Origin: Flavobacteriales bacterium
GTDB taxonomy: Bacteria > Bacteroidota > Bacteroidia > Flavobacteriales_D > Sanyastnellaceae
DNA: 64,000 nt
Direction: 5' to 3'
Assembly (NCBI GenBank): GCA_029242765.1
Contig: JAQWTJ010000004.1
Coordinates: forward strand, 72-64,071
In this document: positions 1 through 64,000 of the stretch, piece after piece
Numbering within the stretch: the stretch's first letter is position 1
How the letters are laid out: each line of letters opens with the position of its first letter
Made by a program: the position numbers and the translations under genes
Notes under the pieces: generated by a model
What the model was told of the DNA's origin: nothing
What the model saw: only the letters and a program-made list of their open reading frames with translations
Database searches by the model: none

Positions 1-2
1 AC

Positions 3-386
3 GCAAGTCTTTACCAAAAGGCATTAGTTGCCTTAAATGAAATGCAACCCCTGATTGAAAATGCAATTTGGCATGGCTTGCGACATCTACCGCAAGGCGT
101 ACCCGCTGTATTGGGTTTGAGCATTCACGAGGTCCGCGACGGGCTAATCGAAATTCAAATCCAAGATAACGGTCTGCCAGAAGACTTCACTGACACCCCA
201 GATGCGATTTCGGTGCCCGCTCCGGCGCACCCCGGGAGGGATGCAAAAGAAGCGCGTCGACACGCATCGGATATCATACGGCAACGGCTCCAACTGCTTG
301 ATAATTTGGGCGATTGCCGCTTAAACATTGCCAGTACACACGCTGGAACGACCAGCCGGCTCACCTTACCCACACGACACGTTTAA
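3..386 (+). CDS. sensor histidine kinase, C-terminal HATPase fragment (5' end lies outside the window)
   Basis: The frame of the 42..386 ORF stays open back to base 3. QPLIENAIWHGL matches the N-box of LytS/YehU-type kinases. The product ends ...TSRLTLPTRHV*. Confidence 0.65.
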   Translation, partial: ASLYQKALVALNEMQPLIENAIWHGLRHLPQGVPAVLGLSIHEVRDGLIEIQIQDNGLPEDFTDTPDAISVPAPAHPGRDAKEARRHASDIIRQRLQLLDNLGDCRLNIASTHAGTTSRLTLPTRHV

Positions 387-496
387 AAAAAATGACACGA
401 AAATTATTGGTGTCAAGGTCGAAGGCTCGAAGCATTTGCTACCTTTCTATAAGCAGCCGCGTGGACCCCTTCGCCGGCTCTAAAGAATCTCCGACT

Positions 497-925
497 ATGA
501 AACTCAAGACGGAAAACATCTATCAAGTTATTCTTTTGAAGGCGAGCCCGGCTCAAGTATTTGACGCGCTGATCGATCAAGACGAGCACACGAACTTTAC
601 GGGGAAAGAGGCCTTCATTCAACCCCACGAGGGAGGGTCATTGACCCTTTGCAACGGCAATCAATCGGGCTGGATTACGCGACTGGTAAAGAACAAGCGC
701 ATCGTTTTGACTTTGACGCACAAGCGGTTCCCTGCAGGGCATTTCAGCGTGGTGGACATCCGACTTTCGCGTGAAGAATCAGGAAACACCAAGCTCGTAC
801 TCAACCACATCGGCGTGCCTGAAGAAGCCGCTGGATGGGTAACGGAGGCGTGGAAAAAAGTGCATTGGAAGCCGCTTTCTTCACACCTTCAGTCCAAGAC
901 TCAGCACGCCCAAACGCCGGCCTAA
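497..925 (+). CDS. SRPBCC / AHSA1-like (activator of Hsp90 ATPase homolog) domain protein
   Basis: An internal ATG at 497 gives a 142-aa product, MKLKTENIYQVILLKASPAQVFDALIDQDEHTNFTG..., typical of AHSA1/SRPBCC proteins. The upstream part of the 314..925 ORF overlaps the kinase 3' end and looks non-coding. Confidence 0.65.
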   Translation: MKLKTENIYQVILLKASPAQVFDALIDQDEHTNFTGKEAFIQPHEGGSLTLCNGNQSGWITRLVKNKRIVLTLTHKRFPAGHFSVVDIRLSREESGNTKLVLNHIGVPEEAAGWVTEAWKKVHWKPLSSHLQSKTQHAQTPA

Positions 926-1986
926 CCCAAACCAGGCCAGCGAGCCAATGGCGCATCGTCCAGTCGCCCCCATTGCTCACGCTCAGCGAGAAACTGCCCG
1001 GCCATGGCCACCATCGCCCCGTTGTCCGTGCAACATATAGACTGCGGGATGTGAACCGACCAGCCCTGTTTCTCGCCCAATGCTAATGCCGCTTTTCGCA
1101 AGGAAGAATTGGCCGAGACGCCGCCTTGAATGGCAATGGACTTGCAGTCGAACTGAATCGCTGCCTGCTCCAAACGATCAACCAACATCTCCACCAGAGT
1201 CTGCTGCAGGGCGGCACAAACGTCGTTGATCGCCGACTCATCAAAAACTCGACCGGCGTCAATGGACTTGCGCAAGGTGCTGAGAACCGAGGTTTTCAAT
1301 CCGCTGAAACTAAAATCAAGACCGGTCACCACCGGCTTAGAAAACGTGAATGCAGCAGGGTCACCTAAGGCCGCGCGGCGGTCCACTTCAGGCCCTCCTG
1401 GATAAGGCAACCCGACCCACTTGGCCACCTTATCAAAGGCCTCTCCCGCAGCATCATCCAGCGTTTCGCCGACCACCTCCATGTCCCACGGCGAGTCAAT
1501 GCGGACCAGTTGGGTGTGGCCGCCGCTGACTGTTAGCCCCATGGCCGGTAGATTAGGGGCTGCTGAGCGCACCCCATTGTTCTTGTCATGCGCTGGATGC
1601 TCAACCCAATGCGCCAAGATATGCGCTCGCATATGATGGACGGGCAGCAGCGGAACCCCCAGTGCCCACGACACGCTGCGTGCCCAAGCACTGCCTACCA
1701 GCAGCGAACCGTGCAATCCCGGTCCTCGCGTATAAGCCACCGCATCAATATCCGCCCAGTCTAAACCGGTCTGCTCGAGCAGCGCATCCATCACCGGGCC
1801 GATGTGGACTTGATGCGCGCGTGAAGCCAATTCAGGCACCACTCCACCAAAGTCAGTGTGTACGAGTTGGACTGCATCAACCTGCCCCAACAACTTATTG
1901 CCGCGTAAAAGCGCCATTGAGGTGTCATCGCATGAGGACTCGACACCGAGTACAACGCGCTCCTCCATCGGGGGGACAGAATTCAT
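922..1986 (-). CDS. tsaD: tRNA N6-adenosine threonylcarbamoyltransferase TsaD
   Basis: LGVESSCDDTSMALL, GPGLHGSLLVG and GGVSANSSLR are Kae1/TsaD hallmarks. ATG candidates lie at 1986 and 1968. The gene is divergent from the tamB-like gene, as is usual in Flavobacteriia. Confidence 0.9.
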   Translation of the reverse strand: MNSVPPMEERVVLGVESSCDDTSMALLRGNKLLGQVDAVQLVHTDFGGVVPELASRAHQVHIGPVMDALLEQTGLDWADIDAVAYTRGPGLHGSLLVGSAWARSVSWALGVPLLPVHHMRAHILAHWVEHPAHDKNNGVRSAAPNLPAMGLTVSGGHTQLVRIDSPWDMEVVGETLDDAAGEAFDKVAKWVGLPYPGGPEVDRRAALGDPAAFTFSKPVVTGLDFSFSGLKTSVLSTLRKSIDAGRVFDESAINDVCAALQQTLVEMLVDRLEQAAIQFDCKSIAIQGGVSANSSLRKAALALGEKQGWSVHIPQSICCTDNGAMVAMAGQFLAEREQWGRLDDAPLARWPGLG

Positions 1987-2036
1987 GATGCAAAGTTCGC
2001 TGAGATTGGCACAGATTTTGGAATTTGCGCGCACAA

Positions 2037-5000
2037 ATGTCAAGAGTTAAGCGCATCGTGTTGTGGACCGTCACCGGACTCCTCGCATTTGCTGTAGGGC
2101 TGAGCATCGCTGTGAGCCTTCCAGCCGTGCAATCCCAACTCGTTGAGTGGTCCGCCGCAAACTTCGCCGCATCCACAGGCTTGGACGTAGAAATCGAAGG
2201 CGTACGCATCGGGTGGTTCGACCGCGAACTGCAAGCTGTCGGCATTGATGTCCTTATGCCCCAAGGCTCCGCCGAGCTATTACCTCTTCGCATCGAACAA
2301 CTCGGCGTGTCCGGCTTCCACTGGAGTCAGGGGCAACTCAAACTTGAATCCGTCTCCATCGAGGGCGTTCACCTGGACTTGGAAACTTGGGGGAAGTACA
2401 CATCTGTCAGCCCCCCCTCGAATGGTTCGGGGTCAGACAAGGCTCAAACGTGGTCGCTCGGATCACTCTCGGTGCGTAACATTCACGTCCGCGCAATGGG
2501 CCACGCAACAGCCCTGGATTGGATCGAGGTGAACGAACTGAGCGACCGCAAGGACCAACCCTTCATCCGAGCAGAAGCGAAGTGGTCGAACAACCCCGTT
2601 TTTCCGGGAGGCCACCTGTGGTGTGCCCGCAACGACACGGGCATTTATAAACTCGACTGGACACTCGGACAGCACAGTGGAGGAGCCGCCTGGGCCGAGT
2701 GGGATGGCGACTTGAAAGCATGGAGCCTTGACTCTGCCTATTGTGCCACCTCAGATTTTGAGGGCGTGTTTGACCGTGTTTTTCCGGATCAACTTCAGGC
2801 CCAAGCTGCCGTCGAGGCATTGGGCGACTTCACGCTAAATGCACGCGGCGAAGTTCGGAGCAACACACGCGGCGGAGCCGAATTTCATTTGGCCGGCTCA
2901 GGCAGCGAATTCCACGGCCGACTCGCCGAAGATTTCAGCTCACTGGAATTGAACCGTTGGTCGATGAACTGGGATGCTGCAAAGAGGCTGGGCCGAGCTG
3001 CAGCCCCCGAATTTTGGGACAAAGTGAGCGATTTTCGCCCCACCAATATGCTTGATCCCACCTTCAGCGGAACTCTTCATTTGGCGGGCTCCGACTCGCT
3101 TCAAACTGCCCAGGGGCAAGCATTTCAAATTGTGCGAGCCGAACTGCTCGCAGAGGGGACAAAAAATGGCAACGCTCGTGCTGAAGGCGTCTGGGCCGAG
3201 GACACATTGACATGGAAAATAGAATCCTGTGACTGGGAAATTAGCGCCCAGCAACACCGCATCATCAACTGGACGGGCAAGGCTTATAGCATCGAGTCGC
3301 AGGACAACTGGGAGGGCTTTGGGGATCTGTACACGACATTGGGCGAACACCACGGCGGGCTGGAGATTTCGCTTGGCAACGAAGGGCATTGGACCGCAGG
3401 GCTGTTCGGTCGAGTCGATCGCCTCGTGCTGCCTCATGACTTGAGCGGAAGTTGTTCAGTTTGGGCTCAAATATCTGCCGCACCTGATCGCCCCATGGCC
3501 ATTGAAGCGGTCATGAGTCAAGGCCGGATGATGCACCCCAAAGGGCGGGAGCACCGGGTCGATTTCGTTCACCTGCAAGGCACTTACACCCCACACGCCG
3601 CCCTTTACCCCCTTGAATTGGAGATTCACTCCGATGTGGGCACACTCCAATACGAAGGCACCGGCAAGCTCGAGAAGTCCATGCGACTGGGCCTAGAGCT
3701 GGAACGGCCTGAGCCAGTGGCCGCTCTGATTCATCCGTCCCTTGCCATCAAACCTGGGCTGAAATTAGAATTCAACGAGACGGCCGGATCAATTTCAGCA
3801 GCAATTCCTGGGTGGGGCTGGAAGGATTGGACAGCGCACGGCCTGCAACTCGAGGGGGAAATCGGCCAACCCAGCAAGACGACCAGCGGAGGCATCCGAC
3901 TGCGCGTCTCATTGGACCATGTGATGCGGGGAGATGAGCAGTGGGCTCGCGACATTGCACTTCAATGCTCGCCGCTTGAAGGGACCCCCGAAAACATCAC
4001 CTTTGACTTGGGCTGGAAAGGGCAAACTCAGAGCCGCATCCGCGGTCGACATGCAATACTATCCGAAGGCCACGCTGTGAATTTTGAGCAATTCGACTTC
4101 AGTTTCGGTCCCGCCCAATGGTCGCTCAGCTCTGAAACCCCAGCGATTACGGAACAACATGAGTCACAATCTTGGCTTTTTACAGGGCTGGACTGGACGG
4201 GCGACCACGGTGACATTTCTATTTCTGGGAGCCTTGGAAGGGCGGCAGATCAGAAAATTCAAGTGAACGCAACCGGGCTCTCTGTGGAACGCTGGGGGCA
4301 GACCATTGAGGGCTTCAACTTGAAGCGATTAAGCGGTGAGATCACCGGGCAACTCACGGCTCAAGCGATGCTATCAAGTCCGACAATACGGTACAATGTG
4401 GATTGGTCTGAAGCTGCTTACCGCGGCACCTCATTGGGGCGGGTATCGGCCATTGGGTTTTCTGACTCTGCAGGGCGCCACAGAGGCACATGTTCCAGTT
4501 TTGACCCCCGGGAAAACCTTCGACTCACATGGGACTTGATGCAGAGCGCGGATTCAGCTCAAAGTGTGGCCTTACTGCAAATGTGGAATTGGCCTGTACG
4601 CACCCTCGACCCCATGATAGCCCCCGATGAAATCCAGTTCGAAGGGAGCCTCACTGGAGCAGTCCGCGTAACGGACCCTGTAAGCAATCCAGCCCTACAC
4701 GGTTCACTGAACATCGATGAACTGCAAGTGAGCGTGTCCCAAAGTGGAACAAGTTTCGGCGTGGAGGGCGAGGTCATCCTCTCTGGTGATTTAATCGCCA
4801 TGGACGCCGCCAAGATTACGGATGCTCAGGGGCATCAAGGCGTTGCAAACTTGACGGTCTTCCATGAAAATTGGCGCGAATTCACTTACGATGTGGGCAT
4901 CGATATTGAGGAGGAGCCCTTCCTCTGTCTAGACCTGGAGCCCGGTGTGAATGAGTTTTTCTACGGCCAGGTGGTTGCCTCGGGCATGGTCGATGTGAGC

Positions 5001-6128
5001 GGATCGCTGGGCCGTGTGCAAATAGAGGCGCAAGCCCGAAGTCATGAAGGAACCGTTTTCTCGCTACCGCTCGACGGTTTCGACGACCCCACCCTGCCCG
5101 ACCACTTTCACTTTACAAGCGCTCAGAATGAGGTCGGACCGGTAAACGAAGCCCCATTCAACATCGACTTGACCTTGGACATTGAAGCCCTGAGCGGGAC
5201 CGAAGTGGAAATCATATTTGACGCGGAGGGCGGTGATTACATGGTGGGCACAGGCACGGGCCAACTCAGTTTGGTGATGAGCCAAAATGAGGAGTTCGGC
5301 ATGCGCGGGGCCATCACCTTGGATGATGGCGCGTACGGATTTTCGCTCCGAGACTTGGTGCACAAGGACATTGAGTTGATTCCTGGTGGGACCTTGGTGT
5401 GGAGCGGCGACCCGTACGAGGCGGAGGTGGCGCTGGAAACGGCATATCGCGTAGATGCAGCATTGACACCGCTGCTTGGCCCAGGCCCTGATCACGGGCG
5501 AACACCTGTGGAAGTTCGGATGCGCATCACAGGTGCAATGAGTCGGCCCGACATCGCCTTCGAACTACAGTTCCCAAGAGCTTCGGCGGCCACACGTGCT
5601 GAGGCCAACGCCGTGCTATCTCATGAGGGCGAAACCACTCGCCAGGCCTTCGCTCTACTTGTTGCAGGCCAATTCATCTCGCTAGACATCGGCGAATTCA
5701 ACGCCCAGAATGCACTGATAGGCAACGCGACAGAACTTCTGTCAGCACGCATTTCGAGCATGCTTTCCCAGTTGAGTGACGAGGTGGATATCGGCTTGCG
5801 CTACACCCCCTCGGGCGAAAACACAAGCGGACGTGAAGAAGACGAACTTGCCGTCGCCATGGCCACACGCATCCTGAATGACCGCTTAAAGATCAAAGGC
5901 AGCTTGGGTGCCCGAGGTGTATTGGCCGCTCCGCAATCCCCGTCTAACTTCTTGGGTTCTGTAGAACTGGAGTACCAACTCACCGAGGACGGGCACTGGG
6001 TATTAGACGCCTACAGCGCGCCAAGCGGAGCCGACCTGTTCCAAGAAGGCCAACGCCATGGCATTGGAATTTCCCACCGTGTGGCGGCCGAACGCTTCCG
6101 CGATTTGTTCCGCTGGCGAGACAATTGA
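2037..6128 (+). CDS. tamB: translocation and assembly module TamB-like protein (DUF490 C-terminus)
   Basis: The product is about 1360 aa with an N-terminal TM anchor (IVLWTVTGLLAFAVGLSIAVS) and a long beta-rich body. The C-terminal region (IKGSLG...VELEYQLTEDGHWVLDAYS) is typical of TamB/DUF490. ATG at 2037. Confidence 0.75.
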   Translation: MSRVKRIVLWTVTGLLAFAVGLSIAVSLPAVQSQLVEWSAANFAASTGLDVEIEGVRIGWFDRELQAVGIDVLMPQGSAELLPLRIEQLGVSGFHWSQGQLKLESVSIEGVHLDLETWGKYTSVSPPSNGSGSDKAQTWSLGSLSVRNIHVRAMGHATALDWIEVNELSDRKDQPFIRAEAKWSNNPVFPGGHLWCARNDTGIYKLDWTLGQHSGGAAWAEWDGDLKAWSLDSAYCATSDFEGVFDRVFPDQLQAQAAVEALGDFTLNARGEVRSNTRGGAEFHLAGSGSEFHGRLAEDFSSLELNRWSMNWDAAKRLGRAAAPEFWDKVSDFRPTNMLDPTFSGTLHLAGSDSLQTAQGQAFQIVRAELLAEGTKNGNARAEGVWAEDTLTWKIESCDWEISAQQHRIINWTGKAYSIESQDNWEGFGDLYTTLGEHHGGLEISLGNEGHWTAGLFGRVDRLVLPHDLSGSCSVWAQISAAPDRPMAIEAVMSQGRMMHPKGREHRVDFVHLQGTYTPHAALYPLELEIHSDVGTLQYEGTGKLEKSMRLGLELERPEPVAALIHPSLAIKPGLKLEFNETAGSISAAIPGWGWKDWTAHGLQLEGEIGQPSKTTSGGIRLRVSLDHVMRGDEQWARDIALQCSPLEGTPENITFDLGWKGQTQSRIRGRHAILSEGHAVNFEQFDFSFGPAQWSLSSETPAITEQHESQSWLFTGLDWTGDHGDISISGSLGRAADQKIQVNATGLSVERWGQTIEGFNLKRLSGEITGQLTAQAMLSSPTIRYNVDWSEAAYRGTSLGRVSAIGFSDSAGRHRGTCSSFDPRENLRLTWDLMQSADSAQSVALLQMWNWPVRTLDPMIAPDEIQFEGSLTGAVRVTDPVSNPALHGSLNIDELQVSVSQSGTSFGVEGEVILSGDLIAMDAAKITDAQGHQGVANLTVFHENWREFTYDVGIDIEEEPFLCLDLEPGVNEFFYGQVVASGMVDVSGSLGRVQIEAQARSHEGTVFSLPLDGFDDPTLPDHFHFTSAQNEVGPVNEAPFNIDLTLDIEALSGTEVEIIFDAEGGDYMVGTGTGQLSLVMSQNEEFGMRGAITLDDGAYGFSLRDLVHKDIELIPGGTLVWSGDPYEAEVALETAYRVDAALTPLLGPGPDHGRTPVEVRMRITGAMSRPDIAFELQFPRASAATRAEANAVLSHEGETTRQAFALLVAGQFISLDIGEFNAQNALIGNATELLSARISSMLSQLSDEVDIGLRYTPSGENTSGREEDELAVAMATRILNDRLKIKGSLGARGVLAAPQSPSNFLGSVELEYQLTEDGHWVLDAYSAPSGADLFQEGQRHGIGISHRVAAERFRDLFRWRDN

Positions 6129-6142
6129 CGTACATTCGCAGC

Positions 6143-7192
6143 ATGCACATTTCCCGAATCATTGCAGGCACCATTGGCCTTACAGCTCTAACGATTGCTC
6201 CACAATTCAACGCCCAAATTTCGCTGAATTCAGCTGACCTTCCTCAAGGCGGCATGACATACAACCGTGCCAACGCCAACCCCTCTTTGGAGGACTTTTC
6301 AATCACCGGCGCCAACATGGCTTGGGACTTCGGAAATTTGCAATCCATCGGTGATACGGAAACGGCCTACCACGCCATGAGCGACGCGTCGTTTACGATT
6401 GCGTTTGTGTTCAGCAACGCAGACCACTACACGTCCTTTGATTTGCCTGAATTTGAAGGGTTTGAAATCCCCATCTCAGGTGCCACCATCATTTCGGAAT
6501 ACTCATCCTCGGCCTATTCCACCGTCGGAATTGGCATATCTATAGAATCCTTGGACCTGCCTGTGGCGTACAACGACGCAGATGCAACGCTACCCTTGCC
6601 TTTGACCTTCGGTGCTTCATTAAACGATGACAGTGAATTGGCGCTCGACATTCCCAGCCAGATTTACTTCGCATCGAATTTGAACCGCGACGTAACCGTC
6701 GACGGGTGGGGCACCTTGACGCTTCCAGGAGGCACATTTGAAGTGCTGCGTGTGAAAACGATAATCTCTGGTACAGACTCCCTCAACTTCCCGGCGCAAG
6801 AGATCGGCTTTTCAATTCCAGATAACCGAGTGATTTACGCGTGGTATGCTGCAGGCGAAGGGCTACCAGTGCTGTCCATTACTGAGATTGCAGATGCGCC
6901 AATTATCATCTCGTTTAAAGAGGGTTCGCCGACTGTGGGTCTCGCTCAGATGTCGAATACGCCGAAGAACTTGCAGGTGGTGGGGCCGATCCCAGCCCGT
7001 GATTTCGTTCAGCTTTCCGGCGTGCATGCAGGCCAATTGATTGACGTTGTCGATGCAACGGGTCGGCTATCTGCTCAACTCACGGTGGGCTCCGACGGCC
7101 AGGTCAACATCTCCGGAATGCCTTCCGGCACGTACGTATTGAGTGCATCAGACAACGCTTCTGGCTCAGCTGCACGCTTGGTGGTGGAATGA
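6143..7192 (+). CDS. secreted hypothetical protein with T9SS type A C-terminal sorting domain
   Basis: Signal peptide MHISRIIAGTIGLTALTIAPQFNAQ. The last ~75 aa (LQVVGPIPARDFVQL...GMPSGTYVLSASD...ARLVVE) fit the Por_Secre_tail pattern. Confidence 0.65.
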   Translation: MHISRIIAGTIGLTALTIAPQFNAQISLNSADLPQGGMTYNRANANPSLEDFSITGANMAWDFGNLQSIGDTETAYHAMSDASFTIAFVFSNADHYTSFDLPEFEGFEIPISGATIISEYSSSAYSTVGIGISIESLDLPVAYNDADATLPLPLTFGASLNDDSELALDIPSQIYFASNLNRDVTVDGWGTLTLPGGTFEVLRVKTIISGTDSLNFPAQEIGFSIPDNRVIYAWYAAGEGLPVLSITEIADAPIIISFKEGSPTVGLAQMSNTPKNLQVVGPIPARDFVQLSGVHAGQLIDVVDATGRLSAQLTVGSDGQVNISGMPSGTYVLSASDNASGSAARLVVE

Positions 7193-7590
7193 TCCGATGG
7201 TGCAGGGGACACTTGGCGATGTGGTTCCAACCAGCGTTCTGCAGGACGCAAGCGACTGAAAACACGAACACTTGACATGGGTCGGGGGACAAGCATATCC
7301 CTCCACACTTTTGTACGCAGGGGCACCACAATGGCCCGGTGATGCACGCCGGCCATCGAAGACGCGTTGCTCAGCCAATCGATCGCCTGCGCTTCGAGCA
7401 GCAAATTTGCTGCCGGAACAACCAAAAGCTGGGCCACTTGGTATCCACCAAAAATTTCACGACGCTGAGTTTCGAGCTGTTGCACCAAAGCCAGGTCCAC
7501 AATTAATTCGTCGTTCAGCCGAACGGTGAGAAGTCCGTTTTGAAAATGGAATTGGCCGTACGGGGCCGAATAATTTAAATCAAACGCCAT
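7075..7590 (-). CDS. hypothetical protein
   Basis: This is the only long ORF filling the 7193..7678 gap, with an ATG at 7590 (MAFDLNYSAPYGQF...). The last ~39 codons overlap the convergent gene's CTD-coding end. I recognise no family. Confidence 0.45.
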   Translation of the reverse strand: MAFDLNYSAPYGQFHFQNGLLTVRLNDELIVDLALVQQLETQRREIFGGYQVAQLLVVPAANLLLEAQAIDWLSNASSMAGVHHRAIVVPLRTKVWRDMLVPRPMSSVRVFSRLRPAERWLEPHRQVSPAPSDHSTTKRAAEPEALSDALNTYVPEGIPEMLTWPSEPTVS

Positions 7591-7678
7591 AGAGGCAAGG
7601 TGCAATCCCTGAGCCGCAGCTCAACCCGGAATTCTTAGAATTACCAACAGCGCGGGGCTCAATCACTACAGCTCGCGC

Positions 7679-8824
7679 TCAATCGCAGCCGTAGTCACTG
7701 AAGGGGCTAGGAGAGCAGAAATACAGGTCGGCCGTAATGTCGCCCTCGACCAGTTCCCGAATCGTATTGAGCGAATAGCCCAAGCCGTCGACGCGCTGGT
7801 TCGTTCGGCTCGCCCACAACCCGATACCGCCCGAAATATTCGTGTACTCAGGCCGGTCCTGAATCACACCGGTCACCGGAGCATTCACGGCCAGAAACGT
7901 GTCCAGCTCCTCATTTCCAATGGTAAGGATGAAGTCAAAAGCCCGTTCCTTTTGGATGTTTGCATCCCAATATCCCAAGGCGCGGGTAATCATCGGATCG
8001 TGCGCGAGGCGCGAGGCAAGGAATCGGTAGAATTTCTCACCATTTACAGGCATTTTCACCTCCTCTCCCCCTTGATCATCCGATGCAAATTCAGTCCCCA
8101 AAGCCCAGTCCAATGTGCGCTCCGTTTCGCTCACCAACTCGGTGTGTGCACCATCAGCCCATAGCATTTCAGTGTAGTAGATACGGAGCCCGACTTCGTA
8201 GCGCTTTGCGCCGGGGGTGGTGCTCCATCTGAAGTTGATGTTCGGGAATGATGAAAAGCCGCCGCCGGTACTGGCCCAGTTCATGGCGAATCCTGGAAGG
8301 CCAGCAGGAGGATTGGTGATGTTTCCCGTGGCGCTGCCAATCAAGGTGGTGAGAGCTGAAATAGTCGAGGTGCCGTCGGGGAAGCTGATTGAGAGTCGGT
8401 AGCGCAAATCCTCGTCCAAACCGCCCGGCGAATCAAAGGTGTACGCGCGGTACTGAGGCGCGAAGAAGAGGCCGCCGTCGTCTTTGTTGTCTAACATGGT
8501 GTCCCGAACGACATAAGCCACGACGGGTAATTCGAGCGACTCATCGTCCAAATCAAAGCCCTCTACGAGCACCTCCAGCTCGCCCGGAGCGTACTCTGAA
8601 CTGTCAGCAACCATTGCAAATTCCAGCTGATTCCCCTCGCCAAGCCACGTGCGGTTGATGCGAATCCACTGGGCATCCGTAACCGGGTCAAGCAGGCCGA
8701 AAACGACTGTGGCCCTTTCATAAGGCGCATTCAAGTCCACCTCGGTAGAACAGCCTGCCGCCGACCAAACAAGAATAACCGCCAATAAAGCGGACAAAAA
8801 TGCAGTGAAGGAGGCCTTGAACAT
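7679..8824 (-). CDS. hypothetical lipoprotein
   Basis: Lipobox signal MFKASFTAFLSALLAVILVWSAAGC. The product is 381 aa with a Cys-rich end (YFCSPSPFSDYGCD). I recognise no family. Confidence 0.6.
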   Translation of the reverse strand: MFKASFTAFLSALLAVILVWSAAGCSTEVDLNAPYERATVVFGLLDPVTDAQWIRINRTWLGEGNQLEFAMVADSSEYAPGELEVLVEGFDLDDESLELPVVAYVVRDTMLDNKDDGGLFFAPQYRAYTFDSPGGLDEDLRYRLSISFPDGTSTISALTTLIGSATGNITNPPAGLPGFAMNWASTGGGFSSFPNINFRWSTTPGAKRYEVGLRIYYTEMLWADGAHTELVSETERTLDWALGTEFASDDQGGEEVKMPVNGEKFYRFLASRLAHDPMITRALGYWDANIQKERAFDFILTIGNEELDTFLAVNAPVTGVIQDRPEYTNISGGIGLWASRTNQRVDGLGYSLNTIRELVEGDITADLYFCSPSPFSDYGCD

Positions 8825-8839
8825 GGGCGCAAATTTAGC

Positions 8840-9871
8840 TCACAAGTCGAGTAAAAACTTCAATGTGTCCACACCGTCCGCATATTCAGCAATACCGGGA
8901 CGTTGGGCCGATCCATAGGGGTGTCCGCCTAGACCGATCCGGCATTGGATTTCATCAGCGCGCAAAGCCAATTCAGCATTTAACACCTCCACATCCTCAT
9001 AGCGGTCCCAGTACAACGTAGCCACAGGAGAGGCCAGCGCCTCGTCCTGCTTGAAGAGGACAAATCCATTCTCCAGCAAATCCACCGCCTCAAGAAGCCA
9101 AAGGGCCTTGTGGTAGGTGTAATTGTTGACAAAGCGATGATGGTGCTGCAAATCTGACCAACCGATGAGTGCAGCAAAAATGCGGTCCAAGTCGAAGCCG
9201 GTCGGGACGTAAATCTTGCTCACGCTCCGGCAACCCAAGCCGAAATACCGGAAAATGTCTTCCGACAATGCGACCAAGTCCTCATGACTCTCCTCCCCGC
9301 TAAGTACCGCCACACCAGAGCGTTGACCTCTAATAATGTGGGGGACGTGGGCGAAGTAACGCTCAAAATGCTGGCGCGTGGAATTGCTTCCTGTAGCGAT
9401 CACCGCGTCGTAGTCGTCCAATCGCTCCACGAGCTCAATTTGCTCACCAATTCCTGGACACATAGCAGTCCAGCCCGCAAGCAACGCCGAGGTCAGCCCC
9501 GCATCATCACGGCTTAACCTGAGCTTCACGCGGTGCCCAGCCACCACGGCACACAATATATCGTGTAAGCCCACCCAAGGCAAATTACCTGCCGTAATCA
9601 GCGCCAGCACTTTTGGCTGGCCGTCTTGTTTTCCTCGATTTTTGATCAGGCGGTCTGCATAAGGATGCAGCCAATCCGCGACATTGTCAGGCGACAAAGC
9701 GGCGACCCAGTCCTGAAGACAGCCTCTCAATTGCTCTTCAGCAAACCAACCGTTCATATTCTCAGCACGCGGCAAAGCGTCAGCAAGCACTGCCCATTCA
9801 GCATTGGACTCGTCCTGAAGAACCGCTTGGAACCCTTTACGCAAAGCGGACAAAATTTCTTCAATCGTCAT
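8840..9871 (-). CDS. acyl-CoA reductase (LuxC-like)
   Basis: An internal ATG at 9871 (MTIEEILSALRKGF...) gives 343 aa. This size and the divergent pairing with a ferredoxin match flavobacterial LuxC-type acyl-CoA reductases. The longer ORF to 10162 would overlap the ferredoxin gene. Confidence 0.7.
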   Translation of the reverse strand: MTIEEILSALRKGFQAVLQDESNAEWAVLADALPRAENMNGWFAEEQLRGCLQDWVAALSPDNVADWLHPYADRLIKNRGKQDGQPKVLALITAGNLPWVGLHDILCAVVAGHRVKLRLSRDDAGLTSALLAGWTAMCPGIGEQIELVERLDDYDAVIATGSNSTRQHFERYFAHVPHIIRGQRSGVAVLSGEESHEDLVALSEDIFRYFGLGCRSVSKIYVPTGFDLDRIFAALIGWSDLQHHHRFVNNYTYHKALWLLEAVDLLENGFVLFKQDEALASPVATLYWDRYEDVEVLNAELALRADEIQCRIGLGGHPYGSAQRPGIAEYADGVDTLKFLLDL

Positions 9872-9944
9872 GGGAAAAAAAAACTTGTCATAGCGGGCGC
9901 AAAGATGCGGTTCAAATTGAATCGCCGCGTTGTATTTTTGCACT

Positions 9945-10292
9945 ATGGCGATCATCATCACTGACGAATGCATCAACTGCGGAGCTTGTGAGCCGGAATG
10001 TCCGAACAACGCGATATACGAGGGCGGCGCTATGTGGTCATTTGCCGACGGGACGGTGCTCAAGGGGCCCATCGCACATCCAATTTCGGGGCCCGTCGAC
10101 GCAGACAAGAAGCAGGAGCCCATCAGTCCTGACCTGTACTTCATCGTGCCGGACAAGTGCACCGAATGTGTTGGCTTCCACGACGAACCCCAGTGTGCTG
10201 CAGTTTGTCCAGTGGATTGCTGCGTTGACGATGAAGATCATCGCGAGAGCCAAGAGCAGCTTTTGTCGAAAAAGTCTTTCATGCATCTGTGA
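9945..10292 (+). CDS. 4Fe-4S dicluster ferredoxin
   Basis: [24 protein letters not shown] plus [18 protein letters not shown] provide two cluster-binding Cys motifs. Confidence 0.85.
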
Positions 10293-11182
10293 GACGCTTC
10301 AGTCCAATCCCGCCTTTGTTCATCCCAGCGATCTTCATCGCGTTCGCTTTGCCCATTTCGTTCAGCGCCCAAGGCGTGAGCTCTTCTTCGGACGAACCGC
10401 TCTGCATTTCGACCCTGCGCACCACCCACGGCCTAATCATGGCCACCCCTTCTGCTGAGCGCACCGCCCCACTGCTTGCCGTGGGTGAGCAACTCCGGAC
10501 CTGCATCGACGAGCTCGGCGCATTCTCGCCGGCACTGGGCGAACTCGGCTTCATGGGCGCGGTGACTTCCGACGATAGGAAACTCCGCGTTTGGACCTGG
10601 AATGCGCCCCAAGACGACCGAACCTGCCTGTACGCCGGACTGATAGCACACCAGGACCTTGAGCCGGCCGGACTTCTAGACTTGGCCGTGGCCAGCAGCA
10701 GCCTCGCGCCGGAGACTCAAGCCACCTATGGCGCTGAAAATTGGCCCGGCGCATTGTATTACGACATTTTGCCTGTCAAGGAAAAATCCGGTGCCTACCT
10801 CCTGCTCGGCTGGGATGCCGGCGACGGTGCTGTCACCCGAAAACTTGTCGAACCGCTCACCGTCGGTGACCAGGGAAGAGCACGCTTTGGAGCGCCCCTT
10901 TTTGATGGATTCCAGCAGCGCTTCATGCTCGAGTTCAACGACCAAGTGCAAGTCACCCTTCGACACGAACCTCGAAAAAAGCGCCAACCGGAACGGATCG
11001 TTTTTGACCACCTCGCCCCGCGAGCTGACCACCTCGAAGGGGTCGCCGCTTTTTACGGCCCCGACCTCAGCTTTGATGCTTGGGTTCGCCACGGCAAGGG
11101 CTGGACTTTCAAACGCGACGTAACGGTTACACAAAACATCCCGGACGGCCGCCGTTTCATTGACCCGCGCCAAGCCCCTTGA
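10289..11182 (+). CDS. hypothetical secreted protein
   Basis: The GTG start overlaps the ferredoxin TGA. Signal-like N-terminus [22 protein letters not shown]. No recognised motif. Confidence 0.5.
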
Positions 11183-11198
11183 CGTATATTTATAAGCC

Positions 11199-11999
11199 AT
11201 GACCGCATCTGCTTCAAACATTCGCCCGCTGCTCAGCAGTCTGGCATTGACCGTTACGGCCCTCCTCTTTAGCGGGGATTGGACGTCAATTTCAGCCCAA
11301 AGCATGACAGAAATGGAGGCCCTCGAGGTGCTCTATGGAGACCGCGGACAAGCAGCGGACAGCTATAACTTTTCGGGCGTTATGACCTACGACATGGTCA
11401 TTCGCAGTACCGCAAGTGACACGGCCACTGCAGGCCTTTTGCGTGTGCTTTACAACCCTGGAGACAGCGCATTTGCCATTGACTTTTCCGCGGCCGGATT
11501 GCGTTCCATTACACTTTGTGACGTGGCCCAGCACGTTGTGGTAATGCTCAGCAGCGTTGAAGAACTGCGATTGGGCCAATACATGGACTTCCCCTCCTCC
11601 CCTTCGGATTCAGCCAAGTTTCGTCGTGTTAGCGGTGACCATGAGATTGCCGGCTGCATGAACAACCACTTCTTTTTAGAAGAAGACCCCTATATCATTG
11701 AACTTTGGTCGTGCAGTGAAGCGAACGAAGACCACGTGCGTATGGGACGGCTCTGGCCGCAGTTCATGCGGTCCATGCAAAGAATGGCGACCGGCAACCA
11801 CTGGGGACTACCCATGAGATGGACTTCAACGGACACTAGAAATGGCACCGAGCCCCAGATTGAACTTGAACTCATTTCCATTGCTCCCTTGAAAGATGCG
11901 GAGACCGTCATCTTAGCTGACTACATCTTCCAAGTCAGCCCACGCGACGAAATGATTCAGCGGATAGAGCGGGAACGCACGCAGAAAGCGGGCGAGTAA
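11199..11999 (+). CDS. hypothetical secreted protein
   Basis: Signal peptide (LLSSLALTVTALLFSGDWTSISAQS). The gene is 266 aa, lies 16 bp after the previous gene and is on the same strand. Confidence 0.5.
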   Translation: MTASASNIRPLLSSLALTVTALLFSGDWTSISAQSMTEMEALEVLYGDRGQAADSYNFSGVMTYDMVIRSTASDTATAGLLRVLYNPGDSAFAIDFSAAGLRSITLCDVAQHVVVMLSSVEELRLGQYMDFPSSPSDSAKFRRVSGDHEIAGCMNNHFFLEEDPYIIELWSCSEANEDHVRMGRLWPQFMRSMQRMATGNHWGLPMRWTSTDTRNGTEPQIELELISIAPLKDAETVILADYIFQVSPRDEMIQRIERERTQKAGE

Positions 12000-12037
12000 C
12001 CCTACCTGTAGAGAGTCCCCTGCTCGTTATAGAAACG

Positions 12038-12613
12038 TCAATCCTGCTTGAAATAGACCTGTGTCGCACCGTTTCCGTAGGTGTATGGGTCAGCTGATTC
12101 ACACACGCATTGAGGCCAATGCTGCTCAATCTCATCTAGAATGGCCTCACGCAATCGGCCGCTGCCCACGCCGTGAATGAATACAAGGCGACGCAACCGA
12201 TGCTTGACGGCTCGGTCCATTTCTTGATTGAACGTCTCCAACTGCAACTCAAACTTGTCATGATCCGAAAGTCGCTGCAGATTTTCAGTCAATGTCTCGA
12301 TATGCAAGTCAATGGCGTGGGCGTCCTGCCTCTGTCGAAGGGACGAAGAGCCCGGCCCTGAACGAGCGTCAGCTGCCTTTTCAGCAGCAATCGCGCCGGC
12401 AATATCGGTCGATCCGTACGCGATGTGCTCTTGACGTGAATTTGGTGCAAGCAAACACTTGCAGGCTTCATACTCCATCGGAAACCCCTCGGCGTTCTCC
12501 ACCGTCAGAACAGTCTTTGAACCTGCACCACGAACCGAAATCACAACGCCTCCGCCCTGATCGTGCAAAAAGCGTACGCAATCCCCCACCTGTATTTGAC
12601 GACTTGATGGCAT
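12038..12613 (-). CDS. Smr (MutS2 C-terminal-like) domain protein
   Basis: AIDLHIETL...LRRLVFIHGVGSGRLREAILDEI matches the Smr domain core. Confidence 0.7.
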   Translation of the reverse strand: MPSSRQIQVGDCVRFLHDQGGGVVISVRGAGSKTVLTVENAEGFPMEYEACKCLLAPNSRQEHIAYGSTDIAGAIAAEKAADARSGPGSSSLRQRQDAHAIDLHIETLTENLQRLSDHDKFELQLETFNQEMDRAVKHRLRRLVFIHGVGSGRLREAILDEIEQHWPQCVCESADPYTYGNGATQVYFKQD

Positions 12614-12654
12614 GGGGCTAAGCTACGCAGAAGAAGCACGGGAGTCAAGGAAAG

Positions 12655-12684
12655 AAAAACCCCGGAATCACAATGAAACCGGGG
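12655..12684 (-). terminator. rho-independent terminator downstream of tRNA-Arg
   Basis: On the minus strand, a CCCCGG / CCGGGG stem (12660-12665 pairing with 12679-12684) with a 13-nt loop is followed by TTTTT (12655-12659). Confidence 0.45.
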
Positions 12685-12700
12685 CTTTTAGATCAATCAG

Positions 12701-12774
12701 CGACCCTGGAAGGATTCGAACCCTCAACCTCCTCATCCGTAGTGAGGTGCTCTATCCAGTTGAGCTACAGAGTC
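12701..12774 (-). tRNA. tRNA-Arg (anticodon ACG)
   Basis: The reverse complement folds by hand into a cloverleaf: acceptor GACTCTG/CAGGGTC, D arm GCTC..GAGC, anticodon stem CCTCA/TGAGG with loop CTACGGA, T arm GAGGG-TTCGAAT-CCTTC. It is 74 nt and CCA is not encoded. Confidence 0.9.
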
Positions 12775-12795
12775 GGCTCCCTTGAATTGGGACGG

Positions 12796-12803
12796 CAAAT
12801 GTA
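12796..12803 (-). promoter_or_regulatory. candidate Bacteroidota -7 promoter box (TAnnTTTG) for tRNA-Arg
   Basis: The minus strand reads TACATTTG about 22 nt upstream of the mature tRNA 5' end. No clean -33 TTTG was found. Confidence 0.3.
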
Positions 12804-12912
12804 GCTAAGATTTTAACCTCTCGACACACTGGAACAAAAAACAATCCGGGGCGGCCAATGGCGCGAAAAACGCACGGCATTAAGATGAGCCCTTGCGGAC
12901 TATCTTGTGGCG

Positions 12913-15537
12913 ATGAATTGGCCCTGCAACGTCCAGAAATCAGCACGCTGCTCTCTTGTTTTTCTGCTGTTGATTGCGGCCTACTCAACCGCGGCACAAT
13001 CTCATTTGGGCCAATCCCGTAACGCGATTGCAAATGCAGATCTTTCCGGCAAACAAAGAGTTGAAGCCCTTGAGAGCTTCAGCTCGGAAATGATCTCCCA
13101 CGACCCACAAGCTGTGATCGACCTCTCGGAAGAGCTGCTCACAAATGGTCTCCTCCAGCAACACCTCAATTGCAGAACGCGGATAGTCAAAGCCGGCGCA
13201 CTCCGGCGAACTGGACAGGCCACTTTGGCCCTCGAAGAGCTCAAACTTGCTAGAAGCGATGCCGGGCAAGACGACTTGCTCAACTCGCGTATTGCCAATG
13301 CCGAAGGACTGGCCTACAAAACACTGCGAGATTACCCAGGCGCCCTAATCGCTCTCAGTGAAGCTCAAGCCCTTGCCCACAGGGCCGGGAGTGTGGAGGA
13401 CGAAGTCCGAGCCCAACTAAATCTAGGCGTTATCAACCGGACCCTCAAGCGCTACGGCCAGGCCCGCGACCATTACAAATTTGTATTGGCCAACTCCACA
13501 GACTCAATGCAGATTGCCAGGGTGCAAGGCAACGTGGCCAAGCTTTACCTGGACGAACTCTTCCCCGATTCGGCGTATGTCCTTTACCAGCGCAGCTTGT
13601 CCGTGTTCCAGTCTCATGGGAAGCAGAACAACGCTTTAATCACTGAGCTGAACATGGGCATTGCGTTGTTTGAGATGGGTGATTTGGAGACGGCTCGGAC
13701 TCAATTCGCGGCCGTTCTTCAGCGGGTAACCAAAGTCCGTAGGCGCACGACTTGTTTGAAATATTTGGGTCAATGCGACTATGAGCTGGGCAATTACCAG
13801 GCCGCGCTGAATTGGTTGGAACAGGCCTTGGCTTTGGATAAAAAAGAGGGAGGCGGGCGCCGTGGCGCTGTGCTGGGTGCTTACGCTGGGCAATCATTGG
13901 TGCGGCTGGGTCGAATTGAGGAAGCCATTCAGGTTTGCAATGAGGGCCTGGCTGCTGCAAATAATTCGGAGGGCTTGGACGGCACCATCGGGCGCATTGA
14001 TTGCTCAGACTGCTTGAGCCAAGCACATGCAGCAATGGGGCACCTCTCCACCGCTTTCGATTACTTGAATACCAAGATTCAAGAGGAGGCCATCCGAGAC
14101 TCCATTGAAGCCGCATTGGAGCGGGACTTGAGTTTGGCCGTTTACGACTTCGACATCCATCAAAGCAATGTGATGCGCTTGAACGAACAAGCGCAGGCAA
14201 AATCACGCTCACTCCTGCTGGGCATCATCATCGCATTGCTCATCATTTTCGGGGTGTTTATTACGACGCGCTACCGATTCACGCGTCGCCAAAGCGCTTT
14301 GATTTCAAGGCAAAGACTCCAATTGCAGCAACGCCAAAGTGATTTAATTCGCACCAATGCAGACCTAGAAATTGCGTTGAACCACAAGGCGGTGTTCCTG
14401 TCCAATATGAGCCACGAGATTCGCACACCCCTAAATGCGATTGTAGGGATGAGCAACTTGGCAGGCAAGGAAGATGTGCCGGTCAAGGCCAAGTCGTATT
14501 TGCGCAACATCATCACCGCCTCGAGCAATTTAATCGACATCGTCAACGACATTCTTGACTTCTCAAAACTCGAAGCCGGCAAGCTCGAAGTGGCTTCCGA
14601 GCCATTCAATGTGGCGGACTCCTTTGAAGTGGCGGAAAACGTAATGCGCATTCCGGCCGAACAGAAGGGCTTGGAGCTTGTGGTCGAAGCCGATGCATCC
14701 ATCCCCTCGCATTTACTTGGGGATGCCAGCCGCCTGAATCAGGTGTTGATTAATTTACTGGGCAATGCCGTCAAATTCACCCTTGAGGGCCGGGTGACTG
14801 TGCGAGCGCGGTTAAGCGCTGCTCCTGCCCTGCCGAGTTGGTCTGAGCCACTGGATGAAGATGTGGCTCAGTGGTTTGTCGTGGAAGTTTCAGACACGGG
14901 GATCGGAATTCCGGAAGACAAGCAGGAACAGGTGTTTGAGTCCTTCAACCAAGGCGACCAGCTGAAGACGCGCAAGTTTGGAGGCACTGGACTGGGCTTG
15001 AGCATTAGCAGGCAAATCATCGAGCTGCAAAACGGACGCATTTGGGTCGAAAGCACCGAGGGGGAAGGGTCGACATTTTGCTTTGCACTGCCGGGCATTG
15101 AACCTGAATTAACTGAAGTCATTGCAGAAGATGCTGGGCAGAAAGAAACCATCGGCGCATTGAGAATTCTGATTGCAGAAGACAACCCCTTCAACATCAT
15201 TGTGACCGAAGACACGCTCCGCTCGGAACTGCCCGATGTGACCATTGGCAAGGCCGAGAATGGTCGACTTGCTGTTGAAGCCGTGGAGCAAGGTGATTTT
15301 GATTTGGTGCTAATGGACATCCATATGCCGGAGTTGAGCGGCATTGAAGCCACGCAGACCATCCGGCAAATGAACGATGAGAAAAAGTCAAAGGTTCTAA
15401 TCATCGCTATGACAGCCAGCGTTTTGCGCGAGGAGACCGACAATTACATCCGCAACGGCATGGACGGGTTTGTACCCAAGCCTTTCAAAATTGAACAACT
15501 CATGGGTGAGATTCGCCGCTTGACAAGCAAGACATGA
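12913..15537 (+). CDS. hybrid sensor histidine kinase / response regulator with TPR-type sensor region
   Basis: The product has a signal/TM, TPR-like repeats and a TM helix (LLLGIIIALLIIFGVFITT). It also has the H-box SHEIRTPLNAI, G-boxes (DTGIGI, GGTGLGLSI) and a receiver domain (ILIAEDNPFN...LVLMDIHMPELSG...KPF). Confidence 0.85.
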   Translation: MNWPCNVQKSARCSLVFLLLIAAYSTAAQSHLGQSRNAIANADLSGKQRVEALESFSSEMISHDPQAVIDLSEELLTNGLLQQHLNCRTRIVKAGALRRTGQATLALEELKLARSDAGQDDLLNSRIANAEGLAYKTLRDYPGALIALSEAQALAHRAGSVEDEVRAQLNLGVINRTLKRYGQARDHYKFVLANSTDSMQIARVQGNVAKLYLDELFPDSAYVLYQRSLSVFQSHGKQNNALITELNMGIALFEMGDLETARTQFAAVLQRVTKVRRRTTCLKYLGQCDYELGNYQAALNWLEQALALDKKEGGGRRGAVLGAYAGQSLVRLGRIEEAIQVCNEGLAAANNSEGLDGTIGRIDCSDCLSQAHAAMGHLSTAFDYLNTKIQEEAIRDSIEAALERDLSLAVYDFDIHQSNVMRLNEQAQAKSRSLLLGIIIALLIIFGVFITTRYRFTRRQSALISRQRLQLQQRQSDLIRTNADLEIALNHKAVFLSNMSHEIRTPLNAIVGMSNLAGKEDVPVKAKSYLRNIITASSNLIDIVNDILDFSKLEAGKLEVASEPFNVADSFEVAENVMRIPAEQKGLELVVEADASIPSHLLGDASRLNQVLINLLGNAVKFTLEGRVTVRARLSAAPALPSWSEPLDEDVAQWFVVEVSDTGIGIPEDKQEQVFESFNQGDQLKTRKFGGTGLGLSISRQIIELQNGRIWVESTEGEGSTFCFALPGIEPELTEVIAEDAGQKETIGALRILIAEDNPFNIIVTEDTLRSELPDVTIGKAENGRLAVEAVEQGDFDLVLMDIHMPELSGIEATQTIRQMNDEKKSKVLIIAMTASVLREETDNYIRNGMDGFVPKPFKIEQLMGEIRRLTSKT

Positions 15538-15561
15538 TGGTGTTGGCCTATTTTAGGCGTT

Positions 15562-15885
15562 ATGGAAATCATCGACCGCCTGTCCGCTGGAGACCCAGAA
15601 AAGAGGTGCTACTACATCAATCTCTTCCTCGAAGTGCTCGAGCCGGAATTGAAACGTATGCAGGCAGACGACATTTTAACGGGTGCTAACCAGGAGCTTT
15701 TGCGGCAAATCTTGCACAAACTCAAGAGCCAAGTGCAAACCATCGGCGAGCACGAAACGCACCAATCTATGAACGCTTTAGAACTGAAAATTTCTAAGGG
15801 ACAACGCGCCGAAGCGTATGATTTATCCCCAATCATTGAACAACTCACAGTCCTCATCAGAAACCTACAACAACAACTCGAATGA
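15562..15885 (+). CDS. Hpt (histidine phosphotransfer) domain protein
   Basis: The 107-aa helical protein carries LHKLKSQVQTIG, which resembles the Hpt HxLKG motif. It sits between the hybrid kinase and a receiver gene. Confidence 0.55.
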   Translation: MEIIDRLSAGDPEKRCYYINLFLEVLEPELKRMQADDILTGANQELLRQILHKLKSQVQTIGEHETHQSMNALELKISKGQRAEAYDLSPIIEQLTVLIRNLQQQLE

Positions 15886-16361
15886 GTAAAAATCTAAAAA
15901 TTGCCCTTGTCGACGATGACAAGCCAAATATGGAAGTCCTGCACGACTTCTTAGTTCGCAGCGGGTACCATCATATTGAGAAGTACTACAACGGAGAAGA
16001 TTTCTTGAAAAGCCTGCATTTGCATGACGACCGTGCCGTAGTTCTCGATTACCACCTGAGCGAGTCGGGCGGTATGAACGGACTGGAGGTGTTAGAAAAA
16101 ATCAAGCACGCCAGCCCCAACACACACGTGATCTTTTACTCGGGACAGGACAGCTTGGACATCGCTGTGGAGTCACTAAAGTGCGGCGCTGATGACTACA
16201 TCGTCAAATCAGCAGCCGGTGTGGTGCTCTTGAAAACGGCCATGGACAAAGTCTACCAAATCCAAGTGCTCAAGTCAAAAGAAAAGCGCAGCCAAATATT
16301 GAGCTGGGCTTTTGTCGCTTTGTGGATTTTGACCATCCTAGCATTCACAATTTTCAGGTGA
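15882..16361 (+). CDS. single-domain response regulator with C-terminal TM helix
   Basis: ATGA overlap with the Hpt gene. Receiver motifs are IALVDDDK, VVLDYHL, IFYSGQD and DDYIVKS. The C-terminal hydrophobic stretch is ILSWAFVALWILTILAFTIF. Confidence 0.8.
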   Translation: MSKNLKIALVDDDKPNMEVLHDFLVRSGYHHIEKYYNGEDFLKSLHLHDDRAVVLDYHLSESGGMNGLEVLEKIKHASPNTHVIFYSGQDSLDIAVESLKCGADDYIVKSAAGVVLLKTAMDKVYQIQVLKSKEKRSQILSWAFVALWILTILAFTIFR

Positions 16362-16399
16362 ACACTGGTGAGCTCCTGAACTAAAGGAGGAGGAAATCT

Positions 16400-17356
16400 T
16401 CAGACTTTAAGTGAGCTGATTTTAGGCGGCGGCATCAGCCACGTCAGGACCAATGCATGATCGAGTGTGCGAAAGGTCTCGCGTCCCAATTTGATGGCGT
16501 CATAGCCCAAGCGATACGTGAGCTCGACGCCGGAACCGTTAGGCACATAAGCTTCGGCGCCAACGCGGATGTACGCCCCAAACCCCGTTCCGGTCAGCGC
16601 ACCTGTCGCCGGGCCCGTTTGGCCCGCATTGTATGAGGTAATCAGCGCAAACTCCTCTGTACGCCCCCCGCCTTCGATGACGACATAGTGATCGGTAATA
16701 CGTGTGGAGACCATGTTCACACCCAAGCCGATCACATAACTCGCACTCTTATCAATCGGAGAAGCCGTACGGTAGCCCAAGTGCACCATAAAGCGCTCCT
16801 CCTCACCGAAGATGCCGAAGTCGCGGCGGTCCTCCGTGCCCTGCCCTTGATCTGGCAAAAGATTGGTGACCAGCTGCCAAGCAGCACGAGAACGCAATCT
16901 TACAAAGTCGGCGTCAAAGACGATGGAGTTTTCCAAATTGAATCGCTGCAAAACACGCACACCCATAAGCACAACCGGGTCGTACCTAGCCGCCGTGGGG
17001 TAACCGTCTGCCGGGATGTAGAAATCGGTGACGTTCAGAAGATCGAGAACGCTCGAGCGCGTCGGAGAATTCGCACCGCCGAGGTTGAGACGGTCTTCAA
17101 TGCTGTAAAGGTTTGCACTACCATCTCCGAGCTCATACGTTCCCAGGCCGTTGTAAAATGCCGTTGATGCAGCGCCCCCAAGTACAGCCCCTAAACGCAT
17201 TCCGAACTGCAGTTTGCGGGGGCGTTCAAATTCGCCCTCAAGGTCCTTGTCCGTGTACGGGTCGTAATTGTACACTTGGGCCATCGTTTGCTTGGTGGTC
17301 ACAGCTGTGATCCCTACAAACATGAAGACTGATAAGAATTTCAGCGATCGCTTCAT
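16400..17356 (-). CDS. hypothetical outer-membrane beta-barrel-like protein
   Basis: Signal peptide MKRSLKFLSVFMFVGITAVTTKQTMAQ. The body shows an alternating beta pattern rich in G/Y/aromatic residues and ends LTWLMPPPKISSLKV. Confidence 0.5.
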   Translation of the reverse strand: MKRSLKFLSVFMFVGITAVTTKQTMAQVYNYDPYTDKDLEGEFERPRKLQFGMRLGAVLGGAASTAFYNGLGTYELGDGSANLYSIEDRLNLGGANSPTRSSVLDLLNVTDFYIPADGYPTAARYDPVVLMGVRVLQRFNLENSIVFDADFVRLRSRAAWQLVTNLLPDQGQGTEDRRDFGIFGEEERFMVHLGYRTASPIDKSASYVIGLGVNMVSTRITDHYVVIEGGGRTEEFALITSYNAGQTGPATGALTGTGFGAYIRVGAEAYVPNGSGVELTYRLGYDAIKLGRETFRTLDHALVLTWLMPPPKISSLKV

Positions 17357-17707
17357 GGCGTGAATTTACTGCTCTATTTTCAAGCTCCGCCTAAAATACA
17401 TAGGCGAGGTTACGCATCGAAAGCGGCAACTTGACTGGCAACCGCTTGATCAGCGATCACGTGCACGGATCAGTTCAAGTGAACATCGCCTAGAGGCGCA
17501 CGTGCAGAGCCGTATAGGTAGCCGAGCACAGCGCGTACAGCGCTAGCATCAGGCCGGTGTAAAGTAAGGTCTAGCACCTCGGAAAGTTCAGAGAAAATTT
17601 GTTCGCCCTGGGGGCGTGGGGTAGCATCATCCATGCAGATCTACAATTGGTACGCTTCCCGAACGCAACCTGTTTGTACATATTGCGCGGAACATTTTCG
17701 GAGCGTA

Positions 17708-18319
17708 TCAATACACGGTGAGTGAAACTCCGCGCTCCTCCATAATCTTTCGCAAGTTGATCAACGCGTAGCGCATGCGGCCCAAAGCCGTGTTAATGCT
17801 AACATCTGTTTCTTCTGCTATATCCTTAAAGCTCATCTCACGGTGGATACGCATATGCACCACTTGGCGCTGGTCCTCCGGAAGAAAGTCAAGCAACTCG
17901 GCCACATCACCAAGGATGCGCGTCTGGATGATTTCATCCTCAACTGAAATTTCTCCATTGTCAATTCGAGCAAATACGTCGTACTCGTCGTTACTGCGAA
18001 CCATCTGCATGCGTTTGGCACGCCTAAAGTGGTCGATTGAGGCGTTGTGAGCAATCCGCAAAACCCAAGGCAAGAACTTGCCTTCCTCATTGTAACGGCC
18101 GCCACGCAAGGTTTGAACCACCTTGATAAACACGTCTTGAAACAAATCATTGGCCAAATCGCGGTCGCGCACCAAGAGGTAAATCTTCGTGTAAATTCGA
18201 TCGCGGTGGCGGTTGAAGAGCTGCTCAAAAGCAGCGTCGTTGCCTTCAAGGAATTGAGAAATCAGGATTTGGTCAGAAACGGAGGGGGCGCTAGTGCGCG
18301 GGCGAATTTGCTTGTTCAT
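17708..18319 (-). CDS. RNA polymerase sigma-70 family (ECF-type) sigma factor
   Basis: Region 2 (RDLANDLFQDVFIKV, WVLRIAHNASIDHFRR) and region 4 (QRQVVHMRIHREMSFKDIAEETDVSINTALGRMRYAL). Confidence 0.85.
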   Translation of the reverse strand: MNKQIRPRTSAPSVSDQILISQFLEGNDAAFEQLFNRHRDRIYTKIYLLVRDRDLANDLFQDVFIKVVQTLRGGRYNEEGKFLPWVLRIAHNASIDHFRRAKRMQMVRSNDEYDVFARIDNGEISVEDEIIQTRILGDVAELLDFLPEDQRQVVHMRIHREMSFKDIAEETDVSINTALGRMRYALINLRKIMEERGVSLTVY

Positions 18320-18515
18320 CACTACTCAGATTGTGCAAGTTGTGAGGACCCAAAGGGTCTTCAGACGTTGCGGAAAAAATCAATTAGAGTAGTGTGTATC
18401 TATCGCGGTGCGTTTTGCTTGACGTGATGAAGATAAGGAAAAGTTCTCGTTTGCCACGCATCTGTCCGTGCCAATTGCTGTTAATGGGCTGAGATTCCCG
18501 ACCTTTCTGCTCCTT

Positions 18516-21404
18516 ATGCCTCAGGCCGTTTCCACCTCTTCAACCATTGAGATTCGCGGTGCTCGCCAGCACAATTTGAAGGGCGTCGACGTCGACCTGC
18601 CTCACGGCAAGCTTACGGTGATTACGGGATTGAGCGGGTCAGGCAAGTCATCGCTCGCCTTTGATACGCTCTACGTGGAGGGCCGGCGACGTTATATAGA
18701 AAGCCTGTCGGCATACGTCCGGCAGTTTGCCGGAAAACTCGAGAAGCCACTGGTTGACCGCATAGACAACCTCTCCCCGGCCATTGCCTTAGAACAACGG
18801 GTGAGTTCGAGAAGCAGCCGCTCGACCGTGGGGACAGCCACAGAGATTTATGACCACTTCAAGATGTTGTTTGCCCGGATTGGCGATACGATTTCACCGG
18901 TGTCGGGCGAGACTGTGAAGCGGCACAGTACACGCGATGTGCTGGCGTGCGTAGAAAATTGGGGTCCCGGTGCACGTTTTTACGTGTGTGCACCGGTGTG
19001 CTTGCCAGAAGGCCGAACGTTGAAAACGCAACTTGAAGTCTGGCAGCAACAGGGGCTGGTTCGCTTGTGGCGTGGCGGAGCAACAGAAGTTGAGGGCGGC
19101 GCGGCCGACGTTGAAATCGAGGCGGCGGGTGGCGAGACGATGCGCATCGACGATCTGCTGGAGCGGAGCGAGAAGGCGTTGAAGGAGATGGATACCGAGG
19201 GGTTGATGCTGGTGCTCGATCGGTTGGCGAGGCCAGAGGGCAAGGTGATCGAGGGCGAGGAAAAGAACGAGGGCGAGAATTTTTGGGGGCGACTGGGCGA
19301 CTCGGTGGAGACTGCTTTTTTTGAGGGGGCGGGCAGCTGCACCTTGGTGGAACACCAAAGCAGCACGCACCACAGCTTCAATGCAAGATTCGAACTGGAC
19401 GGCTTGACATTCATTGAGCCAACTCCAAACCTGTTCAGCTTCAATAACCCCGCGGGGGCCTGTCCGAAATGTGAGGGCTTCGGCCAGGTGATTGGCATCA
19501 GCGAGAGCCTGGTTGTTCCTCAGCAAAGCAAGTCAGTGTATGACGGGGCCATTGCGCCATGGCGGGGGGAGAAAGTCCAGCGTTGGAAAAACAAATTGAT
19601 TGAATGCGCGCATGAATTTGACTTTCCTGTGCACACGCCGTACAACGAATTGAGCGATGGCCAAAAGCTCCTGATTTGGGAAGGCAATAAATGGTTCAGA
19701 GGGGTGAATTCCTTTTTTGCAAAACTTGAGGCGAAAGGCTATAAAATTCAAAACCGCGTAATGCTCTCGCGCTTCAGAGGGCGGACACCATGCCGAGATT
19801 GCAATGGAACCAGGCTTCGCCAGGAGGTTAAATATGTACAGATTGCCGGGCGAAGCCTTCCTGAACTCGTGCAAATGCCATTGGACACGCTGGCCAGCAC
19901 GATGACCGAAGTCCGGCAGGGATTAGGTGAGACGCAGACAGCTGTGGCCGGGCGACTGCTCGACGAGATTGACTTCCGCTTGCAGTACTTACTGGATGTG
20001 GGGTTGAGTTATTTGACATTGGGAAGGGCCTCCTCCACCCTCTCCGGAGGTGAATCCCAACGCATCCAGCTGAGCACGAGCTTGGGCAGCAGCTTGGTGG
20101 GGAGCACGTACGTTCTAGACGAGCCCAGCATCGGCCTGCACCCGCTGGACACGGACCGACTAATTGGCGTATTGCGCGGACTGGTCAATCTCGGCAACAC
20201 GGTGGTCGTCGTGGAGCATGAAGAGGGGATTATTCGTGCTGCAGACTGCATCGTCGACATGGGGCCGCTGGCCGGATCACAGGGCGGACAAGTCGTGTTT
20301 GCAGGCGACTTTGAGTCCTTGCTCGCCGCAAGCGGTTCGCTCACCTCCGACTATTTACTTGGCCGCAAGCGCATCACCCCCCCCACAACTCGACGACCGG
20401 GCTGCGGCACCATCAAAGTCGAAGGAGTTCGAGCGCACAACCTACAAAACGTCACGGCCGATTTTCTGTTGGGTGGCCTCAATGCCGTGACAGGCGTTAG
20501 CGGAAGCGGCAAGAGCACCTTGGTCTCGGAAGTTCTGCTGCCGCACCTTCAAGCCCTGCTCAATCAACACGGGAAGAAACCCATGGCGAGCGATGGTTTG
20601 TCGGGGGATGTTCACTTTATCAAAGCTGTAGAATGGGTCGATCAAAACCCCATTGGCAAGAGTTCACGATCAAACCCCGCCACCTACGTCAAAGCTTTCG
20701 ATGAAGTGCGGAAGATATTCTCCAAGCAAAACACGGCGCGCGTTCGGGGGTACAAACCGGCCATGTTTTCGTTCAACACCAAAGGCGGCCGTTGCGAGAA
20801 TTGTGAGGGCGAGGGGCAAGTGACCGTCGGGATGCAATTCATGGCGGACGTGACGCTGCAATGCGAGATGTGCGGTGGGCGTCGATTCTCAGATGAAGTG
20901 CTGGAAGTGCAGTACAAGGGCTGTTCCATCCACGACGTGCTAGAGATGACCGTCGCCGATGCCGTACAGTTCTTTAATGAAGAACGGGTTCTGGTTCGAC
21001 GCCTGGAGCCGCTTTTGGACGTTGGGCTAGGCTATGTGCGGATGGGACAACCTTCGAGCACCCTATCAGGCGGTGAAGCCCAACGCATAAAGCTGGCCTC
21101 CTTCCTCTCCCGCAGCGGACGCAAGGAGCACACCCTTTTCATCTTTGACGAACCCACCACTGGCTTGCATTTCCACGATGTAGCCGTCTTGTTAAAGGCC
21201 TTTGATGAGCTGATTGCATGCGGCCACACTGTTTTATGCGTGGAACACAACCTCGATGTGATTGCATTGGCCGATCACGTGATCGACCTCGGGCCTGGCG
21301 GCGGGGTGCACGGCGGCCGCGTGGTTGCACAAGGCACACCCGAACAAATTGTCGCAAACGCGCAATCCGTTACAGGAACATTTTTAAAAGATAAACTCAG
21401 CTGA
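18516..21404 (+). CDS. uvrA: excinuclease ABC subunit A (UvrA family)
   Basis: IEIRGARQHNLKGVDVDLP, two Walker A motifs (GLSGSGKSS, GVSGSGKST), two LSGGE signatures, and zinc-finger Cys pairs (CPKCEGFG, CENCEGEG...CEMCGG). ATG at 18516. Confidence 0.88.
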   Translation: MPQAVSTSSTIEIRGARQHNLKGVDVDLPHGKLTVITGLSGSGKSSLAFDTLYVEGRRRYIESLSAYVRQFAGKLEKPLVDRIDNLSPAIALEQRVSSRSSRSTVGTATEIYDHFKMLFARIGDTISPVSGETVKRHSTRDVLACVENWGPGARFYVCAPVCLPEGRTLKTQLEVWQQQGLVRLWRGGATEVEGGAADVEIEAAGGETMRIDDLLERSEKALKEMDTEGLMLVLDRLARPEGKVIEGEEKNEGENFWGRLGDSVETAFFEGAGSCTLVEHQSSTHHSFNARFELDGLTFIEPTPNLFSFNNPAGACPKCEGFGQVIGISESLVVPQQSKSVYDGAIAPWRGEKVQRWKNKLIECAHEFDFPVHTPYNELSDGQKLLIWEGNKWFRGVNSFFAKLEAKGYKIQNRVMLSRFRGRTPCRDCNGTRLRQEVKYVQIAGRSLPELVQMPLDTLASTMTEVRQGLGETQTAVAGRLLDEIDFRLQYLLDVGLSYLTLGRASSTLSGGESQRIQLSTSLGSSLVGSTYVLDEPSIGLHPLDTDRLIGVLRGLVNLGNTVVVVEHEEGIIRAADCIVDMGPLAGSQGGQVVFAGDFESLLAASGSLTSDYLLGRKRITPPTTRRPGCGTIKVEGVRAHNLQNVTADFLLGGLNAVTGVSGSGKSTLVSEVLLPHLQALLNQHGKKPMASDGLSGDVHFIKAVEWVDQNPIGKSSRSNPATYVKAFDEVRKIFSKQNTARVRGYKPAMFSFNTKGGRCENCEGEGQVTVGMQFMADVTLQCEMCGGRRFSDEVLEVQYKGCSIHDVLEMTVADAVQFFNEERVLVRRLEPLLDVGLGYVRMGQPSSTLSGGEAQRIKLASFLSRSGRKEHTLFIFDEPTTGLHFHDVAVLLKAFDELIACGHTVLCVEHNLDVIALADHVIDLGPGGGVHGGRVVAQGTPEQIVANAQSVTGTFLKDKLS

Positions 21405-21410
21405 AGCTGG

Positions 21411-22034
21411 TCACTCCCCTCCGAAAGAGAAGGGAATCCCGCGGGCATCAATCACGTCGAACTGCTCCTCCCCTGGAGCACCCGTGGTGCGTGTGCGACC
21501 GTGCACGTTCAGCATGCCTGAAACGACCCCCTCGGTGGTGAGCTGCATGATCAGAATGCGACCGCGTTCATCGGCTTGGGCTTGCAACATATCGGGCGTT
21601 ACAAACCACGCCCCATTGTCGCTAAAAATGCGCCCGCCTTCAGTGAACCCGCTGAAATCAATCATGAAACCGGTCAAGGCGTTCATGTAGTTGTCCTCAA
21701 AACCAATGGTCACCCAGCTGTCGTAGCGAAGTTCTTCATTGGCAAGCGCCACATCACGCTTGGTGTCCTTGGAGAGGTCTCCCCCCAGTGGGCTCTGGTA
21801 AAAAGGTTTGGTGCTTTCCACGACGAGGACATCCTCCCCGTCACCGAACACGGCGTCGAGGATGTCACCCTCGCTTTCCATAACCACGTACACACGGTAG
21901 GTCGTGCCCGGCACAACACCGTGGTTGTCAATGGCCTCGACTTCGAGTGTCTTGTATTGGCCTAAAGCAGAGGTGGAAACTAAGCAGGTTGCAGCAAGTA
22001 AAACGGCCACAAAAAGGTGAGAAAAGTGCTTCAT
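21411..22034 (-). CDS. secreted protein made of one copy of an unnamed domain (TYRVY...DSWVTIG...GRILIMQLTTEG)
   Basis: Signal peptide MKHFSHLFVAVLLAATCLVSTSALGQ. The remaining ~180 aa align with domains in the products of 23061..26195, 55483..57795 and 58014..59732. Confidence 0.6.
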   Translation of the reverse strand: MKHFSHLFVAVLLAATCLVSTSALGQYKTLEVEAIDNHGVVPGTTYRVYVVMESEGDILDAVFGDGEDVLVVESTKPFYQSPLGGDLSKDTKRDVALANEELRYDSWVTIGFEDNYMNALTGFMIDFSGFTEGGRIFSDNGAWFVTPDMLQAQADERGRILIMQLTTEGVVSGMLNVHGRTRTTGAPGEEQFDVIDARGIPFSFGGE

Positions 22035-22066
22035 AGAATTGGGAGAATAGTGAAAGTTCGACAAAA

Positions 22067-23056
22067 TCAATTGCGAATGATCCAGCCGCGATCAAGAATA
22101 CGTCCGCCAAGATTTCGGCTGTTGAAGCCGCCAGCTTGTCGAGCTAAGAAATAAGAAATGGTAATTTCATGCGTGTGCGGAGACAAGCGCCCCACATCGC
22201 TAGTGGTCAAATCATAGCTGTAGGTAACTCTCACATCGTTTGATCCGCCCCCTATGGAGAGCACGATGGCGTCGCTCTGGCGGAAGCCAATGCCGCCCCA
22301 CAGCATATCGCGGTAGGACAAGTTCAAGTACGCGTCGAGTTGAGCGGGCGTGATGCCCGTAAAACGCGCCACAGCAGCAGGCTTAAAAGTGAATTCGTTG
22401 TTGATGAGGTAACGGTAATGGCCCATCAATAGGTAGTGGCGAATGAGTCGATTGCGTTGATCCGTCGGCTCTGAATCCCAACCGATTGCGTTTTGCATCA
22501 AGTTCGGAATAGCCATTCCGAAGGCGTAGTTCTTGCCGAAAACCATCATCCCGAAGCGCGCATCGGCTGTGAAGCTAGTCTCCAAGGCCCCCGTAAGCGC
22601 GGGATCATTGTCCTCCCAGACCTCCAAATCGCGGCCATCAAAGCTCAACTGCTGCGCCAGCAAGCCCAAGCCGAAGGACACGGCATCCTGGTTGTTCAAG
22701 TCCAGCGTATACGTGCCGGTCAGTTCCACACCCGTACGGCTCATCGCACCACCCATGTCGTCTTGCTCGAGCACGATGCCCGCACCGAAACGGTTGGGCA
22801 AGCCCATGGCAGCCGATATCGAAAAGGTCGTCGGAGCTCCGTCAAAGCCAGCCCACTGGTTTCGGTAGTTGGCCGAAGTAAAGGTTCCAGGCTGGATGCC
22901 AGCCATGGCCGGATTGAGCAGAAATGGATTGTGGATGAACTGCGAACGCCGAGGAACTTGTTGTGCGTTGACGTCGGTTGTAAAAAGGCCGAACGCACCT
23001 ATAGCGCACACCATACAAAGCAGCGCTGCAAAAGAGGAAGTCTTATTCAATCGCAT
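22067..23056 (-). CDS. PorP/SprF family type IX secretion system membrane protein
   Basis: RRSQFIHNPFLLNPAMAGI...ANYRNQWAGFDGAPTTF matches the PorP/SprF signature. The gene lies 4 bp downstream of a type B CTD adhesin gene, which is the canonical pairing. Confidence 0.85.
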   Translation of the reverse strand: MRLNKTSSFAALLCMVCAIGAFGLFTTDVNAQQVPRRSQFIHNPFLLNPAMAGIQPGTFTSANYRNQWAGFDGAPTTFSISAAMGLPNRFGAGIVLEQDDMGGAMSRTGVELTGTYTLDLNNQDAVSFGLGLLAQQLSFDGRDLEVWEDNDPALTGALETSFTADARFGMMVFGKNYAFGMAIPNLMQNAIGWDSEPTDQRNRLIRHYLLMGHYRYLINNEFTFKPAAVARFTGITPAQLDAYLNLSYRDMLWGGIGFRQSDAIVLSIGGGSNDVRVTYSYDLTTSDVGRLSPHTHEITISYFLARQAGGFNSRNLGGRILDRGWIIRN

Positions 23057-23060
23057 GGTT

Positions 23061-26000
23061 TCAGTACTTCAAGGTGACCGTTCCAGTGAGGGGCTCCATG
23101 CCCGACTCAACCGTGATAACGTAATAGTAATCGGCGGCCGGTAAAGGCGACCCGTTCATTGTTCCGTCCCACCAAGCGCGGGCTTGGACAGACCTGAAGA
23201 CCAATTGGCCCCATCGATTGTAAACGGTCACTTCGGATCCGGGGAAAAATTCTAATCCTCCCACAACCCACAAGTCGTTGATGCCATCCCCGTTGGGGGT
23301 CAAGGCATCCGCAACGAACAGGCAGTCCTCGGTCGGTTCAACAGTCGCTAAAAATCCCAGGGTGCAGCCGATATCGTCTGTCACCACCAAACTATACGTG
23401 TCCTCTGGCAGACCAATCGCCGTTGCCGAAACTTGGGCCAAAGCATCGCTCCATTGATATTGGATCGGGTATTGACCTCCTGTGACAGCAGCAGTGGCCG
23501 TGCCATCAGCTGTTTGCCAACAACTCACCGGCGAGGTGAACACCTCGACGACCATGTCCGTTTCAATGTCGGCAATCACCACCAACACGGAGTCCACCGT
23601 ACAGCCGAGACTGTCCGAGCCGGAAATGGCGTACTCTCCTTCAAATAAATTGAGCAAGTCGACGACTCCCTCATTGAAGACCCATTCCGTAGGCCCAGTG
23701 CCTCCTACTGTAGCAATAATAGCCACCCCGTCGTCCATACCCGTACAGGTTACATTTTGAACAGCGATGTCGAACACCAGCGGTTCCGGCTCAACCACCG
23801 ACACCATAAGCGAGTCTGAACACCCATTCTCATCCTCTACATACAGGGCATAGGATTGCGCACAAAGGTTGATTAACGCATTGGGAGAAATGGCCGTTGA
23901 ATCCGTCACAGCGTCCAGGTACAATTGCAATGCCCCTGTGCCCCCACTGCTAGCCACTTCAATCGCTCCAGTGCATTCCGCACCACAATCCAAATCATCC
24001 ACATTGACCGCCTCAAGCAGGACCTGCTCTGGCTCTAGCACAACGATTTCCAAACTATCAATGCACCCCAAGCTATCTCCCACCGTCAGCATCAGGGTGT
24101 CGCCAGGCAAGCCCATCAGGGTGTCTGGCAATGCAAAGACAAAGGGCGAAATGAGCGAAAGTGCTCCGCTGCCGCCTGTGGCATTCACAATCACCGATGC
24201 ATCACCAGCCCCAAGGCAGGACACCGGCGTGATGGTCGGCGTAATGACAATTGCACCGGGCTCCACCACAGTCGCCTCAACTGGGTCGCTTGCACAGCCC
24301 AGTGAATCAACCACAAACACTTGATAGAACCCTGCGGGCACATTGAAGCAATCCTCTTCTTGGCCGCCAGCTGGTAAGGGCACAAGTTCTGCAGTCAACG
24401 GGCCCGTTCCACCCACCAAGTCGGTCACGCAGATGGAACCGGCTGCTGCGCCTGAGCACGACACATTTGTCACATCGACTGAAAAGAAAATCGTATCCGG
24501 TCCAGAAATACTCAAAGTGTCCACCACATTACACAGGAAGGCGTCAGCGGTCATATGGATGTAGTCCCCAGGGCAGAGTAAGCCCGGGTTAACCTCGTTG
24601 CCGTCGAGGTCCGTCACGGTGATGACGTAAGGCAATTCGCCCCCCACGATATCCGCGAGCAACAAGCCATTGCATTGGCCTGCACACTCTACATTACTCA
24701 AGGCATAGCTCACATTCAAGCCCTCCGGCTCGATAATCACGAGCTGCTCGGAAGCCGTGCAGCCGTTAATGTCCACAAGATCGAAGGTATAGGTGCCACT
24801 CGGCAAATTATCCAGTGCGTACTCGATAGGCGCAGAACCGGAAATTTCATTGGCCAATTCAACCAATGTCAATGTCAATTGCCCCGTACCTCCCGAAGCC
24901 GATGCCGCAACTGAAGCATCCGCGTATCCAGTGCACGTCACCTCCGTAGCCGAAGCGTCAAGGACCAACTCCTCGGGACAAGAGATCACGATGGAGGTGT
25001 CACTCACGCATAAATTCTCGTCCGTCACTGACACGGTGTACGTTCCGTCACCGAGAAAGCAAGACAAGTCTGAAAAGCACCCGTCGGTCGGCCCCAAATC
25101 CAAGCCTACATCGTGGTGTGCATTGAAAGCAAGGGCACCGGTGCCGCCCGTGGCTTCGGCACAAATTTGTGCGATATCCGAACCACCGCACAAATTATCC
25201 TGTACTAAAGTCACTGACAAATCCAGAAGCGGGGGCTCCACAAAACTAAAAACCTCCGTCGTGTCTCGGCAACCGTTGTCCACATCCACGATGGCCACAA
25301 AAAACTCACCCTCGGGCAACACGATGGTGTCATCACCAGATTGTTGAGAGAACAAGGTGGTGTCGCCGTCAATTTCAAAGACGGTGTACTCAATCGATTC
25401 TGGGAAGGCCCCGTCGCCGATTAGCACCTCAGCGGAATCCCCATTGCAAGCGATGGGCTGCAAAACCGTGACTTCAGGATCGATGAGTTGGGCACAAAAA
25501 TCCGTGACTTGGTAAATTCCGTCGGTGCAGCGAATATTCAATTGACCGCCGCCGGCAGGAACACCTTCCGGCCAGTAATTGACACATAATTGAAGTTCAA
25601 AGGTGCTGCACGTGGTAATCTGGCCCACCAAAATGCGCAGGTCCGCACCGGTAATTGAACCGGGGTCAGGAGGCGTGGTAAAAATGGCTTGGTCAGGAAT
25701 TTGCGTCGTGCAAATATTGTCAGGCAAAGCCAGCAATGATCCATAGCCAGGCGTGGAAGAAAGCGAACTGCCTTGAAGGTTGTCCGTCGCCCCGATGGTC
25801 CACCACGTGTCGTAGGCCAGTTCAGGAAAGGCTGGAACCAGGGGGGCGTTGATGCTAGAGCCCAGATTGCTACCCAAAACATTGTTGTAACATCCGCAGG
25901 CCGCGTTGTAAAAGAACGGCGGGATCGGCTCCCCGGCGGCATCGTCCGCCGCAATGGCTCGCACTTCATCGGCGGGATCGTCCATAATGGCGTAAATCTT

Positions 26001-26195
26001 GTAGCGTCGAAATCCGGCTGGAATGTCTGCGTAACCGTCATACAGCACCGTGTCCTGCACGACCTCCAGGTCGAGGTCGTACTCAATCTGAGCTGTCAAC
26101 GGGGCCGAGAAGCCGAGCGTCAGAACGGCCAGAAACAGGCCGAGCAAGTGGCTGACCGAATTCGTATAGTGCACAGGGCAATTTTGCATAGCCAT
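23061..26195 (-). CDS. SprB-repeat cell-surface adhesin with T9SS type B (gliding-motility-associated) C-terminal domain
   Basis: The C-terminus LTPNGDGINDLWVVGGLEFFPGSEVTVYNRWGQLVF...WDGT...LPAADYYYVI fits the type B CTD. The body has about 10 Cys-containing SprB-like repeats (VSCLGAGDASVIVNATGGSGAL, VTCTGMDDGVAIIATVGGTGP...). ATG candidates are at 26195 and 26189, followed by a signal peptide. Confidence 0.85.
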   Translation of the reverse strand: MAMQNCPVHYTNSVSHLLGLFLAVLTLGFSAPLTAQIEYDLDLEVVQDTVLYDGYADIPAGFRRYKIYAIMDDPADEVRAIAADDAAGEPIPPFFYNAACGCYNNVLGSNLGSSINAPLVPAFPELAYDTWWTIGATDNLQGSSLSSTPGYGSLLALPDNICTTQIPDQAIFTTPPDPGSITGADLRILVGQITTCSTFELQLCVNYWPEGVPAGGGQLNIRCTDGIYQVTDFCAQLIDPEVTVLQPIACNGDSAEVLIGDGAFPESIEYTVFEIDGDTTLFSQQSGDDTIVLPEGEFFVAIVDVDNGCRDTTEVFSFVEPPLLDLSVTLVQDNLCGGSDIAQICAEATGGTGALAFNAHHDVGLDLGPTDGCFSDLSCFLGDGTYTVSVTDENLCVSDTSIVISCPEELVLDASATEVTCTGYADASVAASASGGTGQLTLTLVELANEISGSAPIEYALDNLPSGTYTFDLVDINGCTASEQLVIIEPEGLNVSYALSNVECAGQCNGLLLADIVGGELPYVITVTDLDGNEVNPGLLCPGDYIHMTADAFLCNVVDTLSISGPDTIFFSVDVTNVSCSGAAAGSICVTDLVGGTGPLTAELVPLPAGGQEEDCFNVPAGFYQVFVVDSLGCASDPVEATVVEPGAIVITPTITPVSCLGAGDASVIVNATGGSGALSLISPFVFALPDTLMGLPGDTLMLTVGDSLGCIDSLEIVVLEPEQVLLEAVNVDDLDCGAECTGAIEVASSGGTGALQLYLDAVTDSTAISPNALINLCAQSYALYVEDENGCSDSLMVSVVEPEPLVFDIAVQNVTCTGMDDGVAIIATVGGTGPTEWVFNEGVVDLLNLFEGEYAISGSDSLGCTVDSVLVVIADIETDMVVEVFTSPVSCWQTADGTATAAVTGGQYPIQYQWSDALAQVSATAIGLPEDTYSLVVTDDIGCTLGFLATVEPTEDCLFVADALTPNGDGINDLWVVGGLEFFPGSEVTVYNRWGQLVFRSVQARAWWDGTMNGSPLPAADYYYVITVESGMEPLTGTVTLKY

Positions 26196-26377
26196 AGGTG
26201 TCAAGGGCGCGCAAAATAATGCATTTGCAGGGGACGCTCCCGATGAAATATCGCGACCTGGGCCGATGGGGTTGCATGCAACAAGCATAATGTGTATAAA
26301 CAGTTGATTACGTACGCCTTACGAGAGAGTAGAAATGTGCAACGTTTTCTGCTGCATCGCGTATTTGTTGTGTAGCT

Positions 26378-27388
26378 ATGATTTTTGGTTCTGACAATCG
26401 CGACATGACCGCCCACCCGGGGCCGTTTTCAAAGTTTCCGTCGCCGCCTACGCCGAATTACAGACGCAGGCAAACGTGGGCGGCGCACCCCGAACACAAG
26501 CCGTTGATGGCTTGGCCTGCAGGCGCCTCACATGTGCCATCGGCAGCCGGCTTTGGCGAGGCTGTAGCGGACGTGTTTTTCATTCACCCCACAACATTCC
26601 GTGGGATGGACCAGCCGTGGAATGCGGCGTGGGATGATGCCGAGATCTCAGCCGTAACCGACGCATGGCCCATCAAGCATCAGGCGAGCCTGTACCGAAG
26701 TGTAGGGCGCGTCTTCGCACCGCGATACCGTCAGGCTCATTTGAGAACATTCTATTTACGTGGCGAAGATTCAATGGCCGCTTTAGAACTTGCATATGAC
26801 GACGTGCGCAGGGCCTTCATCAGTTTTTTGAGCAATATTTCGAAAGAAGGGCCCATCGTGATAGCGGGCCACAGCCAAGGCTCCTTCCACGGGGTTCGCA
26901 TTTTACAGGAGTTCTTCGACGGCACACCATTGCAGTCTAGGCTTGTGGCAGCCTACCTTCCGGGCTACCCGATTCCGGGCGACTCCTTTCACAGCATTCA
27001 ATTTGCCGACGCCCCCGGGCAAGTGGGGCGCGTCCACAGCTGGATGACCTTCGCCGAGGGCTTCACGCCCGACTTTCACGCTTCACACATTGCCGGCAGC
27101 ACCAGCATCCACCCCATACTATTCAGGACAGAGCCCGACGTCTGGAACAATTGGGATATGCACCACGGCGTACTCACCAGAAAATTCAAGCTCCGACACA
27201 AAGGCTCGATATCAGCTGCTATTCACGACGGCATGGTGTGGATCAAGCCGATGAGAATAATGTTGGGGCCCTTGCTGCGACTGAAGAATTGGCATGTGGC
27301 CGACGTGAACCTGTTTTGGGAGAACATCCGCATAAACCTGCATGACCAAATCCATATGCACCATCAATTGCAGCAGAGAAAGCCTTAA
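26378..27388 (+). CDS. alpha/beta-hydrolase-like protein (DUF3089-like)
   Basis: DVFFIHPTTF near the N-terminus and the nucleophile-elbow-like IAGHSQGS. The size and layout resemble DUF3089 lipase-like proteins. Confidence 0.55.
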   Translation: MIFGSDNRDMTAHPGPFSKFPSPPTPNYRRRQTWAAHPEHKPLMAWPAGASHVPSAAGFGEAVADVFFIHPTTFRGMDQPWNAAWDDAEISAVTDAWPIKHQASLYRSVGRVFAPRYRQAHLRTFYLRGEDSMAALELAYDDVRRAFISFLSNISKEGPIVIAGHSQGSFHGVRILQEFFDGTPLQSRLVAAYLPGYPIPGDSFHSIQFADAPGQVGRVHSWMTFAEGFTPDFHASHIAGSTSIHPILFRTEPDVWNNWDMHHGVLTRKFKLRHKGSISAAIHDGMVWIKPMRIMLGPLLRLKNWHVADVNLFWENIRINLHDQIHMHHQLQQRKP

Positions 27389-27397
27389 CTTTAGTGC

Positions 27398-30300
27398 ATG
27401 CACAACATCTTCCGAATAGCAACCACCTGCTGTACGCTGCTTTGCACGCTCCTCTTTTTCCTTCAGACCTCATACGCTCAGGACACCGTCCACGTTTCAA
27501 TGATCACCACCTTGAGCGGAACTGAAATTGAGACGGCAATGCCGATTGGAGGTTGCAGTTTGACGGCCATTGACATTTCATTGAACATCGTCGCAGGCGG
27601 GAGCAATTGGGCGGGAGATATGGCCTTAGGCATCACTGCTCCAAATGGAGTTAGTATTCAATTTGGAGGGTACAACACAGGGTTCGGATACACCGAAGCC
27701 GCCGCTTGGCCCTCGGATTGGAACAGCACCTCGGACGGACTTTTTCAAGCGCACATTGGGGACTTGGCGGCCCACGGGCTGACCGGTGACGGGTGTTGGA
27801 CCGTGGAAATGATGAACGCCTGGACCTCAGGAGGGCCGTCTGACTATGTGCTAGAACTCGACTTGATCGGAGTTTGCTCAAGCGGTGGTTCGACGGGCTG
27901 TACCGATCCCCAGGCAAACAACTTTGACGACTGCGCCTTTGTCGACGACGGCTCGTGCACTTACCCGGAACTCAGCGCTGTATTTAGCTTTTCCCAAGAT
28001 TGCAGTGTGCCGGCTCTCGTTGAGTTCTCAGAACAAAGCTTAGGGAATGTTCAAAGTATGGCCTGGACCTTTGCCGGGGGGGACCCCGAAAGTTCGACCG
28101 ACCCCAACCCCATTGTGAGCTTTGCGTCGGTTGGCGATTTTGCGGTGACCTTGGAAGTGTACGACGATGAGGGCGGATCCGCAATCAATCTCGACACGGT
28201 GCACGTTTCAAATGCCCAGCGTCGCCTGCAAATTGTCATCACGCCTGATGCTTTCCCTTTCGAGACTTCATTTGCCGTGCTGAACGAAGCGGGTGACACA
28301 CTTCACCAAGGAGGTATTGAAGGGCTTGATGTGTGCGTTGAAGACGAATGCCTGGCAGTGTGGCTGCACGACAGTGGTGGCGACGGGTTCTCAATCGGCG
28401 GATTTTACAAGGTGCAGCTCGACGATGTGGTCTTGGAAGAGAACACGCACTTTGATGACGCCAAACTCGTGTACGCCGGGTGCCCTCAAGGGCAATCTTG
28501 TGACGACCCACTCATGATTATTGAGGGCGTGCAGACCGCGCCGCTTTCTGAGACGTGGTATGAAATCAATGTGCCGACCACTGGGCTTTATAAATTGGCC
28601 AGCTGTGGGCTGTCCCAGTGCGACACCGAAATCATCCTCTACGACCATTGTGACATGGCCGTATTCTGGGGAGAGAGCGAAGCCTTCATCACAGCGTCCG
28701 ACGACGACTGCGACGTGCAATCCCAAATCACGCCGATTATGGAGACCGGCATCACGTATTACGCGAGAATCGTGAACCACGACCCCAATTGCGACGGGGC
28801 GACGAGCTTCGAGTTTGAGGCCCTGGGGGGCGTTGTGGGGTGCATGGAACTTTTGGCCTGCAACTACCTGCCCATCGCAACGGAGCCGGACGTCTGCTAT
28901 TTTGCAGGCGACCCGGAGTGCCCCAGCTTCGGTCCTGATTTGATCATCAACGGCCCACGCGCGTACAGCACATTGGAATTGTACACTGAGAACAGCACCG
29001 ACGCCTGCATGATCGAAGAAGGCTGCATCCAAGGGTACGGTGAACGTGAGATCGTCCGATTCGACACTGAAATTGCGAACATCGGTACGGAGGACTATTT
29101 CATCGGCGCACCGAGCGCACAGCCCGAGCAATTCGAGTGGGATGCCTGCCACAATCACTACCACTATGAAGGCTATGCCGAGTATGCACTGTACACGAGC
29201 GGGGGCTCAGCTTGGCCGACGTTGGGCTTCAAGAACGGATTCTGCGTGATGGATTTGGGCGGCTGCAATTACGGTGGAGGTCCGGCCAAGTACACTTGCG
29301 GCTACATGGGCATCACAGCGGGCTGTCAGGACATATACTCGCGTTATCTCAACTGCCAATGGATCGACATCACGGATGTTCCCGCGGGCGATTACACATT
29401 GGTGATTCGGGTAAATTGGGATTTCTCTCCTGATGGCAATGGCTCCTACGAACTGGACTATTCAAACAACGCAGTGGCCATTTGTTTCTCTTTCGAACGG
29501 GACGATACGGGCGCTGCGGTAAACTTCACCAAAACCGAGGACTGCGATGTTCCGACGGATTGCCTCGGGGCGCCGTACGGGTCAAGCGTTCCGGACTGTG
29601 CCGGCAACTGCCCTGGCACCATTGTCAAGGGTGATTTGGACCTGGATGGGGAAGTCGACGCGGACGATCCGCTGGAGTACATCGACATGCTGATTGAGGG
29701 CGTGAGTACGGCAGCTCCGTGCGTGGATTTGAACGCGGACAGCGAATTGTCAGTCACCGATGCAGCGCTAGCTGCTGACTGCGCCTATTATGGCCACAAC
29801 CACTTGGGCGAAAATGGCGTGGAAAACCACTGCGATTGGAACGGGCCACTTCTTGCGCCTGACCAAAACGCCGAGTTCGGCATCAGCATGCCCTACCCCG
29901 ATTCCGCCTTTGTGGACTTGTCTGTGCACAATCCAACGTCTTGGCTGAGCAGTTGGGAAGTGCAACTGAGCGGGGCGACCTTCACCACGATTGAGCCCCT
30001 GTACGATACGACGGGCTTCCACCACCACTTTCAGGTCACACCCGAGGGCTACGCATTGTGTGTGGCGTTGGCCGACAGTTTGGTCGGCAAAAGTGCGTCG
30101 GTGCAGCCGTTGGTGCGCATTCACTTTGTTACGCCATCTTTCGACGGCGTATGCCTCGACAGCGTGGGTGACGTGACCAATGAAGATCGCCACGATATAA
30201 CGGCCACAGGCTCGGGATGCATCAACAGTGACGTGTGCACGGGCGACATCGACGGCAACGGCATCCGAGATGTGGGCGACTTGCTTGTAGCTTTAGGCGC

Positions 30301-30421
30301 CTTTGGATGCATAGGTGAAGGCTGTAGCGCATCAGATTTAGGCGCCGACCTTGACAACGACGGATTTGTGGGCGTAAACGACCTGCTCATTCTTCTGAGT
30401 TTGTTCGGGCAGCCTTGCTAA
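27398..30421 (+). CDS. secreted multi-domain lysyl-oxidase-like protein with dockerin-like C-terminal tails (LOX-1)
   Basis: Domain order is: signal peptide, P-domain-like module, Cys mini-module, PKD-like domain (aa ~193-270), TD..ETS/DSGGDG module, PPC-like module, LOX catalytic domain (aa ~512-700, CHNHYH...QWIDITDV), dockerin-like repeats, cohesin-like module. It ends in two EF-hand tails finishing LFGQPC*. Confidence 0.8.
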
Positions 30422-30467
30422 TGGCCCATTGGCTTGGATTGAAAATAACGGAAAGAACCGAAGCAAT

Positions 30468-33400
30468 ATGCTCGACGAAAAGCGTGGACAAACGTGGACT
30501 AAATTCGCGCCACGTTCTCGCCCAATGGAAGCACTAAGCAAGACCACGCATAACATCCGGATCGTCACAGCCGCCTCCTTGTTTGACGGCCACGACGCTG
30601 CGATCAACATTATGCGCCGCATTATGCAGCGTTCAGGTTGTGAAATCATCCACCTCGGGCATGACCGCAGCGTGGATGAAGTGGTCACGTGTGCGATTCA
30701 AGAAGACGCTCAAGCCATCGCCATGACCTCCTACCAAGGCGGTCACAACGAGTACTTCAAATACATGAAGGACTTGCTCGAAGAGCGTGGCGCCGGGCAC
30801 ATTCGGGTCTTCGGGGGCGGCGGCGGGACCATCTTGCCCGAGGAAATTGCCGAACTTCAAGGGTATGGCATCGAGCGCATCTACCACCCGGACGACGGGC
30901 GTGAGATGGGGCTGCAAGGCATGATCGACGATCTGGTCCAGCGCTGCGACTACGCCACAGTGACTGAACCCTCAGGCGAAATCGTCCGACTCTCCGAAAA
31001 AAATCCACAAGACATTGCACGGCTCATCACGGCAGCTGAAATGGGGCTCAAAAGCTTTGAAGCTGACCTTGAAAAGGTCCGTGAACAGGCCCAAACTGTG
31101 AGCGTCCCAGTGCTCGGAATCACTGGAACAGGCGGCTCGGGCAAGAGTTCGATGGTGGACGAATTGGTCCGACGTTTCCTATTGGACCAGCCAGACAAGC
31201 GCTTGGCCATAGTATCGGTCGACCCTTCAAAGCGCAAGACGGGCGGGGCGTTGCTGGGCGACCGCATCCGTATGAATGCCGTTTCCAACGACCGCGTGTA
31301 CATGCGATCGCTCGCCACGCGCCAGAGCAACCTCGCCTTGAGCCGCCACGTCGGCGACGCCCTGGGCATATTGAAGGTGGCCGGATTCGATTTGATCATC
31401 TTGGAGACCTCCGGCATCGGCCAGAGCGACACCGAGATACTCGACCACAGCGACGTTTCACTCTACATCATGACCCCCGAATTTGGGGCGGCCACGCAGC
31501 TGGAGAAAATCGACATGCTCGACTTTGCTGATTTGGTGGCCATCAACAAATTTGACAAGCGCGGGGGGCAAGACGCCTTGCGCGACGTGCGCAAGCAATT
31601 CAAGCGCAACCACGAATTGTGGGAAGCAGCCGATGACGACTTGCCCATCTTCGGAACCATCGCCTCGCAGTTCGGCGATCCTGGAACGAACCAACTGTAC
31701 AGCTCTGTGATGGAGAAGATGGTCGAGAAGACGGGGGCTTCCCTTGCCTCGTCCATGCCCACTGAAAGCGCCTCAAGTGAGAAGGTTCACGTCATCCCCC
31801 CCAAGCGAACGCGCTACTTGAGCGAGATTTCTGACACGGTGCGCGGATACAACGCTTGGGTCGAAGCCCAAGCCGCCATCGCCGGCCGTATCCAAAATCT
31901 GACCCGCGCAGCCGATGAACTCGAAGGCGACGCGAACAGCACCCAAGCCCTTTTGGCCCGCAAGGCCGAACTGCTCCTGGAACTCGACCCGAAAAACCTT
32001 CAATGGCTCGAAGCGTGGCCCGAAGAGGCCGCACGCTACAGTGCCGATGAGTATGTATTTAATGTGCGCGGAAAGGAGCTCTGCATCCCAACTTCGACCA
32101 CCTCACTTTCACAGCTGCAGATCCCTAAGGTGAGCGTGCCGAAACTCGACGGCTGGCGCGACCTCTTGCGCTGGGCGTTGCAGGAAAACCTGCCCGGTCA
32201 CTTCCCCTTCACCGCTGGGCTGTTCCCATTCAAACGCCGTGGAGAAGACCCCACGCGGATGTTCGCCGGAGAAGGCGGGCCCGAGCGCACCAACCGTCGA
32301 TTCCATTACGTCTCGGGTGATATGCCGGCCAAACGACTCTCCACCGCCTTTGACTCGGTGACACTGTACGGACGCGACCCGGGCGAGCGACCGGACATCT
32401 ACGGAAAAATTGGAAATGCAGGCGTGAGTATTTGCTGCTTGGATGACGCGAAAAAACTGTACAGCGGATTCAACCTGTGCGATCCATCGACAAGTGTATC
32501 GATGACCATCAACGGCCCAGCGCCCATGGTGCTCGCCTTCTTTCTCAACGCCGCCATCGACCAGAAATGTGAACAATACATCCGTGAGCATAAACTGGAG
32601 AACGAAGTAGAGAAGTTGCTGAAACAACGATGGGAGGCGCAAGGGCTGAAGCGGCCGCACTACAACGGGGAGCTGCCTGAGGGCAACGACGGGCTAGGGT
32701 TGATGCTCTTAGGTTGCACAGGCGATGAAGTACTCGACCGCAAAACCTACGCACGGCTTTCGGCCGAAGCCCTTACCCAAGTGCGTGGAACCGTCCAAGC
32801 CGACATTCTCAAAGAGGACCAGGCCCAAAACACCTGCATCTTTTCGACGGAGTTTGCCTTGCGTCTCATGGGCGACGTGCAAGCGCATTTCATCAATCAC
32901 AGCATCGGTAATTTTTATTCGGTCTCGATTTCGGGCTATCACATCGCCGAGGCCGGAGCAAATCCAATTTCTCAATTGGCCTTCACGCTCGCCAATGGTT
33001 TCACCTACGTTGAGTATTATCTCAGCCGGGGGATGGATATCAACGCCTTCGGACCGAACCTGAGCTTCTTCTTCTCCAACGGCATCGACCCGGAATACGC
33101 CGTAATCGGGCGGGTCGCACGACGCATCTGGTCGAAGGCCATGGACCGGAAGTACGGCGCAGGAGAAAAGGCACAAAAACTCAAATACCACATCCAAACC
33201 AGCGGCCGATCGCTGCACGCGCAGGAAATTGACTTCAACGACATCCGCACGACGTTGCAGGCCTTATATGCGATTTATGACAATTGCAACTCACTGCACA
33301 CCAACGCTTACGACGAGGCGATCACCACGCCGACCGAGGGCAGCGTACGGCGAGCTATTGCGATTCAGATGATTATCAATCGGGAATTGGGCTTAACCAA

Positions 33401-33884
33401 AAACGAGAACCCGCTGCAAGGCTCCTTCATCATTGAGGAGCTCACGGACTTGGTTGAAGAAGCCGTGATGATGGAATTCGACCAAATCACCGAGCGCGGA
33501 GGCGTGCTCGGCGCGATGGAAACGATGTACCAGCGCTCAAAGATTCAGGAGGAAAGCCTGCATTACGAGATGCTCAAGCACACGGGCGAGTACCCAATTA
33601 TCGGCGTGAACACCTTCCTTTCAAAGGAGGGCTCTCCCACCATCGTTCCGGGGGAGGTCATCCGCGCAACACCCGAGGAAAAGGCTACTCAAGTGCAAAC
33701 CGCGAAGACATTGCAGCAAGCCCATACGGAACGTTCAAGCGTTGCCCTGGATGCCGTTCAATCGGCCGCAACCCAACAAAGCAACGTGTTTGAAGTGCTC
33801 ATGGATGCTGTCAAGAGTTGTTCACTCGGTCAGCTTACAGACGCCCTATTCGAGGTGGGCGGTGCCTACCGCCGCAACATGTAA
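30468..33884 (+). CDS. icmF: fused isobutyryl-CoA mutase IcmF (B12-binding domain + MeaB-like GTPase + mutase domain)
   Basis: The N-terminus has the B12 motif ([12 protein letters not shown]...SYQGGH). The central part has the P-loop [12 protein letters not shown] and NKFD. The C-terminal mutase barrel has RMFAGEG and [12 protein letters not shown] at 30468. Confidence 0.88.
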
Positions 33885-33922
33885 TGGGCAGCGCGGAATT
33901 TTAGACGAATTATATTGAGCGC

Positions 33923-34369
33923 ATGCATCAAACACTTCGCACTATCCTAGCCATCGTCGCCGGCATCCTCGTTTTTTTCGTAGGCGTCACGGGACTGCAT
34001 CTGTTGACCGGTCCACTGGTGGGGCTTCCGCCGACCCCGCAAGGCATGCCTTCTGAAAACCCGGAGGCTTGGGCCGCATTCATCTCTGGTTTGAGCACCG
34101 TTCAAATGTTGTCCGCTATGTTTTCGCACATCGGCGGGACATTCTTAGGCGCCTTGACGGCGGCATGGATTGCAAAAGATGGGCGCTTGGTCGTGCCCAT
34201 GACGGTTGCGGCCGTGGCCTTGGTCGGCGGCGTGATGAACGCCATGGACCTGACGAGTCAACCTGCCTGGTTCACTATTATGGACTTGAGCTTGTACCTG
34301 CCGGCCGGCTATCTCGCCTGTCAATTGGCTAAAAAAAAGCGGGCTGAACCTGTGGCCCCGCCCGCTTGA
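33923..34369 (+). CDS. hypothetical small membrane protein (about 4 TM segments)
   Basis: Hydrophobic segments ILAIVAGILVFFVGVTGLHLL, TFLGALTAAWIA, VVPMTVAAVALVGGVM and FTIMDLSLYLPAGYLACQLA. No family recognised. Confidence 0.5.
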   Translation: MHQTLRTILAIVAGILVFFVGVTGLHLLTGPLVGLPPTPQGMPSENPEAWAAFISGLSTVQMLSAMFSHIGGTFLGALTAAWIAKDGRLVVPMTVAAVALVGGVMNAMDLTSQPAWFTIMDLSLYLPAGYLACQLAKKKRAEPVAPPA

Positions 34370-34405
34370 TTTCTTTCAGAATTCAGCTCGCTTTCCGTAT
34401 CGAGT

Positions 34406-36826
34406 TCACTTGACCGTGAAACGCAACACCCGGCGAAAGTCACTTTCGGTTACCGTTAGGTAGTATGCACCCGACTGCAGGCTGCTTGCATCGAGTATCC
34501 AACGATTGCTGCTGCCCCACACGTCCCGCATCACTTTTCGGCCGAGCACATCGAGCACTTCAACCGAAGCGCCCTCAAGGCTTACCCCTTCAAAGCGCAC
34601 TTCAGCACGATTTTGCACAAGGTTTGGATTCATCTGCAAGTCGGACGATTCATTCGTCTCGCTCACATCGAGCGGGTTTGAGCAAGCCACACCAATGAGC
34701 GGCACGGTGTTGTGATACACGCCATTAATTACGTCCGTGATGTGGTCGATACAAATCTCCTCTTCAGCCTCCCCTATCCAGTAGATCCGGCACAAAGGCG
34801 TGTATTCGTAATGCTTCATCATCGCGTCGTTCTCATAGCTTAGTCCAATAATCTCTTGGCCTCCCAAAGAAAAAGAAGGCGTGATTGGGAACACGATAGG
34901 ATCAGCAAGCGAAACCACCGACTCGATGTCCAAACCGGCCATCGTAAATTGATAGCCCACGATTTTATTGAAGGGGTTCAAGACATTGATATCGACAAAG
35001 CCCTGCTCCCAGTTGACGGCTCCCAAGGAGAACCACACCGAATCGTAAGGGTTGGTGATGTGCGACGCGGGGAAGTTACACCGGTCGTGAAATCCGCTGG
35101 AGTCAGGATGTTGATGAGCAATATTCCAGACGTTGCACTGGGCAAGCAAGGCCGCATCAGCCACCGTGACTTCGCCATCTTGGTCGGCGTCCACACACAT
35201 TGTGGCTTCCAAATCGCCGCCTAGGATGCCCGAAACGTATGACTGGGCGTCGGTCAGGTCTTGGTCCATGTCGGCGTCAAGATCGCCTAGCAAGGCCGAG
35301 CCGTTGCATTCACCCGTGCAGTCCACCACGGCTGTTCCGTATTGGTCTCCGTTGCAATCAACTAAAATGCTGCAATCCTGGATTTGCTCCACCTCAATTT
35401 CGCCCATTGAGCGGTCAATGTTGATGCAAACCACGCCCCAGTTGTTTTCGTACTGATTCTCGTAACGCCCCAGCGCATCAGGACTGTAATCCCAATTCAC
35501 TCGAACAACCAAGTGGTAGTCGCCGTCGGTGACGTCGGTGACATCAATCCATTGGCAGCTCAAACCGGAACCATAAATGTCGCCGCAATGGGCCGAGATG
35601 CCCATAATGGAGCATCCGTACTGGCCCGTGCCGCCATCACCGCACTCGAGGTCCATCACGCAGAATCCGTTCTTGAATCCAATCGGAAGCATGTTGCCGT
35701 CCATATCGAACAGGTCGTATCTCGCGTAGCCTTTGTAATGCCAGTGATTGTGGCAGTCCCCCCATTCAAATTGAACCGTCGAATCGTTGTTCGAGGTTGA
35801 ACCAATGTAATAATCGAGGTCTCCGATGTTCTTGATATGCGTGGTGAAGCGAACCAAGTCGCGCTCACCGTACCCGTTGAGGCAGCCTTCAGAAATGTAG
35901 CAATTGTTCTCGTCCACAGCCATCGTCTCAGCGGAGAGTGAATTTTCAATGGCCGAAGTCACGATGACCAGGTCCGGTCCTGTGCAATCTGGATCCCCTG
36001 GGTAAATGCAGCTTCCGTTGTCAATTTCAGCCCCCGGTTGATAATTGCACGCCGTTTCATCCATACAACCTTCTGGCAATCCCGCATAGTCAAACCACCA
36101 CTCAAAATCATCACAATCATCCAAGCTCGTGAAGCGTATCCAATACGTCACGCCGCCTTCGAGCAAAACCGTGAGCTGAGCTGACTCCGCCATGCCCTCG
36201 CAACCGCCTTGTTCGTCGTCGTAGTAGATCGAGCCTTCATTGGTGCTGTTAAAGTTGTTCATGTTGCAGTAATCGTACACCCACAAGCGCGTGTCACAAT
36301 TCGTTCCGCAACTGGACAAATCGTACATGCCGTTTTGATCCGGCGTAAAAGTGTACCACTGGACATCGGCATTTGAGGTGATCCACGTGCCGTAGTCAGC
36401 GGCGGTCAGCGGGGCGCCCGTGTCACAAATGGCACCCTCAGGACAACCGATCCAATGATTCTCTACAAACCCATAATTACCGCTATTGGTGATGACGGTA
36501 TCGCCGTCAAGCAGGACGGTGTAAGAACCGGGCGCGCTGAGCCCGTCGCCGTACGAATCAATCATAGAGAATCGCCAACAGGCGGTAAGTTCGTCTGCAC
36601 TAAAGCAAAGCGTGTCGCTCTCATACGTGCCCTCTGCAAGAAGTACATTGTCCCCGTCGTACAACCCCCACGAAATTTCTTGAGGCCAACTGTCAGGCAC
36701 AATCGACACGACCACTTGGGCCTCACTTTCAAGGCAATCTTGGGAGAAAACAAAGTTGGAAGAGACCGCAAAAGCAATCGTCAAAAGGGTGGTCAGCCCC
36801 GAAAAAAGGAGGTTTTTTAGGTTCAT
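34406..36826 (-). CDS. secreted multi-domain lysyl-oxidase-like protein with T9SS type A CTD (LOX-2)
   Basis: Signal peptide from the ATG at 36826 (MNLKNLLFSGLTTLLTIAFAVSSNFVFSQ). It then has the DSYGDG module, PPC-like module, Cys mini-module, LOX domain (CHNHWH...QWIDVTDV), dockerin-like repeats and cohesin-like module. The CTD is LQMNPNLVQNRAEV...LQSGAYYLTVTE...LRFTVK. Confidence 0.8.
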   Translation of the reverse strand: MNLKNLLFSGLTTLLTIAFAVSSNFVFSQDCLESEAQVVVSIVPDSWPQEISWGLYDGDNVLLAEGTYESDTLCFSADELTACWRFSMIDSYGDGLSAPGSYTVLLDGDTVITNSGNYGFVENHWIGCPEGAICDTGAPLTAADYGTWITSNADVQWYTFTPDQNGMYDLSSCGTNCDTRLWVYDYCNMNNFNSTNEGSIYYDDEQGGCEGMAESAQLTVLLEGGVTYWIRFTSLDDCDDFEWWFDYAGLPEGCMDETACNYQPGAEIDNGSCIYPGDPDCTGPDLVIVTSAIENSLSAETMAVDENNCYISEGCLNGYGERDLVRFTTHIKNIGDLDYYIGSTSNNDSTVQFEWGDCHNHWHYKGYARYDLFDMDGNMLPIGFKNGFCVMDLECGDGGTGQYGCSIMGISAHCGDIYGSGLSCQWIDVTDVTDGDYHLVVRVNWDYSPDALGRYENQYENNWGVVCINIDRSMGEIEVEQIQDCSILVDCNGDQYGTAVVDCTGECNGSALLGDLDADMDQDLTDAQSYVSGILGGDLEATMCVDADQDGEVTVADAALLAQCNVWNIAHQHPDSSGFHDRCNFPASHITNPYDSVWFSLGAVNWEQGFVDINVLNPFNKIVGYQFTMAGLDIESVVSLADPIVFPITPSFSLGGQEIIGLSYENDAMMKHYEYTPLCRIYWIGEAEEEICIDHITDVINGVYHNTVPLIGVACSNPLDVSETNESSDLQMNPNLVQNRAEVRFEGVSLEGASVEVLDVLGRKVMRDVWGSSNRWILDASSLQSGAYYLTVTESDFRRVLRFTVK

Positions 36827-37074
36827 GGTTTCAGTTGTCCTAAGCAGGTGTAAAGCATAACCCAGTTGAATAGAAAGGGGTTGCACAAGTGGTGAAAGGT
36901 ACAGAGCCGTGTGCTACTTTTGTAGGCACAACAGCACCGCAAGTTATGTCGCACGAATTTCATGAACCCGAAGAGAACGAAATCGCAGGCCCCGTTGTGT
37001 TGGCCCTGTTGATTGTAGCCATCATCGTCGTCTCCATCGCCTTGATGTAAGGCTCAACGGCCTTGGCACAAGGT

Positions 37075-39393
37075 CTATTGGCGCTCCTCCATTTGACGGC
37101 GGCGCTCCTTCATATTTTCACGGGCGCGCTTCTTAAACTCGTCCCGCACTTCATTCGGGTCACGTGAAATGCCGCGCCCTGGACCGCTTCCTTCCCCAAA
37201 GGGCCGCCACCCCGGTGCAATTGCCTCGGGGTCGCGCTCAGTCAATGTCATTTCCTGCACCAAATGAGTGGCCCCGGCGTAAATGTCGATGACCCACAAT
37301 ATGTAGCGCACGTCCACCATGATATTGCGGCAGCGGTCGCCGTCAAAGCGGATGTCACTCATGGTGCTTTCCCAGGTGCGGTCAAAGTTCAAACCGACCA
37401 AATCGCCCGTACCGTTGAGCGTGGGACTACCCGAGTTGCCGCCAGTGGTGTGATTGCTCCCCAAGAAGCAAACACGCAAATCACCGCCTTGGGCGTACGG
37501 CCCGAACTCCTTCGCCCGAAGTTGGGCCACCATATCGGCCGGAAGATCAAACTCAGCATCGCCCGGAACGTACTTTTGCAGGATGCCAGCAGCCGTTGTA
37601 AACGGTTTGTAGGTCACCGCATCGCGGGGGTTGCTGCCCTCTACTTTTCCATAGGTCAGGCGCATGGTTGAATTGGCATCAGGCCAGAACGTGCTATCGG
37701 GGTACACGCTTTGAAACCCGCGCAACAACGTGCCCATATTCGCTGTAATCTCATCGTCTTTCTCAACGTAGGCGGGTCGCACCGAACTCAAATACGAATC
37801 CACTATCGAATTGCCCCAGCGAAAGGCAGGGTCCTTCACAAGTTTGGCGATTTTCTTGCGGTTTCCTGCAAGCAACATCTCCAACCAATCCGCCTCATTG
37901 TCAAGTACACTGCCTTCGAACAAGGCCTCTGCCACGACACGGGCATTTTGCCCACCTTTGTCCCAGTCCGCAAGCATTTCAGGCGGCGTCAAATCCGCCG
38001 GCATAAAGTCAAAATACAACGGCAACAACGCCGCAGTCACGCGCTGATCAATCGATGCGTTGTAGTCCTTGAAAAAAGCGTGTGCCTTTTCAGTTGAACT
38101 CGCCAAGATCTCTGTCCAAGCTGAATCCGAGGTCGTTTTGTCGGCTGCAGCATGAATCAAGTCCTTCGATCCGCGTGCAAAGGCTAATATTTCCGGGCCG
38201 TAGTAGTACATCTCAATGAGCAGCGAACGAGCCTCAGCAAAGGGTCTGCGGCCCTCATGGGCCTTTTTCAAATCGCCCATCACAGTCCTATACTCGTCCA
38301 GGCCTTCGGCAACGACTTTTCTGGAAAAACTCAGCTCAGCCTGACGCTTCTCACCCACAACACCGAAGGCAATCAATCCCTCGCTTTGTCCAATCCACTT
38401 CTTCCAAGCGTTGGAGATGCTGCTTTGCTTGGCCGCATATGCAATGCGGGTCGCATCATCGGCAGCCATGGCTGCATTGATCACCTCTAGGCTCGCCGTG
38501 CGCATGGCGATGCGCTGAGGGTTGATAACCTTCAAGAGATGCTCCACTTGAAATGAGGAGATGTAGCGCTCTGTGCGGCCGGGGAATCCGAAGACCATGG
38601 TGAAATCACCCTCTTCCAAGCCGTGAAGTGAGACGGGCAAATGGTGGAGTGGATTGAGCGGCACGTTGGTCGCATTTGGGTCGGCCGGCTGCTGGTCAGC
38701 GTCAGCGTAGATGCGGAACAAAGAAAAATCGCCGGTGTGGCGAGGCCACATCCAATTGTCGGTGTCGCCGCCGAACTTGCCTATGGCACTCGGTGGAGCG
38801 CCGACAAGGCGGACATCTCGGTACGTCTTCGAAACAATGAGAAAATGTTGGTTGCCGTACAGAAAATCGCGGATCACAGCATCGTTAGGGGTGCCATTGG
38901 TGGCGCCTGCGATGAGTTCATTGCGCAGGGTTGTCTCGGCTTCCTCGCCCTCAGCACGCGCTGCAGAAATGGCCTCGGTCACATCTTCGATGCGCACGAT
39001 AAAAGTAGCAGTAAGGTCGGGGTTCATCAGCTCCGATGCGCGGTCCAAGGCCCAGAAGCCGTCACGCAGGTAGTCGTTCTCAAGCGAGCTGTGAGTCTGG
39101 ATTTGAGCATAGCCGCAATGGTGATTAGTCAACAGAAGACCGTCCTGCGAAATCATACTTGCCGTGCAACCTCCGCCGAAATGGACAATGGCATCCTTGA
39201 GTGAGCCGCGGTTGATGGAATAAATGTCTTCAGCACTGAGTTTCAGCCCCATAGACTGCATATCACCTTCAACCGCTTGAAGTAGAGCGGGGATCCACAT
39301 GCCTTCGGTTGCTGAAGTTTTCAAGGGGGCCATCAGGGCCAATCCCATGAGCAGGAGCCCCGAGAAGAATTGCTTTGTTCCTTTTGATTGCAT
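37075..39393 (-). CDS. S46 family dipeptidyl-peptidase (DPP7/DPP11-like)
   Basis: Signal peptide followed by TEGMWIP. Catalytic His in LLLTNHHCG and catalytic Ser in TTGGNSGSPTLN. ATG at 39393. Confidence 0.85.
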   Translation of the reverse strand: MQSKGTKQFFSGLLLMGLALMAPLKTSATEGMWIPALLQAVEGDMQSMGLKLSAEDIYSINRGSLKDAIVHFGGGCTASMISQDGLLLTNHHCGYAQIQTHSSLENDYLRDGFWALDRASELMNPDLTATFIVRIEDVTEAISAARAEGEEAETTLRNELIAGATNGTPNDAVIRDFLYGNQHFLIVSKTYRDVRLVGAPPSAIGKFGGDTDNWMWPRHTGDFSLFRIYADADQQPADPNATNVPLNPLHHLPVSLHGLEEGDFTMVFGFPGRTERYISSFQVEHLLKVINPQRIAMRTASLEVINAAMAADDATRIAYAAKQSSISNAWKKWIGQSEGLIAFGVVGEKRQAELSFSRKVVAEGLDEYRTVMGDLKKAHEGRRPFAEARSLLIEMYYYGPEILAFARGSKDLIHAAADKTTSDSAWTEILASSTEKAHAFFKDYNASIDQRVTAALLPLYFDFMPADLTPPEMLADWDKGGQNARVVAEALFEGSVLDNEADWLEMLLAGNRKKIAKLVKDPAFRWGNSIVDSYLSSVRPAYVEKDDEITANMGTLLRGFQSVYPDSTFWPDANSTMRLTYGKVEGSNPRDAVTYKPFTTAAGILQKYVPGDAEFDLPADMVAQLRAKEFGPYAQGGDLRVCFLGSNHTTGGNSGSPTLNGTGDLVGLNFDRTWESTMSDIRFDGDRCRNIMVDVRYILWVIDIYAGATHLVQEMTLTERDPEAIAPGWRPFGEGSGPGRGISRDPNEVRDEFKKRARENMKERRRQMEERQ

Positions 39394-39444
39394 AGCGCGA
39401 AAGTAGTGTCGAGAATATAGTGGCGCGAAGGTAAATTGGCCGCG

Positions 39445-40491
39445 ATGAACACACCTGCTCCACACGACGCTGATTTTCGAAGCGACACGGTCACTCGCCC
39501 TTCCAAAGCCATGCTCGAGGCCATGATGGCAGCACCTACGGGCGATGACGTGTTCGGAGAAGACCCGAGCATCAACGAACTGCAGACCACAGTGGCCGGC
39601 CTCTTCGGATTCGAAGCGGCCTTGTTCTGCCCGTCAGGCACGCAGAGCAATCAAATTGCCATTGCGGTGCACACCAGACCCGGCGACGAGGTCATCTGCC
39701 ATCGGCTGTCGCATATCTACAACTATGAAGGCGGCGGAATCGCGCGGCTCAGCGGAGCTTCTGTACGCCTGATAGAAGGTGAGCATTGTGCACGAGGTGC
39801 GATGCCAGCCTCCGATGTCGCCCTTCAAATCAATCCCGACGACAGCCATTTCGCCCGCACTGCACTAGTAAGCGTGGAAGACACCTGCAACAAAGGCGGC
39901 GGCGCCATCCAAAATCGCGCCCAGCTCGCCGAGCTTTCTAGGCTTTGCAGATCCCGGAAACTTCCGCTCCACCTCGACGGCGCGCGCGCCTGGAACGCCT
40001 TGTCCGCTAGCCCCACCGACTGGGCCAACTACGGGCAGCAGTTCGACTCCATCTCGTTGTGCTTCTCAAAAGGACTGGGTGCCCCAGCCGGCTCCCTCCT
40101 GCTCGGTTCGGAGGCATTCATCGCCCAAGCCCACCGGCAACGGAAGGTCATGGGCGGGGGCATGCGCCAAATTGGACTCTTGGCTGCGGCCTGCACGCAC
40201 GCACTCAATCACCATTTCGAAGGCCTCGCAGACGACCACACCCGGGCTGATGAGCTCGGCTCAGCCTTGGCCAGTCACCCCCAAATCCAAGCCGTCTTGC
40301 CGGTCGACACGAACATCGTCATCGCCCAGCTCGCCCACGGACGCACCCCCGACGAGTTCCTCTCTCATATTGCTCAAACAGGCATCTGGGGCTATCCCTT
40401 CGGACCGGACCGCGTCCGCTTTGTCACGCACCGCGACATCTCTGACGACCACCTCAATCGAGCCGTCGCCGCCATCGCCTCCTGGTCCTAA
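39445..40491 (+). CDS. ltaE: low-specificity L-threonine aldolase
   Basis: DFRSDTVTRPSKAMLEAMMAAPTGDDVFGEDPSINELQ and the PLP-lysine region SLCFSKGLGAPAGS. Confidence 0.85.
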   Translation: MNTPAPHDADFRSDTVTRPSKAMLEAMMAAPTGDDVFGEDPSINELQTTVAGLFGFEAALFCPSGTQSNQIAIAVHTRPGDEVICHRLSHIYNYEGGGIARLSGASVRLIEGEHCARGAMPASDVALQINPDDSHFARTALVSVEDTCNKGGGAIQNRAQLAELSRLCRSRKLPLHLDGARAWNALSASPTDWANYGQQFDSISLCFSKGLGAPAGSLLLGSEAFIAQAHRQRKVMGGGMRQIGLLAAACTHALNHHFEGLADDHTRADELGSALASHPQIQAVLPVDTNIVIAQLAHGRTPDEFLSHIAQTGIWGYPFGPDRVRFVTHRDISDDHLNRAVAAIASWS

Positions 40492-40621
40492 CCTCTCGGC
40501 AATCAAAACATCTTTTTTACAATGGTGGGCACTGGGAATACTCCCCATTGGAACGCTTGCCACTTTCAAGAAGTGGCATGTTTCATGCACTCAAACCACT
40601 GATGAAAGCCGGCGCTGTGGC

Positions 40622-42565
40622 TTAGCGCCGAACCAAGTGCTGAACCGCCCTCTTACCATCGGCAAGCTCCACGTGAAGCTGGTAACTTCCCGGCGCTATA
40701 CTGGCCGCCGGAACCGTCCAGGTAGACGAAACTGCAATACCGCTAGCTACACGTTGCCCGACCGCGTCAAGCAAGTACCAATTGGTCTTCGAAACGCCTG
40801 TAGAGGCCGCCAAGCCTGATGTATTTGTCAAACTGACCAGTTCGACTTTCCAAGCATCTGCAGTAGGGTTCGGGCCAACTTTCAAGGCCGACGAACCGCC
40901 CAGTTCACCCACACCATTCGAGCAATCAAAGACCGTCACGAAAATGGCGTCAGCGTAAGAGCAGCCCACATCATTGGAGGCCGTCAACACATAACTGTAT
41001 GTGCCCGCTCCCAAAGCTTGGCCATCAACCACAATGAATTGATCTACAGAACCTGTACTCCATTCATACGACAAGCCCGCAGGAGCGTAGAGAAGTAATG
41101 TTTCATTGTTGCAAATTGTCGTGTCTGCGCCCAAGGAAAATGAGAACGCATCGCCCTGCTCGACCAGCTCAAAATCGATGCTCACCGAACAACCATTGGC
41201 GTCTACAACCGAGACCTCATAAGTACCGACATCCAGCCCTTCAAGCCCCATTCCGTCACCCAAATCGCCATCGGGCCCAGTCCAAGCGTACTGATACTGA
41301 CCGGCGCCTCCTGATGCGTCAATAGATGCCCAACCATCCATAGAATCAGGGCAGCCAGGACCCTCAAACTGTAAATTGCTTACCAACTCTTCAACCTCGT
41401 CGAAGGTGACGCTGTATGACATCACCGAGCCACAGGACGTTGAAATCAAAGCTGAGTACGAGCCGAAATTGAGCCCCGTAAGCTGCCAATCCTCTGAAGC
41501 AAAACCGCCCGACCCAATCCAAGCCACGTCGTAGTCCGATCCTGTGCCTGTCATGTTTAACACCACATAACCGGAGGGGTCCTCACCGTCTCCGATTGCG
41601 CATTGAAGACCGCCTGTTGCCGCTGACAATTCAGCCTCCACTGCAGAAGAGGCCACCGAGACAGCCACCGTTCCATCACTGCCTTGCCAACCGTCAATTT
41701 GAATCAAATACGTTGCACCAGGCTCCAAGCAGCCCGTCCACAGGCGGCTGGCATAATACGCCCCCGGGCCGCATCCTCCAGGTATGTCATCGTTTGCACT
41801 GAGCAACTCGTACGTGCTGAAGTCGCCGCAATCATCAGCCTTCCACAAAGCCACCTGCGTGTCAAAATCGGTGGAGTCATGGCAGAGGTTGACCTCGCAA
41901 TTGCCCTCCTGCGCAACGAATGTGAGCCAAGCCGTTTCGCTCAGGCCCGACTCGCACCAAGCACCGCCAATGCTACAGGAATACACAGCAGACACAGGAG
42001 GAGAAGGCTCACCGAAGGCGGCCATGCACTCGCCTGTTTCCAGAATCAAAGTGTCGCCGTTCACCTCGATCGGCAGTGCGCCGCATGGCGAATCATAAGC
42101 AGGAGCCGACAGTTCGCCCACCACAAAAGACCAATCATTGCCATCACCTGTGCCAACATAGGTGCCGGCCAAAATGCCTTCGAAAAACAACTCGAAAAAC
42201 AAGCCTCCATCGCCGTAAGAGTCAATGTGAACTAGGTGCAAGGTGTCGCCCGTTGCAGCACACAAACTGTCCTCAACAACGATAATATTGCTGTCATATC
42301 CGTTGCCGCCTTGCACGTCCCCGTCGCCATTGCAACCGACGTCTTCAATATTTCCACCTTCAAAAATCAGGCTGTCGGCGCACAACATATTGTTCGGTAC
42401 AATGGCCCAATACGATTCGTAGCCCCAGGCGTCCGTATGGATTTCCAATGACATCGCCGTCTGCCCCTCAGGGCAGATTTGCGCATTCAACACATTCAAC
42501 AATCCAAACTGCACAAAGGCAGCACCCAGAATCAGCCCACAGGCTTTTGCAATTTTTTGGTTCAT
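40622..42565 (-). CDS. secreted Cys-rich protein with T9SS type A CTD
   Basis: Signal peptide MNQKIAKACGLILGAAFVQFGLLNVLNAQ. It has a DSYGDG module, a PPC-like module and SprB-like repeats (GPGCPDSMDGWASIDASGGAGQYQYAW). The CTD is LKVGPNPTADAWKVEL...PGSYQLHVEL...HLVRR. Confidence 0.7.
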   Translation of the reverse strand: MNQKIAKACGLILGAAFVQFGLLNVLNAQICPEGQTAMSLEIHTDAWGYESYWAIVPNNMLCADSLIFEGGNIEDVGCNGDGDVQGGNGYDSNIIVVEDSLCAATGDTLHLVHIDSYGDGGLFFELFFEGILAGTYVGTGDGNDWSFVVGELSAPAYDSPCGALPIEVNGDTLILETGECMAAFGEPSPPVSAVYSCSIGGAWCESGLSETAWLTFVAQEGNCEVNLCHDSTDFDTQVALWKADDCGDFSTYELLSANDDIPGGCGPGAYYASRLWTGCLEPGATYLIQIDGWQGSDGTVAVSVASSAVEAELSAATGGLQCAIGDGEDPSGYVVLNMTGTGSDYDVAWIGSGGFASEDWQLTGLNFGSYSALISTSCGSVMSYSVTFDEVEELVSNLQFEGPGCPDSMDGWASIDASGGAGQYQYAWTGPDGDLGDGMGLEGLDVGTYEVSVVDANGCSVSIDFELVEQGDAFSFSLGADTTICNNETLLLYAPAGLSYEWSTGSVDQFIVVDGQALGAGTYSYVLTASNDVGCSYADAIFVTVFDCSNGVGELGGSSALKVGPNPTADAWKVELVSLTNTSGLAASTGVSKTNWYLLDAVGQRVASGIAVSSTWTVPAASIAPGSYQLHVELADGKRAVQHLVRR

Positions 42566-42630
42566 GTCGCAATGTAATCACACCACTTCAATGCACGCCT
42601 TCTGCATTGCTTGCCGTAATTTCGCGCCCC

Positions 42631-43395
42631 ATGTTGGTTCTGCTCTCTCCAGCCAAGTCCTTTAAAAAGGCCAATGCCACTACGGCTGCAGGTGGTTCAC
42701 AGCCCATTTTTCTAAATGAGGCTGAACAGCTTGTCGACAGCTTATCAAAGCTCAGCACTCCCGAGATTGAAACGCTCATGAGTGTGAATCCGGAAATTGC
42801 TGCCACCAACTTTGAGCGCTACCAGCGCTGGGAACGGCCCTTCCACCCTGGAAATTCTGAACCTGCAATTCTCGCTTTTGACGGCGAAGTATACCGCGGT
42901 TTGGCCGCTGACAAGTGGGGCGTGCAAGATCAAGAATTTGCTCAGCGCCACTTGCGCATTTTAAGCGGCCTGTATGGCGTACTGCGCCCCAATGACCTCA
43001 TTCAGCGCTACCGACTCGAAATGGGAAGTAAGTTGGTGCTCAACGGAGAAGGCAATTTGTATAGCTTCTGGGGGGATCGTATCGCTAGGCAATTGGCCGA
43101 CGAATCGGACGGCCCCATCATCAACCTGGCCAGCAACGAATACATCAAATCGGTCGTGGGCATCAAGGACCGCTTGATCCCATGCCACTTCAAGGACCGC
43201 AAAGGCGATGAGTACAAGACTTTGATGACTTATGCCAAACACGCCCGTGGTGCCATGGCTAGGTTCATTGTAAAGAATCGTATTGACAGGCCAGAAGGAT
43301 TGGCCGAATTCAATGAGAATGGATACACATTCCGCCCGGATTTCTCCGACAAAACGCAAATGACCTTCGTGCGGGACGAACAAATAAAATCATGA
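42631..43395 (+). CDS. yaaA: peroxide stress protein YaaA (UPF0246/DUF328)
   Basis: The ATG at 42631 gives MLVLLSPAKSF... Other motifs are AFDGEVYRGL, LRILSGLYGVLRPNDLIQRYRLEM and MTYAKHARGAMARFIV. Confidence 0.85.
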   Translation: MLVLLSPAKSFKKANATTAAGGSQPIFLNEAEQLVDSLSKLSTPEIETLMSVNPEIAATNFERYQRWERPFHPGNSEPAILAFDGEVYRGLAADKWGVQDQEFAQRHLRILSGLYGVLRPNDLIQRYRLEMGSKLVLNGEGNLYSFWGDRIARQLADESDGPIINLASNEYIKSVVGIKDRLIPCHFKDRKGDEYKTLMTYAKHARGAMARFIVKNRIDRPEGLAEFNENGYTFRPDFSDKTQMTFVRDEQIKS

Positions 43396-44087
43396 AAACC
43401 ACAATTTTACTCACCACCGCCATTATCGGCCTCTCATTTACCGCGCTCTCTAGCTGCTCGGTCAAAGGACAAAACCAATCCAACTCAAACATCATGGAAA
43501 CCCAAACCGATTCGATGAGCTATGCCCTGGGCATCCTCTTCGCCAACAACCTGATTTCTCAAGGAATCACCGACTTTGATTCGGATATGATTGCCAAGGG
43601 ATTCGCTGATGTTGCTGCCGAAGCCGCCACCATGACAACCGACCAAGCGAACGAAATCATGCGCAACATCATGCAATCGCGTGAAGCTGCAGAAGGCGAG
43701 GCGAACTCTGCCGAAGGTGCTGCATTCCTTGCTGAAAACGGAAAAGCCGAGGGCGTAGTGACCACCGACTCTGGATTGCAATACCGTGTCGACCGCGAAG
43801 GAGATGGTGCCAGCCCTACAGCCAGTGACAATGTCACGGTGAACTACCACGGCACATTGATTTGCGGCACAGTTTTCGACAGCAGCTATGACAGAGGACA
43901 GCCTGCTTCATTTGGATTGAGTCAAGTGATTTCAGGCTGGACTGAAGGCCTGCAGACCATGAAGATCGGCGGACAAACCACCTTCTACATCCCCTCAGAG
44001 CTCGCCTACGGATCTCGCAAAACGGGCGAAGTGATCGGTGCCAACTCCACCTTGATCTTCAAGGTCGAGCTGATTAGCATCGACTGA
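43392..44087 (+). CDS. FKBP-type peptidyl-prolyl cis-trans isomerase (FkpA/Mip-like lipoprotein)
   Basis: Lipobox LSSC. The FKBP core is VTVNYHGTLICGTVFDSSYDRGQPASFGLSQVISGWTEGLQTMKIGG...IPSELAYG. Confidence 0.85.
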   Translation: MKTTILLTTAIIGLSFTALSSCSVKGQNQSNSNIMETQTDSMSYALGILFANNLISQGITDFDSDMIAKGFADVAAEAATMTTDQANEIMRNIMQSREAAEGEANSAEGAAFLAENGKAEGVVTTDSGLQYRVDREGDGASPTASDNVTVNYHGTLICGTVFDSSYDRGQPASFGLSQVISGWTEGLQTMKIGGQTTFYIPSELAYGSRKTGEVIGANSTLIFKVELISID

Positions 44088-44253
44088 GCGCTTACAGCAT
44101 TGCTGCTGAGTGGGCGAAAGAAGAAATTTTGGACGTCCATATGAACAAATACCACCCCGGTCGTTGAAATATTTAATTTCGACGACTTTGACTCGGAAGG
44201 CTGTAACCTAAACTTGTGGTCTGGAGTATGCTCAAGCAGCAATCCTCCTGACC

Positions 44254-46470
44254 ATGCGTTGTATTTCCGAGTCCTTTGTTCGTGCATTTTCGCTGACACT
44301 TTTGTCGGCATCGGTTTTGGCCCCCTTCGCATCCGCGGCACAACAATCTCAGACTAGCGAAACAACAGCTTTTACGCAGACTTGTGCCACCGACGCCTTG
44401 CAAGCGGATTTACTTGACAGCTCTTCGGAGTACGCCCGATCTTGGACCGCCTTTGAAACGGCTATGAAAGCCCGCACTGACGCACCGGCCTCAAGCCGCT
44501 CAGTGTTGGATGGCATCGTCACCATTCCCACAGTCGTCCACATCATGCACGACGGGACCGCAGAGGGCGTGGGCGGCAACGTGCCCGACGCGCAAGTGAC
44601 TGCTGCGATTGACGCTTTGAACGCCGATTTTTCTGGCCAGCCTGGCGGTGCCGATGTGGAAGTGCAGTTTTGTCTGGCCTCTCGTGCCCCCTCAGGCGAA
44701 CCCACCAACGGCATAGTACGCTTCGACATGAGCGTGCCGTTTCCCAGCTACTCGCAAACCGGCTTGATCACCCCACCCGGTGGAGGCGTCCCAACGGAAA
44801 TGGACATGAAGTCCTTGAGCAATTGGGAAGGCGAGGATTACTTGAATATTTGGGTGGTGCCGCAGATGAATTCGGGAGGAAATCCCTTGGGCTATGCTTA
44901 CATGCCCCCCATAACGGGCCTTCTCGACGGCGTGGTGCTGCGAGCTGATGTTTTTGGCGCTAACCAGCGCACCCTGACCCACGAAGTGGGCCACTACCTC
45001 GGCTTGTACCACACCTTCAACGGAACGAGCAGCTGCTCGACTGTGGAGCCGGACTGCTCGATGTACGGGGACCGCGTGTGTGATACGCCACCAACAACTA
45101 CAGGCTGGAGTTGCACTGCGGGCTGCCCTGAAGGCTTGGCTGAGAATTTCATGGATTACACCTCCGATGCGTGCATGAGCGCATTCACCGAAGGCCAGCG
45201 CACACGAATGCGTGCGGCCATAGCAGAACACCGCGCCACCTTGCTGGAGAGCATCGGATGCTGGGCCCCCAGCACCGACGACGTGGGTGCCGTAGCCATT
45301 GCTTCCCTTGGGGAGTCCACGTGCAACCCCGACGTGAGTGCTGAAGTGGAAATATTCAACTACGGCACAGACATACTGACGTCAACGACAATCGAATTCC
45401 AACTCGACGCAAGCCCTTTGGGCACCGTGGAATGGTCTGGAACGCTTGCGCCAGGCACGTCAACAGCTGTGGCATTGCCCACATTGGCGGCCGGCTACGG
45501 CGCACACAATCTGCAGGTCTGGGTCTCCCTTCCCAACGGCAACAGCGACGGCTACGCCGACAACAATCAAATCACACACGCCTTCACCGTGGATGCGGGG
45601 GAACAACTGGCTTTCACATTGCACACCGACGCCTCACCCATGGAGACGAATTGGACCTTGACGAACGATTCCACGGGGACGGCTTTTCTTTCTGGCGGCA
45701 ACTACGACAACGGCACCGACGCGAATCAGACCTTGAGTTACGGCGGATGCGCCGTGGGCGGATGCTACACCCTGACGATCACAGACTTGTTCTCTGACGG
45801 TTTGGGCTTGTGGCCGAACGGTTGGTACACCTTGACCTTGGGCGACGGCACAATACTCGCCGAGGGTTCGGGCGATTTCGGCGCCCAAGTTGAGCACCAC
45901 ATTTGCTTTGACGGCAGCCTCTTCGAGGGCTGTGAGGACGAGAATGAAAACGGCATCTGCGACGATGCTGAAGCGGTTGACGAGGCCGACCCTTTGTCCG
46001 GATGCACAGACCCGTCGGCGTGCAACTATGCCGCTGCTGCAGACGTGGACAATGGCAATTGCGTGTTTGCGGAAGAGGGACTGGACTGCGATGGCAATCC
46101 GTCCAATGCGACCTTTGACCCGGCAGCAGGTCCAAGCGAGCAAGGCGAAGTGGACGGAGTCGGCGAAATTGGCACAGCTGCTGACTTGGGCAACCGAATC
46201 AAGCTCAACTGGACACTCGCCCCCAACCCCACAAATTCAGGCCGGTTGGTTGCATTGGGGCTGCCGATTTCTGGCCCCTACACTCTGCGTGTTCTGGATA
46301 CAACCGGGCGACTCATCGCCGAAAGTCGACTTGAAGCGACGGACTTTAGTGACGGGGCTCGACTCGAATGGACCGGTTGGTCCTTGCCAGCCGGCTGCTA
46401 CTTGATAGGGCTGACGCCGGAAAGAGCTGCTGAGGAAGTCTTACCGTTCAAGCGACTGACCGTCCAATAA
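44254..46470 (+). CDS. M43 (pappalysin/cytophagalysin-like) zinc metalloprotease with T9SS type A CTD
   Basis: LTHEVGHYLGLYHTF followed by GDRVCDTPP. Downstream are a TD..ETNW/DLFSDG module and a Cys mini-module. The CTD is LNWTLAPNPTNSG...LPAGCYLIGL...KRLTVQ. Confidence 0.8.
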   Translation: MRCISESFVRAFSLTLLSASVLAPFASAAQQSQTSETTAFTQTCATDALQADLLDSSSEYARSWTAFETAMKARTDAPASSRSVLDGIVTIPTVVHIMHDGTAEGVGGNVPDAQVTAAIDALNADFSGQPGGADVEVQFCLASRAPSGEPTNGIVRFDMSVPFPSYSQTGLITPPGGGVPTEMDMKSLSNWEGEDYLNIWVVPQMNSGGNPLGYAYMPPITGLLDGVVLRADVFGANQRTLTHEVGHYLGLYHTFNGTSSCSTVEPDCSMYGDRVCDTPPTTTGWSCTAGCPEGLAENFMDYTSDACMSAFTEGQRTRMRAAIAEHRATLLESIGCWAPSTDDVGAVAIASLGESTCNPDVSAEVEIFNYGTDILTSTTIEFQLDASPLGTVEWSGTLAPGTSTAVALPTLAAGYGAHNLQVWVSLPNGNSDGYADNNQITHAFTVDAGEQLAFTLHTDASPMETNWTLTNDSTGTAFLSGGNYDNGTDANQTLSYGGCAVGGCYTLTITDLFSDGLGLWPNGWYTLTLGDGTILAEGSGDFGAQVEHHICFDGSLFEGCEDENENGICDDAEAVDEADPLSGCTDPSACNYAAAADVDNGNCVFAEEGLDCDGNPSNATFDPAAGPSEQGEVDGVGEIGTAADLGNRIKLNWTLAPNPTNSGRLVALGLPISGPYTLRVLDTTGRLIAESRLEATDFSDGARLEWTGWSLPAGCYLIGLTPERAAEEVLPFKRLTVQ

Positions 46471-47355
46471 AGGGTAGACCAGTTCGATATGCTGTCGGCA
46501 ACTTGGCAGTGAATCCGACCAATACGCGCTGCCATACACTTCGAATGGGTGGCCATTCAAACGGATCCCTTCCCGAGCTGATTTCGCGTACAATGCTCCC
46601 CAAGCCTCGCCTGTCAAATGCTGCGGGCCGTAATGGTCGACAATCCACGCGGTGGTCGCAGCACGCTGATAGACCGTCAGTCCGGAGTCTTCTACAGGCA
46701 TCTGCTCGACGGCCATAGCATACAACAGCCCCAGTGTTTCCGTGGCCGGGTCGTAGGACTGAATGAAAGCCGTCATGGGCGCATACGGGCCAGAAACAGG
46801 CATGCGCGAAACCAAGCGGTCATGCATATTTCTTGAAATCTCCCCACTTTCCAAGTCGGCGTCGGCAACTCTTGTCAGTGTAAAACCCGCGTACAACTGA
46901 CCATCGAGACTTTGAGTCCGAACAGTGCACCAATCCTCACCCTTGAAGTCCTCTGCCATTGCGGCCATCTCTTTATCAAATTTTTCTGAAATAGCTGCCT
47001 CTGCATTGCCTAAAACAAGCATGCCCCGGGTGATAAATGGCGCGTCATCTTGGCGGTATGAACGAGTCACTTTCGTGCTGGACGTGTCCTGCTCTATGCG
47101 CCATGTTTCCAGCCCGTTGAGTCTCTCGTCGACTTGCAATTCGAAAACCACTTCATGGCAATCATCACGGACCAATCGGCGCGTGCATTGCCCCTCCCCG
47201 CCCATTTGAAGAACGTCAGAGTAGACCCGGCTCTGGGAGGCCGGAAGTTCTACCGTTGCCCGAATTTCAAGTGAAGCCGGTCCCGCAATGCAGAGCAGGA
47301 GATACGAACCGATCAACACTCCTAGAGCGGGCAAAAGAAGGCGCAGCCACGTCAT
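46441..47355 (-). CDS. membrane-anchored hypothetical protein (SRPBCC-like N-half, GyrI-like C-half)
   Basis: N-terminal TM helix LLLPALGVLIGSYLLLCIAG. The C-terminus GHPFEVYGSAYWSD...IELVYPL resembles GyrI-like effector-binding domains. ATGA overlap with the upstream GT2 gene. This is a weak call. Confidence 0.45.
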   Translation of the reverse strand: MTWLRLLLPALGVLIGSYLLLCIAGPASLEIRATVELPASQSRVYSDVLQMGGEGQCTRRLVRDDCHEVVFELQVDERLNGLETWRIEQDTSSTKVTRSYRQDDAPFITRGMLVLGNAEAAISEKFDKEMAAMAEDFKGEDWCTVRTQSLDGQLYAGFTLTRVADADLESGEISRNMHDRLVSRMPVSGPYAPMTAFIQSYDPATETLGLLYAMAVEQMPVEDSGLTVYQRAATTAWIVDHYGPQHLTGEAWGALYAKSAREGIRLNGHPFEVYGSAYWSDSLPSCRQHIELVYPLLDGQSLER

Positions 47356-48407
47356 GAGAGGTCGCGGACTTCGCCCATACGACTGTCACGGCGCTTCAAT
47401 ACGCATACGGCGAGGAATTCTCCGGCTAAGCCGCGCCCATAAGCGATGAGTTGCGTGAAGGCTGCACGCACGGAAAGCAAGGCAACCCAAGGGCTTCGGG
47501 TTTGCCACAGGGCGTCAAAATAAACGGCCAACGTAAAAAGAATGGCGGGTGCAAGCCATAGCGCAGCCAAGCTAGGCAACAAGGGCACAAAGGCCAGCGC
47601 AACCAAGACCGGAAGCAGCGAAAGACAGTACAGCCAAAATAAGGTGGGGATGACGTGGATGAGCTTTAGCTGATCGGGGTAAAACGAGGCGACATTGATG
47701 CGGGCCGTGCCGAAAAACCGCAATTGCGTATAAAACTGGCCAAAATCTGTTCTGCGCTTGTGAAAAACAAAGGCGGCGGAAATCAAGGCGGTTTGGAAGC
47801 CCATTTCAATGATGCGCTTGCTGAATTCAATGTCCTCTCCTTTCACCGAAATGCGGTAGCCACCCGTGGCTTCCCAGACTCGGCGCGAAATGCCCATATT
47901 GAAGCTTCGCGGATGGTATGTCCCGATGTTCTTCTCTCGACCTCTGATTCCGCCCGTGGTGAAGAACGACGTCATGCTGTAAGAAATGGCCTTCTGCACA
48001 TCGGAGAAATCCGGGTGGGCCGCATCGGGGCCGCCGTACACATCAACGTCCGGGTGGGCATCCAAAAAGCCCGCCACTTGAGCGAAGTAATCGGAAGGAA
48101 TAATGCAATCCGAATCGAACACCACAAGCATCTCGCCCTCGGCGCGCTCAAATCCGTAATTGCGCGTGAATCCTTGGCGAGAATTGGGTTTAAAGAAGTA
48201 GCGCACTTTTAGGCGGCCTGCAAAACTCTCCACTATTTCTCGCGCATCAAGCGTCGAACCGTCCTCCACCACCAGCACCTCAAAGTCTGTGAAGGTCTGG
48301 AGCGTCAGGCTCTCGAGCAGCTCCCGAATTTCCTCGGGGCGATTGAACAAGGGAATGACAGCTGAAAATCGCACGGCATCAAAGGTAGCCGCTGGATGGT
48401 GGTGCAT
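47352..48407 (-). CDS. family 2 glycosyltransferase with C-terminal TM segments
   Basis: The ATG at 48407 gives ...FSAVIPLFNRPEEIRELLESLTLQTFTDFEVLVVEDGS and VVFDSDC. Hydrophobic C-terminal helices follow. Confidence 0.8.
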   Translation of the reverse strand: MHHHPAATFDAVRFSAVIPLFNRPEEIRELLESLTLQTFTDFEVLVVEDGSTLDAREIVESFAGRLKVRYFFKPNSRQGFTRNYGFERAEGEMLVVFDSDCIIPSDYFAQVAGFLDAHPDVDVYGGPDAAHPDFSDVQKAISYSMTSFFTTGGIRGREKNIGTYHPRSFNMGISRRVWEATGGYRISVKGEDIEFSKRIIEMGFQTALISAAFVFHKRRTDFGQFYTQLRFFGTARINVASFYPDQLKLIHVIPTLFWLYCLSLLPVLVALAFVPLLPSLAALWLAPAILFTLAVYFDALWQTRSPWVALLSVRAAFTQLIAYGRGLAGEFLAVCVLKRRDSRMGEVRDLS

Positions 48408-48602
48408 CTGCAGGAGGGGGTGCGTAAAGTTCACCTTGTGATTTTTGCCACTATCCCAGCCGATTCCCCTCCTCGATTCCTCTTCCCTTGGGAGTCTAAC
48501 TATCACGGACAACCCTTGCAGGCTTCGTAGGAGAGCATCCACTGGACTGATTATTTTAATACAGACGAACCCTATCTTTCTGCGCTCAAACCACGCCGAC
48601 CC

Positions 48603-49877
48603 ATGATCACCGCTGACGCCCCCATGCTGGGGCTCCTCCTCGCTTGCCTTGCCATCGTCTTTCACACTGCACGCCTCGAGCGCTTTGCCAAGTTCTACCG
48701 CGTGGTGCCCGCCCTGCTTATGGCCTACTTCCTGCCAGCTATTCTCAACTCAACCGGCATCATTGAGGCCAGCCACGACAGCCAGCTGTACTACGTTGCC
48801 TCACGCTATCTGCTGCCAGCGAGTTTGATTCTGTTTTGCCTGAGTATCGACCTGAAGGGCATCATCAACCTGGGCCCGAAGGCCTTGATTATGTTTTTTA
48901 CAGCCACAGCGGGCATCATGATCGGTGGACCCCTGGCTTTGTGGATCGTATCTAATTTCCGTCCCGACGTCCTCGGGGGTGACGCACCAGATGCATTGTG
49001 GCGCGGCCTATCCACTGTGGCAGGGAGCTGGATTGGCGGGGGTGCGAATCAAACAGCTCTCAAGGAAATCTCTCACGTTGCAGACGACCAATTCAGCGTC
49101 ATGATTATCGTGGATGTTTTCGTCGCCAATTTGTGGATGCCGTTTCTTTTAATCGGCGCGGGTATCAGCGCAAAAATTGACAGTTGGCTCAAAGCGGACG
49201 CCTCAGCAGTAGAGGAGCTGAAGAAGAAAGTGGAAGACTATCAGTCCTCAATCGCCCGCATTGCCAGCTTCAACGACTTGATGGTGATGCTCGGCGTCGT
49301 GTTCGCCGTTGTGGGGGCCGCCCATTTCTTCGGCACAGGGCTTTCCACATGGTTCGAAGGGTGGATTGAGGCCTCGGTAAACGACAACCCCAACAGCATC
49401 CTCAAGTACCTCACAACCCTTTCAAGCGGCTTTTTCTGGCTCGTCACCCTGGCTACTGCAGGCGGAATAGCACTCAGCTTCACTCCTATGCGCACCTACG
49501 AAGGGGCGGGTGCGAGTAAATTGGCCAGCGTCTTCCTCTATGTGCTTGTGGCCACCATTGGAATGAAAATGGATATTGGTGAATTGATGGACAGCTGGGC
49601 ACAATACTGGCCGGTGCTACTCATCGGTTTGTTGTGGATGATGATTCACGTTGTGATCCTATTGAGCGTTGCAAAGATCATTCGCGCACCGTTCTTCTTT
49701 GTCGCAGTAGGTAGTCAGGCCAATGTTGGCGGTGCCGCATCCGCTCCTATCGTAGCGAGTGCTTTCTCCCCGGCCCTCGCCCCTGTTGGGGTACTTCTTG
49801 CTGTGCTCGGCTACGCCGTAGGCACTGTAGCTGCCGTGATCTGCATGGAAATGATGCACGCTATTTCGCTGGTGTAA
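48603..49877 (+). CDS. DUF819-like integral membrane protein
   Basis: A 424-aa protein with more than 10 TM segments. The N-terminus (LGLLLACLAIVFHTARLERFAKFYRVVPALLMAYFLPAILNSTGII) resembles YjcL/DUF819 proteins. Confidence 0.6.
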   Translation: MITADAPMLGLLLACLAIVFHTARLERFAKFYRVVPALLMAYFLPAILNSTGIIEASHDSQLYYVASRYLLPASLILFCLSIDLKGIINLGPKALIMFFTATAGIMIGGPLALWIVSNFRPDVLGGDAPDALWRGLSTVAGSWIGGGANQTALKEISHVADDQFSVMIIVDVFVANLWMPFLLIGAGISAKIDSWLKADASAVEELKKKVEDYQSSIARIASFNDLMVMLGVVFAVVGAAHFFGTGLSTWFEGWIEASVNDNPNSILKYLTTLSSGFFWLVTLATAGGIALSFTPMRTYEGAGASKLASVFLYVLVATIGMKMDIGELMDSWAQYWPVLLIGLLWMMIHVVILLSVAKIIRAPFFFVAVGSQANVGGAASAPIVASAFSPALAPVGVLLAVLGYAVGTVAAVICMEMMHAISLV

Positions 49878-49958
49878 TCAGGCACATCATTCGGCGCCAG
49901 GCATTTGGAGGCTTAAACTCGCGTTAAACGCCAGCCGATAATCTTCTGAAATCCGGAT

Positions 49959-50540
49959 TCAACGGGCCAAAAAATGGCCGGACAAGACGCGTTTGGCCTT
50001 CAAGTAGTCTGCGTTCTCAGGATGATGGCCCACATCGATTGGTAAGCGGCCTACAACTTCCACCCCGAAGCGTTGTAATCCTTCCACTTTATCGGGGTTG
50101 TTCGTCATCAATCGCACCTTTTCCACGCCCAGTTCAGCGAGAATTTCAGCCGCTGGTCGGTAATCACGAGCATCTTCAGGGTGGCCCAGTGCTGTATTTG
50201 CAGCAAACGTATCAAGCCCTTGCTCCTGCAAGTTGTACGCCTTCAATTTTTCGACCAATCCGATGCCCCGCCCTTCTTGACGCAAGTACAACAAGAGACC
50301 ACCATGCTCGCTGACATGTGCAAGGGCCGCATCGAGCTGCGCACCACAATCGCAACGCGTTGAACCAAATACGTCTCCCGTCATGCACTCGCTGTGAATG
50401 CGCACGTCAAGAACGCGCGAAGCCGGAGACGCTTCCCCATGTAAAACAACATGGGGAAATACGTCTCCGGCTTTACCGAAGGCCATCACGGTGAAACCGC
50501 CATGGCGCGTAGGCAATCGCGCTTCAGCTAGTTTTTTCAT
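49959..50540 (-). CDS. ribA: GTP cyclohydrolase II
   Basis: VRIHSECMTGDVFGSTRCDCGAQL (zinc Cys triad), LYLRQEGRGIGL, AYNLQEQGLDTFAAN and LMTNNPDKV. Confidence 0.9.
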   Translation of the reverse strand: MKKLAEARLPTRHGGFTVMAFGKAGDVFPHVVLHGEASPASRVLDVRIHSECMTGDVFGSTRCDCGAQLDAALAHVSEHGGLLLYLRQEGRGIGLVEKLKAYNLQEQGLDTFAANTALGHPEDARDYRPAAEILAELGVEKVRLMTNNPDKVEGLQRFGVEVVGRLPIDVGHHPENADYLKAKRVLSGHFLAR

Positions 50541-50564
50541 TGGCGCAAAGGTAGCGCGCGCCGT

Positions 50565-53500
50565 TCATTCGCAAGGCTGTCCGAAGGCGCCCAGTAGTAA
50601 AAGCAAGTCACCCACAGAATTGGTGCCGTCGCCGTTGATGTCAGTGGGGCAGCTCGAAGTGCCGCTCAGTTCACAACTGCCGTCATCCTGGTTGGCTGTA
50701 GGGTCATAGTTGTCTGCCGCCTCGTACGTGCAGCCCAAAACAATCGGCGTTGCACAGCTTCCATCATCGATTCCAGCGAATGGATCGTATTCTGCACTGA
50801 AGGGGTCGGTGCAACCCTCACATGCTGAGCAACTATTAAAGCAAACGACGTCCTCCAATACAGTACCAGTCAAGACAAGCGTGCGATTGAATCCACCCTG
50901 GCCGTTGTCTGCGCCACACTCGCCTGGCACAACCTCTTGACCATCCCAAGTATTGCCATTGATATACAAGAACTGATATGATCCGCTGGACAACTGCATG
51001 CTGTACTCATATATGCCCAAGCCAGGTGTCGTCAGTGCCGTAGCTCCAGGGTCCCATCCTTGGAAGGCTCCTGCCACGTGCACCCCTTCAGCAGCAACCG
51101 TTTGATTGCTCATGTCCACTCGTATGGTCACGTTGTAGACACATGAACCATCATCCGTTGCCGCATCTTCATCGTAATTCACCGCATCCGTGTCGGTGCA
51201 ACCTACAGCTGCGTCACATGCCCCACACTGATTGTAGCATACAGTTGCAAGCGCCACTGCGCCCGCCACATCTAAGGCTCTATTGGTATAGCCACCAATG
51301 GTGGTGGTGCAGGGAGCTCCTTCTGCAAACTCTTCCTGATTGGTCCATCCATCCAATGTGAATTTGTATTCAATGGTACCCAAGGCCAAAGGCACGGTCA
51401 ATTCATACACTGAATTGCCCACATCGGTCAATTCTGAACATCCGCCGCACCAGCCATTGAATGTCCCGTTCAGATTGACGGTGCCATATCCGCCGGTGTA
51501 CAATGACATGTCCACACTGAAGGTGACGTCGTATTGGCAAGTTCCGTCGTCTTCAGTTGCTGCGTCGTTGTAATTCGCTGCCTCTGCATCCGTACATCCT
51601 GACACAGGCCCACCGGAATCACACGCGTCACACTGACCATAGGTGTCTGCAGGATTTGCTGAACCCACCTCCCACTGACGGTTGGCGTAGGACGAATAGT
51701 CCGTAAGAGGCGCACAAGCACCGCCGTCGATCATCGCCTGGATCAAGCTCTCCTGAGCACCATTGACGACCCACAGGTATTCCATGTTGTCTGTAGGCAC
51801 TGGGTCAAGAACCGCGGACCACGTGCCGTCTCCGTTGTCCGTAGCCTCAGGGCCTCCATTGGGATCCCAGCCCCACCAAGGACCGGTCATTCTAGCGGAG
51901 GTTATATCGGTGATACCGCTGCAAGACACATCAAGCGAAACAGTCAACCCAGAAGGAGCCGCACACGCGTCACACTCATTGTAGCAAACCGTTGGAAGCA
52001 CTTCTGTAGCCGCCACGACCAAGCTTCTGTTGGTATAGCCCTCAATGGTGCTGGTACAGGAAGTTCCCTCTGCAAACTCTTCCTGATTGGTCCAGCCGTC
52101 CAATGTGAATTTATATTCAATCGTGTCCTGTGTCACAGGTATAGTCAATTCATACACTGAATTGCCCACATCGGCCATTGCAGCACATCCGCCGCACCAG
52201 CCATTGAATGTCCCGTTCAGATTGACGGTGCCATATCCGCCGGTGTACAATGACATGTCAACACTGAAGGTGACGTTGTACTGACAAGATCCGTTGTCTT
52301 CAGTTGCAGCGTCATTGTAGTTCAATGCTTCTGAGTCCGTACAGCCCGACACAGGTCCACCGGTATCACACGCGTCGCACTGACCGAACGTGTCCGCAGG
52401 ACTTTCCGAACCTGCCGCCCACTGACGGTTGGCGTAAGATGAGTAGTCCGTTAAGGGTGCACAAGTGCCGCCGTCTATCATCGCCTGGATCAAGCTTTCT
52501 TGAGTACCATTGACGACCCACAGGTATTCCATGTCAGCTCCAGGTGCCGGATCAAGGACCGCGGACCACGTGCCGTCTCCGTTGTCAGTGGCCTCAGGGC
52601 CTCCGTTGGGATCCCAGCCCCACCAAGGACCGGTCATTCTAGCGGAGGTTACATCGGTGATTCCGCTGCAAGACACATCAACCGAAACGGTCAACGAAGG
52701 GTCTACAGCGCCACACGCATCACACTCATTGTAGCAAACAACTGAAAGCACTTCTGCACCCGCTACATCCAAGGTTCTGTTGGTATAGCCACCAATGGTG
52801 CTGGTGCAGGAAGCTCCTTCCGCAAACTCTTCCTGATTGGTCCAGCCGTCCAATGTGAATTTATATTCAAAAGTGCCCAAGGCCAAAGGCGTGGTCAATT
52901 CATACACCGAATTGCCCACGTCGGTCATCGCAGCACAATCGCCACACCAGCCATTGAATGGACCGTTCAGGTTTACCGTGCCATATGCACCCATGTACAT
53001 TGACATGTCCACGCTAAAGGTGACATTGTATTCACAAGATCCGTTGTCTGTAGTCGCGGTGTCGTCATAGTTGGCTGCTGTGTTATCTGTGCAACCAGAA
53101 TTTGCTGCGACTTTAGAACACGTTCCATCCGTCGAACATTCCGCGAAGCACGTCGAAATCGTTGTGTTTTCTGTAATGTTCAACAACTGCCGGTCGTTGT
53201 AATTGCCGGGGTCACCACACGGCAAACCAGCCAAGTTCTCTTTACAGGCCCAACTGGGACAATTGCCATTGGTGAACGCGTAGTACCCGGTATAGTCGTA
53301 TGGGAGTGTTTTAGTAATCGTCCAGATGTCATCACCATCCGTGTCGTCCATTGGATTGGTGCCTGGGACTCCAAAATCCAAACCACCTGCCAAAAACACA
53401 CCGTCGGGAGACGTGGTCTCATTGGCCATGTTCACCTCGAAGGTGACATCCACTGTAGTCGGAGCGGCCTCTTCCACCACAATCGTGCCCACCATACCAT

Positions 53501-53846
53501 TTGCCGCATGGGATCCAAGGCTGCAATCGTAATTGTAACTGCCCGGGGTATTCAACGTCACTGTTCCCATGCAAACACCACCAGCAGCGCCTGAATTCGC
53601 TGCCAACGCAAACGTTTCAGGATTGGTCCAGCTGTCACCGAGAGAACTGGTTACACCATTGACATTATGGTTGCCGCCTTCATTAAAAAAGGCTATGGAC
53701 TGGCCAGCGGTAATTGTGAGGGTCTGAGGGTTGAAGTAAAAATTTCCAGCAAGGACCGTATGGTCCGCGCCCGTACAGTCTTGAGCTTGGACAAAGCCAA
53801 AGGAAAAGACCGTGATGCAAAGCAGCAATAAGTTGCGCATAATCAT
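50565..53846 (-). CDS. secreted protein: N-terminal cupredoxin + about 7 CBM20/48-like beta-sandwich modules + Cys mini-modules + dockerin-like C-terminal tail
   Basis: Signal peptide MIMRNLLLLCITVFSFGFVQAQ. Type-1-copper-like ligands are GGNHNVNG...YDCSLGSHAANGMVGTIVV. Repeated modules read NGxFNGW...YELT...EYKFTLDGW. The product ends CPTDINGDGTNSVGDLLLLLGAFGQPCE*. Confidence 0.75.
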   Translation of the reverse strand: MIMRNLLLLCITVFSFGFVQAQDCTGADHTVLAGNFYFNPQTLTITAGQSIAFFNEGGNHNVNGVTSSLGDSWTNPETFALAANSGAAGGVCMGTVTLNTPGSYNYDCSLGSHAANGMVGTIVVEEAAPTTVDVTFEVNMANETTSPDGVFLAGGLDFGVPGTNPMDDTDGDDIWTITKTLPYDYTGYYAFTNGNCPSWACKENLAGLPCGDPGNYNDRQLLNITENTTISTCFAECSTDGTCSKVAANSGCTDNTAANYDDTATTDNGSCEYNVTFSVDMSMYMGAYGTVNLNGPFNGWCGDCAAMTDVGNSVYELTTPLALGTFEYKFTLDGWTNQEEFAEGASCTSTIGGYTNRTLDVAGAEVLSVVCYNECDACGAVDPSLTVSVDVSCSGITDVTSARMTGPWWGWDPNGGPEATDNGDGTWSAVLDPAPGADMEYLWVVNGTQESLIQAMIDGGTCAPLTDYSSYANRQWAAGSESPADTFGQCDACDTGGPVSGCTDSEALNYNDAATEDNGSCQYNVTFSVDMSLYTGGYGTVNLNGTFNGWCGGCAAMADVGNSVYELTIPVTQDTIEYKFTLDGWTNQEEFAEGTSCTSTIEGYTNRSLVVAATEVLPTVCYNECDACAAPSGLTVSLDVSCSGITDITSARMTGPWWGWDPNGGPEATDNGDGTWSAVLDPVPTDNMEYLWVVNGAQESLIQAMIDGGACAPLTDYSSYANRQWEVGSANPADTYGQCDACDSGGPVSGCTDAEAANYNDAATEDDGTCQYDVTFSVDMSLYTGGYGTVNLNGTFNGWCGGCSELTDVGNSVYELTVPLALGTIEYKFTLDGWTNQEEFAEGAPCTTTIGGYTNRALDVAGAVALATVCYNQCGACDAAVGCTDTDAVNYDEDAATDDGSCVYNVTIRVDMSNQTVAAEGVHVAGAFQGWDPGATALTTPGLGIYEYSMQLSSGSYQFLYINGNTWDGQEVVPGECGADNGQGGFNRTLVLTGTVLEDVVCFNSCSACEGCTDPFSAEYDPFAGIDDGSCATPIVLGCTYEAADNYDPTANQDDGSCELSGTSSCPTDINGDGTNSVGDLLLLLGAFGQPCE
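51204..53096 (-). repeat. about 2.5 tandem copies of a ~750-bp coding repeat inside the 50565..53846 gene
   Basis: Protein aa 251-500, 501-749 and 750-~881 are near-identical. Antisense shadow ORFs recur at 51340, 52087 and 52837 (offsets 747 and 750 bp) and at 51763 and 52510. Confidence 0.85.
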
Positions 53847-54057
53847 TGATTATAAATTGATTAAATCCTAGTGAGTCTAAAGATAGCACGAGAGAGTGTA
53901 CAACATACACCCCCACCCCAAACCAAGAGTGAAATTGAATAAATGCATCAGGTAAATCCACAACCCCAGAACTCTTTACAATCAAGGCAGGCACAGAGTT
54001 ACGATGCTCCACCCTAGTGCTTTTGCACGTTCACAAACTTTCCTCTATTTCCATCAC

Positions 54058-55419
54058 TCAAGATGACCGTCTCATGTCCTGTGGACGGATAATGAGGTTG
54101 AGCAAAGCCGCCAAAACAAGACTAACTCCGGCCAGCGTCATGGTGTTGATAGCCTCTGTTCCGAGAAACGTTTTGTAGGCCCAATTGACGCCTCCTAGCG
54201 CTGCTACAATTTGGGGGATTACTATGAACATATTGAACACGCCCATGCCGACCCCCATTCGCTGAGGGTCTAGTGCTTCCGACAACATGGCATATGGCAT
54301 GGACAAGATGCTGCCCCACGCAAAGCCAATGAGGACAAAGCTCACGTTCAACATTGAAGAAGTCTCCGGCGTCCAATACGCCATACTGATAAAGCCCGCA
54401 GCACCCAACGCAAGACTCACCAAATGAACAAGCCGCTGATCAATGCGGCGGCTTCGCGTCCATAAGGTGAGCAACAAAGCGAAAACCATGCTGCTCAAGC
54501 CGTATACGCCCATGGCGCTGGAAACGGCATTGGCCGCATCATTGTAGGCCCCATTCAAGACGGAAAAATTGGCCGCATCCTCCAGAGGCATCGGGGCCCC
54601 AAAAACATGCTCGGTCAAAGCGGGTGTCGCGAATGCCCACATCGTAAAGAAGGCAAACCAACTGAAGAACTGGATGAGCCCCAATTTGCGCATCACCACG
54701 GGCATGCCTTCCACGGCTCCAATCAACTCCTTCATCCCATTGAGCAGCCCCGCCGTGGCTCTTTTCTGCTTCTCAAAAACGGCCAGGTCCTCCGGCGGAT
54801 TCTCATCTGTAGTCAGAATGGTCACCAAGATGGAGGCCATGAAAACAAAAGCTCCGATCGCAAAAGCCACAAACACACTCGGCGGCAACTCACCCGCAGC
54901 CGCCTCATTGGACACGCCCAACTTTGTCACCATCCAAGGTAAATTCGACGCAATCCAGGTTCCGATGCCGATAATCAGGGTCTGCACTACAAAGCCATAT
55001 GATCGCTGCTCAGGCGGCAATTTGTCCGCCACCAAGGCCCTGAAGGGTTCCATGGAAATGTTGATGCTGGCATCGAGAATCCACAAGAAGCCCGCTGCCA
55101 TCCACAACTCCGCGCTGTAGGGCATAAAGAACAAAGCCAAGGTGCTGAGCACAGCACCGAGGAAAAAATACGGGCGACGGCGCCCCCAGCGCGGGGACCA
55201 GGTGCGGTCGCTCAAATGACCGATAATCGGTTGGACAAGCAGACCGGTCAACGGCGCTGCAATCCAAAGCATAGGGATTTCGTCCGTGGACGCTCCAAGC
55301 GACTGAAAGATGCGGGACATGTTGCCCCCTTGAAGAGCAAAACCGAATTGAATCCCCAGAAACCCGAAACTCATGTTCCAGATTTGACGGAAAGAAAGGC
55401 GGCGAACAGGTGCAGACAT
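54058..55419 (-). CDS. MFS sugar transporter (GPH/SLC45-like)
   Basis: FGFLGIQFGFALQGGNMSRIFQSLGA...PLTGLLVQPIIGHLSDRTWSPRWGRRRPYF is typical of SLC45-type disaccharide/H+ symporters. About 12 TM segments. ATG at 55419. Confidence 0.8.
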   Translation of the reverse strand: MSAPVRRLSFRQIWNMSFGFLGIQFGFALQGGNMSRIFQSLGASTDEIPMLWIAAPLTGLLVQPIIGHLSDRTWSPRWGRRRPYFFLGAVLSTLALFFMPYSAELWMAAGFLWILDASINISMEPFRALVADKLPPEQRSYGFVVQTLIIGIGTWIASNLPWMVTKLGVSNEAAAGELPPSVFVAFAIGAFVFMASILVTILTTDENPPEDLAVFEKQKRATAGLLNGMKELIGAVEGMPVVMRKLGLIQFFSWFAFFTMWAFATPALTEHVFGAPMPLEDAANFSVLNGAYNDAANAVSSAMGVYGLSSMVFALLLTLWTRSRRIDQRLVHLVSLALGAAGFISMAYWTPETSSMLNVSFVLIGFAWGSILSMPYAMLSEALDPQRMGVGMGVFNMFIVIPQIVAALGGVNWAYKTFLGTEAINTMTLAGVSLVLAALLNLIIRPQDMRRSS

Positions 55420-55482
55420 AAGGCTCAATATAGGCCCGTTGGTGTGCCTTCTACACCTCGCTCATCCACAACGTGCGGCCGT

Positions 55483-57795
55483 TTACTCACATACGCTATC
55501 GAAGGCGGATAGGAATTCTAGCAAATCAGGCGCCCCAACCAAGCCATCACCATTGAGGTCCGACGGGCAATCGCCACCGCCCAAGGTGAATGTGCATGTG
55601 CCGTCGTCAAGTGTAGCCTCACTGTCGTAATTTTCACCTTCTGTGTACGTGCATCCAGCGCAAGTACTGAACTCGCATGTGCCATTGTCATCCGTTGCTT
55701 CAGGATCGTAGTTGCATGCACCGCTATCCGTGCAGCCGTTATTTGTATAAGTTTCCCCGTCCGTGTAGTCCTCAGCATCATCGCCGGCGCCGCCGCCGCC
55801 CACTTCAAGCGAGCCTTCATCGGTGACGGAGTCGTCCACAACACGTTCCCCTACACTGGCCACCCGGTATTGAATGCCCGCCTCAAACACGAAACCACTG
55901 TCCATAGGCAGCGTGACTTGTGCCACGCGAATGGCGCGTACACATCCCGGACGATCTTGCAAGACGTCGCAAGCATCGACAGGCACGCCTTGAATGGCCC
56001 CCGTCTCAATTCTCCAGCCGACGGTGTCGCCTACGGCCATTGCCGTAAGGCCGAAATTGAAGCTGTCTATTGACTCAATCGTATCTCCGCTGAAGCCGAT
56101 GGGTGTAACCTGCAAGCCATCACCGAAGGTGCCACCGATGGTGAACCAGCTGTCCGCTCGCAAATTGACATCGGTGTAGGTCACCCCGTCCACCTCCACA
56201 GTATGCTGCAAAGCCGAAGGCTCCCAAGCTCCAGAATCCGCCTGATGAAGGCTTGAAAAGGTCGAAAATGAGAGCGCGATATCGCTGGTGCCCAACACCT
56301 TCTCCAATTGAATAGTGCCCGGAGGCATCAAAGCATAAATCTCACCGGTGTACGTCCCAGGCACACCACCCTCGTCATAGGCGTTGATGCTCGTGCGTGA
56401 AAAAGAAAAAATGGCTGTATAAATGCAGTCGCTATCATCTGCAATCATCACGGTAGAGTCGTAGTTGGTCGCTTCAGGGTCCGTACAACCAGAACAAGAA
56501 GTGTACTCACACAAGGCCGGATTGACGATCAAGGCGTCGGGGTTGTAGTTGCAGGCCCCCTCATTGCCACAGTCTGCACACGACACATAGTCACAGTTGT
56601 TTTCCTCTGCAAATGCCTCCGGGTCGTAGTTGCAAGCAGAGGGGTCAGCGCAACGCTCATTGAAGGCGTCATCGCCGATGCAAACGCCGTTGCCGTCCAG
56701 GATGAACAAAGCGGGGTTTTCATCGCTGCAATCAATCGGTTGAAAGATGTATGCCTCACCAATTTCCGAGCAGTTCACATTGAAAGCTGAAAGCACCAAA
56801 TCAGTCGTATCACTTGAACGATAGCCGTCATTGTCTACGTCGCGAAAACAAAGCTCTTGACCGTCGCAATTGCCATCGATGCCGTCGCCGGGAATCTCAT
56901 CTGCCCCGGGGTGAGCATCTGGATTGAAATCATTGCAATCTCCACCCACCATTGCTAAGCCCGGACCAAACTCACATGCATACGTCACATCCGTTCCATA
57001 GCCATCGCCGTCATTGTCCACAAAATACATTTGCTCAAAGACGCAGCTTCCATCATCCACCGTTGCATCGCTGTTGTAATTGCAAGCCGAGATATCCGTA
57101 CAACCCAGTAGTTCATCGGGGAATGTCAAAGTGGTGTTATATACGAGGCCCACGCCTTCCGTTTCAACAATCCTAGTTTGTAAGTTGAGCTCGACTGTGA
57201 CGAATCCATCCGTTGTGAATTGGCCCATCAAGACCCTCCCATTTTCATCAGGAAGCCCTTGCACAAAAGTCAATGTCGTGGTGTAGAAAGTGCCCCCCAC
57301 TGGATCGTCAACGACTTCGAAAGACCCCCCGTCCTCAAAGTTCACACCCTGCAAATGCCAAGGCGTCGACCCGGTGTTTGACGTCTCGTTGTCGATGGCG
57401 TCTTCGTAATCTATGGTGAACCAGCTGTCGTAGGCCAATTCAGGAAAACCACTGATTAATGCGGGGTTCACACCGGTCGCCAAAAGCGTTCCAAACGGGT
57501 GCTGGTAAAAGGAACCTGTCGGCACAACGCGCATGGAAGATCCTAACAAGCCCACGCTGTTGGCGAAAATTGCTTGGAGGGCCTCGCCTTCATCAGTAAA
57601 ATTGGCATAGACCCGATAAGTGTGAAAGTTATCGGGAAGGCTATTGGCCTGAATCAATTCGTAGCTAAGGCCTGTAAACGACGTATTCTCAGTGATCTCC
57701 TGAGCGGAAACGACAGGTCCAGTCATCGCAAACAACAGCGCAAGAACCCCTGTCAGGGCTGAACATACAAAAGCGGAGCTGTTGATTTGACGCAT
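55483..57795 (-). CDS. secreted protein: unnamed TYRVYA/DSWFTI domain (1 clear + 1 divergent copy) + MopE-like metal-binding motif + 6 Cys mini-modules + dockerin-like C-terminal tail
   Basis: Signal peptide from the ATG at 57795 (MRQINSSAFVCSALTGVLALLFAMTGPVVSAQ). It ends CPSDLNGDGLVGAPDLLEFLSAFDSVCE*, and I see no T9SS CTD pattern. Confidence 0.7.
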   Translation of the reverse strand: MRQINSSAFVCSALTGVLALLFAMTGPVVSAQEITENTSFTGLSYELIQANSLPDNFHTYRVYANFTDEGEALQAIFANSVGLLGSSMRVVPTGSFYQHPFGTLLATGVNPALISGFPELAYDSWFTIDYEDAIDNETSNTGSTPWHLQGVNFEDGGSFEVVDDPVGGTFYTTTLTFVQGLPDENGRVLMGQFTTDGFVTVELNLQTRIVETEGVGLVYNTTLTFPDELLGCTDISACNYNSDATVDDGSCVFEQMYFVDNDGDGYGTDVTYACEFGPGLAMVGGDCNDFNPDAHPGADEIPGDGIDGNCDGQELCFRDVDNDGYRSSDTTDLVLSAFNVNCSEIGEAYIFQPIDCSDENPALFILDGNGVCIGDDAFNERCADPSACNYDPEAFAEENNCDYVSCADCGNEGACNYNPDALIVNPALCEYTSCSGCTDPEATNYDSTVMIADDSDCIYTAIFSFSRTSINAYDEGGVPGTYTGEIYALMPPGTIQLEKVLGTSDIALSFSTFSSLHQADSGAWEPSALQHTVEVDGVTYTDVNLRADSWFTIGGTFGDGLQVTPIGFSGDTIESIDSFNFGLTAMAVGDTVGWRIETGAIQGVPVDACDVLQDRPGCVRAIRVAQVTLPMDSGFVFEAGIQYRVASVGERVVDDSVTDEGSLEVGGGGAGDDAEDYTDGETYTNNGCTDSGACNYDPEATDDNGTCEFSTCAGCTYTEGENYDSEATLDDGTCTFTLGGGDCPSDLNGDGLVGAPDLLEFLSAFDSVCE

Positions 57796-58013
57796 ATCGA
57801 GTGAGTTAATTTGACTGTGTAAGTTAAGGACTATCGGGTTCATTATGCTCTCATTTACAAAGCCGTAGGAGAATTAAGATTCCTCCGACAATTGCAAATC
57901 AGAAGGCCGAACCAACCGAAATTGATCCGGCCTTCCGGAGCTAAAGATGCGAGGCAGTTTCTTGCCTTTGACAAAACTGACTTAAGTCACTTGTTCCGCT
58001 GACGGTTGTTCTC

Positions 58014-59732
58014 TTAGTCGCAAGTTCCACCGTAGGCTGCAAGGAAAACAATCAAGTCAGCCGAACCGATGATGTTGTCATCGTTCACATCGAAAGGACA
58101 AGAACAATCACCGCCTTCAAAGATGCAGCTGCCGTCGTCCAGGTCGGCTTCCATATCGTAGTTCGTCGCATCAGGGTACGTACATCCCTGCGTTCCGACA
58201 ATCAAAAACTCACAGCTGTCATCGTCGCTCGTGGCCGCCGGGTCGAAATTCTGTGCATCGCCATCCGTGCAGCCTGCAATCACGCAAGAGCCATCATCGT
58301 CGGTGGCCGCATCGTTATAGTTGTCCGCATCGGGGTTCGTACAACCGGGCACTTCATCCTCATCGCACACGCCGTCGCCGTCCACATCATTGAGGCAGTT
58401 TCCATCACAATCCACCGTGTTGGCGGGGTAATTTGGCGGGTACTCACACAAGGTGTTGTCCACAACGGGCGCCATAGGGTTGTAGTTGCAAGCCTCGCTC
58501 TCATGGCAGCCCGCGCAGGAAACATAGTCGCAAGTCCCGTCGTCAAAGTCAGCGGCTGGATCATAGTTGCATGCACCGGCGTTAGTACAACCGGGGGTCA
58601 CCACGGGAAATGTGATGGCCAAGCCGACGTGCTGCGGGTTGGAGCCGTCTTCTGCACGGTACTGGAGATTCACCAGCATGTCAACAATGCCGTCGGTCGT
58701 GAATTGACCGATCAAAACGCGGCCTTGGGCGTCAGGGAACGCCAAGGGCTCGAGATCCGGATAAATGTACCACGACCCACCGTATAGGTCATCGATAACG
58801 AGGCTCCCGCCGTTTTCAAAGTCCGTTGTTGGGACCGCTAAATTCTGTAGATCCACAGCATTGTCCTCACCTCCAATGGTGACCCAAGAATCATACACGA
58901 GGTCGGGAAACAAGTCGCCAATGAGCAAGGGGTTGATTTGACTCGCAAATGCTCCTCCGTAGGGGTCTTGGAAGAAGGTCCCTGTCGTCGTGATTGAAAG
59001 GGTTGTGTCTTGAATGCCATACAGGGCCACAAGTTGATCGTTCGGGTTGTCAAAGTTGGCATACACGCGGTACGTGTTAAAACCATCAGAAGTCGTGTTC
59101 TCCCCTACCGTTTCATATGTCAATCCTTGAAAACTGGTCATTTCCAAGGTTAGACCCTCCTCGCTGTGCACGTCAAGTGCGGAGTCACGCCACTGCAAAT
59201 TGCCTTCAAACGTGAAGCCACCCGTGGTGGTGAGCTGCGCAAGAAGCACTCGGCCTCCCACAGGCTCGCCCAAGGGGTTGTCTGGTGTGACGAATACGCT
59301 TCCTCCAACGGCATCGTTGACGTAAAAATCACCACCCGCCTCAAAGGCCACAACAGCCGAGTTCCAAGCGCTACCACCGACGGTGGACCCGTCCAGAACC
59401 GGTGAATTGTCCTCCTGGCCGATGGTCAGCCACGAGTCATATTCAATGCCGTCAATCACACCAATCAACCCCGCGTTGACATCCTTAGCAAAGGCCCCAC
59501 TGTATTCATTCTGGTAAAAACCAGCGCCCGAAGTGATATTGATTGCATATGGCGATTCAGCCCAGAAAGCCTGTAAAATATCAGAAGAGTCGTCAAAATT
59601 AGCATACACACGGTACGTCGTTCCGTAGGAAGACGTGGCGTGAATTTCATAAGTGAGACCTGTGAAGTCAGCGAATGCTGAGGTGGAGATGGCCACAAGA
59701 GCAGCCATGGCGAGTACGAGTCGTTGGTACAT
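58014..59732 (-). CDS. secreted protein: two tandem copies of the unnamed TYRVYA/DSW.TIG domain + 5 Cys mini-modules + dockerin-like C-terminal tail
   Basis: Signal peptide MYQRLVLAMAALVAISTSAFA. The domain copies are aa 23-197 and 201-378. It ends CSCPFDVNDDNIIGSADLIVFLAAYGGTCD*. Confidence 0.7.
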   Translation of the reverse strand: MYQRLVLAMAALVAISTSAFADFTGLTYEIHATSSYGTTYRVYANFDDSSDILQAFWAESPYAINITSGAGFYQNEYSGAFAKDVNAGLIGVIDGIEYDSWLTIGQEDNSPVLDGSTVGGSAWNSAVVAFEAGGDFYVNDAVGGSVFVTPDNPLGEPVGGRVLLAQLTTTGGFTFEGNLQWRDSALDVHSEEGLTLEMTSFQGLTYETVGENTTSDGFNTYRVYANFDNPNDQLVALYGIQDTTLSITTTGTFFQDPYGGAFASQINPLLIGDLFPDLVYDSWVTIGGEDNAVDLQNLAVPTTDFENGGSLVIDDLYGGSWYIYPDLEPLAFPDAQGRVLIGQFTTDGIVDMLVNLQYRAEDGSNPQHVGLAITFPVVTPGCTNAGACNYDPAADFDDGTCDYVSCAGCHESEACNYNPMAPVVDNTLCEYPPNYPANTVDCDGNCLNDVDGDGVCDEDEVPGCTNPDADNYNDAATDDDGSCVIAGCTDGDAQNFDPAATSDDDSCEFLIVGTQGCTYPDATNYDMEADLDDGSCIFEGGDCSCPFDVNDDNIIGSADLIVFLAAYGGTCD

Positions 59733-59926
59733 TTTTTAGTCTAAAAATCGTTAGGTAAATTTAAGTGCAAGACGAGTATATCCGCCAATGATTCTTGTCA
59801 TCATTATACAGTTCCAATGAAAACAAGTCTCAAAGCACATATTTCTCGACTAACCAGGAATATATCTTCAAATCATCCGAAATTCAACGAGGCTGTGTTG
59901 TCGAATCCACCCCTGTATTGGTCGAA

Positions 59927-60997
59927 TCAGTCAACGTTGCGCCCCACCGCGTTGAGATCATCAAAGGCCTGCTCAAGACGACTGACAAAATACGTTTCGC
60001 CTTGGCGAAGCCACACGCGCGGGTCATACTTCTTCTTATTCGGGATGTCCGTTCCCTCAGGATTGCCAATCTGTCCCTGCAGATAGGCTGACCAATCCCC
60101 AACGTAATCGCGCACACCGCAGAGGTAGGCCCATTGCATATCCGTGTCGATGTTCATTTTAACAGCACCGTATGAAATGGCCTCACGAATTTCTTCCCGA
60201 GTGGATCCCGATCCACCGTGAAAGACGAAGCGCACCGGCTTGGGGCCTGTTCCAAACTCCTTCTGCACGTAGGCTTGCGAATTTTTAAGGATCACTGGCG
60301 TCAGCTCGACATTGCCCGGTTTGTACACACCGTGGACATTTCCAAAGGCAGCTGCAATGGTGAAATTGGGCGACACCTCACTGAGCTCCTTGTACGCATA
60401 AGCCACATCCTCGGGCTGCGTATACAAATGTGCTGCGTCGATGTTCGTGTTGTCTACGCCGTCCTCTTCCCCACCGGTTACACCAAGCTCAATTTCCAGG
60501 GTCATGCCCATGGGAGCCATCCGCTTCAAGTAGGCCTTGCATGTTGCGACATTCTCCTCAAGCGGCTCTTCGCTGAGGTCGATCATATGTGAGCTGTAAA
60601 GAGGGCGGCCGAATTTTGCAAAATGGGCCTCGCTGCGGCCGATCAATCCGTCCATCCAAGGTAAAAGTTTGCGCGCGCAATGGTCCGTGTGCATAATCAC
60701 CGGTACGCCGTACGCATGGGCCAATTCATTGACGTGAAGCGCTGCAGAAACGCTGCCCAACACCGCAGCACCCTCGTCCTTCATTTGGAGCGACTTGCCA
60801 GCATAGAACTTTGCACCTCCGTTGGACAGTTGCATAATGACGGGCGAGTCCATGCGGGCCGCCGTTTCCAGCACCGCATTCAGCGAATTGGTGCCGATGA
60901 TATTGACCGCTGGGAGTGCGTAGCCCACATTTTTTGCATCGTCAAGCAAGGCATTGGCATCATCTCCAAAGAGGACACCGGAAGGGAATTTAGACAT
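59927..60997 (-). CDS. fbaA: class II fructose-bisphosphate aldolase
   Basis: YALPAVNIIGTNSLNAVLETAARMDSPVIMQLSNGGA, HTDHC, FGNVHGVYKPGNV and FVFHGGSGS. Confidence 0.9.
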   Translation of the reverse strand: MSKFPSGVLFGDDANALLDDAKNVGYALPAVNIIGTNSLNAVLETAARMDSPVIMQLSNGGAKFYAGKSLQMKDEGAAVLGSVSAALHVNELAHAYGVPVIMHTDHCARKLLPWMDGLIGRSEAHFAKFGRPLYSSHMIDLSEEPLEENVATCKAYLKRMAPMGMTLEIELGVTGGEEDGVDNTNIDAAHLYTQPEDVAYAYKELSEVSPNFTIAAAFGNVHGVYKPGNVELTPVILKNSQAYVQKEFGTGPKPVRFVFHGGSGSTREEIREAISYGAVKMNIDTDMQWAYLCGVRDYVGDWSAYLQGQIGNPEGTDIPNKKKYDPRVWLRQGETYFVSRLEQAFDDLNAVGRNVD

Positions 60998-61334
60998 GGT
61001 CTGGGTGGAGTAGTGAAATGTTGTCGGGATTCGTCAAATGAATCGGCCGCAATGTACATTGAACTTGGCCTTGACGGGGGTCAAATCACGCCATTCGACC
61101 GAGCCTTTTCAACGCCCGGTGCATGACGAAAAACCACAGCGGTGGAATGAATGAAAGAATCATCATCCCTGGGTAACCCGTCGGCATTTGCGGCGCATCA
61201 TCTTCATGATTAAGAGTCGGGCATGGCTTTCCTGGCAATGATGGTGGTCCGAATGACGGACAATTCAAAGAGCAATAGTCTCCCCATCAAGTGATTCGAA
61301 TTCCAACTGTGCACAGGCATCACAGACTCATAAT

Positions 61335-61847
61335 TCATGGTTCAAAGGTGTCGAAACCGCTCTGCATGAGCCTCAAGGCATCTGCAGCGTGACCTGCAAA
61401 ACGCGAATCGGGGTGGGACTCCATCACCAGCAAATATGCCTTTCGAGCACGTTCCCGATCGCCCAGGTCATTTTCCGAAACAAAGCCCACCCAAAACGCA
61501 CAATCGGCGCGCTTTGAAAATTTGGGAAAGCCATCGTGGATGTCGGACCATTGTGCCACCGCCTCTATCGACTGCCCCGCTGTGTTCAACCGCAAAGCAC
61601 GGCGAAACAAAAACTCGGCTGCACGGCTATCGCTGCGGTGTCGGTTGCCAAAATCAGCGTAAGCCCTCAACACGGCCCGAGCAGACGAAGAATCCGTATC
61701 GGCTGTCAACTCAAGTTCGGCAATCCACGCGGCCACCTCATCGGCAGACCCCGCCCCTGTTACTGCATCCGACCCGGTGTTCGAACCAGGCCCACCGCAC
61801 GCACTGACCGCCAACAAGGCCGCCAATGCGAAAACCAATGGCATCAT
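61335..61847 (-). CDS. hypothetical lipoprotein (helical, TPR-like)
   Basis: Lipobox MMPLVFALAALLAVSAC from the ATG at 61847. The Ala/Arg-rich helical body has no recognised motif. Confidence 0.5.
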   Translation of the reverse strand: MMPLVFALAALLAVSACGGPGSNTGSDAVTGAGSADEVAAWIAELELTADTDSSSARAVLRAYADFGNRHRSDSRAAEFLFRRALRLNTAGQSIEAVAQWSDIHDGFPKFSKRADCAFWVGFVSENDLGDRERARKAYLLVMESHPDSRFAGHAADALRLMQSGFDTFEP

Positions 61848-61928
61848 CACCACGAAACGTTCTGAGCGAAAACAACAAACCTGAGCCATACCTTTAATAC
61901 AATTGCTGATATAAACCTTGCGCGGAAC

Positions 61929-62501
61929 TCAACGCAACTTCTTCGGGAATCGCATGCGGTAGCCCACGTCAACCTTCCCTTTTCCGATATCCTTGAGCCG
62001 CCCCTGCAACAGAGCCTTGCGAAGCGGAGACACATGGTCCGGAATCATCACCCCGTCGAGGTGGTCGTTCTCGTGCTGTACAATGCGCGCTGCAATGCCC
62101 TCCAGTTCTTCCTCCCTTAGCACCCAGTTTTCATCGTAATACTCCACGTGCAGGCCAACGGGCCGAACCACTTCCTCGCGCACACCAGGAATGGACAAAC
62201 AGCCCTCCTCCATCGACACCTGTTCCTCAGACTCGTCAAAAAGCACAGGGTTGATGAACACGCGTTTGAAGCCTTCGCACCCTTTGTCGCCGGCCTCCCC
62301 AACGGCAAACGGAGCCCCGTCAACGATGAACATCCGAATGGAATGGCCGACCTGAGGCGCAGCCAAACCGACGCCCTCCGATGCGTACATCGTCGCCCAC
62401 ATGTCTTCAATGAGCTGATCGAGTTGGGGATGCCCTTTCTGAATTTCATCGGCCATCCTCCTCAAAACAGAATCGCCATACGCCACAACGGGTAGTACCA
62501 T
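61929..62501 (-). CDS. def: peptide deformylase
   Basis: The ATG at 62501 gives MVLPVVAYGDSVLR. Motifs GVGLAAPQVG, EGCLSIPG and HENDHLDG are present. Confidence 0.9.
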   Translation of the reverse strand: MVLPVVAYGDSVLRRMADEIQKGHPQLDQLIEDMWATMYASEGVGLAAPQVGHSIRMFIVDGAPFAVGEAGDKGCEGFKRVFINPVLFDESEEQVSMEEGCLSIPGVREEVVRPVGLHVEYYDENWVLREEELEGIAARIVQHENDHLDGVMIPDHVSPLRKALLQGRLKDIGKGKVDVGYRMRFPKKLR

Positions 62502-62572
62502 AGCACAAAATTGGGGCGAATCTTCGAACATAGCACTCCCGTGCGAACTACTTTTGCAGCGATTTCTCGCGC

Positions 62573-63733
62573 ATGACCCAAGAACACCCCCTTGACTCAA
62601 TTGAAGATGCCATAGCCGCCATCGGACGTGGAGAGGCCATCATTGTGGTGGACGACGAGGATCGCGAAAACGAAGGTGACTTTGTAGCGGCCGCCCGATT
62701 TGCCACACCCGAATTGATCAACTTCATGGCCACGGAAGGACGCGGCTTGATTTGCGCACCTTTGGTTGAAGACCGTTGCGATGAGCTAGGACTCGAACTG
62801 ATGGTCTCGCGCAACAACGCAGCCTTCGAAACACCTTTTACAGTGTCTGTCGACCTCGTGGGACAGGGGTGCACCACGGGCATCTCGGCCAGCGACCGAA
62901 GCAAGACCATGCTCGCGTTGATTGACCCGGCGACCGACCCCAACGCGCTCGGACGTCCTGGACACATCTTTCCGTTGCGAGCGCGCCGTGGGGGGGTCCT
63001 ACGCCGGGCGGGACACACGGAAGCGGCCATCGATTTTGCTCGCCTTGCGGGCCTTGAGCCCGCAGGCGTCATTGTGGAAATAATGAACGCCGACGGCAGC
63101 ATGGCTCGGCTACCGGACTTGCGAAAGATTGCGAAAGATCACAAGCTGAAGCTGGTCTCCATATCCGACTTAATTGCCTACCGCCTTCAAAACGACACGA
63201 TTATTGAACGCACCGCTGAGGCAGACGTCCTGGTCGAAGGAACAACATTCAAGCTGATATCCTACCGACAAACCACCGACGACTGTGAGCACATTGCCAT
63301 GACGCTCGGACAATGGGCGGCTGAGGACGTGGTTCCCGTTCGCGTTCACAACAGCCCAGCAGTCTTGGACCAGTTTGGCGTTGCCGGTCTCGGCAGAGGC
63401 CAAGAATTGCGCGATGCTCTCCACCTCATTGCAGAAAAGGGAGCGGGCGCCGTGGTATGCATCCGCCCCAACGCCCCAAACCGGACGGCAGCCGAGGCGA
63501 TTAAGCGCCACGCCAAACGCAAGGAGAGAAAATCCAGCTCCACAGCTGACACTCAGTCAAAGGCTCAACTTGAAAAGGCGCGCCAAGACAACAAAGAGTA
63601 CGGCGTTGGTGCGCAAATTTTGCGGGACTTAGGTATACGCAGATTGGCCTTGCTCAGCAACAGGGTTCGCATCCGCAAGGGCATGACCATGTACGGGTTA
63701 GAAATTGTCGACGTGCTGCCCTTGCACAACTGA
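62573..63733 (+). CDS. ribB: 3,4-dihydroxy-2-butanone-4-phosphate synthase fused to a degenerate GTP-cyclohydrolase-II-like domain
   Basis: The N-half has IIVVDDEDRENEGDFV, GLICAPL and GHTEAAIDFARLAG. The C-half keeps the GCHII scaffold (YGVGAQILRDLGI...LLSN) but lacks the Cys triad and the RQEGRGIG motif. Confidence 0.85.
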   Translation: MTQEHPLDSIEDAIAAIGRGEAIIVVDDEDRENEGDFVAAARFATPELINFMATEGRGLICAPLVEDRCDELGLELMVSRNNAAFETPFTVSVDLVGQGCTTGISASDRSKTMLALIDPATDPNALGRPGHIFPLRARRGGVLRRAGHTEAAIDFARLAGLEPAGVIVEIMNADGSMARLPDLRKIAKDHKLKLVSISDLIAYRLQNDTIIERTAEADVLVEGTTFKLISYRQTTDDCEHIAMTLGQWAAEDVVPVRVHNSPAVLDQFGVAGLGRGQELRDALHLIAEKGAGAVVCIRPNAPNRTAAEAIKRHAKRKERKSSSTADTQSKAQLEKARQDNKEYGVGAQILRDLGIRRLALLSNRVRIRKGMTMYGLEIVDVLPLHN

Positions 63734-63751
63734 AAACGCGCAATAGCGAAC

Positions 63752-63783
63752 AAAAAAGCCCCCCGCATGCGCGGAGGGCTTTT
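63752..63783. terminator. bidirectional rho-independent terminator between ribB and rpmE
   Basis: AAAAAA-GCCCCCCGC-ATGC-GCGGAGGGC-TTTT: two 4-bp GC stem segments around one C/A mismatch, with a tetraloop, an A-run on the left and a T-run on the right. Confidence 0.55.
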
Positions 63784-63829
63784 CAATAAAATTTTTTCCG
63801 CCCCCTAGGTTGAGGAGCAATTCGAAGCC

Positions 63830-64000
63830 TTACTTCTTGTGACGGTCGTAACGCGTCCGGAACTTATCAATTCGTCCAGCCGTATCAACCAAGGTCGACT
63901 TGCCTGTGTAATACGGGTGACTTGCAGATGAAATCTCCACCTTAATAACAGGGTACTCGTTGCCATCTTCCCACTTTTCAGTTTCAGTTGACTCAGCACA
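63830..64000 (-). CDS. rpmE: 50S ribosomal protein L31 (type B-like), 3' part only; the start lies beyond the window edge
   Basis: My manual minus-strand translation reads ...[51 protein letters not shown] with the stop at 63830-63832. SHPYYTGK...VDTAGRI.KF is the L31 signature. This frame is not in the supplied ORF track because it has no in-window start. Confidence 0.8.

Follow-up and report, generated by a model that had tools for sequence, protein, structure and literature searches.

We found that a Flavobacteriales bacterium carries a gene for a multi-domain protein with a lysyl-oxidase (LOX) catalytic domain, and that a gene for a paralogue lies 4 kb away in a locus that is conserved among marine relatives. 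We refer to the two proteins as LOX1 and LOX2. LOX1 is encoded by a complete 1007-aa ORF (27398..30421 including the stop codon, + strand, as are all features of LOX1 given below) in the 64,000-nucleotide stretch of DNA that we analysed (the window). The ORF list and the translation show no internal stops. We propose that LOX1 is an exported Cu/lysyl-tyrosylquinone (LTQ) amine oxidase that is held in a complex of the cell envelope and paired with LOX2, a reading that we consider probable, with considerable reserve.

The LOX domain of LOX1 is in itself no discovery. Routine Pfam annotation finds it, and a 2015 survey by Grau-Bove et al. (PMC4448552) listed LOX domains in five bacterial phyla, Bacteroidetes among them, with activity predicted from the same residues. 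In addition, the archaeal enzyme HTU-LOX of Haloterrigena turkmenica was reported in 2019 to be an active, Cu-dependent, BAPN-sensitive amine oxidase of relaxed specificity (Pestov et al.; PMC6452851). The novelty that an earlier note on this DNA saw in the domain was thus overstated. Its view that prokaryotic LOX homologues are sparsely distributed did not hold either: an exhaustive profile search of metagenomes gave 8195 clusters of the family at 50% identity. What is new is the module architecture, the LOX2 paralogue, the synteny of the two paralogues, and the recurrence of the terminal tag of LOX1 on three other exported proteins of the window. LOX2 and the cohesin-/dockerin-like C-terminal half of LOX1, both absent from the earlier note, are the more unusual features. 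The literature that we searched contained no description of a LOX with cohesin- and dockerin-like modules, and nothing relevant on lysyl oxidase in flavobacteria; the function of this architecture is a prediction.

The LOX domain

The LOX catalytic domain of LOX1 (aa 504-717; 28907..29548) matched Pfam PF01186 (InterPro IPR001695) with 102.5 bits (gathering cutoff 20.4; E = 3.1e-29), over aa 545-700 of LOX1 and positions 47-195 of the 204 in the profile. All 20 orthologues matched the same profile. A phmmer search of the PDB found human LOXL2 (5ZE3; E = 5.9e-22), and in that alignment the two proteins correspond residue for residue in CHxHYH, HK/FKxxFC, GCxDxY...CQWxDITDVPxGDY and DYSNN. The AlphaFold2 (AF2) model of aa 504-717 had a pLDDT of 88.9 and a pTM of 0.85. 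In a Foldseek search of the PDB with this model, 5ZE3 was the sole significant match (E = 3.4e-16, probability 1.00, TM 0.73-0.74, 30-31% identity), and the runner-up had E = 0.04. To our knowledge 5ZE3, which represents the precursor state of LOXL2, is the only solved LOX structure; the Lys and Tyr that form the cofactor are reportedly far apart in it. The chemistry predicted for LOX1, quinone-dependent deamination of amines with release of H2O2, is analogous to that of exported enzymes of marine bacteria, namely LodA of Marinomonas mediterranea and the TPQ copper amine oxidases. LOX1 has no match to either, since 5ZE3 was the only significant match in the PDB. Their folds and cofactors are unrelated to those of LOX1 (LodA uses CTQ, and the copper amine oxidases use TPQ), and the analogy is functional only.

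The residues of the presumptive active site are in place. The copper-binding His triad H585-x-H587-x-H589 (29150..29164) aligned with CHRHYH of LOXL2. K612, the LTQ lysine (29231..29233), lies in GFKNGFC, aligned with HKASFC, and Y647, the precursor of the LTQ tyrosine (29336..29338), lies in GCQDIY, aligned with GCWDMY. Eight cysteines and the Ca2+-site residues align with LOXL2 as well. The five catalytic residues were invariant in the 20 orthologues (59-96% identity) and in 21 diverse homologues, and were kept in homologues down to 31% identity. This retention is informative and not automatic, because the His/Lys/Tyr set has been lost from about 20% of the 190 related LOX domains that we compared, which come from 148 diverse representatives. 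Six cysteines (C537, C543, C584, C616, C634 and C653) were each present in 171-177 of the 190 domains, and the Ca2+-site residues D514, E685, N690 and N691 in 172-175; C623 and C643 are specific to a subgroup. The pairing of the cysteines we take to be that of LOXL2. The four Ca2+-site residues and the three near-universal disulfide pairs were invariant in the 20 orthologues. The LOX domain is also the most conserved segment of the protein, with 80-97% identity compared to 59-96% for the whole. In LOX1 an aspartate stands in for the first 'talon' His (FEWDACH), as in the bacterial pattern, which has been argued to be compatible with activity (PMC4448552).

By its sequence and its modelled fold, LOX1 is a genuine member of the LOX family, and the residues that it retains indicate that it is probably catalytically competent. 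The earlier note had described, at residues 512-700 (28931..29497), a complete LOX domain that keeps the three copper ligands and both LTQ residues, from six motifs compared with human LOX. The translation contains all six of them, the positions given for the domain, triad, Lys and Tyr are exact, and the likeness, which goes far beyond chance, was borne out by the Pfam match, by the sequence and fold match to LOXL2, and by the invariance of the residues. If active, LOX1 would generate its own LTQ from K612 and Y647 and, as a copper enzyme, would oxidatively deaminate primary amines (peptidyl-lysine and others) to aldehydes, with release of NH3 and H2O2.

It is also conceivable that the LOX domain is non-catalytic, repurposed to bind a metal or an amine ligand or to carry out other copper chemistry without LTQ. 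The LOX fold tolerates non-catalytic use, as the loss of His/Lys/Tyr from about 20% of the domains of close representatives indicates (probably for the most part in tandem-domain proteins), and native H. turkmenica cells had no detectable amine oxidase activity even though the recombinant enzyme was active (PMC6452851). Against this, the catalytic residues, disulfide pairs and Ca2+ site do not vary among the orthologues, conservation is strongest in just this domain, and LOX2 has kept the catalytic residues too. We regard a non-catalytic role as very unlikely.

Modules that precede the LOX domain

LOX1 consists, in order, of a signal peptide, an orphan domain, a PKD domain, two β-domains, the LOX domain, a dockerin-like module, a cohesin-like module and a terminal 'GC-type' dockerin-like tag. 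We found 19 full-length orthologues, all metagenomic, with 59-96% identity. A search of NCBIfam gave no name for the whole protein.

A Sec-type signal peptide was read from the sequence at aa 1-27 (27398..27478), with predicted cleavage between SYA and QDT. In the alignment of the 20 orthologues Q28-D29 is invariant and the residues before it are variable. Glutamine at +1 agrees with the 'Q-rule' of Bacteroidetes. The next domain (aa 28-166; 27479..27895) is specific to the family. Pfam and PDB profile searches with it gave no match, and when 5.8 billion proteins were searched with its profile, only fragments of orthologues came back. It is missing from LOX2 and from freshwater relatives, in which the matches start at about aa 161. 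A kinship with the first β-domain was considered and dropped (hhalign probability 1%). A Cys-rich linker module of 24 residues that is conserved in the alignment follows (aa 167-190; 27896..27967), and a second copy lies at aa 481-508 (28838..28921). Modules like this linker are also present in the window ORFs 50565..53846, 55483..57843 and 58014..59732.

The PKD domain (aa 202-265; 28001..28192) scored 24.6 bits against the Pfam cutoff of 23.5, and PKD or PKD_4 matched every one of the 20 members of the family, with E = 5.5e-11 at best. The two β-domains, mid1 and mid2, are shared with LOX2. The first, mid1 (aa 270-366; 28205..28495), has the motif ITPDxFPxETS...DSGxDGFS; it had no match in Pfam and only chance-level matches in a PDB profile search. 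The Cys-rich mid2 (aa 367-480; 28496..28837) likewise gave only chance-level PDB profile matches. It had a weak match, under the Pfam cutoff, to PF23759 (GBD_T9SS_assoc; E = 0.0062), a family that is among the precomputed annotations of the relative P0021. Thus, mid2 is possibly galactose-binding-like, as far as this profile match goes.

Dockerin-like and cohesin-like modules in the C-terminal half

The region downstream from the LOX domain contains two dockerin-like modules with a cohesin-like fold between them. The internal dockerin-like module (aa 742-795; 29621..29782) has two EF-hand-like Ca2+ loops of 12 residues each, a duplication of D-x-[DN]-x-[DN]-G-x-x-x-x-x-D. Its profile found only cellulosomal dockerins in the PDB (2vn5_B, E = 0.006, and others), and Pfam Dockerin_1 (PF00404) matched 11 of the 20 family members at E <= 0.1 (best E = 5.3e-6). 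The terminal module (aa 947-1007; 30236..30418) is a double 'GC-type' dockerin-like tag that runs to the stop codon and has a duplicated 12-residue loop of the Ca2+ type. It matched the dockerin 2y3n_B in a PDB profile search (E = 8e-4), and NCBIfam NF041540 (dockerin_GC) over the full model with E = 0.006 and 17 bits, under the cutoff of 29. In the AF2 model of aa 716-1007 (pLDDT 84.1, pTM 0.74) the internal module forms two helices and the tag is helical; in both modules a helix comes after each loop. We use the term dockerin-like, and not dockerin family member, because the scores of LOX1 are under the curated cutoffs, for PF00404 (14.6-16.2 bits compared to 22.9) as for NF041540.

Between these modules is a β-sandwich (aa 802-942; 29801..30223). 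Foldseek gave 23 PDB matches at E <= 0.001 and 22 of them were cohesins or cohesin-like (E 1e-6 to 1e-3, probability 0.99-1.00), among them cohesins of Clostridia and Archaeoglobus. These matches of a predicted structure had a target TM of only 0.46-0.58 and an identity of 9-16%, and sequence-profile searches of Pfam and the PDB found no cohesin in LOX1. The internal dockerin-like/cohesin-like pair recurs among related LOX proteins (54 of 148). It may be a rigid structural unit and not an assembly device.

The terminal tag is not confined to LOX1. Three further exported ORFs of the window also end in it, including that of a plastocyanin-like/CBM48 protein, in each case as a single Cys-bracketed half-repeat and not as a full two-repeat dockerin. 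In addition, the terminal ~60 aa matched metagenomic subtilases and (reprolysin-like) metalloproteases at their extreme C-terminus. A literature search for 'GC-type dockerin' or NF041540 found nothing. Like non-cellulosomal dockerins and NF041540, LOX1 has duplicated EF-hand-like Ca2+ loops followed by helices, and its tag ends in G-x-x-C. It differs from the known cohesin/dockerin systems in its sub-cutoff scores, in having both kinds of module side by side in one polypeptide, and in its cargo, which is an oxidase and not a glycoside hydrolase. In our reading, the double tag would be a Ca2+-dependent protein-protein anchor that binds LOX1 to a cohesin-like partner in the envelope. Its recurrence could be the sign of an anchoring system, so far unrecognised, of bacteria that have a type IX secretion system (T9SS).

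The paralogue LOX2 and the conserved locus

LOX2 (34406..36886, - strand) is an 826-aa ORF if read from GTG; the likely start is an ATG at 36826, giving ~806 aa. Its modules are mid1, mid2, LOX, dockerin-like and cohesin-like, and where LOX1 carries the tag, LOX2 ends in a sorting domain of the T9SS. It matched PF01186 with 102.1 bits (E = 4.1e-29). In a tblastn comparison, aa 273-943 of LOX1 were 36% identical to LOX2, and the LOX domains 49%. The catalytic residues of LOX2 (35573..35752, - strand) are the His triad at 35738..35752, Lys at 35672..35674 and Tyr at 35573..35575, and its translation contains CHNHWHY, GFKNGFC and GDIYGSG. The T9SS type A sorting domain (34409..34627, - strand) is borderline: it scored 22.7 bits against the TIGR04183 cutoff of 23 (E = 7.4e-5), and 21 bits against Pfam Por_Secre_tail (PF18962), under the cutoff of 27. 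A relative of the LOX2 type, P0024, has a clear T9SS C-terminal domain (47.4 bits with TIGR04183).

The locus is syntenic across ~24 MAG species of marine Flavobacteriales, with the gene order PorP-SprB-(DUF3089)-LOX1-IcmF...LOX2-S46. LOX2 was present in 18 of the 18 fetched loci that reach ~21 kb, and a gene for an S46 peptidase adjoins it in every syntenic locus long enough to show this. The gaps between DUF3089 and LOX1 and between LOX1 and IcmF are 9 nt and 7 nt. The gene upstream from LOX1 varies by species, being either DUF3089 or a pseudouridine synthase. We considered genomic context as a clue to the substrate and set it aside: the upstream gene varies and the adjacency of IcmF, which is conserved, looks like plain synteny. 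The neighbours IcmF, DUF3089 and the S46 peptidase give no clear pointer to a substrate. Consensus scans for promoters and terminators near the locus gave hits at or below the shuffled expectation, with a consensus unsuited to promoters of Bacteroidota.

The motif-level likeness of LOX1 to animal LOX is striking, and some of the fetched loci carry discordant bin labels ('Nitrosopumilus sp.', 'Comamonadaceae'), as might be expected of an assembly or binning artefact or of a recent transfer from an animal or other eukaryote. However, LOX1 is just 30-31% identical to LOXL2 and, like other bacterial LOX, lacks the first talon His. The gene has no introns, its signal peptide and Q-rule residue are bacterial, and its GC content (0.558) is close to that of the window (0.544) and of IcmF (0.564). 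In addition, it occupies the same syntenic position in the ~24 MAG species, in independent assemblies and flanked by T9SS genes specific to Bacteroidota. Synteny, GC content and bacterial signature effectively refute contamination, and we give an artefact or recent transfer next to no weight.

Export and localization

The earlier note placed LOX1 in a secreted or surface multi-domain context. The signal peptide and the multi-domain structure are as it described; a secreted or surface location is for this paralogue only a prediction. Searches of Pfam and NCBIfam (TIGR04183) detected no C-terminal sorting domain of the T9SS, of type A or type B, in LOX1, and the alignment of the 20 orthologues showed no conserved lipobox or lipoprotein cysteine. 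For these reasons no more than export across the inner membrane can be taken as supported for LOX1, by way of the predicted Sec signal peptide, in this uncultured marine bacterium. In contrast, the T9SS sorting domain makes LOX2 the more likely of the two to be displayed at the cell surface or released from it.

It is possible that LOX1 is the same enzyme and, judging from its export signals, may stay periplasmic. There it would deaminate, for example, imported amines, or peptides that come from peptidases of the periplasm such as the neighbouring S46 dipeptidyl-peptidase, and the tag would serve for attachment in the periplasm or to the outer membrane, and not for surface display. A signal peptide without a detected T9SS domain or conserved lipobox fits such a location, as does the S46 gene next to LOX2. 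However, proteins with PKD, galactose-binding-like, cohesin and dockerin modules are typically extracellular or on the surface, LOX2 bears a T9SS tail, and the tag is otherwise found on typical secreted enzymes (the plastocyanin/CBM48 protein, metagenomic subtilases and reprolysin-like proteases). We think a periplasmic LOX1 unlikely, if less so than the other alternatives. LOX1 has at least five disulfide-forming cysteine pairs, which fit either compartment.

Proposed role

Under the reading that we prefer, an envelope-held amine oxidase, LOX1 and LOX2 would work as a conserved pair. The role that we favour would be oxidation, outside the cell, of organic matter that is rich in lysine or bears amines, leading to the release of nitrogen, to aldehyde-mediated cross-linking to particles, or to both. 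Cross-linking and H2O2 generation, the roles that the earlier note had suggested and had itself marked as inference, are likewise predictions. The accessory modules of the two proteins point to a complex associated with the envelope or the surface. If active, the pair would provide an extracellular route from such matter in the ocean to ammonium and to reactive aldehydes and H2O2. The sole characterised prokaryotic LOX enzyme is archaeal and cryptic in its host. For the physiological role of LOX outside animals, LOX1 and LOX2 offer a better-constrained family: a strongly conserved, duplicated, syntenic pair with its catalytic machinery intact, in a clade of widespread marine Flavobacteriales.

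A more elaborate version is that, in abundant uncultured marine Flavobacteriales, LOX1 and LOX2 form an oxidative surface complex assembled by cohesin-dockerin contacts, with LOX2 anchored by the T9SS and the short Cys-bracketed tag acting as a general, previously undescribed C-terminal anchoring or sorting signal that recruits LOX1 and other tagged exoenzymes to a cohesin-like receptor. These other exoenzymes would be the plastocyanin-like/CBM48 protein, a MopE-motif protein, subtilases and reprolysin-like proteases. If true, the complex would be a non-cellulosomal analogue of the cellulosome, loaded with redox enzymes and proteases, that attacks or cross-links proteinaceous marine particles. 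We find this version distinctly doubtful, more so than a periplasmic LOX1.

Comparison with known LOX enzymes

LOX1 shares with the animal enzymes (LOXL2 5ZE3 and human LOX) a common fold, CHxHxH, the LTQ Lys and Tyr, the Ca2+-site residues of DYSNN/PDL and the eight cysteines. Both are exported, and in both accessory domains precede the LOX domain. The differences, besides the talon position and the low identity, are in the modules. Animal LOX has SRCR domains or the LOX propeptide, and LOX1 has neither; its accessory parts are instead the orphan domain, PKD, the two β-domains and the dockerin-cohesin-dockerin half. In addition, the LOX domain is C-terminal in the animal enzymes, whereas in LOX1 further modules follow it. 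Unlike animal LOX, LOX1 has no known collagen or elastin substrate in its host.

HTU-LOX, which was suggested to contribute modestly to nitrogen availability (PMC6452851), and other prokaryotic LOX resemble LOX1 in the PF01186 domain, the three His with Lys and Tyr, the absence of the first His, and an N-terminal signal sequence. Compared to these proteins as they have been described, LOX1 has at least eight further modules, cohesin- and dockerin-like parts, and a syntenic paralogue.

LOX1 is a lysyl oxidase by sequence and predicted fold

The open reading frame at 27398..30421 (+) runs for 1007 codons without interruption, as the earlier note described, and the translated product (LOX1) contains all of the lysyl oxidase (LOX) motifs quoted there. 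The key residues lie exactly where they had been placed: H585, H587 and H589 at 29150..29164, K612 at 29231..29233 and Y647 at 29336..29338. The Pfam profile PF01186, proposed in that note as a check, matched LOX1 with E = 3.1e-29 (102.5 bits; gathering cutoff 20.4), and the alignment spans profile positions 47-195 of 204. A phmmer search of all PDB sequences returned human LOXL2 (5ZE3; E = 5.9e-22), and the alignment agrees residue for residue in CHxHYH, xKxxFC, GCxDxY...CQWxDITDVPxGDY and DYSNN. The resemblance of LOX1 to lysyl oxidase is statistically overwhelming.

An AlphaFold2 model of LOX1 aa 504-717, made from an alignment of 21 sequences, was confident (mean pLDDT 88.9, pTM 0.85). When this model was compared to the PDB with Foldseek, the only significant matches were chains A and B of 5ZE3 (E = 3.4e-16 and 2.1e-15; TM 0.73-0.74; 30-31% identity). 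The best match to any other structure had E = 0.04.

A search of 5.8 billion proteins yielded 19 full-length relatives of LOX1 (1001-1014 aa; 59-96% identity), all of them metagenomic. H585, H587, H589, K612 and Y647 are invariant in their alignment, as are C537, C543, C584, C616, C623, C634, C643 and C653. Also invariant are D514, E685, N690 and N691, the counterparts of the Ca2+ site of LOXL2. The LOX domain is the best-conserved part of the protein (80-97% identity, compared to 59-96% overall), and the five catalytic residues are unchanged in homologues with as little as 31% identity. Judged by sequence, LOX1 genuinely belongs to the LOX family, and its catalytic, disulfide and Ca2+-site residue sets are all complete.

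Retention of the catalytic residues is informative because related domains often lack them: the His/Lys/Tyr set has been lost in about one fifth (about 20%) of 190 LOX domains from 148 diverse representative proteins. Of these 148 proteins, 38 have two to four LOX domains in tandem, which suggests that pseudo-enzyme LOX domains are paired with active ones. It is unlikely that the LOX domain of LOX1 has a non-catalytic role of this sort, as the invariance of its catalytic residues counts against it. The first "copper-talon" His is Asp in LOX1 ([11 protein letters not shown] versus human WEWHSCHQHYH). This pattern has been described for bacterial, fungal and amoebozoan LOX, and the replacement was argued to be compatible with activity (Grau-Bove et al., PMC4448552).

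LOX homologues are not sparsely distributed in prokaryotes

The earlier note called prokaryotic LOX homologues sparsely distributed. This is contradicted by published work and by our profile search. We ran a LOX-domain profile exhaustively with HMMER against 1.84 billion cluster representatives; 8195 clusters matched at E <= 1e-3, of which 1458 reached E <= 1e-30, and many are multi-domain proteins of about 800 aa. LOX has been reported in five bacterial phyla, including Bacteroidetes, and in two archaeal groups, and activity was predicted from exactly the catalytic residue set found in LOX1 (Grau-Bove et al. 2015, PMC4448552). The LOX domain itself is known biology, with bacterial examples (including those of Bacteroidetes) already published, and routine annotation detects it; PF01186 is precomputed for every relative in the database.

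It was fair to call these proteins barely characterised. Our literature search found no paper on LOX in Flavobacteria. When produced recombinantly, LOX from Haloterrigena turkmenica acts as an amine oxidase that depends on Cu, is sensitive to BAPN and has relaxed specificity (Pestov et al. 2019, PMC6452851). What this enzyme does in its native host is cryptic; it possibly makes a modest contribution to nitrogen availability (PMC6452851).

All but three of the prokaryotic LOX proteins in the 2015 survey consist of the LOX domain alone (PMC4448552). In contrast, LOX1 has multiple domains. In the literature that we searched, a multi-domain LOX architecture with cohesin- and dockerin-like modules is undescribed, as are a conserved pair of LOX genes (LOX1 and LOX2, below), their clade-wide synteny and a shared terminal tag.

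LOX1 is conserved and syntenic in uncultured Flavobacteriales

When one genome per GTDB species was scanned, 116 relatives of LOX1 were found. The best 80 of these 116 are almost all labelled as Flavobacteriales, Crocinitomicaceae or Bacteroidota MAGs, with no cultured isolates among them. Within the best 80, about 25 MAGs, apparently marine, have a full-length LOX1 orthologue (57-64% identity). The remaining loci have a shorter relative (37-44% identity) that is missing the N-terminal domain, and several of these MAGs appear to be from freshwater.

In the marine group, the order PorP-SprB-(DUF3089)-LOX1-IcmF...LOX2-S46 peptidase is maintained across the whole segment. In addition, the GC content of the LOX1 gene (0.558) matches that of the window (0.544). 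Together, the synteny and the GC match rule out both misassembly and a recent insertion of eukaryotic DNA. In a clade of uncultured marine Flavobacteriales, sequence comparison shows LOX1 to be conserved and duplicated, with synteny preserved around it.

The genes near LOX1 indicate that the host is a member of the Bacteroidota, since one encodes an SprB-repeat protein that carries a type B (CHU_C) T9SS sorting domain (23061..26288, -) and another a PorP/SprF protein (22067..23056, -) that is likely its cognate. These two genes and a 219-aa ORF without a family match form a block (21411..26288, -) that lies upstream of LOX1 and is transcribed divergently from it; every one of the ~24 syntenic MAG loci extending that far has this arrangement. 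On the other side, the stop codon of LOX1 is 7 nt from the start of icmF (30429..33884, +; NCBIfam NF045497, 1752 bits), encoding a fused isobutyryl-CoA mutase/GTPase. The adjacency is kept in all syntenic loci, although no functional tie between IcmF and an exported oxidase is evident.

Three contigs with a LOX1-type Flavobacteriales locus or a relative of it, L007 (CAXQGL010000019.1), L031 and L057, come from MAG records labelled "Nitrosopumilus sp." and "Comamonadaceae". The discordant labels are probably binning errors, as L007 has the complete PorP-SprB-DUF3089-LOX1-IcmF-LOX2-S46 synteny.

A second LOX gene, LOX2, accompanies LOX1

A second copy of the LOX domain, absent from the earlier note, was found at 35372..35998 (-) when the window was searched by tblastn with the LOX domain of LOX1, to which it is 49% identical. 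It lies in an ORF at 34406..36886 (-) encoding 826 aa from a GTG, with a likely ATG start at 36826. The product, LOX2, matches PF01186 (E = 4.1e-29), and its catalytic set is intact in translation (CHNHWHY, GFKNGFC and GDIYGSG). LOX2 aligns to LOX1 aa 273-943 at 36% identity and does not have the N-terminal orphan domain and PKD domain of LOX1. Each of the 18 syntenic loci that extend to its position has LOX2, and in related MAG loci it adjoins the S46 peptidase.

The C-terminus of LOX2 has a borderline T9SS type A sorting domain (TIGR04183, 22.7 bits versus 23; PF18962, 21 bits versus a cutoff of 27). The tail is clear (47.4 bits) in a LOX2-type relative, P0024. Based on this architecture, LOX2 would be exported by the T9SS.

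LOX1 has dockerin-like and cohesin-like modules

LOX1 begins with a putative Sec-type signal peptide (aa 1-27), followed by Gln-Asp that is invariant in the alignment. The Gln fits the +1-Gln rule of Bacteroidetes. The next domain (aa 28-166) has no relatives in Pfam, the PDB or protein databases beyond its own family. It is followed by a PKD domain (aa 202-265; Pfam) and two conserved Cys-containing β-domains (aa 270-366 and 367-480) that are also in LOX2, the second with a sub-threshold match to the T9SS-associated galactose-binding-like family PF23759. LOX1 also contains two copies of a linker, G-C-T-D-x-x-A-x-N-Y-D-x-x-A-x-x-D-D-G-S-C.

The unusual part of LOX1 is the C-terminal 290 residues. 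A profile of aa 716-1007 matched only cellulosomal dockerins in the PDB, with 2vn5_B (E = 0.006) aligned at about aa 742-792 and 2y3n_B (E = 8e-4) at about aa 948-1000. Pfam Dockerin_1 was matched by 11 of 20 orthologues (best E = 5.3e-6), and the canonical D-x-[DN]-x-[DN]-G...D spacing is seen in each of the four EF-hand-like loops. The AlphaFold2 model of the region (pLDDT 84.1, pTM 0.74) has a β-sandwich between two helical modules. In a Foldseek search with this model, 22 of the 23 matches at E <= 0.001 were cohesins or cohesin-like (E 1.3e-6 to 1e-3; probability 0.99-1.00; target TM 0.46-0.58); type I cohesins of Clostridium and the non-cellulosomal cohesin of Archaeoglobus were among them. 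The profile, model and Foldseek results give a dockerin-like/cohesin-like/dockerin-like layout following the LOX domain. In this exported protein, the LOX domain is one of several modules. An HMM built on the dockerin-cohesin pair matched 54 of the 148 close LOX representatives; therefore, LOX-dockerin-cohesin is an arrangement that occurs family-wide. Only three of the 148 have the terminal dockerin.

A C-terminal tag recurs in four exported proteins

LOX1 ends in the 24 residues [24 protein letters not shown]-stop (30347..30418, +). Closely similar sequences lie at the very C-terminus of three further ORFs in the window that encode signal peptides: 50565..53846 (-; tag at 50571..50642, -), 55483..57843 (-; tag at 55489..55560, -) and 58014..59732 (-; tag at 58020..58091, -). 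Each tag is preceded by a Cys and ends 0-1 residue short of the stop. The tag is a Cys-bracketed single EF-hand-like unit, D-x-N/D-x-D-G...D-L-L-x-x-L-x-x-F/Y-G-x-x-C. A regular expression for it had four matches in translations of the window, the four tagged ORFs, and none in the reversed translations.

Metagenomic subtilases and reprolysin-like metalloproteases also share this region: their extreme C-termini match the final ~60 aa of LOX1 (about 40% identity). NCBIfam NF041540, "GC-type dockerin domain-anchored protein", aligns to the LOX1 terminus end to end, at 17 bits versus a cutoff of 29; we found no mention of NF041540 in the literature searched. The tag is possibly a signal, not yet described, for anchoring or sorting in these Flavobacteriales.

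In the 1093-aa exported protein encoded at 50565..53846, an N-terminal copper-binding domain resembling plastocyanin/azurin is joined to pullulanase X25 modules, CBM48/AMPK glycogen-binding modules and the dockerin-like tag. The pairing of a cupredoxin with starch/glycogen-binding modules is unusual. The other two tagged ORFs encode exported proteins of 786 aa (55483..57843), with a MopE metal-binding motif as its only family signal, and 572 aa (58014..59732), with no family match. The linker found in LOX1 is abundant in both.

Possible functions of LOX1 and LOX2

By analogy to the family, Cu2+ bound to H585, H587 and H589 would catalyse the oxidation of Y647 and its cross-linking to K612, generating the lysyl-tyrosylquinone cofactor. 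The enzyme would then convert primary amines to aldehydes, releasing NH3 and H2O2. The architecture of LOX1 suggests that the β-domains and PKD could bind a polymeric substrate, and that the terminal dockerin-like tag could hold the protein to a cohesin-like partner. The main alternative is that LOX1 remains periplasmic; neither a T9SS tail nor a lipobox was detected in LOX1.

A more far-reaching possibility is an oxidase/protease surface complex, assembled by cohesin-dockerin contacts and anchored through a new kind of C-terminal tag. We regard such a complex as improbable, because the dockerin matches are sub-threshold and the cohesin-like fold is a single prediction.

One candidate role for LOX1 and LOX2 is to release nitrogen from organic matter that is rich in lysine or bears amines, as would be in keeping with a marine flavobacterium that degrades proteins and particles. 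Aldehyde-mediated cross-linking or adhesion and production of H2O2 are other options, and the sequence does not separate these roles. A YaaA-family peroxide stress protein is encoded at 42448..43395 (+), ~5.5 kb from LOX2. Its location near two predicted H2O2-producing enzymes is possibly a coincidence.

What the first reader, a model, noticed from the sequence alone, without database searches (positions are those of the whole stretch)
35414..35980. Second lysyl-oxidase-domain paralog on the opposite strand, also with intact catalytic residues
Residues ~303-491 of the 34406..36886 ORF (ORF-track numbering) read CYISEGCLNGYGERDLVRFTTHIKNIGDLDYY...FEWGDCHNHWHYKGYARYDLF...[17 protein letters not shown]...CGDIYGSGLSCQWIDVTDVTDGDYHLVVRVNWDY...YENNWGVVCINI. 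The HxHxH triad is at 35738..35752, the Lys codon at 35672..35674 and the Tyr codon at 35573..35575. The two LOX domains clearly diverge from each other, with many substitutions outside the motifs. This looks like an old duplication with both copies under selection, not a recent repeat.
Basis: partly seen in the sequence, partly recalled or inferred. Interest (0 to 1): 0.7.

Follow-up and report, generated by a model that had tools for sequence, protein, structure and literature searches.

The report
Paired secreted bacterial lysyl-oxidase paralogs
The flagged stretch is a real, intact lysyl-oxidase (copper amine oxidase) domain in a large secreted surface protein of an uncultured marine Flavobacteriales bacterium, with an old paralog 5 kb away; the family is large and already annotated, so this is a correct but fairly ordinary finding.

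Summary
Confirmed. Window 35414..35980 (-) encodes a lysyl-oxidase domain: Pfam PF01186 E=4e-29, and human LOXL2 (5ZE3) at profile E=3.5e-31. HNHWH, Lys and Tyr sit exactly at the reported codons and align with LOXL2's copper histidines and LTQ Lys/Tyr. These residues and eight cysteines are invariant in 203 aligned domains.

The gene (P1) probably starts at ATG 36826, giving 806 aa rather than 826. Its modules are signal peptide, two beta-sandwiches, Cys linker, LOX, dockerin-like helices, a cohesin-like module and a T9SS C-terminal domain.

The paralog P2 (27398..30421, +) shares about 700 aa of this architecture (36% identity overall, 53% in LOX). It adds a P-domain-like module and a PKD module, and ends in a GC-type dockerin-like tail instead of a T9SS domain.

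Both are under purifying selection (dN/dS 0.065 and 0.155; neighbouring genes about 0.07). The LOX-IcmF-LOX arrangement recurs in about 20 related loci. P1 and P2 fall in separate deep clades, so the paralogy is old.

Bacteroidetes LOX was reported in 2015, and NCBI already names such proteins "lysyl oxidase family protein". Verdict: a new member of a known kind. Enzyme chemistry is well supported by homology; substrate and physiological role remain inferred.

The parts
34406..36826 (-). P1 gene: 806-aa secreted multi-module lysyl-oxidase family protein. The mechanical ORF extends to the GTG at 36886; the probable start is ATG 36826; the stop codon is 34406..34408.
   Evidence: 97%-identical 806-aa ortholog P0001
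36743..36826 (-). N-terminal Sec-type signal peptide (about residues 1-28, 806-aa numbering)
   Evidence: Read from the sequence (MNLKNLLFSGLTTLLTIAFAVSSNFVFS); the AF2 model has a lone helix at 6-21. No signal-peptide predictor was run.
36437..36736 (-). N-terminal beta-sandwich module with the invariant DSYGDG motif (residues 31-130)
   Evidence: AF2 pLDDT about 85; invariant D90, G93, D94, G95; no Pfam family; 33% identical to the matching P2 module
36071..36436 (-). Second beta-sandwich module (residues 131-252)
   Evidence: no Pfam family
35981..36070 (-). Cysteine-rich linker CxDxxACNYxxxAxxDNGSCxY...DPxC (residues 253-282)
   Evidence: The same motif occurs in P2 and in two other large secreted proteins of the window.
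35414..35980 (-).
   Evidence: PF01186 E=4e-29; LOXL2 5ZE3 E=2e-20 / 3.5e-31; Foldseek 5ZE3 E=2e-10, probability 1.0
35738..35752 (-). HNHWH copper-binding histidine triad
   Evidence: invariant in 203/203
35672..35674 (-). Lys codon predicted to form LTQ; aligns with LOXL2 K653 in GHKASFC
35573..35575 (-). Tyr codon predicted to form LTQ; aligns with LOXL2 Y689 in CWDMY
35072..35413 (-). Cys-rich linker plus a dockerin-like helical pair with DxDxD loops (residues 472-585)
   Evidence: AF2 helices 524-536 and 555-570. Pfam Dockerin_1 gives only E=0.36, which is not significant.
34679..35071 (-). Cohesin-like beta-sandwich (residues 586-716)
   Evidence: Foldseek hits 2w1n, 6kgd, 4dh2, 2ccl with probability 1.0; no Pfam family
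34409..34678 (-). T9SS type-A C-terminal sorting domain (residues 717-806)
   Evidence: PF18962 21 bits (cut-off 27), TIGR04183 22.7 bits (cut-off 23); Foldseek 8glk_D T9SS substrate CTD TMt 0.78; homologs carry PF18962
27398..30421 (+). P2 gene: 1007-aa paralog. Modules: signal peptide, P-domain-like module, PKD, then the same module series as P1.
28931..29497 (+). P2 lysyl-oxidase domain. HNHYH at 29150..29164, K612 at 29231..29233, Y647 at 29336..29338.
30224..30418 (+). P2 C-terminal GC-type dockerin-like domain, in the position where P1 has a T9SS CTD
   Evidence: Profile hits dockerin 2y3n_B at E=2e-7 and other dockerins. NF041540 dockerin_GC matches 10 of 11 orthologs over the full model, best E=2e-6, but below the curated cut-off.

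Best explanation
P1 (34406..36826, -) is a secreted, probably cell-surface copper amine oxidase of the lysyl-oxidase family, from an uncultured marine Flavobacteriales bacterium.

Proposed route (inferred). A Sec signal peptide takes the protein to the periplasm. The disulfide-rich modules fold there. The C-terminal domain then directs export through the type IX secretion system, followed by release or attachment to the outer surface.

Proposed chemistry (inferred by homology; every required residue is present). The LOX domain binds Cu(II) through H359/H361/H363 (806-aa numbering). It self-processes Y418 and K385 into the lysine tyrosylquinone (LTQ) cofactor. It then oxidatively deaminates primary amines, most likely epsilon-amino groups of peptidyl lysine or other amines in dissolved or particulate organic matter: R-CH2-NH2 + O2 + H2O -> R-CHO + NH3 + H2O2.

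The two N-terminal beta-sandwiches probably target the substrate or surface. The dockerin-like and cohesin-like pair probably mediates protein-protein assembly.

P2 (27398..30421, +) is a deep paralog with the same core modules and an intact active site. It has an extra P-domain-like module and a PKD module at the N-terminus, and a C-terminal GC-type dockerin-like tail instead of a T9SS domain. The two enzymes have therefore kept the same chemistry while diverging in how they are sorted or anchored.

The physiological role I think most likely is extracellular processing of lysine-rich or amine substrates, either liberating ammonium or modifying and cross-linking surface or particle proteins. 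This is a weak inference.
For: Family membership and active site: (Pfam and LOXL2 alignments). One search shows three His, Lys, Tyr and eight Cys invariant in 203 domains including LOXL2. One search shows the PDL...E...NN positions also align with LOXL2. One search gives Foldseek 5ZE3 E=2e-10.

Secretion: a signal-peptide-like N-terminus; a borderline T9SS CTD by HMM supported by fold (8glk_D, TMt 0.78) and by PF18962 in most homologs; another T9SS cargo (CHU_C/SprB) lies in the window.

Functional constraint: dN/dS 0.065 (P1) and 0.155 (P2), against 0.067-0.072 for the neighbouring IcmF and S46 genes. The LOX domain is the slowest-evolving part at greater distance (dN 0.065-0.11 against 0.20).

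Old paralogy.

Module architecture.

Precedent for activity: a prokaryotic LOX (Haloterrigena) is an active, BAPN-sensitive amine oxidase with relaxed specificity, and its authors suggest a role in nitrogen availability (PMC6452851).
Against: No biochemical data exist for any flavobacterial LOX, and no paper on them was found.

AF2 confidence is low around the active-site loops: P1 residues 343-363 have pLDDT below 50, and the P2 LOX core is poorly modelled.

The T9SS CTD scores sit just under the curated cut-offs.

Genomic context is mostly housekeeping: IcmF-like mutase, S46 peptidase, threonine-aldolase-like lyase, YaaA, FKBP. No copper chaperone or transporter is consistently adjacent, so context does not indicate a substrate or role.

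How P2 would cross the outer membrane without a T9SS CTD is unexplained.
Confidence: 0.8

Rival explanations
1. The pair did not arise by duplication within this lineage. One copy, most likely P2, was inserted by lateral transfer of an already diverged family member from another Bacteroidota, making it a xenolog rather than an in-genome paralog.
For: More distant genomes with the same S46-LOX...IcmF-DUF3089 synteny lack P2 between IcmF and DUF3089 (L066; L067). P2-type is a small, tight clade of about 19 orthologs. It nests among long 1100-2150-aa LOX proteins rather than next to P1.
Against: P2 shares the full P1 module order, so it comes from the same protein family. GC content shows no anomaly at either gene. 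Loss of P2 in the other lineages explains the pattern equally well. The NJ tree is based on 185 columns and its deep nodes are unsupported.
Confidence: 0.3
2. The main role is production of H2O2 and aldehydes as an antagonistic or antifouling weapon. This would be analogous to the lysine epsilon-oxidase LodA of Marinomonas (analogy recalled from my own knowledge), rather than nutrient processing or cross-linking.
For: The LOX reaction releases H2O2 (family knowledge). A YaaA peroxide-stress homolog (PF03883) lies in a conserved position about 6 kb away in all syntenic loci.
Against: YaaA is a widespread housekeeping gene and is not in an operon with the LOX genes. There is no immunity or catalase partner next to either LOX gene.
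Confidence: 0.15
3. The proteins are adhesins or structural surface proteins in which the LOX domain cross-links the cell's own surface or matrix proteins, or proteins of host particles. This would be an ECM-like role as in animals.
For: This is the canonical LOX role in animals (PMC4448552). Both proteins carry many binding-type modules: beta-sandwiches, PKD, cohesin-like and dockerin-like. P2 modules resemble ColG collagen-binding and PKD domains (5iku, 4tn9).
Against: No collagen-like or obvious substrate gene lies nearby. The 5iku match is a generic beta-sandwich with low TM-score (0.33). Grau-Bove et al. considered cross-linking of bacterial collagen-like proteins unlikely.
Confidence: 0.2
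4. One or both copies are catalytically dead pseudo-enzymes or decaying genes.
For: None positive. P2 has a somewhat higher dN/dS (0.155) than its neighbours.
Against: Both ORFs are intact. All catalytic and disulfide residues are invariant. dN/dS is far below 1, and the P2 LOX domain alone gives 0.094. Both copies are retained in about 20 genomes.
Confidence: 0.03

Closest known systems
Human LOXL2 catalytic domain (PDB 5ZE3) and the Pfam PF01186 lysyl oxidase family
   Same: Same fold and domain. The HxHxH copper site, the LTQ Lys and Tyr, eight cysteines (four disulfides) and the PDL...E...NN positions are conserved.
   Different: About 28% identity. There are no SRCR domains and no animal-type propeptide. 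The domain sits inside bacterial surface-protein modules and carries a T9SS sorting signal. The substrate cannot be collagen or elastin in a free-living marine bacterium.
Prokaryotic LOX surveyed by Grau-Bove et al. 2015 (PMC4448552) and the Haloterrigena turkmenica HTU-LOX characterised by Pestov et al. 2019 (PMC6452851)
   Same: Prokaryotic LOX domains with intact His triad and LTQ residues. Bacteroidetes is explicitly listed as a LOX-bearing phylum. HTU-LOX shows that a prokaryotic LOX domain can be an active, BAPN-sensitive amine oxidase.
   Different: [quoted passage not shown] The proteins here are 800-1000 aa with 6-9 modules, and they occur as multiple paralogs per genome.
NCBI-annotated 'lysyl oxidase family protein' / 'T9SS type A sorting domain-containing protein' of marine Flavobacteriales and Crocinitomicaceae MAGs
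   Same: Direct orthologs and paralogs with 50-97% identity, the same length, the same PF01186 + PF18962 content and the same synteny.
   Different: None of substance. The window protein is another member of this group.
Cellulosomal cohesin-dockerin modules and NCBIfam NF041540 GC-type dockerin domain
   Same: The P1 module at residues 586-716 and the aligned P2 module (residues ~815-942) match cohesin folds; for P2 only 2w1n matched. The P2 C-terminal 60 residues match true dockerins (2y3n_B, E=2e-7) and span the whole NF041540 model.
   Different: No cellulosome context. Pfam Dockerin_1 and the NF041540 cut-offs are not reached. Binding partners are unknown.

Membership tests
Lysyl oxidase catalytic domain (Pfam PF01186) | Match to the family HMM above the curated gathering score | tested here: met
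   P1 102.1 bits and P2 102.5 bits, against a cut-off of 20.4
Lysyl oxidase catalytic domain (Pfam PF01186) | Three copper-ligand histidines in an HxHxH motif, aligned with LOXL2 H626/H628/H630 | tested here: met
   HNHWH (P1) and HNHYH (P2) align with HRHYH of 5ZE3. Invariant in 203/203 domains.
Lysyl oxidase catalytic domain (Pfam PF01186) | Lys and Tyr that form the LTQ cofactor, at the positions of LOXL2 K653 and Y689 | tested here: met
   GFKNGFC aligns with GHKASFC, and CGDIY aligns with CWDMY. Invariant in 203/203. The LOXL2 residue numbers come from my own knowledge of 5ZE3.
Lysyl oxidase catalytic domain (Pfam PF01186) | Conserved disulfide framework of the catalytic domain | tested here: met
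   Eight Cys columns are invariant across the bacterial domains and LOXL2
Lysyl oxidase catalytic domain (Pfam PF01186) | LOX fold | tested here: met
   The P1 AF2 model matches 5ZE3 in Foldseek with E=2e-10 and probability 1.0. Active-site loops are low-confidence. The P2 LOX core is too poorly modelled to test.
Lysyl oxidase catalytic domain (Pfam PF01186) | Cu-dependent, BAPN-sensitive amine oxidase activity with an LTQ cofactor | not testable with these tools
   Needs protein expression and enzymology
Animal LOX / LOXL1-4 subfamilies (ECM cross-linkers) | N-terminal propeptide (LOX/LOXL1) or SRCR domains (LOXL2-4) | tested here: not met
   Pfam finds no SRCR domain. The N-terminal modules are bacterial beta-sandwich, PKD or P-domain-like. 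Distance to LOXL2 is about 1.3 against 0.7 or less within the bacterial set.
T9SS type-A cargo (P1 only) | C-terminal sorting domain (PF18962 / TIGR04183) | tested here: inconclusive
   Scores fall just below the cut-offs: 21 against 27 bits, and 22.7 against 23 bits. Support comes from Foldseek 8glk_D TMt 0.78 and from PF18962 hits in most homologs.
T9SS type-A cargo (P1 only) | N-terminal Sec signal peptide and T9SS machinery in the genome | not tested
   The signal peptide was judged by eye only. Another T9SS cargo with CHU_C lies in the window, but the machinery genes were not searched for.
Cohesin module | Cohesin beta-sandwich fold and sequence family match | tested here: inconclusive
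   The fold matches several cohesins with probability 1.0 and TMt about 0.5. There is no Pfam match.
Dockerin / GC-type dockerin (NF041540), P2 C-terminus | Duplicated Ca-binding loop-helix repeat matching the family model above its cut-off | tested here: inconclusive
   The ortholog profile hits dockerin 2y3n_B at E=2e-7. NF041540 aligns over positions 1-67 of 67 in 10 of 11 members, but the window's own sequence scores 20.7 bits against the 29-bit cut-off (E 4e-4; best member E 2.3e-6). Pfam Dockerin_1 gives E=0.92.

The most novel reading that the evidence does not exclude
The two paralogs form one surface machine. P1 would be exported and anchored by the T9SS and would display a cohesin-like module. 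P2 lacks any T9SS signal and would dock onto that module, or onto its own, through its C-terminal GC-type dockerin. The result would be a cellulosome-style multi-enzyme amine-oxidase complex on marine Flavobacteriales that oxidises lysine or amine groups of organic matter. This would also give bacterial LOX its first defined physiological role.
Probability: 0.1. Interest if true: 0.6.

Novelty: new member of a known kind. Interest (0 to 1): 0.3.

Why it matters
The biological function of prokaryotic lysyl oxidases is still unknown. The only biochemical study found calls its archaeal enzyme "cryptic" (PMC6452851). This locus shows that marine Flavobacteriales keep several deeply diverged, strongly constrained LOX paralogs as large secreted multi-module proteins. 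The LOX-domain search gave about 250 50%-identity clusters at E<=1e-30; most of the 150 best listed are ~800-aa proteins with the LOX domain at about residues 270-470. That argues for a real extracellular role rather than a relic of gene transfer. It also offers a tractable pair: the same catalytic core with two different anchoring domains. The gene itself is not a discovery, because the family is already annotated and Bacteroidetes LOX was reported in 2015.

Tried and rejected
- An exact-sequence look-up of the 826-aa ORF found nothing, because the real gene starts 20 codons downstream. The 806-aa ortholog P0001 was then used instead.
dS is also saturated against the 76-78% orthologs. I used the 97% ortholog instead.
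- The sigma-70 promoter and terminator scan around the gene found fewer sites than shuffled sequence. It is uninformative, and Bacteroidota promoters differ from the sigma-70 consensus anyway.
- Pfam scans of the isolated N-terminal, second beta-sandwich and cohesin-like modules found nothing significant.
- Literature searches for flavobacterial, T9SS or "bacterial lysyl oxidase" work returned nothing relevant.
- Gene neighbourhoods of four diverse family members showed no recurrent functional partner: no copper chaperone, no transporter apart from one TonB-dependent receptor, no substrate gene.
- The P2 AF2 model was too poor in its LOX core to recover LOXL2 by Foldseek.
- A recent repeat or assembly duplication is rejected: the two LOX domains share 53% aa identity.
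- A pseudogene is rejected: both ORFs are intact and dN/dS is low.
Full report
**Observation**

The ORF 34406..36886 on the minus strand is present, 826 aa from a GTG. The three sets of coordinates are exact and in frame: 35738..35752 = HNHWH, 35672..35674 = Lys, 35573..35575 = Tyr.

Pfam assigns residues 313-484 to PF01186 Lysyl_oxidase with E=4.1e-29, 102 bits against a gathering score of 20.4. The only solved structure matched is human LOXL2 (5ZE3), at E=2.3e-20 with the single sequence and E=3.5e-31 with a 47-sequence family profile.

In both alignments:
- HNHWH lies on HRHYH.
- GFKNGFC lies on GHKASFC.
- CGDIY lies on CWDMY.

These are the copper histidines and the Lys/Tyr pair that form lysine tyrosylquinone in LOXL2. 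The LOXL2 residue numbers H626/628/630, K653 and Y689 come from my own knowledge of that structure.

One correction is needed. The closest homolog (P0001, 97% identity) is 806 aa, and its called gene translates exactly. The real start is therefore almost certainly the ATG at 36826, immediately before a signal-peptide-like segment.

**The paralog**

ORF 27398..30421 (+), 1007 aa, also matches PF01186 (E=3.1e-29). It carries HNHYH at 29150..29164, K612 at 29231..29233 and Y647 at 29336..29338.

The similarity is not limited to the LOX domain. BLASTP aligns about 700 residues at 36% identity, E=7e-122. Identity by module:

| Module | P1 vs P2 identity |
|---|---|
| N-terminal beta-sandwich | 33% |
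| Second beta-sandwich | 35% |
| Cys linker | 48% |
| LOX domain | 53% |
| Dockerin-like segment | 36% |
| Cohesin-like module | 20% |
| C-terminus | not homologous |

The two genes are convergent. They flank an IcmF-like fused B12 mutase/MeaB gene (30429..33884) and a 148-aa membrane ORF.

**Architecture**

An AF2 model of P1 (mean pLDDT 75.7) resolves six folded units. Foldseek against the PDB matches:
- the LOX domain to 5ZE3 (E=2e-10, probability 1.0);
- residues about 586-716 to cohesins (2w1n, 6kgd, 4dh2, 2ccl; probability 1.0);
- the last about 80 residues to a T9SS substrate C-terminal domain (8glk_D, TMt 0.78) and to DUF3244.

HMM scores for the T9SS domain are borderline: PF18962 21 bits against 27, and TIGR04183 22.7 against 23. 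Most homologs do carry PF18962.

P2 adds a furin/kexin P-domain-like module and a PKD domain at its N-terminus. It ends in a duplicated DxDxDG loop-helix tail. A profile of this tail from 11 sequences hits a genuine dockerin (2y3n_B, E=2.2e-7) and several others. It also spans the whole NCBIfam NF041540 "GC-type dockerin" model in 10 of 11 members, though below the curated cut-off. The paralogs therefore share a catalytic and targeting core but differ in their C-terminal sorting or anchoring device.

**Selection and age**

Against the 97% ortholog locus L001, Nei-Gojobori dN/dS values are as follows:

| Gene | dN/dS | LOX domain only |
|---|---|---|
| P1 | 0.065 | 0.062 |
| P2 | 0.155 | 0.094 |
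| IcmF (neighbour) | 0.067 | - |
| S46 peptidase (neighbour) | 0.072 | - |

At 76-78% identity dS is saturated, but the LOX domain is the slowest-evolving part (dN 0.065-0.11 against about 0.20 elsewhere).

Twenty of the 65 loci (the window among them), from metagenomes and GTDB genomes, hold both copies; 17 of the others show a full-length second copy in the same arrangement. Each copy is 83-86% identical to its own type (96-97% in the near-identical locus L001) and 51-55% identical to the other.

In 203 aligned LOX domains the three His, the Lys, the Tyr and eight Cys are invariant, human LOXL2 included.

In an NJ tree of 162 domains rooted on LOXL2, P2-type is monophyletic in 100/100 bootstraps. 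It groups with long (1100-2150 aa) family members. P1 groups with about 800-975-aa proteins. The smallest clade holding both contains 61 tips.

"Old paralogy, both copies constrained" is well supported.

Whether P2 arose by duplication in this lineage or was acquired from another Bacteroidota is open. More distant syntenic genomes lack P2 between IcmF and DUF3089.

**Distribution and prior knowledge**

The P1 search returned more than 1,129 homologs, a capped count. Nearly all come from marine or aquatic Flavobacteriales, Crocinitomicaceae or Bacteroidota MAGs. Several are already named "lysyl oxidase family protein" by NCBI.

A search of 1.84 billion cluster representatives with the LOX domain alone found 2,681 clusters at E<=1e-3 and 252 at E<=1e-30. 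Most of the listed top hits are about 800 aa with the LOX domain at about residues 270-470.

Grau-Bove et al. 2015 already listed Bacteroidetes among LOX-bearing bacterial phyla, and noted that all but three of the prokaryotic sequences they identified carry only the LOX domain. Pestov et al. 2019 showed that an archaeal LOX is an active, BAPN-sensitive amine oxidase with relaxed specificity and an unknown native role. I found no paper on flavobacterial or T9SS-linked LOX.

**Mechanism**

Shown here:
- membership of the LOX family;
- intact catalytic and disulfide residues;
- purifying selection;
- the multi-module secreted-protein architecture.

Inferred:
- Sec export, then T9SS export of P1;
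- copper loading and autocatalytic LTQ formation;
- oxidative deamination of peptidyl lysine or other primary amines to aldehyde, NH3 and H2O2 at the cell surface.

The physiological purpose is not resolved by context. Candidates are nitrogen liberation or protein modification, cross-linking or adhesion, and H2O2-based antagonism. The neighbouring genes are housekeeping or general peptidase genes, and four other family members have unrelated neighbourhoods.

**Verdict**

This is a new member of a known, already annotated family. The mildly new aspects are the elaborate module architecture, the multi-paralog expansion in marine Flavobacteriales, and the contrast between a T9SS domain and a dockerin-type C-terminus. 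That contrast permits, but does not demonstrate, a cohesin-dockerin-assembled surface oxidase complex.

Noticed in passing
window 40622..42565 (-): A 647-aa secreted protein conserved in the same synteny block. It has a T9SS-type C-terminal tail similar to that of P1 (31% identity over 104 aa, E=1e-6), a weak SprB repeat, and an N-terminal DSYGDG-motif region weakly similar to the LOX proteins' first two modules (E=0.008). It has no LOX domain and its function is unknown.
   Followed up: partly
window 27899..27964, 36002..36067, 51135..51200, 52278..52343, 53028..53093, 57037..57102: A short cysteine motif, CxDxxAxNYxxxAxxD(D/N)GSCx(Y/F), recurs as an inter-module linker in both LOX paralogs and in two other large secreted proteins (50565..53846 and 55483..57843). 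No Pfam family was identified for it.
   Followed up: partly
window 50565..53846 (-): A 1093-aa protein combining an N-terminal plastocyanin/azurin-type copper-binding domain with CBM48/AMPK1_CBM and pullulanase X25 modules. This is an unusual cupredoxin-plus-glycan-binding secreted protein in the same genome region as the copper oxidases.
   Followed up: no
window about 36960..37064 (+), between the S46 peptidase gene and P1: A small 34-aa ORF (MSHEFHEPEENEIAGPVVLALLIVAIIVVSIALM) with one hydrophobic helix. A 34-aa gene is called at the equivalent position in L063 (8210..8314), so it may be a conserved small membrane protein.
   Followed up: no
L009 (CAXQGL010000019.1), L028/L032 (PBNL01), L054 (CAXPZW010000038.1); protein P0070: Contigs carrying this flavobacterial LOX gene are filed under MAGs named Nitrosopumilus sp., Methanobacteriota archaeon, Luminiphilus sp. 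and Euryarchaeota archaeon. L009 even holds both LOX copies about 9 kb apart on opposite strands, as in the Flavobacteriales loci. These look like binning contamination and could inflate counts of 'archaeal' LOX in database surveys.
   Followed up: partly
window 30429..33884 (+): An IcmF-like fused B12-binding/MeaB GTPase/acyl-CoA mutase gene lies between the two LOX genes. The LOX-IcmF-LOX arrangement is kept across orthologs down to 60% identity. No functional link is evident.
   Followed up: partly
L066 10412..13468; L067 10939..13983: In more distant relatives, the gene immediately downstream of the P1-type LOX is a roughly 1015-aa CotH/LTD/CHU_C (T9SS type-B) protein. It is absent from the window. 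CotH-family proteins are kinase-like spore-coat or surface proteins, so this may be a lineage-specific partner.
   Followed up: no

Follow-up and report, generated by a model that had tools for sequence, protein, structure and literature searches.

Tail-bearing proteins and their gene cluster

The window, i.e. the whole 64,000-nucleotide stretch of DNA that was analyzed, comes from an uncultured marine Flavobacteriales bacterium and contains five loop-helix instances on four predicted-exported proteins. Three large exported-type proteins encoded on the minus strand each end in a single tail of 28-30 residues, and a fourth protein, LOX-1, ends in a double tail encoded on the plus strand. The stop codon lies 0-1 residue past the tail unit in all four carriers. 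A recurrent terminal motif on four proteins had been reported in the initial annotation, and all five instances were found where it had placed them; plus-strand translation at the single-tail coordinates is meaningless, and on the minus strand the ends of the ORFs match those given there exactly. The relevant features are as follows.

27398..30421, plus strand: carrier 4, LOX-1 (1007 aa); signal peptide, PKD, lysyl oxidase domain, double tail
30236..30421, plus strand: LOX-1 double tail; two Cys-bracketed loop-helix units, C..FGC-x4-C..FGQPC-stop in translation
34406..36886, minus strand: LOX-2, lysyl-oxidase paralog (826 aa; PF01186, 102 bits), ending in a T9SS type-A-like CTD
50565..53846, minus strand: carrier 1 (1093 aa), ending in ...CPTDINGDGTNSVGDLLLLLGAFGQPCE and stop
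50565..50651, minus strand: tail 1, single-repeat, of the 1093-aa protein; translation C-P-T-[D-I-N-G-D-G-T-N-S-V-G-D]-LLLLLGAFGQP-C-E-stop
54058..55428, minus strand: MFS transporter, GPH / sucrose-symporter-like, without a tail, between tail-bearing genes
55483..57843, minus strand: carrier 2 (786 aa), ending in ...CPSDLNGDGLVGAPDLLEFLSAFDSVCE and stop
55483..55569, minus strand: tail 2, single-repeat, of the 786-aa protein; translation C-P-S-[D-L-N-G-D-G-L-V-G-A-P-D]-LLEFLSAFDSV-C-E-stop
58014..59732, minus strand: carrier 3 (572 aa), ending in ...CSCPFDVNDDNIIGSADLIVFLAAYGGTCD and stop
58014..58106, minus strand: tail 3, single-repeat, of the 572-aa protein; translation C-S-C-P-F-[D-V-N-D-D-N-I-I-G-S-A-D]-LIVFLAAYGGT-C-D-stop

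The carriers had been described as Cys-rich proteins with signal peptides, and both properties were borne out: SPase-I-type signal peptides are recognizable by eye on all four, and Cys content is 3.3-4.9%, versus ~1% in cytoplasmic neighbours. No lipobox was found on the four carriers, nor any recognisable signal for passage through the outer membrane. In carrier 1 the signal peptide is followed by a cupredoxin-like domain, three to four CBM48/AMPK-CBM/X25 alpha-glucan-binding-type modules with Cys-bracketed 'NYD' modules between them, and the tail. Carrier 2 comprises a signal peptide, an N-terminal domain of unknown type, a MopE-type motif, NYD modules and the tail, and carrier 3 a signal peptide, two copies of an unknown 'FTGLTYE..YRVYANF..DSWxTIG' domain, NYD modules and the tail. 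An NYD module comes before each of the single tails, so the functional unit may exceed the tail. LOX-1 also contains a weak Dockerin_1-like stretch inside the protein, before the double tail, and its ~20 orthologs (43-96% identity) all end in a double tail.

The gene order aldolase, tail protein(s), MFS transporter, CBM protein with tail, RibA was observed in at least 42 related loci. The cluster is conserved in metagenome-assembled genomes of marine Flavobacteriales.

Conservation and distribution of the tail

Profile searches with a tail HMM yielded 43.6, 43.3, and 47.0 bits for tails 1, 2, and 3, respectively. With a leave-out HMM, built on tails from other organisms and excluding the window's own sequences, the corresponding scores were 37.1, 35.6, and 40.7 bits (E 7e-11 to 3e-9), and the two LOX-1 repeats scored 22.3 and 33.6 bits. 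Not one domain in 8632 ORFs fell in the gap between 8 and 20 bits. Judged by these sequence scores, the match of the tails with the tail profile is not due to chance.

Both bracketing Cys are present in 125 of 127 unique tails (40 of 40 in the aligned tails), and conservation was calculated for these 125. The Ca loop is 12 residues long in every one (125/125). All tails (100%) have D at loop positions 1 and 12, and all (100%) have D, N or T at position 3; D or N occupies position 5 in 96% of them, G occupies position 6 in 94%, and I or V occupies position 8 in 91%. This is the pattern of a predicted EF-hand-type Ca2+ site, in which positions 1, 3, 5 and 12 supply oxygen ligands, position 6 is Gly and position 8 is hydrophobic. 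In 119 tails of this set the two Cys span 27 residues. The tails end 0-4 residues after the last Cys, and the exposed helix face D-L-L-x-F-L-x-x-[FY]-G is strongly conserved. By its sequence, then, the tail is a canonical 12-residue Ca-binding-type loop plus an amphipathic helix, closed by two invariant Cys, in agreement with the DxNxDG-type loop and helix between Cys predicted in the initial annotation. The consensus given there holds overall and departs from the window tails at two points: tail 3 has N for G at loop position 6, and tail 2 ends ...FDSVC, without Gly before the last Cys. Past the amphipathic helix the tail ends in G-x-x-C-[ED]. A sortase-type tripartite signal (LPXTG, PEP-CTERM, GlyGly-CTERM) is absent from the tail sequences, which have neither a transmembrane segment nor basic residues past the helix.

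To place the tails in a wider context, the window and 81 related loci (82 sequences, 1.24 Mb in total) were searched. This related DNA encodes 145 tail carriers, with at least two carriers in 51 of the 82 sequences, and 145 of 146 tail HMM matches end no more than 8 residues before the stop codon, bearing out the restriction to the C-terminus that had been anticipated. One carrier family alone represents 1555 clusters at 90% identity. Among the best 120 homologs of carrier 3, 112 share the terminal tail, and at least 7 of the 8 tailless ones are truncated, frameshifted or assembly-chimera sequences.

Relationship to dockerins

A dockerin-like character had been proposed from the sequence alone, and several lines of comparison support it. 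The best PDB matches of the tail profile are type I dockerins (2y3n_B, E 2e-6; 1ohz_B; 2ccl_B; 1daq). A search of NCBIfam and Pfam for a dockerin-type C-terminal model, suggested in the initial annotation, identified NF041540 (GC-type dockerin, 67 positions) as the only curated family matched by the tails, all below its curated cutoff of 29 bits. Tail 2 aligns with positions 34-67 (19.1 bits, E 1.2e-3), i.e. with one repeat only; tails 1 and 3 give no match to NF041540, each holding one repeat, not two. Among 40 diverse single tails NF041540 matches 11 (best 19.1 bits) and none at the cutoff. Single-tail proteins are annotated publicly as 'hypothetical protein' because their scores fall under this cutoff. 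As a control, 40 of 40 double tails of other proteins match NF041540 (best E 1.2e-11). The LOX-1 double tail covers profile positions 1-67 at a sub-threshold 20.9-21.5 bits, and reaches 10.2 bits (E 0.92) against PF00404 Dockerin_1, under the gathering threshold of 22.9; the single tails are unmatched by PF00404. Double tails ending WGPCP occur among database proteins. Similar tails may also exist in Planctomycetota and Verrucomicrobiota, as put forward in the initial annotation. No paper on the GC-type dockerin family NF041540 was found in a literature search.

An AlphaFold2 model of the LOX-1 double tail (pLDDT 85, pTM 0.72) is consistent with these matches. Its best Foldseek match was 2y3n_B (TM 0.76/0.82, rmsd 1.3 A over 59 columns), the model also matches 4u3s_B and 5k39_B, and the top 19 matches were dockerins without exception. 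The double tail is thus predicted to adopt the dockerin fold, an F-hand loop-helix pair superposing on solved dockerins, and from profile and model together it is a complete two-repeat GC-type dockerin that scores below the NF041540 cutoff. For the single tail, a 48-aa segment with tail 3 was modelled at moderate confidence (pLDDT 77; 81-88 over the tail), with a helix at residues 33-42 right after the loop; this model is too small for Foldseek and returned 0 matches. When half-models derived from double tails were run on single tails, the N-terminal half gave 33 bits and the C-terminal half 38.6 bits, the latter scoring higher in 119 of 121. Alignments, profile scores and the double-tail model indicate that single tails are natural one-repeat ("half") versions of the GC-type dockerin, nearer its C-terminal repeat.

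Relationship to T9SS C-terminal domains

The assignment of the source to a T9SS organism was upheld by a PorP/SprF gene in the window and by proteins with T9SS CTDs. The neighbour at 23061..26288 is a type B CTD protein (TIGR04131, 74 bits) that served as a positive control, two proteins have sub-threshold PF18962 matches to the type A CTD, and two more resemble it by eye only. On the four carriers no T9SS CTD (TIGR04183/PF18962, TIGR04131/PF13585) was detected at E<=1 with Pfam and NCBIfam, as had been claimed.

Relatives of the same enzyme end in the dockerin tail in some cases and in a T9SS CTD in others. LOX-1 ends in the double tail and LOX-2 in a CTD (PF18962 21-24 bits, under the gathering score of 27), and P0299, P0301 and P0302 are further cases, consistent with a tail that stands where related proteins bear a CTD. 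The suggested mutual exclusivity holds within this clade, the matches in 1.24 Mb including no case of a tail together with a T9SS CTD, and breaks down in P0135, P0154 and P0266 (Bacteroidota-type), where a double GC-type dockerin is internal and immediately precedes a genuine T9SS type A CTD. The GC-type dockerin is therefore not intrinsically T9SS-exclusive and not a necessarily terminal signal, and the arrangement in these three proteins suggests that the domain can function outside the cell. One database match joins a 'choice-of-anchor Q' domain with dockerin_GC.

Proposed function and alternative explanations

The tail had been proposed as an alternative sorting signal. A dedicated C-terminal signal for a T9SS-independent export or anchoring machinery, alternative to the type A/B CTDs, would agree with the extreme C-terminal location in 145 of 146 matches, with carriers that have signal peptides and no T9SS CTD, with the choice between dockerin tail and CTD in LOX-1/LOX-2 and in P0299, P0301 and P0302, and with the 'choice-of-anchor Q' plus dockerin_GC protein, which puts the module among alternative C-terminal anchors. 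Such a role nevertheless appears improbable. The tail shares homology with an interaction domain that folds stably, and the family name implies anchorage by docking; the internal double form with a true T9SS CTD behind it weakens the sorting-signal reading; the tail has no hydrophobic or basic segment or other sortase-type features; and the conserved neighbourhood contains no candidate processing enzyme or translocon. Cellulosomal dockerins are mostly C-terminal too, yet are not sorting signals (PMC12270676). The original observation is confirmed, and its interpretation is partly supported: the tail is likely a protein-docking module, and not a proven new secretion signal.

Alternatively, the carriers may be periplasmic and lack a T9SS CTD because they are not secreted, with the tail acting as a Ca-dependent oligomerisation or stabilisation module, e.g. 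beside the inner-membrane MFS transporter, whose synteny is conserved. Cupredoxin domains are typically periplasmic, and carrier 1 has one; signal peptides of the SPase-I type are the only export signals on the carriers, which have neither lipobox nor CTD; and the oxidising periplasm fits the predicted disulfide. This location is rendered unlikely by the occurrence of the double tail on typical exoenzymes (lysyl oxidase with PKD, reprolysin-like metalloproteases, subtilases, DNase I-like nuclease), by LOX homologs with a T9SS CTD, which point to an extracellular role of lysyl oxidase, by the GC-dockerin found ahead of a T9SS CTD, and by the Cys-rich multi-CBM proteins of >1000 aa, more typical of the cell surface. 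It is very unlikely that the tail is partnerless, a Ca2+/disulfide-stabilised structural cap that shields the Cys-rich NYD-module stalk from exoprotease attack at its C-terminus. The NYD module is always found before the tail, the marine setting is Ca2+-rich, and a Pfam scan of 24 window ORFs revealed no cohesin-like domain or binding partner, all of which would suit a cap; the last result also counts against the docking reading. However, the exposed helix face is conserved beyond a cap's needs, the tail is homologous to interaction modules, carriers cluster within genomes, and a lone EF-hand unit is unlikely to be stable, as is generally known of EF-hand pairing.

We infer that the tail probably, with considerable room for doubt, serves the co-encoded proteins of a conserved cluster as a Ca-dependent module for docking or assembly, stapled by a predicted disulfide. 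Following Sec export and signal-peptide cleavage, the tail would fold in an oxidising, Ca2+-rich compartment into a small protein-protein docking module, and would be retained as a functional domain rather than cleaved as an export signal. EF-hand-type units are normally stable only as pairs, so pairing is the most likely mechanism for single tails. By analogy with the group-2 dockerins of Ruminococcus flavefaciens on one cohesin, two tails may pair together or one receptor may take two tails. Such pairing could assemble the co-encoded cluster proteins, i.e. the unknown-domain proteins, the MFS transporter and the multi-CBM48/X25 protein, and the same pairing could tether carriers to a cell-envelope partner.

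A broader and rather doubtful extension of the docking reading is that abundant uncultured marine Flavobacteriales use disulfide-stapled single-repeat dockerins as a Ca-dependent assembly code, forming around the MFS importer a surface complex that resembles a cellulosome and captures alpha-glucans, and also placing exoenzymes without a T9SS CTD. Co-encoded tails would pair mutually or two per receptor, and the exoenzymes would be lysyl oxidase, proteases and nucleases. If true, no earlier natural family of functional half-dockerins would be as large, this one being the first of its kind, and the tails would provide a T9SS-CTD-independent path to cell-surface localisation in Bacteroidota.

Comparison with known systems

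The T9SS type A/B CTDs occupy the same place as the tail, since both terminate large exported proteins of this organism, and alternate with it among paralogs. The CTDs differ in being beta-sandwich domains of 70-100 aa, removed by cleavage once transport is complete, and the two have no similarity in sequence or structure. In type I/II cellulosomal dockerins (PF00404), as in the tails, a helix follows an F-hand Ca-binding loop that has Asp at position 12; the tails differ in their Cys brackets and in lacking a cellulosomal context. With the GC-type dockerin NF041540 the tails have in common the unit C-P-x-D, 12-residue loop, helix, then [FW]-G-x(0-2)-C, and the extreme C-terminal position, with G-x(0-2)-C plus few residues. 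NF041540 consists of two repeats, whereas the three single tails of the window have one.

Naturally single-repeat dockerins are represented in the literature by only five Ruminococcus flavefaciens proteins (PMC12270676). These group-2 dockerins are functional, with two copies side by side on one cohesin, and were shown experimentally to direct proteins to the cell surface (PMC12270676). Compared by description, they resemble the single tails in having one Ca2+ loop and helix and in being C-terminal on exported proteins. They comprise five sequences from one species, belong to a Gram-positive cellulosome with the cohesin partner ScaE, and have no Cys bracket, whereas tails of the window type form a large family with an invariant Cys pair in Gram-negative marine Flavobacteriales.

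C-terminal tails in the window

Four large proteins in the window, which has a GC content of 54%, end in a Cys-bracketed motif consisting of a single EF-hand-like loop and a helix (hereafter the tail). The initial annotation had four proteins stopping at this motif; the ends of three minus-strand open reading frames (ORFs) matched its placement, and the C-terminus of LOX-1, a lysyl-oxidase-domain protein, was comprised of two motif units. The three single-tail features lie on the minus strand, and a plus-strand reading of their coordinates is meaningless.

Tail carriers in the window
27398..30421, plus strand: LOX-1, 1007 aa; C-terminus formed by two motif units
50565..53846, minus strand: 1093-aa carrier; ORF translation with the stop directly after the motif
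55483..57843, minus strand: 786-aa carrier; ORF translation with the stop directly after the motif
58014..59732, minus strand: 572-aa carrier; ORF translation with the stop directly after the motif

A loose six-frame regular expression applied to ORFs of at least 80 aa yielded five matches in the window. Three were located 10-11 residues short of the stop (the 1093-aa tail, the 786-aa tail, and the second LOX-1 repeat), and the remaining two fell in the first LOX-1 repeat and in an internal MopE-like stretch. The expression required G at loop position 6, so the tail of the 572-aa protein, with N at that position, was missed. Using a tail HMM trained on tails from other organisms, with the window's own tails excluded, the three single tails scored 35.6-40.7 bits and the two LOX-1 repeats 22.3 and 33.6 bits. 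Scores were bimodal across 8632 ORFs with none between 8 and 20 bits, indicating that the tail is a real feature and excluding chance or low complexity as its origin.

Inspection by eye identified SPase-I-type signal peptides at the N-terminus of all four carriers, three of which followed the Bacteroidota Gln+1 rule. Cys content was 3.3-4.9% in the carriers compared to approximately 1% in cytoplasmic neighbours. A lipoprotein anchor was ruled out since no lipobox was present. Separately, LOX-1 contains a weak internal Dockerin_1-like stretch at residues 744-791 (29627..29770, plus strand; PF00404, E 0.038, 14.6 bits), and PF00404 is precomputed for two LOX homologs.

Relationship of the tail to dockerins

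The dockerin-like nature proposed in the initial annotation was borne out by both structure and family searches. The best matches of the repeat profile among solved structures were type I dockerins, each matched twice, once per repeat. The only curated family to match the tail was NCBIfam NF041540, "GC-type dockerin domain-anchored protein" (profile of 67 positions, cutoff of 29 bits). The LOX-1 double tail matched all 67 positions at 20.9-21.5 bits and the 786-aa tail matched positions 34-67 only at 19.1 bits, both under the cutoff. Among 40 diverse single tails this model matched 11, all of them below the cutoff, and it matched all 40 double tails taken from other proteins (best E 1.2e-11).

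An exhaustive profile search retrieved 17,148 cluster representatives at E<=1e-3, and all 150 of the matches listed were multi-repeat proteins. The top matches were mostly double tails at the extreme C-terminus with the pattern C-P-x-D...FG-C-x(2-3)-C-x-x-D...[FW]G-x-x-C, so the Cys bracket belongs to each repeat throughout the GC-type family. The initial annotation mentions similar tails in Planctomycetota and Verrucomicrobiota; the matches included double tails of the WGPCP type. When half-models were derived from double tails, the N-terminal one scored single tails at 33 bits and the C-terminal one at 38.6 bits, the latter scoring higher in 119 of 121 tails. An AlphaFold2 model of the LOX-1 double tail (pLDDT 85, pTM 0.72) superimposed on dockerin 2y3n_B with TM 0.76/0.82 and an rmsd of 1.3 A, and the top 19 Foldseek matches to this model were all dockerins. 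The LOX-1 tail is a divergent but complete GC-type dockerin, and the tails of the 1093-, 786-, and 572-aa proteins are single-repeat GC-type dockerins closest to the C-terminal repeat.

Conservation and position of the tail

Homologs of the 572-aa protein form 1555 clusters, and the same single tail ends 112 of the 120 best of these; at least seven of the eight exceptions were truncated, frameshifted, or assembly-chimera sequences. The only invariant columns in 40 diverse aligned tails were the two bracketing Cys and the Asp at loop positions 1 and 12. The pattern C-x(2-4)-[12-residue loop]-helix-C accommodated 125 of 127 unique tails, and the residue preferences are those of a canonical EF-hand/dockerin loop predicted to bind Ca2+.

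Composition of 125 tails fitting the pattern
Cys-Cys span: 27 residues in 119 of 125
Residues beyond the last Cys: 0-4
Loop position 1: D, 100%
Loop position 3: D, N or T, 100%
Loop position 5: D or N, 96%
Loop position 6: G, 94%
Loop position 8: I or V, 91%
Loop position 12: D, 100%

For the C-terminal 48 residues of the 572-aa protein, an AlphaFold2 prediction based on the tail alignment placed a helix directly after the loop with pLDDT 81-88 over the tail. Foldseek returned no matches for this 48-aa single-tail model, which is too small, and a homology search with the 41-aa tail alignment brought up just 49 candidates, each of them a short fragment. Judged from sequence, the tail represents a single dockerin-type loop-helix unit with putative Ca2+ ligands intact and two invariant Cys.

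A census with the tail HMM across the window and 81 related loci (1.24 Mb), nearly all of which were found with a closer tail subset and are thereby biased towards the '[IV]GSADL[LI]xFL' subgroup, yielded 146 domains in 145 ORFs. The extreme C-terminal position described in the initial annotation held throughout: 145 of the 146 domains were at most 8 residues from the stop codon, the sole exception being the first LOX-1 repeat, and in none of the carriers did anything come after the tail. Outside this clade, proteins of 300-475 aa such as P0132, P0140, P0145, and P0186 contain 4-6 internal dockerin-like repeats and share a conserved C-terminal end of unrelated sequence ('...HPRGH.(L/M)SV(V/I)G'), showing that the dockerin-like repeat is not always terminal there.

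The window derives from an uncultured marine bacterium of the order Flavobacteriales. An exact-sequence search with the 572-aa protein gave no match. One locus (L001), a same-species metagenome contig reached through the aldolase, has copies of these genes that are 97-98% identical at the amino-acid level. The other 80 are from GTDB species representatives, all of them metagenome-assembled genomes (MAGs) labelled Flavobacteriales, Crocinitomicaceae, or Bacteroidota with the exception of an evidently mis-binned few. Typical Flavobacteriales tail-gene clusters were present in MAGs labelled Methanobacteriota archaeon, Nitrosopumilus sp., or Comamonadaceae (L006, L055, L033, L059, L068, and L073), and these odd labels probably reflect mis-binning or contamination in public MAGs.

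Tails and T9SS C-terminal domains

Marine Flavobacteriales are major polysaccharide degraders, and many of their largest exported Cys-rich proteins have neither a T9SS C-terminal sorting domain (CTD) nor a lipobox. The organism examined here possesses a T9SS. A PorP/SprF gene in the window adjoins an SprB-repeat protein with a type B CTD (74 bits), PF18962 type A CTDs were detected below threshold in two window proteins, and two further window proteins have type A CTD-like C-termini recognized by eye only. At 2025..7192 (plus strand), the window also encodes a TamB-like protein of 1367 aa (PF04357, E 1.6e-40), directly followed by a 355-aa protein with a type-A-like T9SS CTD, the stop and start codons of the two genes overlapping.

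T9SS CTD models did not match any of the four tail carriers at E<=1, in agreement with the initial annotation that these proteins have neither type A nor type B CTDs. The window contains two lysyl-oxidase paralogs 4 kb apart (PF01186, approximately 102 bits each), LOX-1 with a dockerin tail and LOX-2 with a different C-terminus:

34406..36886, minus strand: LOX-2; type-A-like T9SS CTD

Bacterial lysyl oxidases are in any case unusual in marine Flavobacteriales. The double tail is kept in approximately 20 LOX-1 orthologs (43-96% identity), and more distant LOX homologs (P0299, P0301, and P0302) have PF18962 instead of the tail. Dockerin tail and T9SS CTD therefore alternate on related enzymes. 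Double tails also occur on reprolysin-like metalloproteases, subtilases, and one DNase I-like nuclease.

Mutual exclusivity of tail and T9SS CTD, as raised in the initial annotation, was found within this clade, where the two never occurred on one protein among the 145 carriers, but does not extend beyond it. In three proteins from the exhaustive profile search (P0135, P0154, and P0266), a GC-type dockerin (24-41 bits) is followed approximately 20-50 residues on by a type A CTD above cutoff (32-45 bits vs 23), and CTD removal would leave the dockerin at the new C-terminus. Other proteins of the superfamily contain 4-13 internal repeats. The GC-type dockerin is thus not by nature exclusive with T9SS. 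A short T9SS CTD of a new type was ruled out as an identity for the tail, which has no similarity to CTDs, belongs to another fold class, and is followed elsewhere by a true CTD.

Gene cluster and NYD module

Two or three carriers were present in 51 of the 82 sequences (the window and 81 loci). Gene order was conserved in at least 42 of the 81 related loci, from different species (including L003, L004, L007, L011, and L013). The tail is fixed at the C-terminus of exported, jointly encoded proteins.

Conserved gene cluster (window 49959..60997, minus strand)
Gene 1: fructose-bisphosphate aldolase
Gene(s) 2: one or two tail proteins with an uncharacterised N-terminal domain
Gene 3: GPH-type MFS transporter
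Gene 4: multi-CBM48/X25/CBM20 tail protein, often with a cupredoxin domain
Gene 5: RibA

The recurring gene order points to a cassette, so far uncharacterised and lacking SusC/D, for the binding or uptake of alpha-glucans. When the cluster was scanned for promoters and terminators, the counts matched those expected from shuffled sequence.

A Cys-bracketed module of approximately 20 aa, termed NYD, was located 4-9 residues upstream of every single tail, with the consensus C-T-[DN]-x2-A-x-N-[YF]-[DN]-x2-A-x2-D-[DN]-G-[ST]-C.

NYD modules
50673..50732, minus strand: NYD module, with 12 further copies in the three single-tail carriers
LOX-1 residues 168-187: NYD module
LOX-2 residues 274-293: NYD module

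NYD modules separate domains of the carriers, and the copy in LOX-2, a protein with a T9SS CTD, indicates that NYD is not tail-specific. No Pfam or NCBIfam model matched the module. A domain of approximately 170 aa with the landmarks FTGLTYE..TYRVYANF..DSW(L/F)TIG..GRVL(I/L)GQ(F/L)TT, also unmatched in Pfam and NCBIfam, occurs twice in the 572-aa protein (residues ~22-380) and once in the 786-aa protein (residues ~50-245).

Possible role of the tail and comparison with known dockerins

The function of the tail is wholly inferred, and a retained docking or assembly module is the role we somewhat favor. The Cys pair may form a disulfide that staples the half-domain, and the module is predicted to bind Ca2+. 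EF-hand-type units normally require a partner unit, suggesting that the tail probably docks, either by pairing with another tail or with two tails on one receptor. A structural cap acting without any partner appears improbable on the same grounds. A Pfam scan of 24 window ORFs detected no cohesin-like domain.

The initial annotation had regarded the tail as a candidate alternative sorting or anchoring signal. Anchoring is plausible and agrees with the curated name of the family; sorting was not supported. A dedicated T9SS-independent sorting signal would fit the separation of tail and CTD within this clade, but dockerins upstream of a CTD and internal repeats suggest a domain able to function after T9SS export rather than a signal competing with the CTD, and we consider such a signal unlikely. 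Carriers with a signal peptide and no CTD match might instead reside in the periplasm with the tail as an oligomerisation module, an explanation to which we give similarly little weight, although a little more than to the partnerless cap. Docking or assembly remains the preferred role.

The tail is of a kind already known, curated as a domain in NCBIfam and belonging to the dockerin superfamily. Its single-repeat, Cys-bracketed form falls outside the curated model and is annotated as hypothetical. NF041540 recognizes neither this form nor the LOX-1 double tail, which leaves hundreds to thousands of proteins annotated as "hypothetical"; a model built for the half-domain would put this right. 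The single-repeat Cys-bracketed form was not found in the searchable literature, and searches on 'GC-type dockerin', marine Flavobacteriales dockerins, and 'choice-of-anchor' returned nothing specific. At the level of structure the result is robust and unexpected for specialists on dockerins. A large, strongly conserved half-dockerin family with a built-in disulfide staple would be new material that could inform the stability and specificity of half an EF-hand pair and guide the design of minimal docking tags. Furthermore, the shared C-terminal module offers a handle on the location and assembly partners of large exported Cys-rich proteins in marine Bacteroidota.

An experimental precedent for two tails on one receptor is found in the group-2 dockerins of R. 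flavefaciens, which function with just one Ca2+ loop (PMC12270676). Two copies bind side by side on one cohesin, and the proteins are directed to the cell surface (PMC12270676). According to the authors, no naturally truncated dockerins other than these five R. flavefaciens sequences are known to be functional (PMC12270676).
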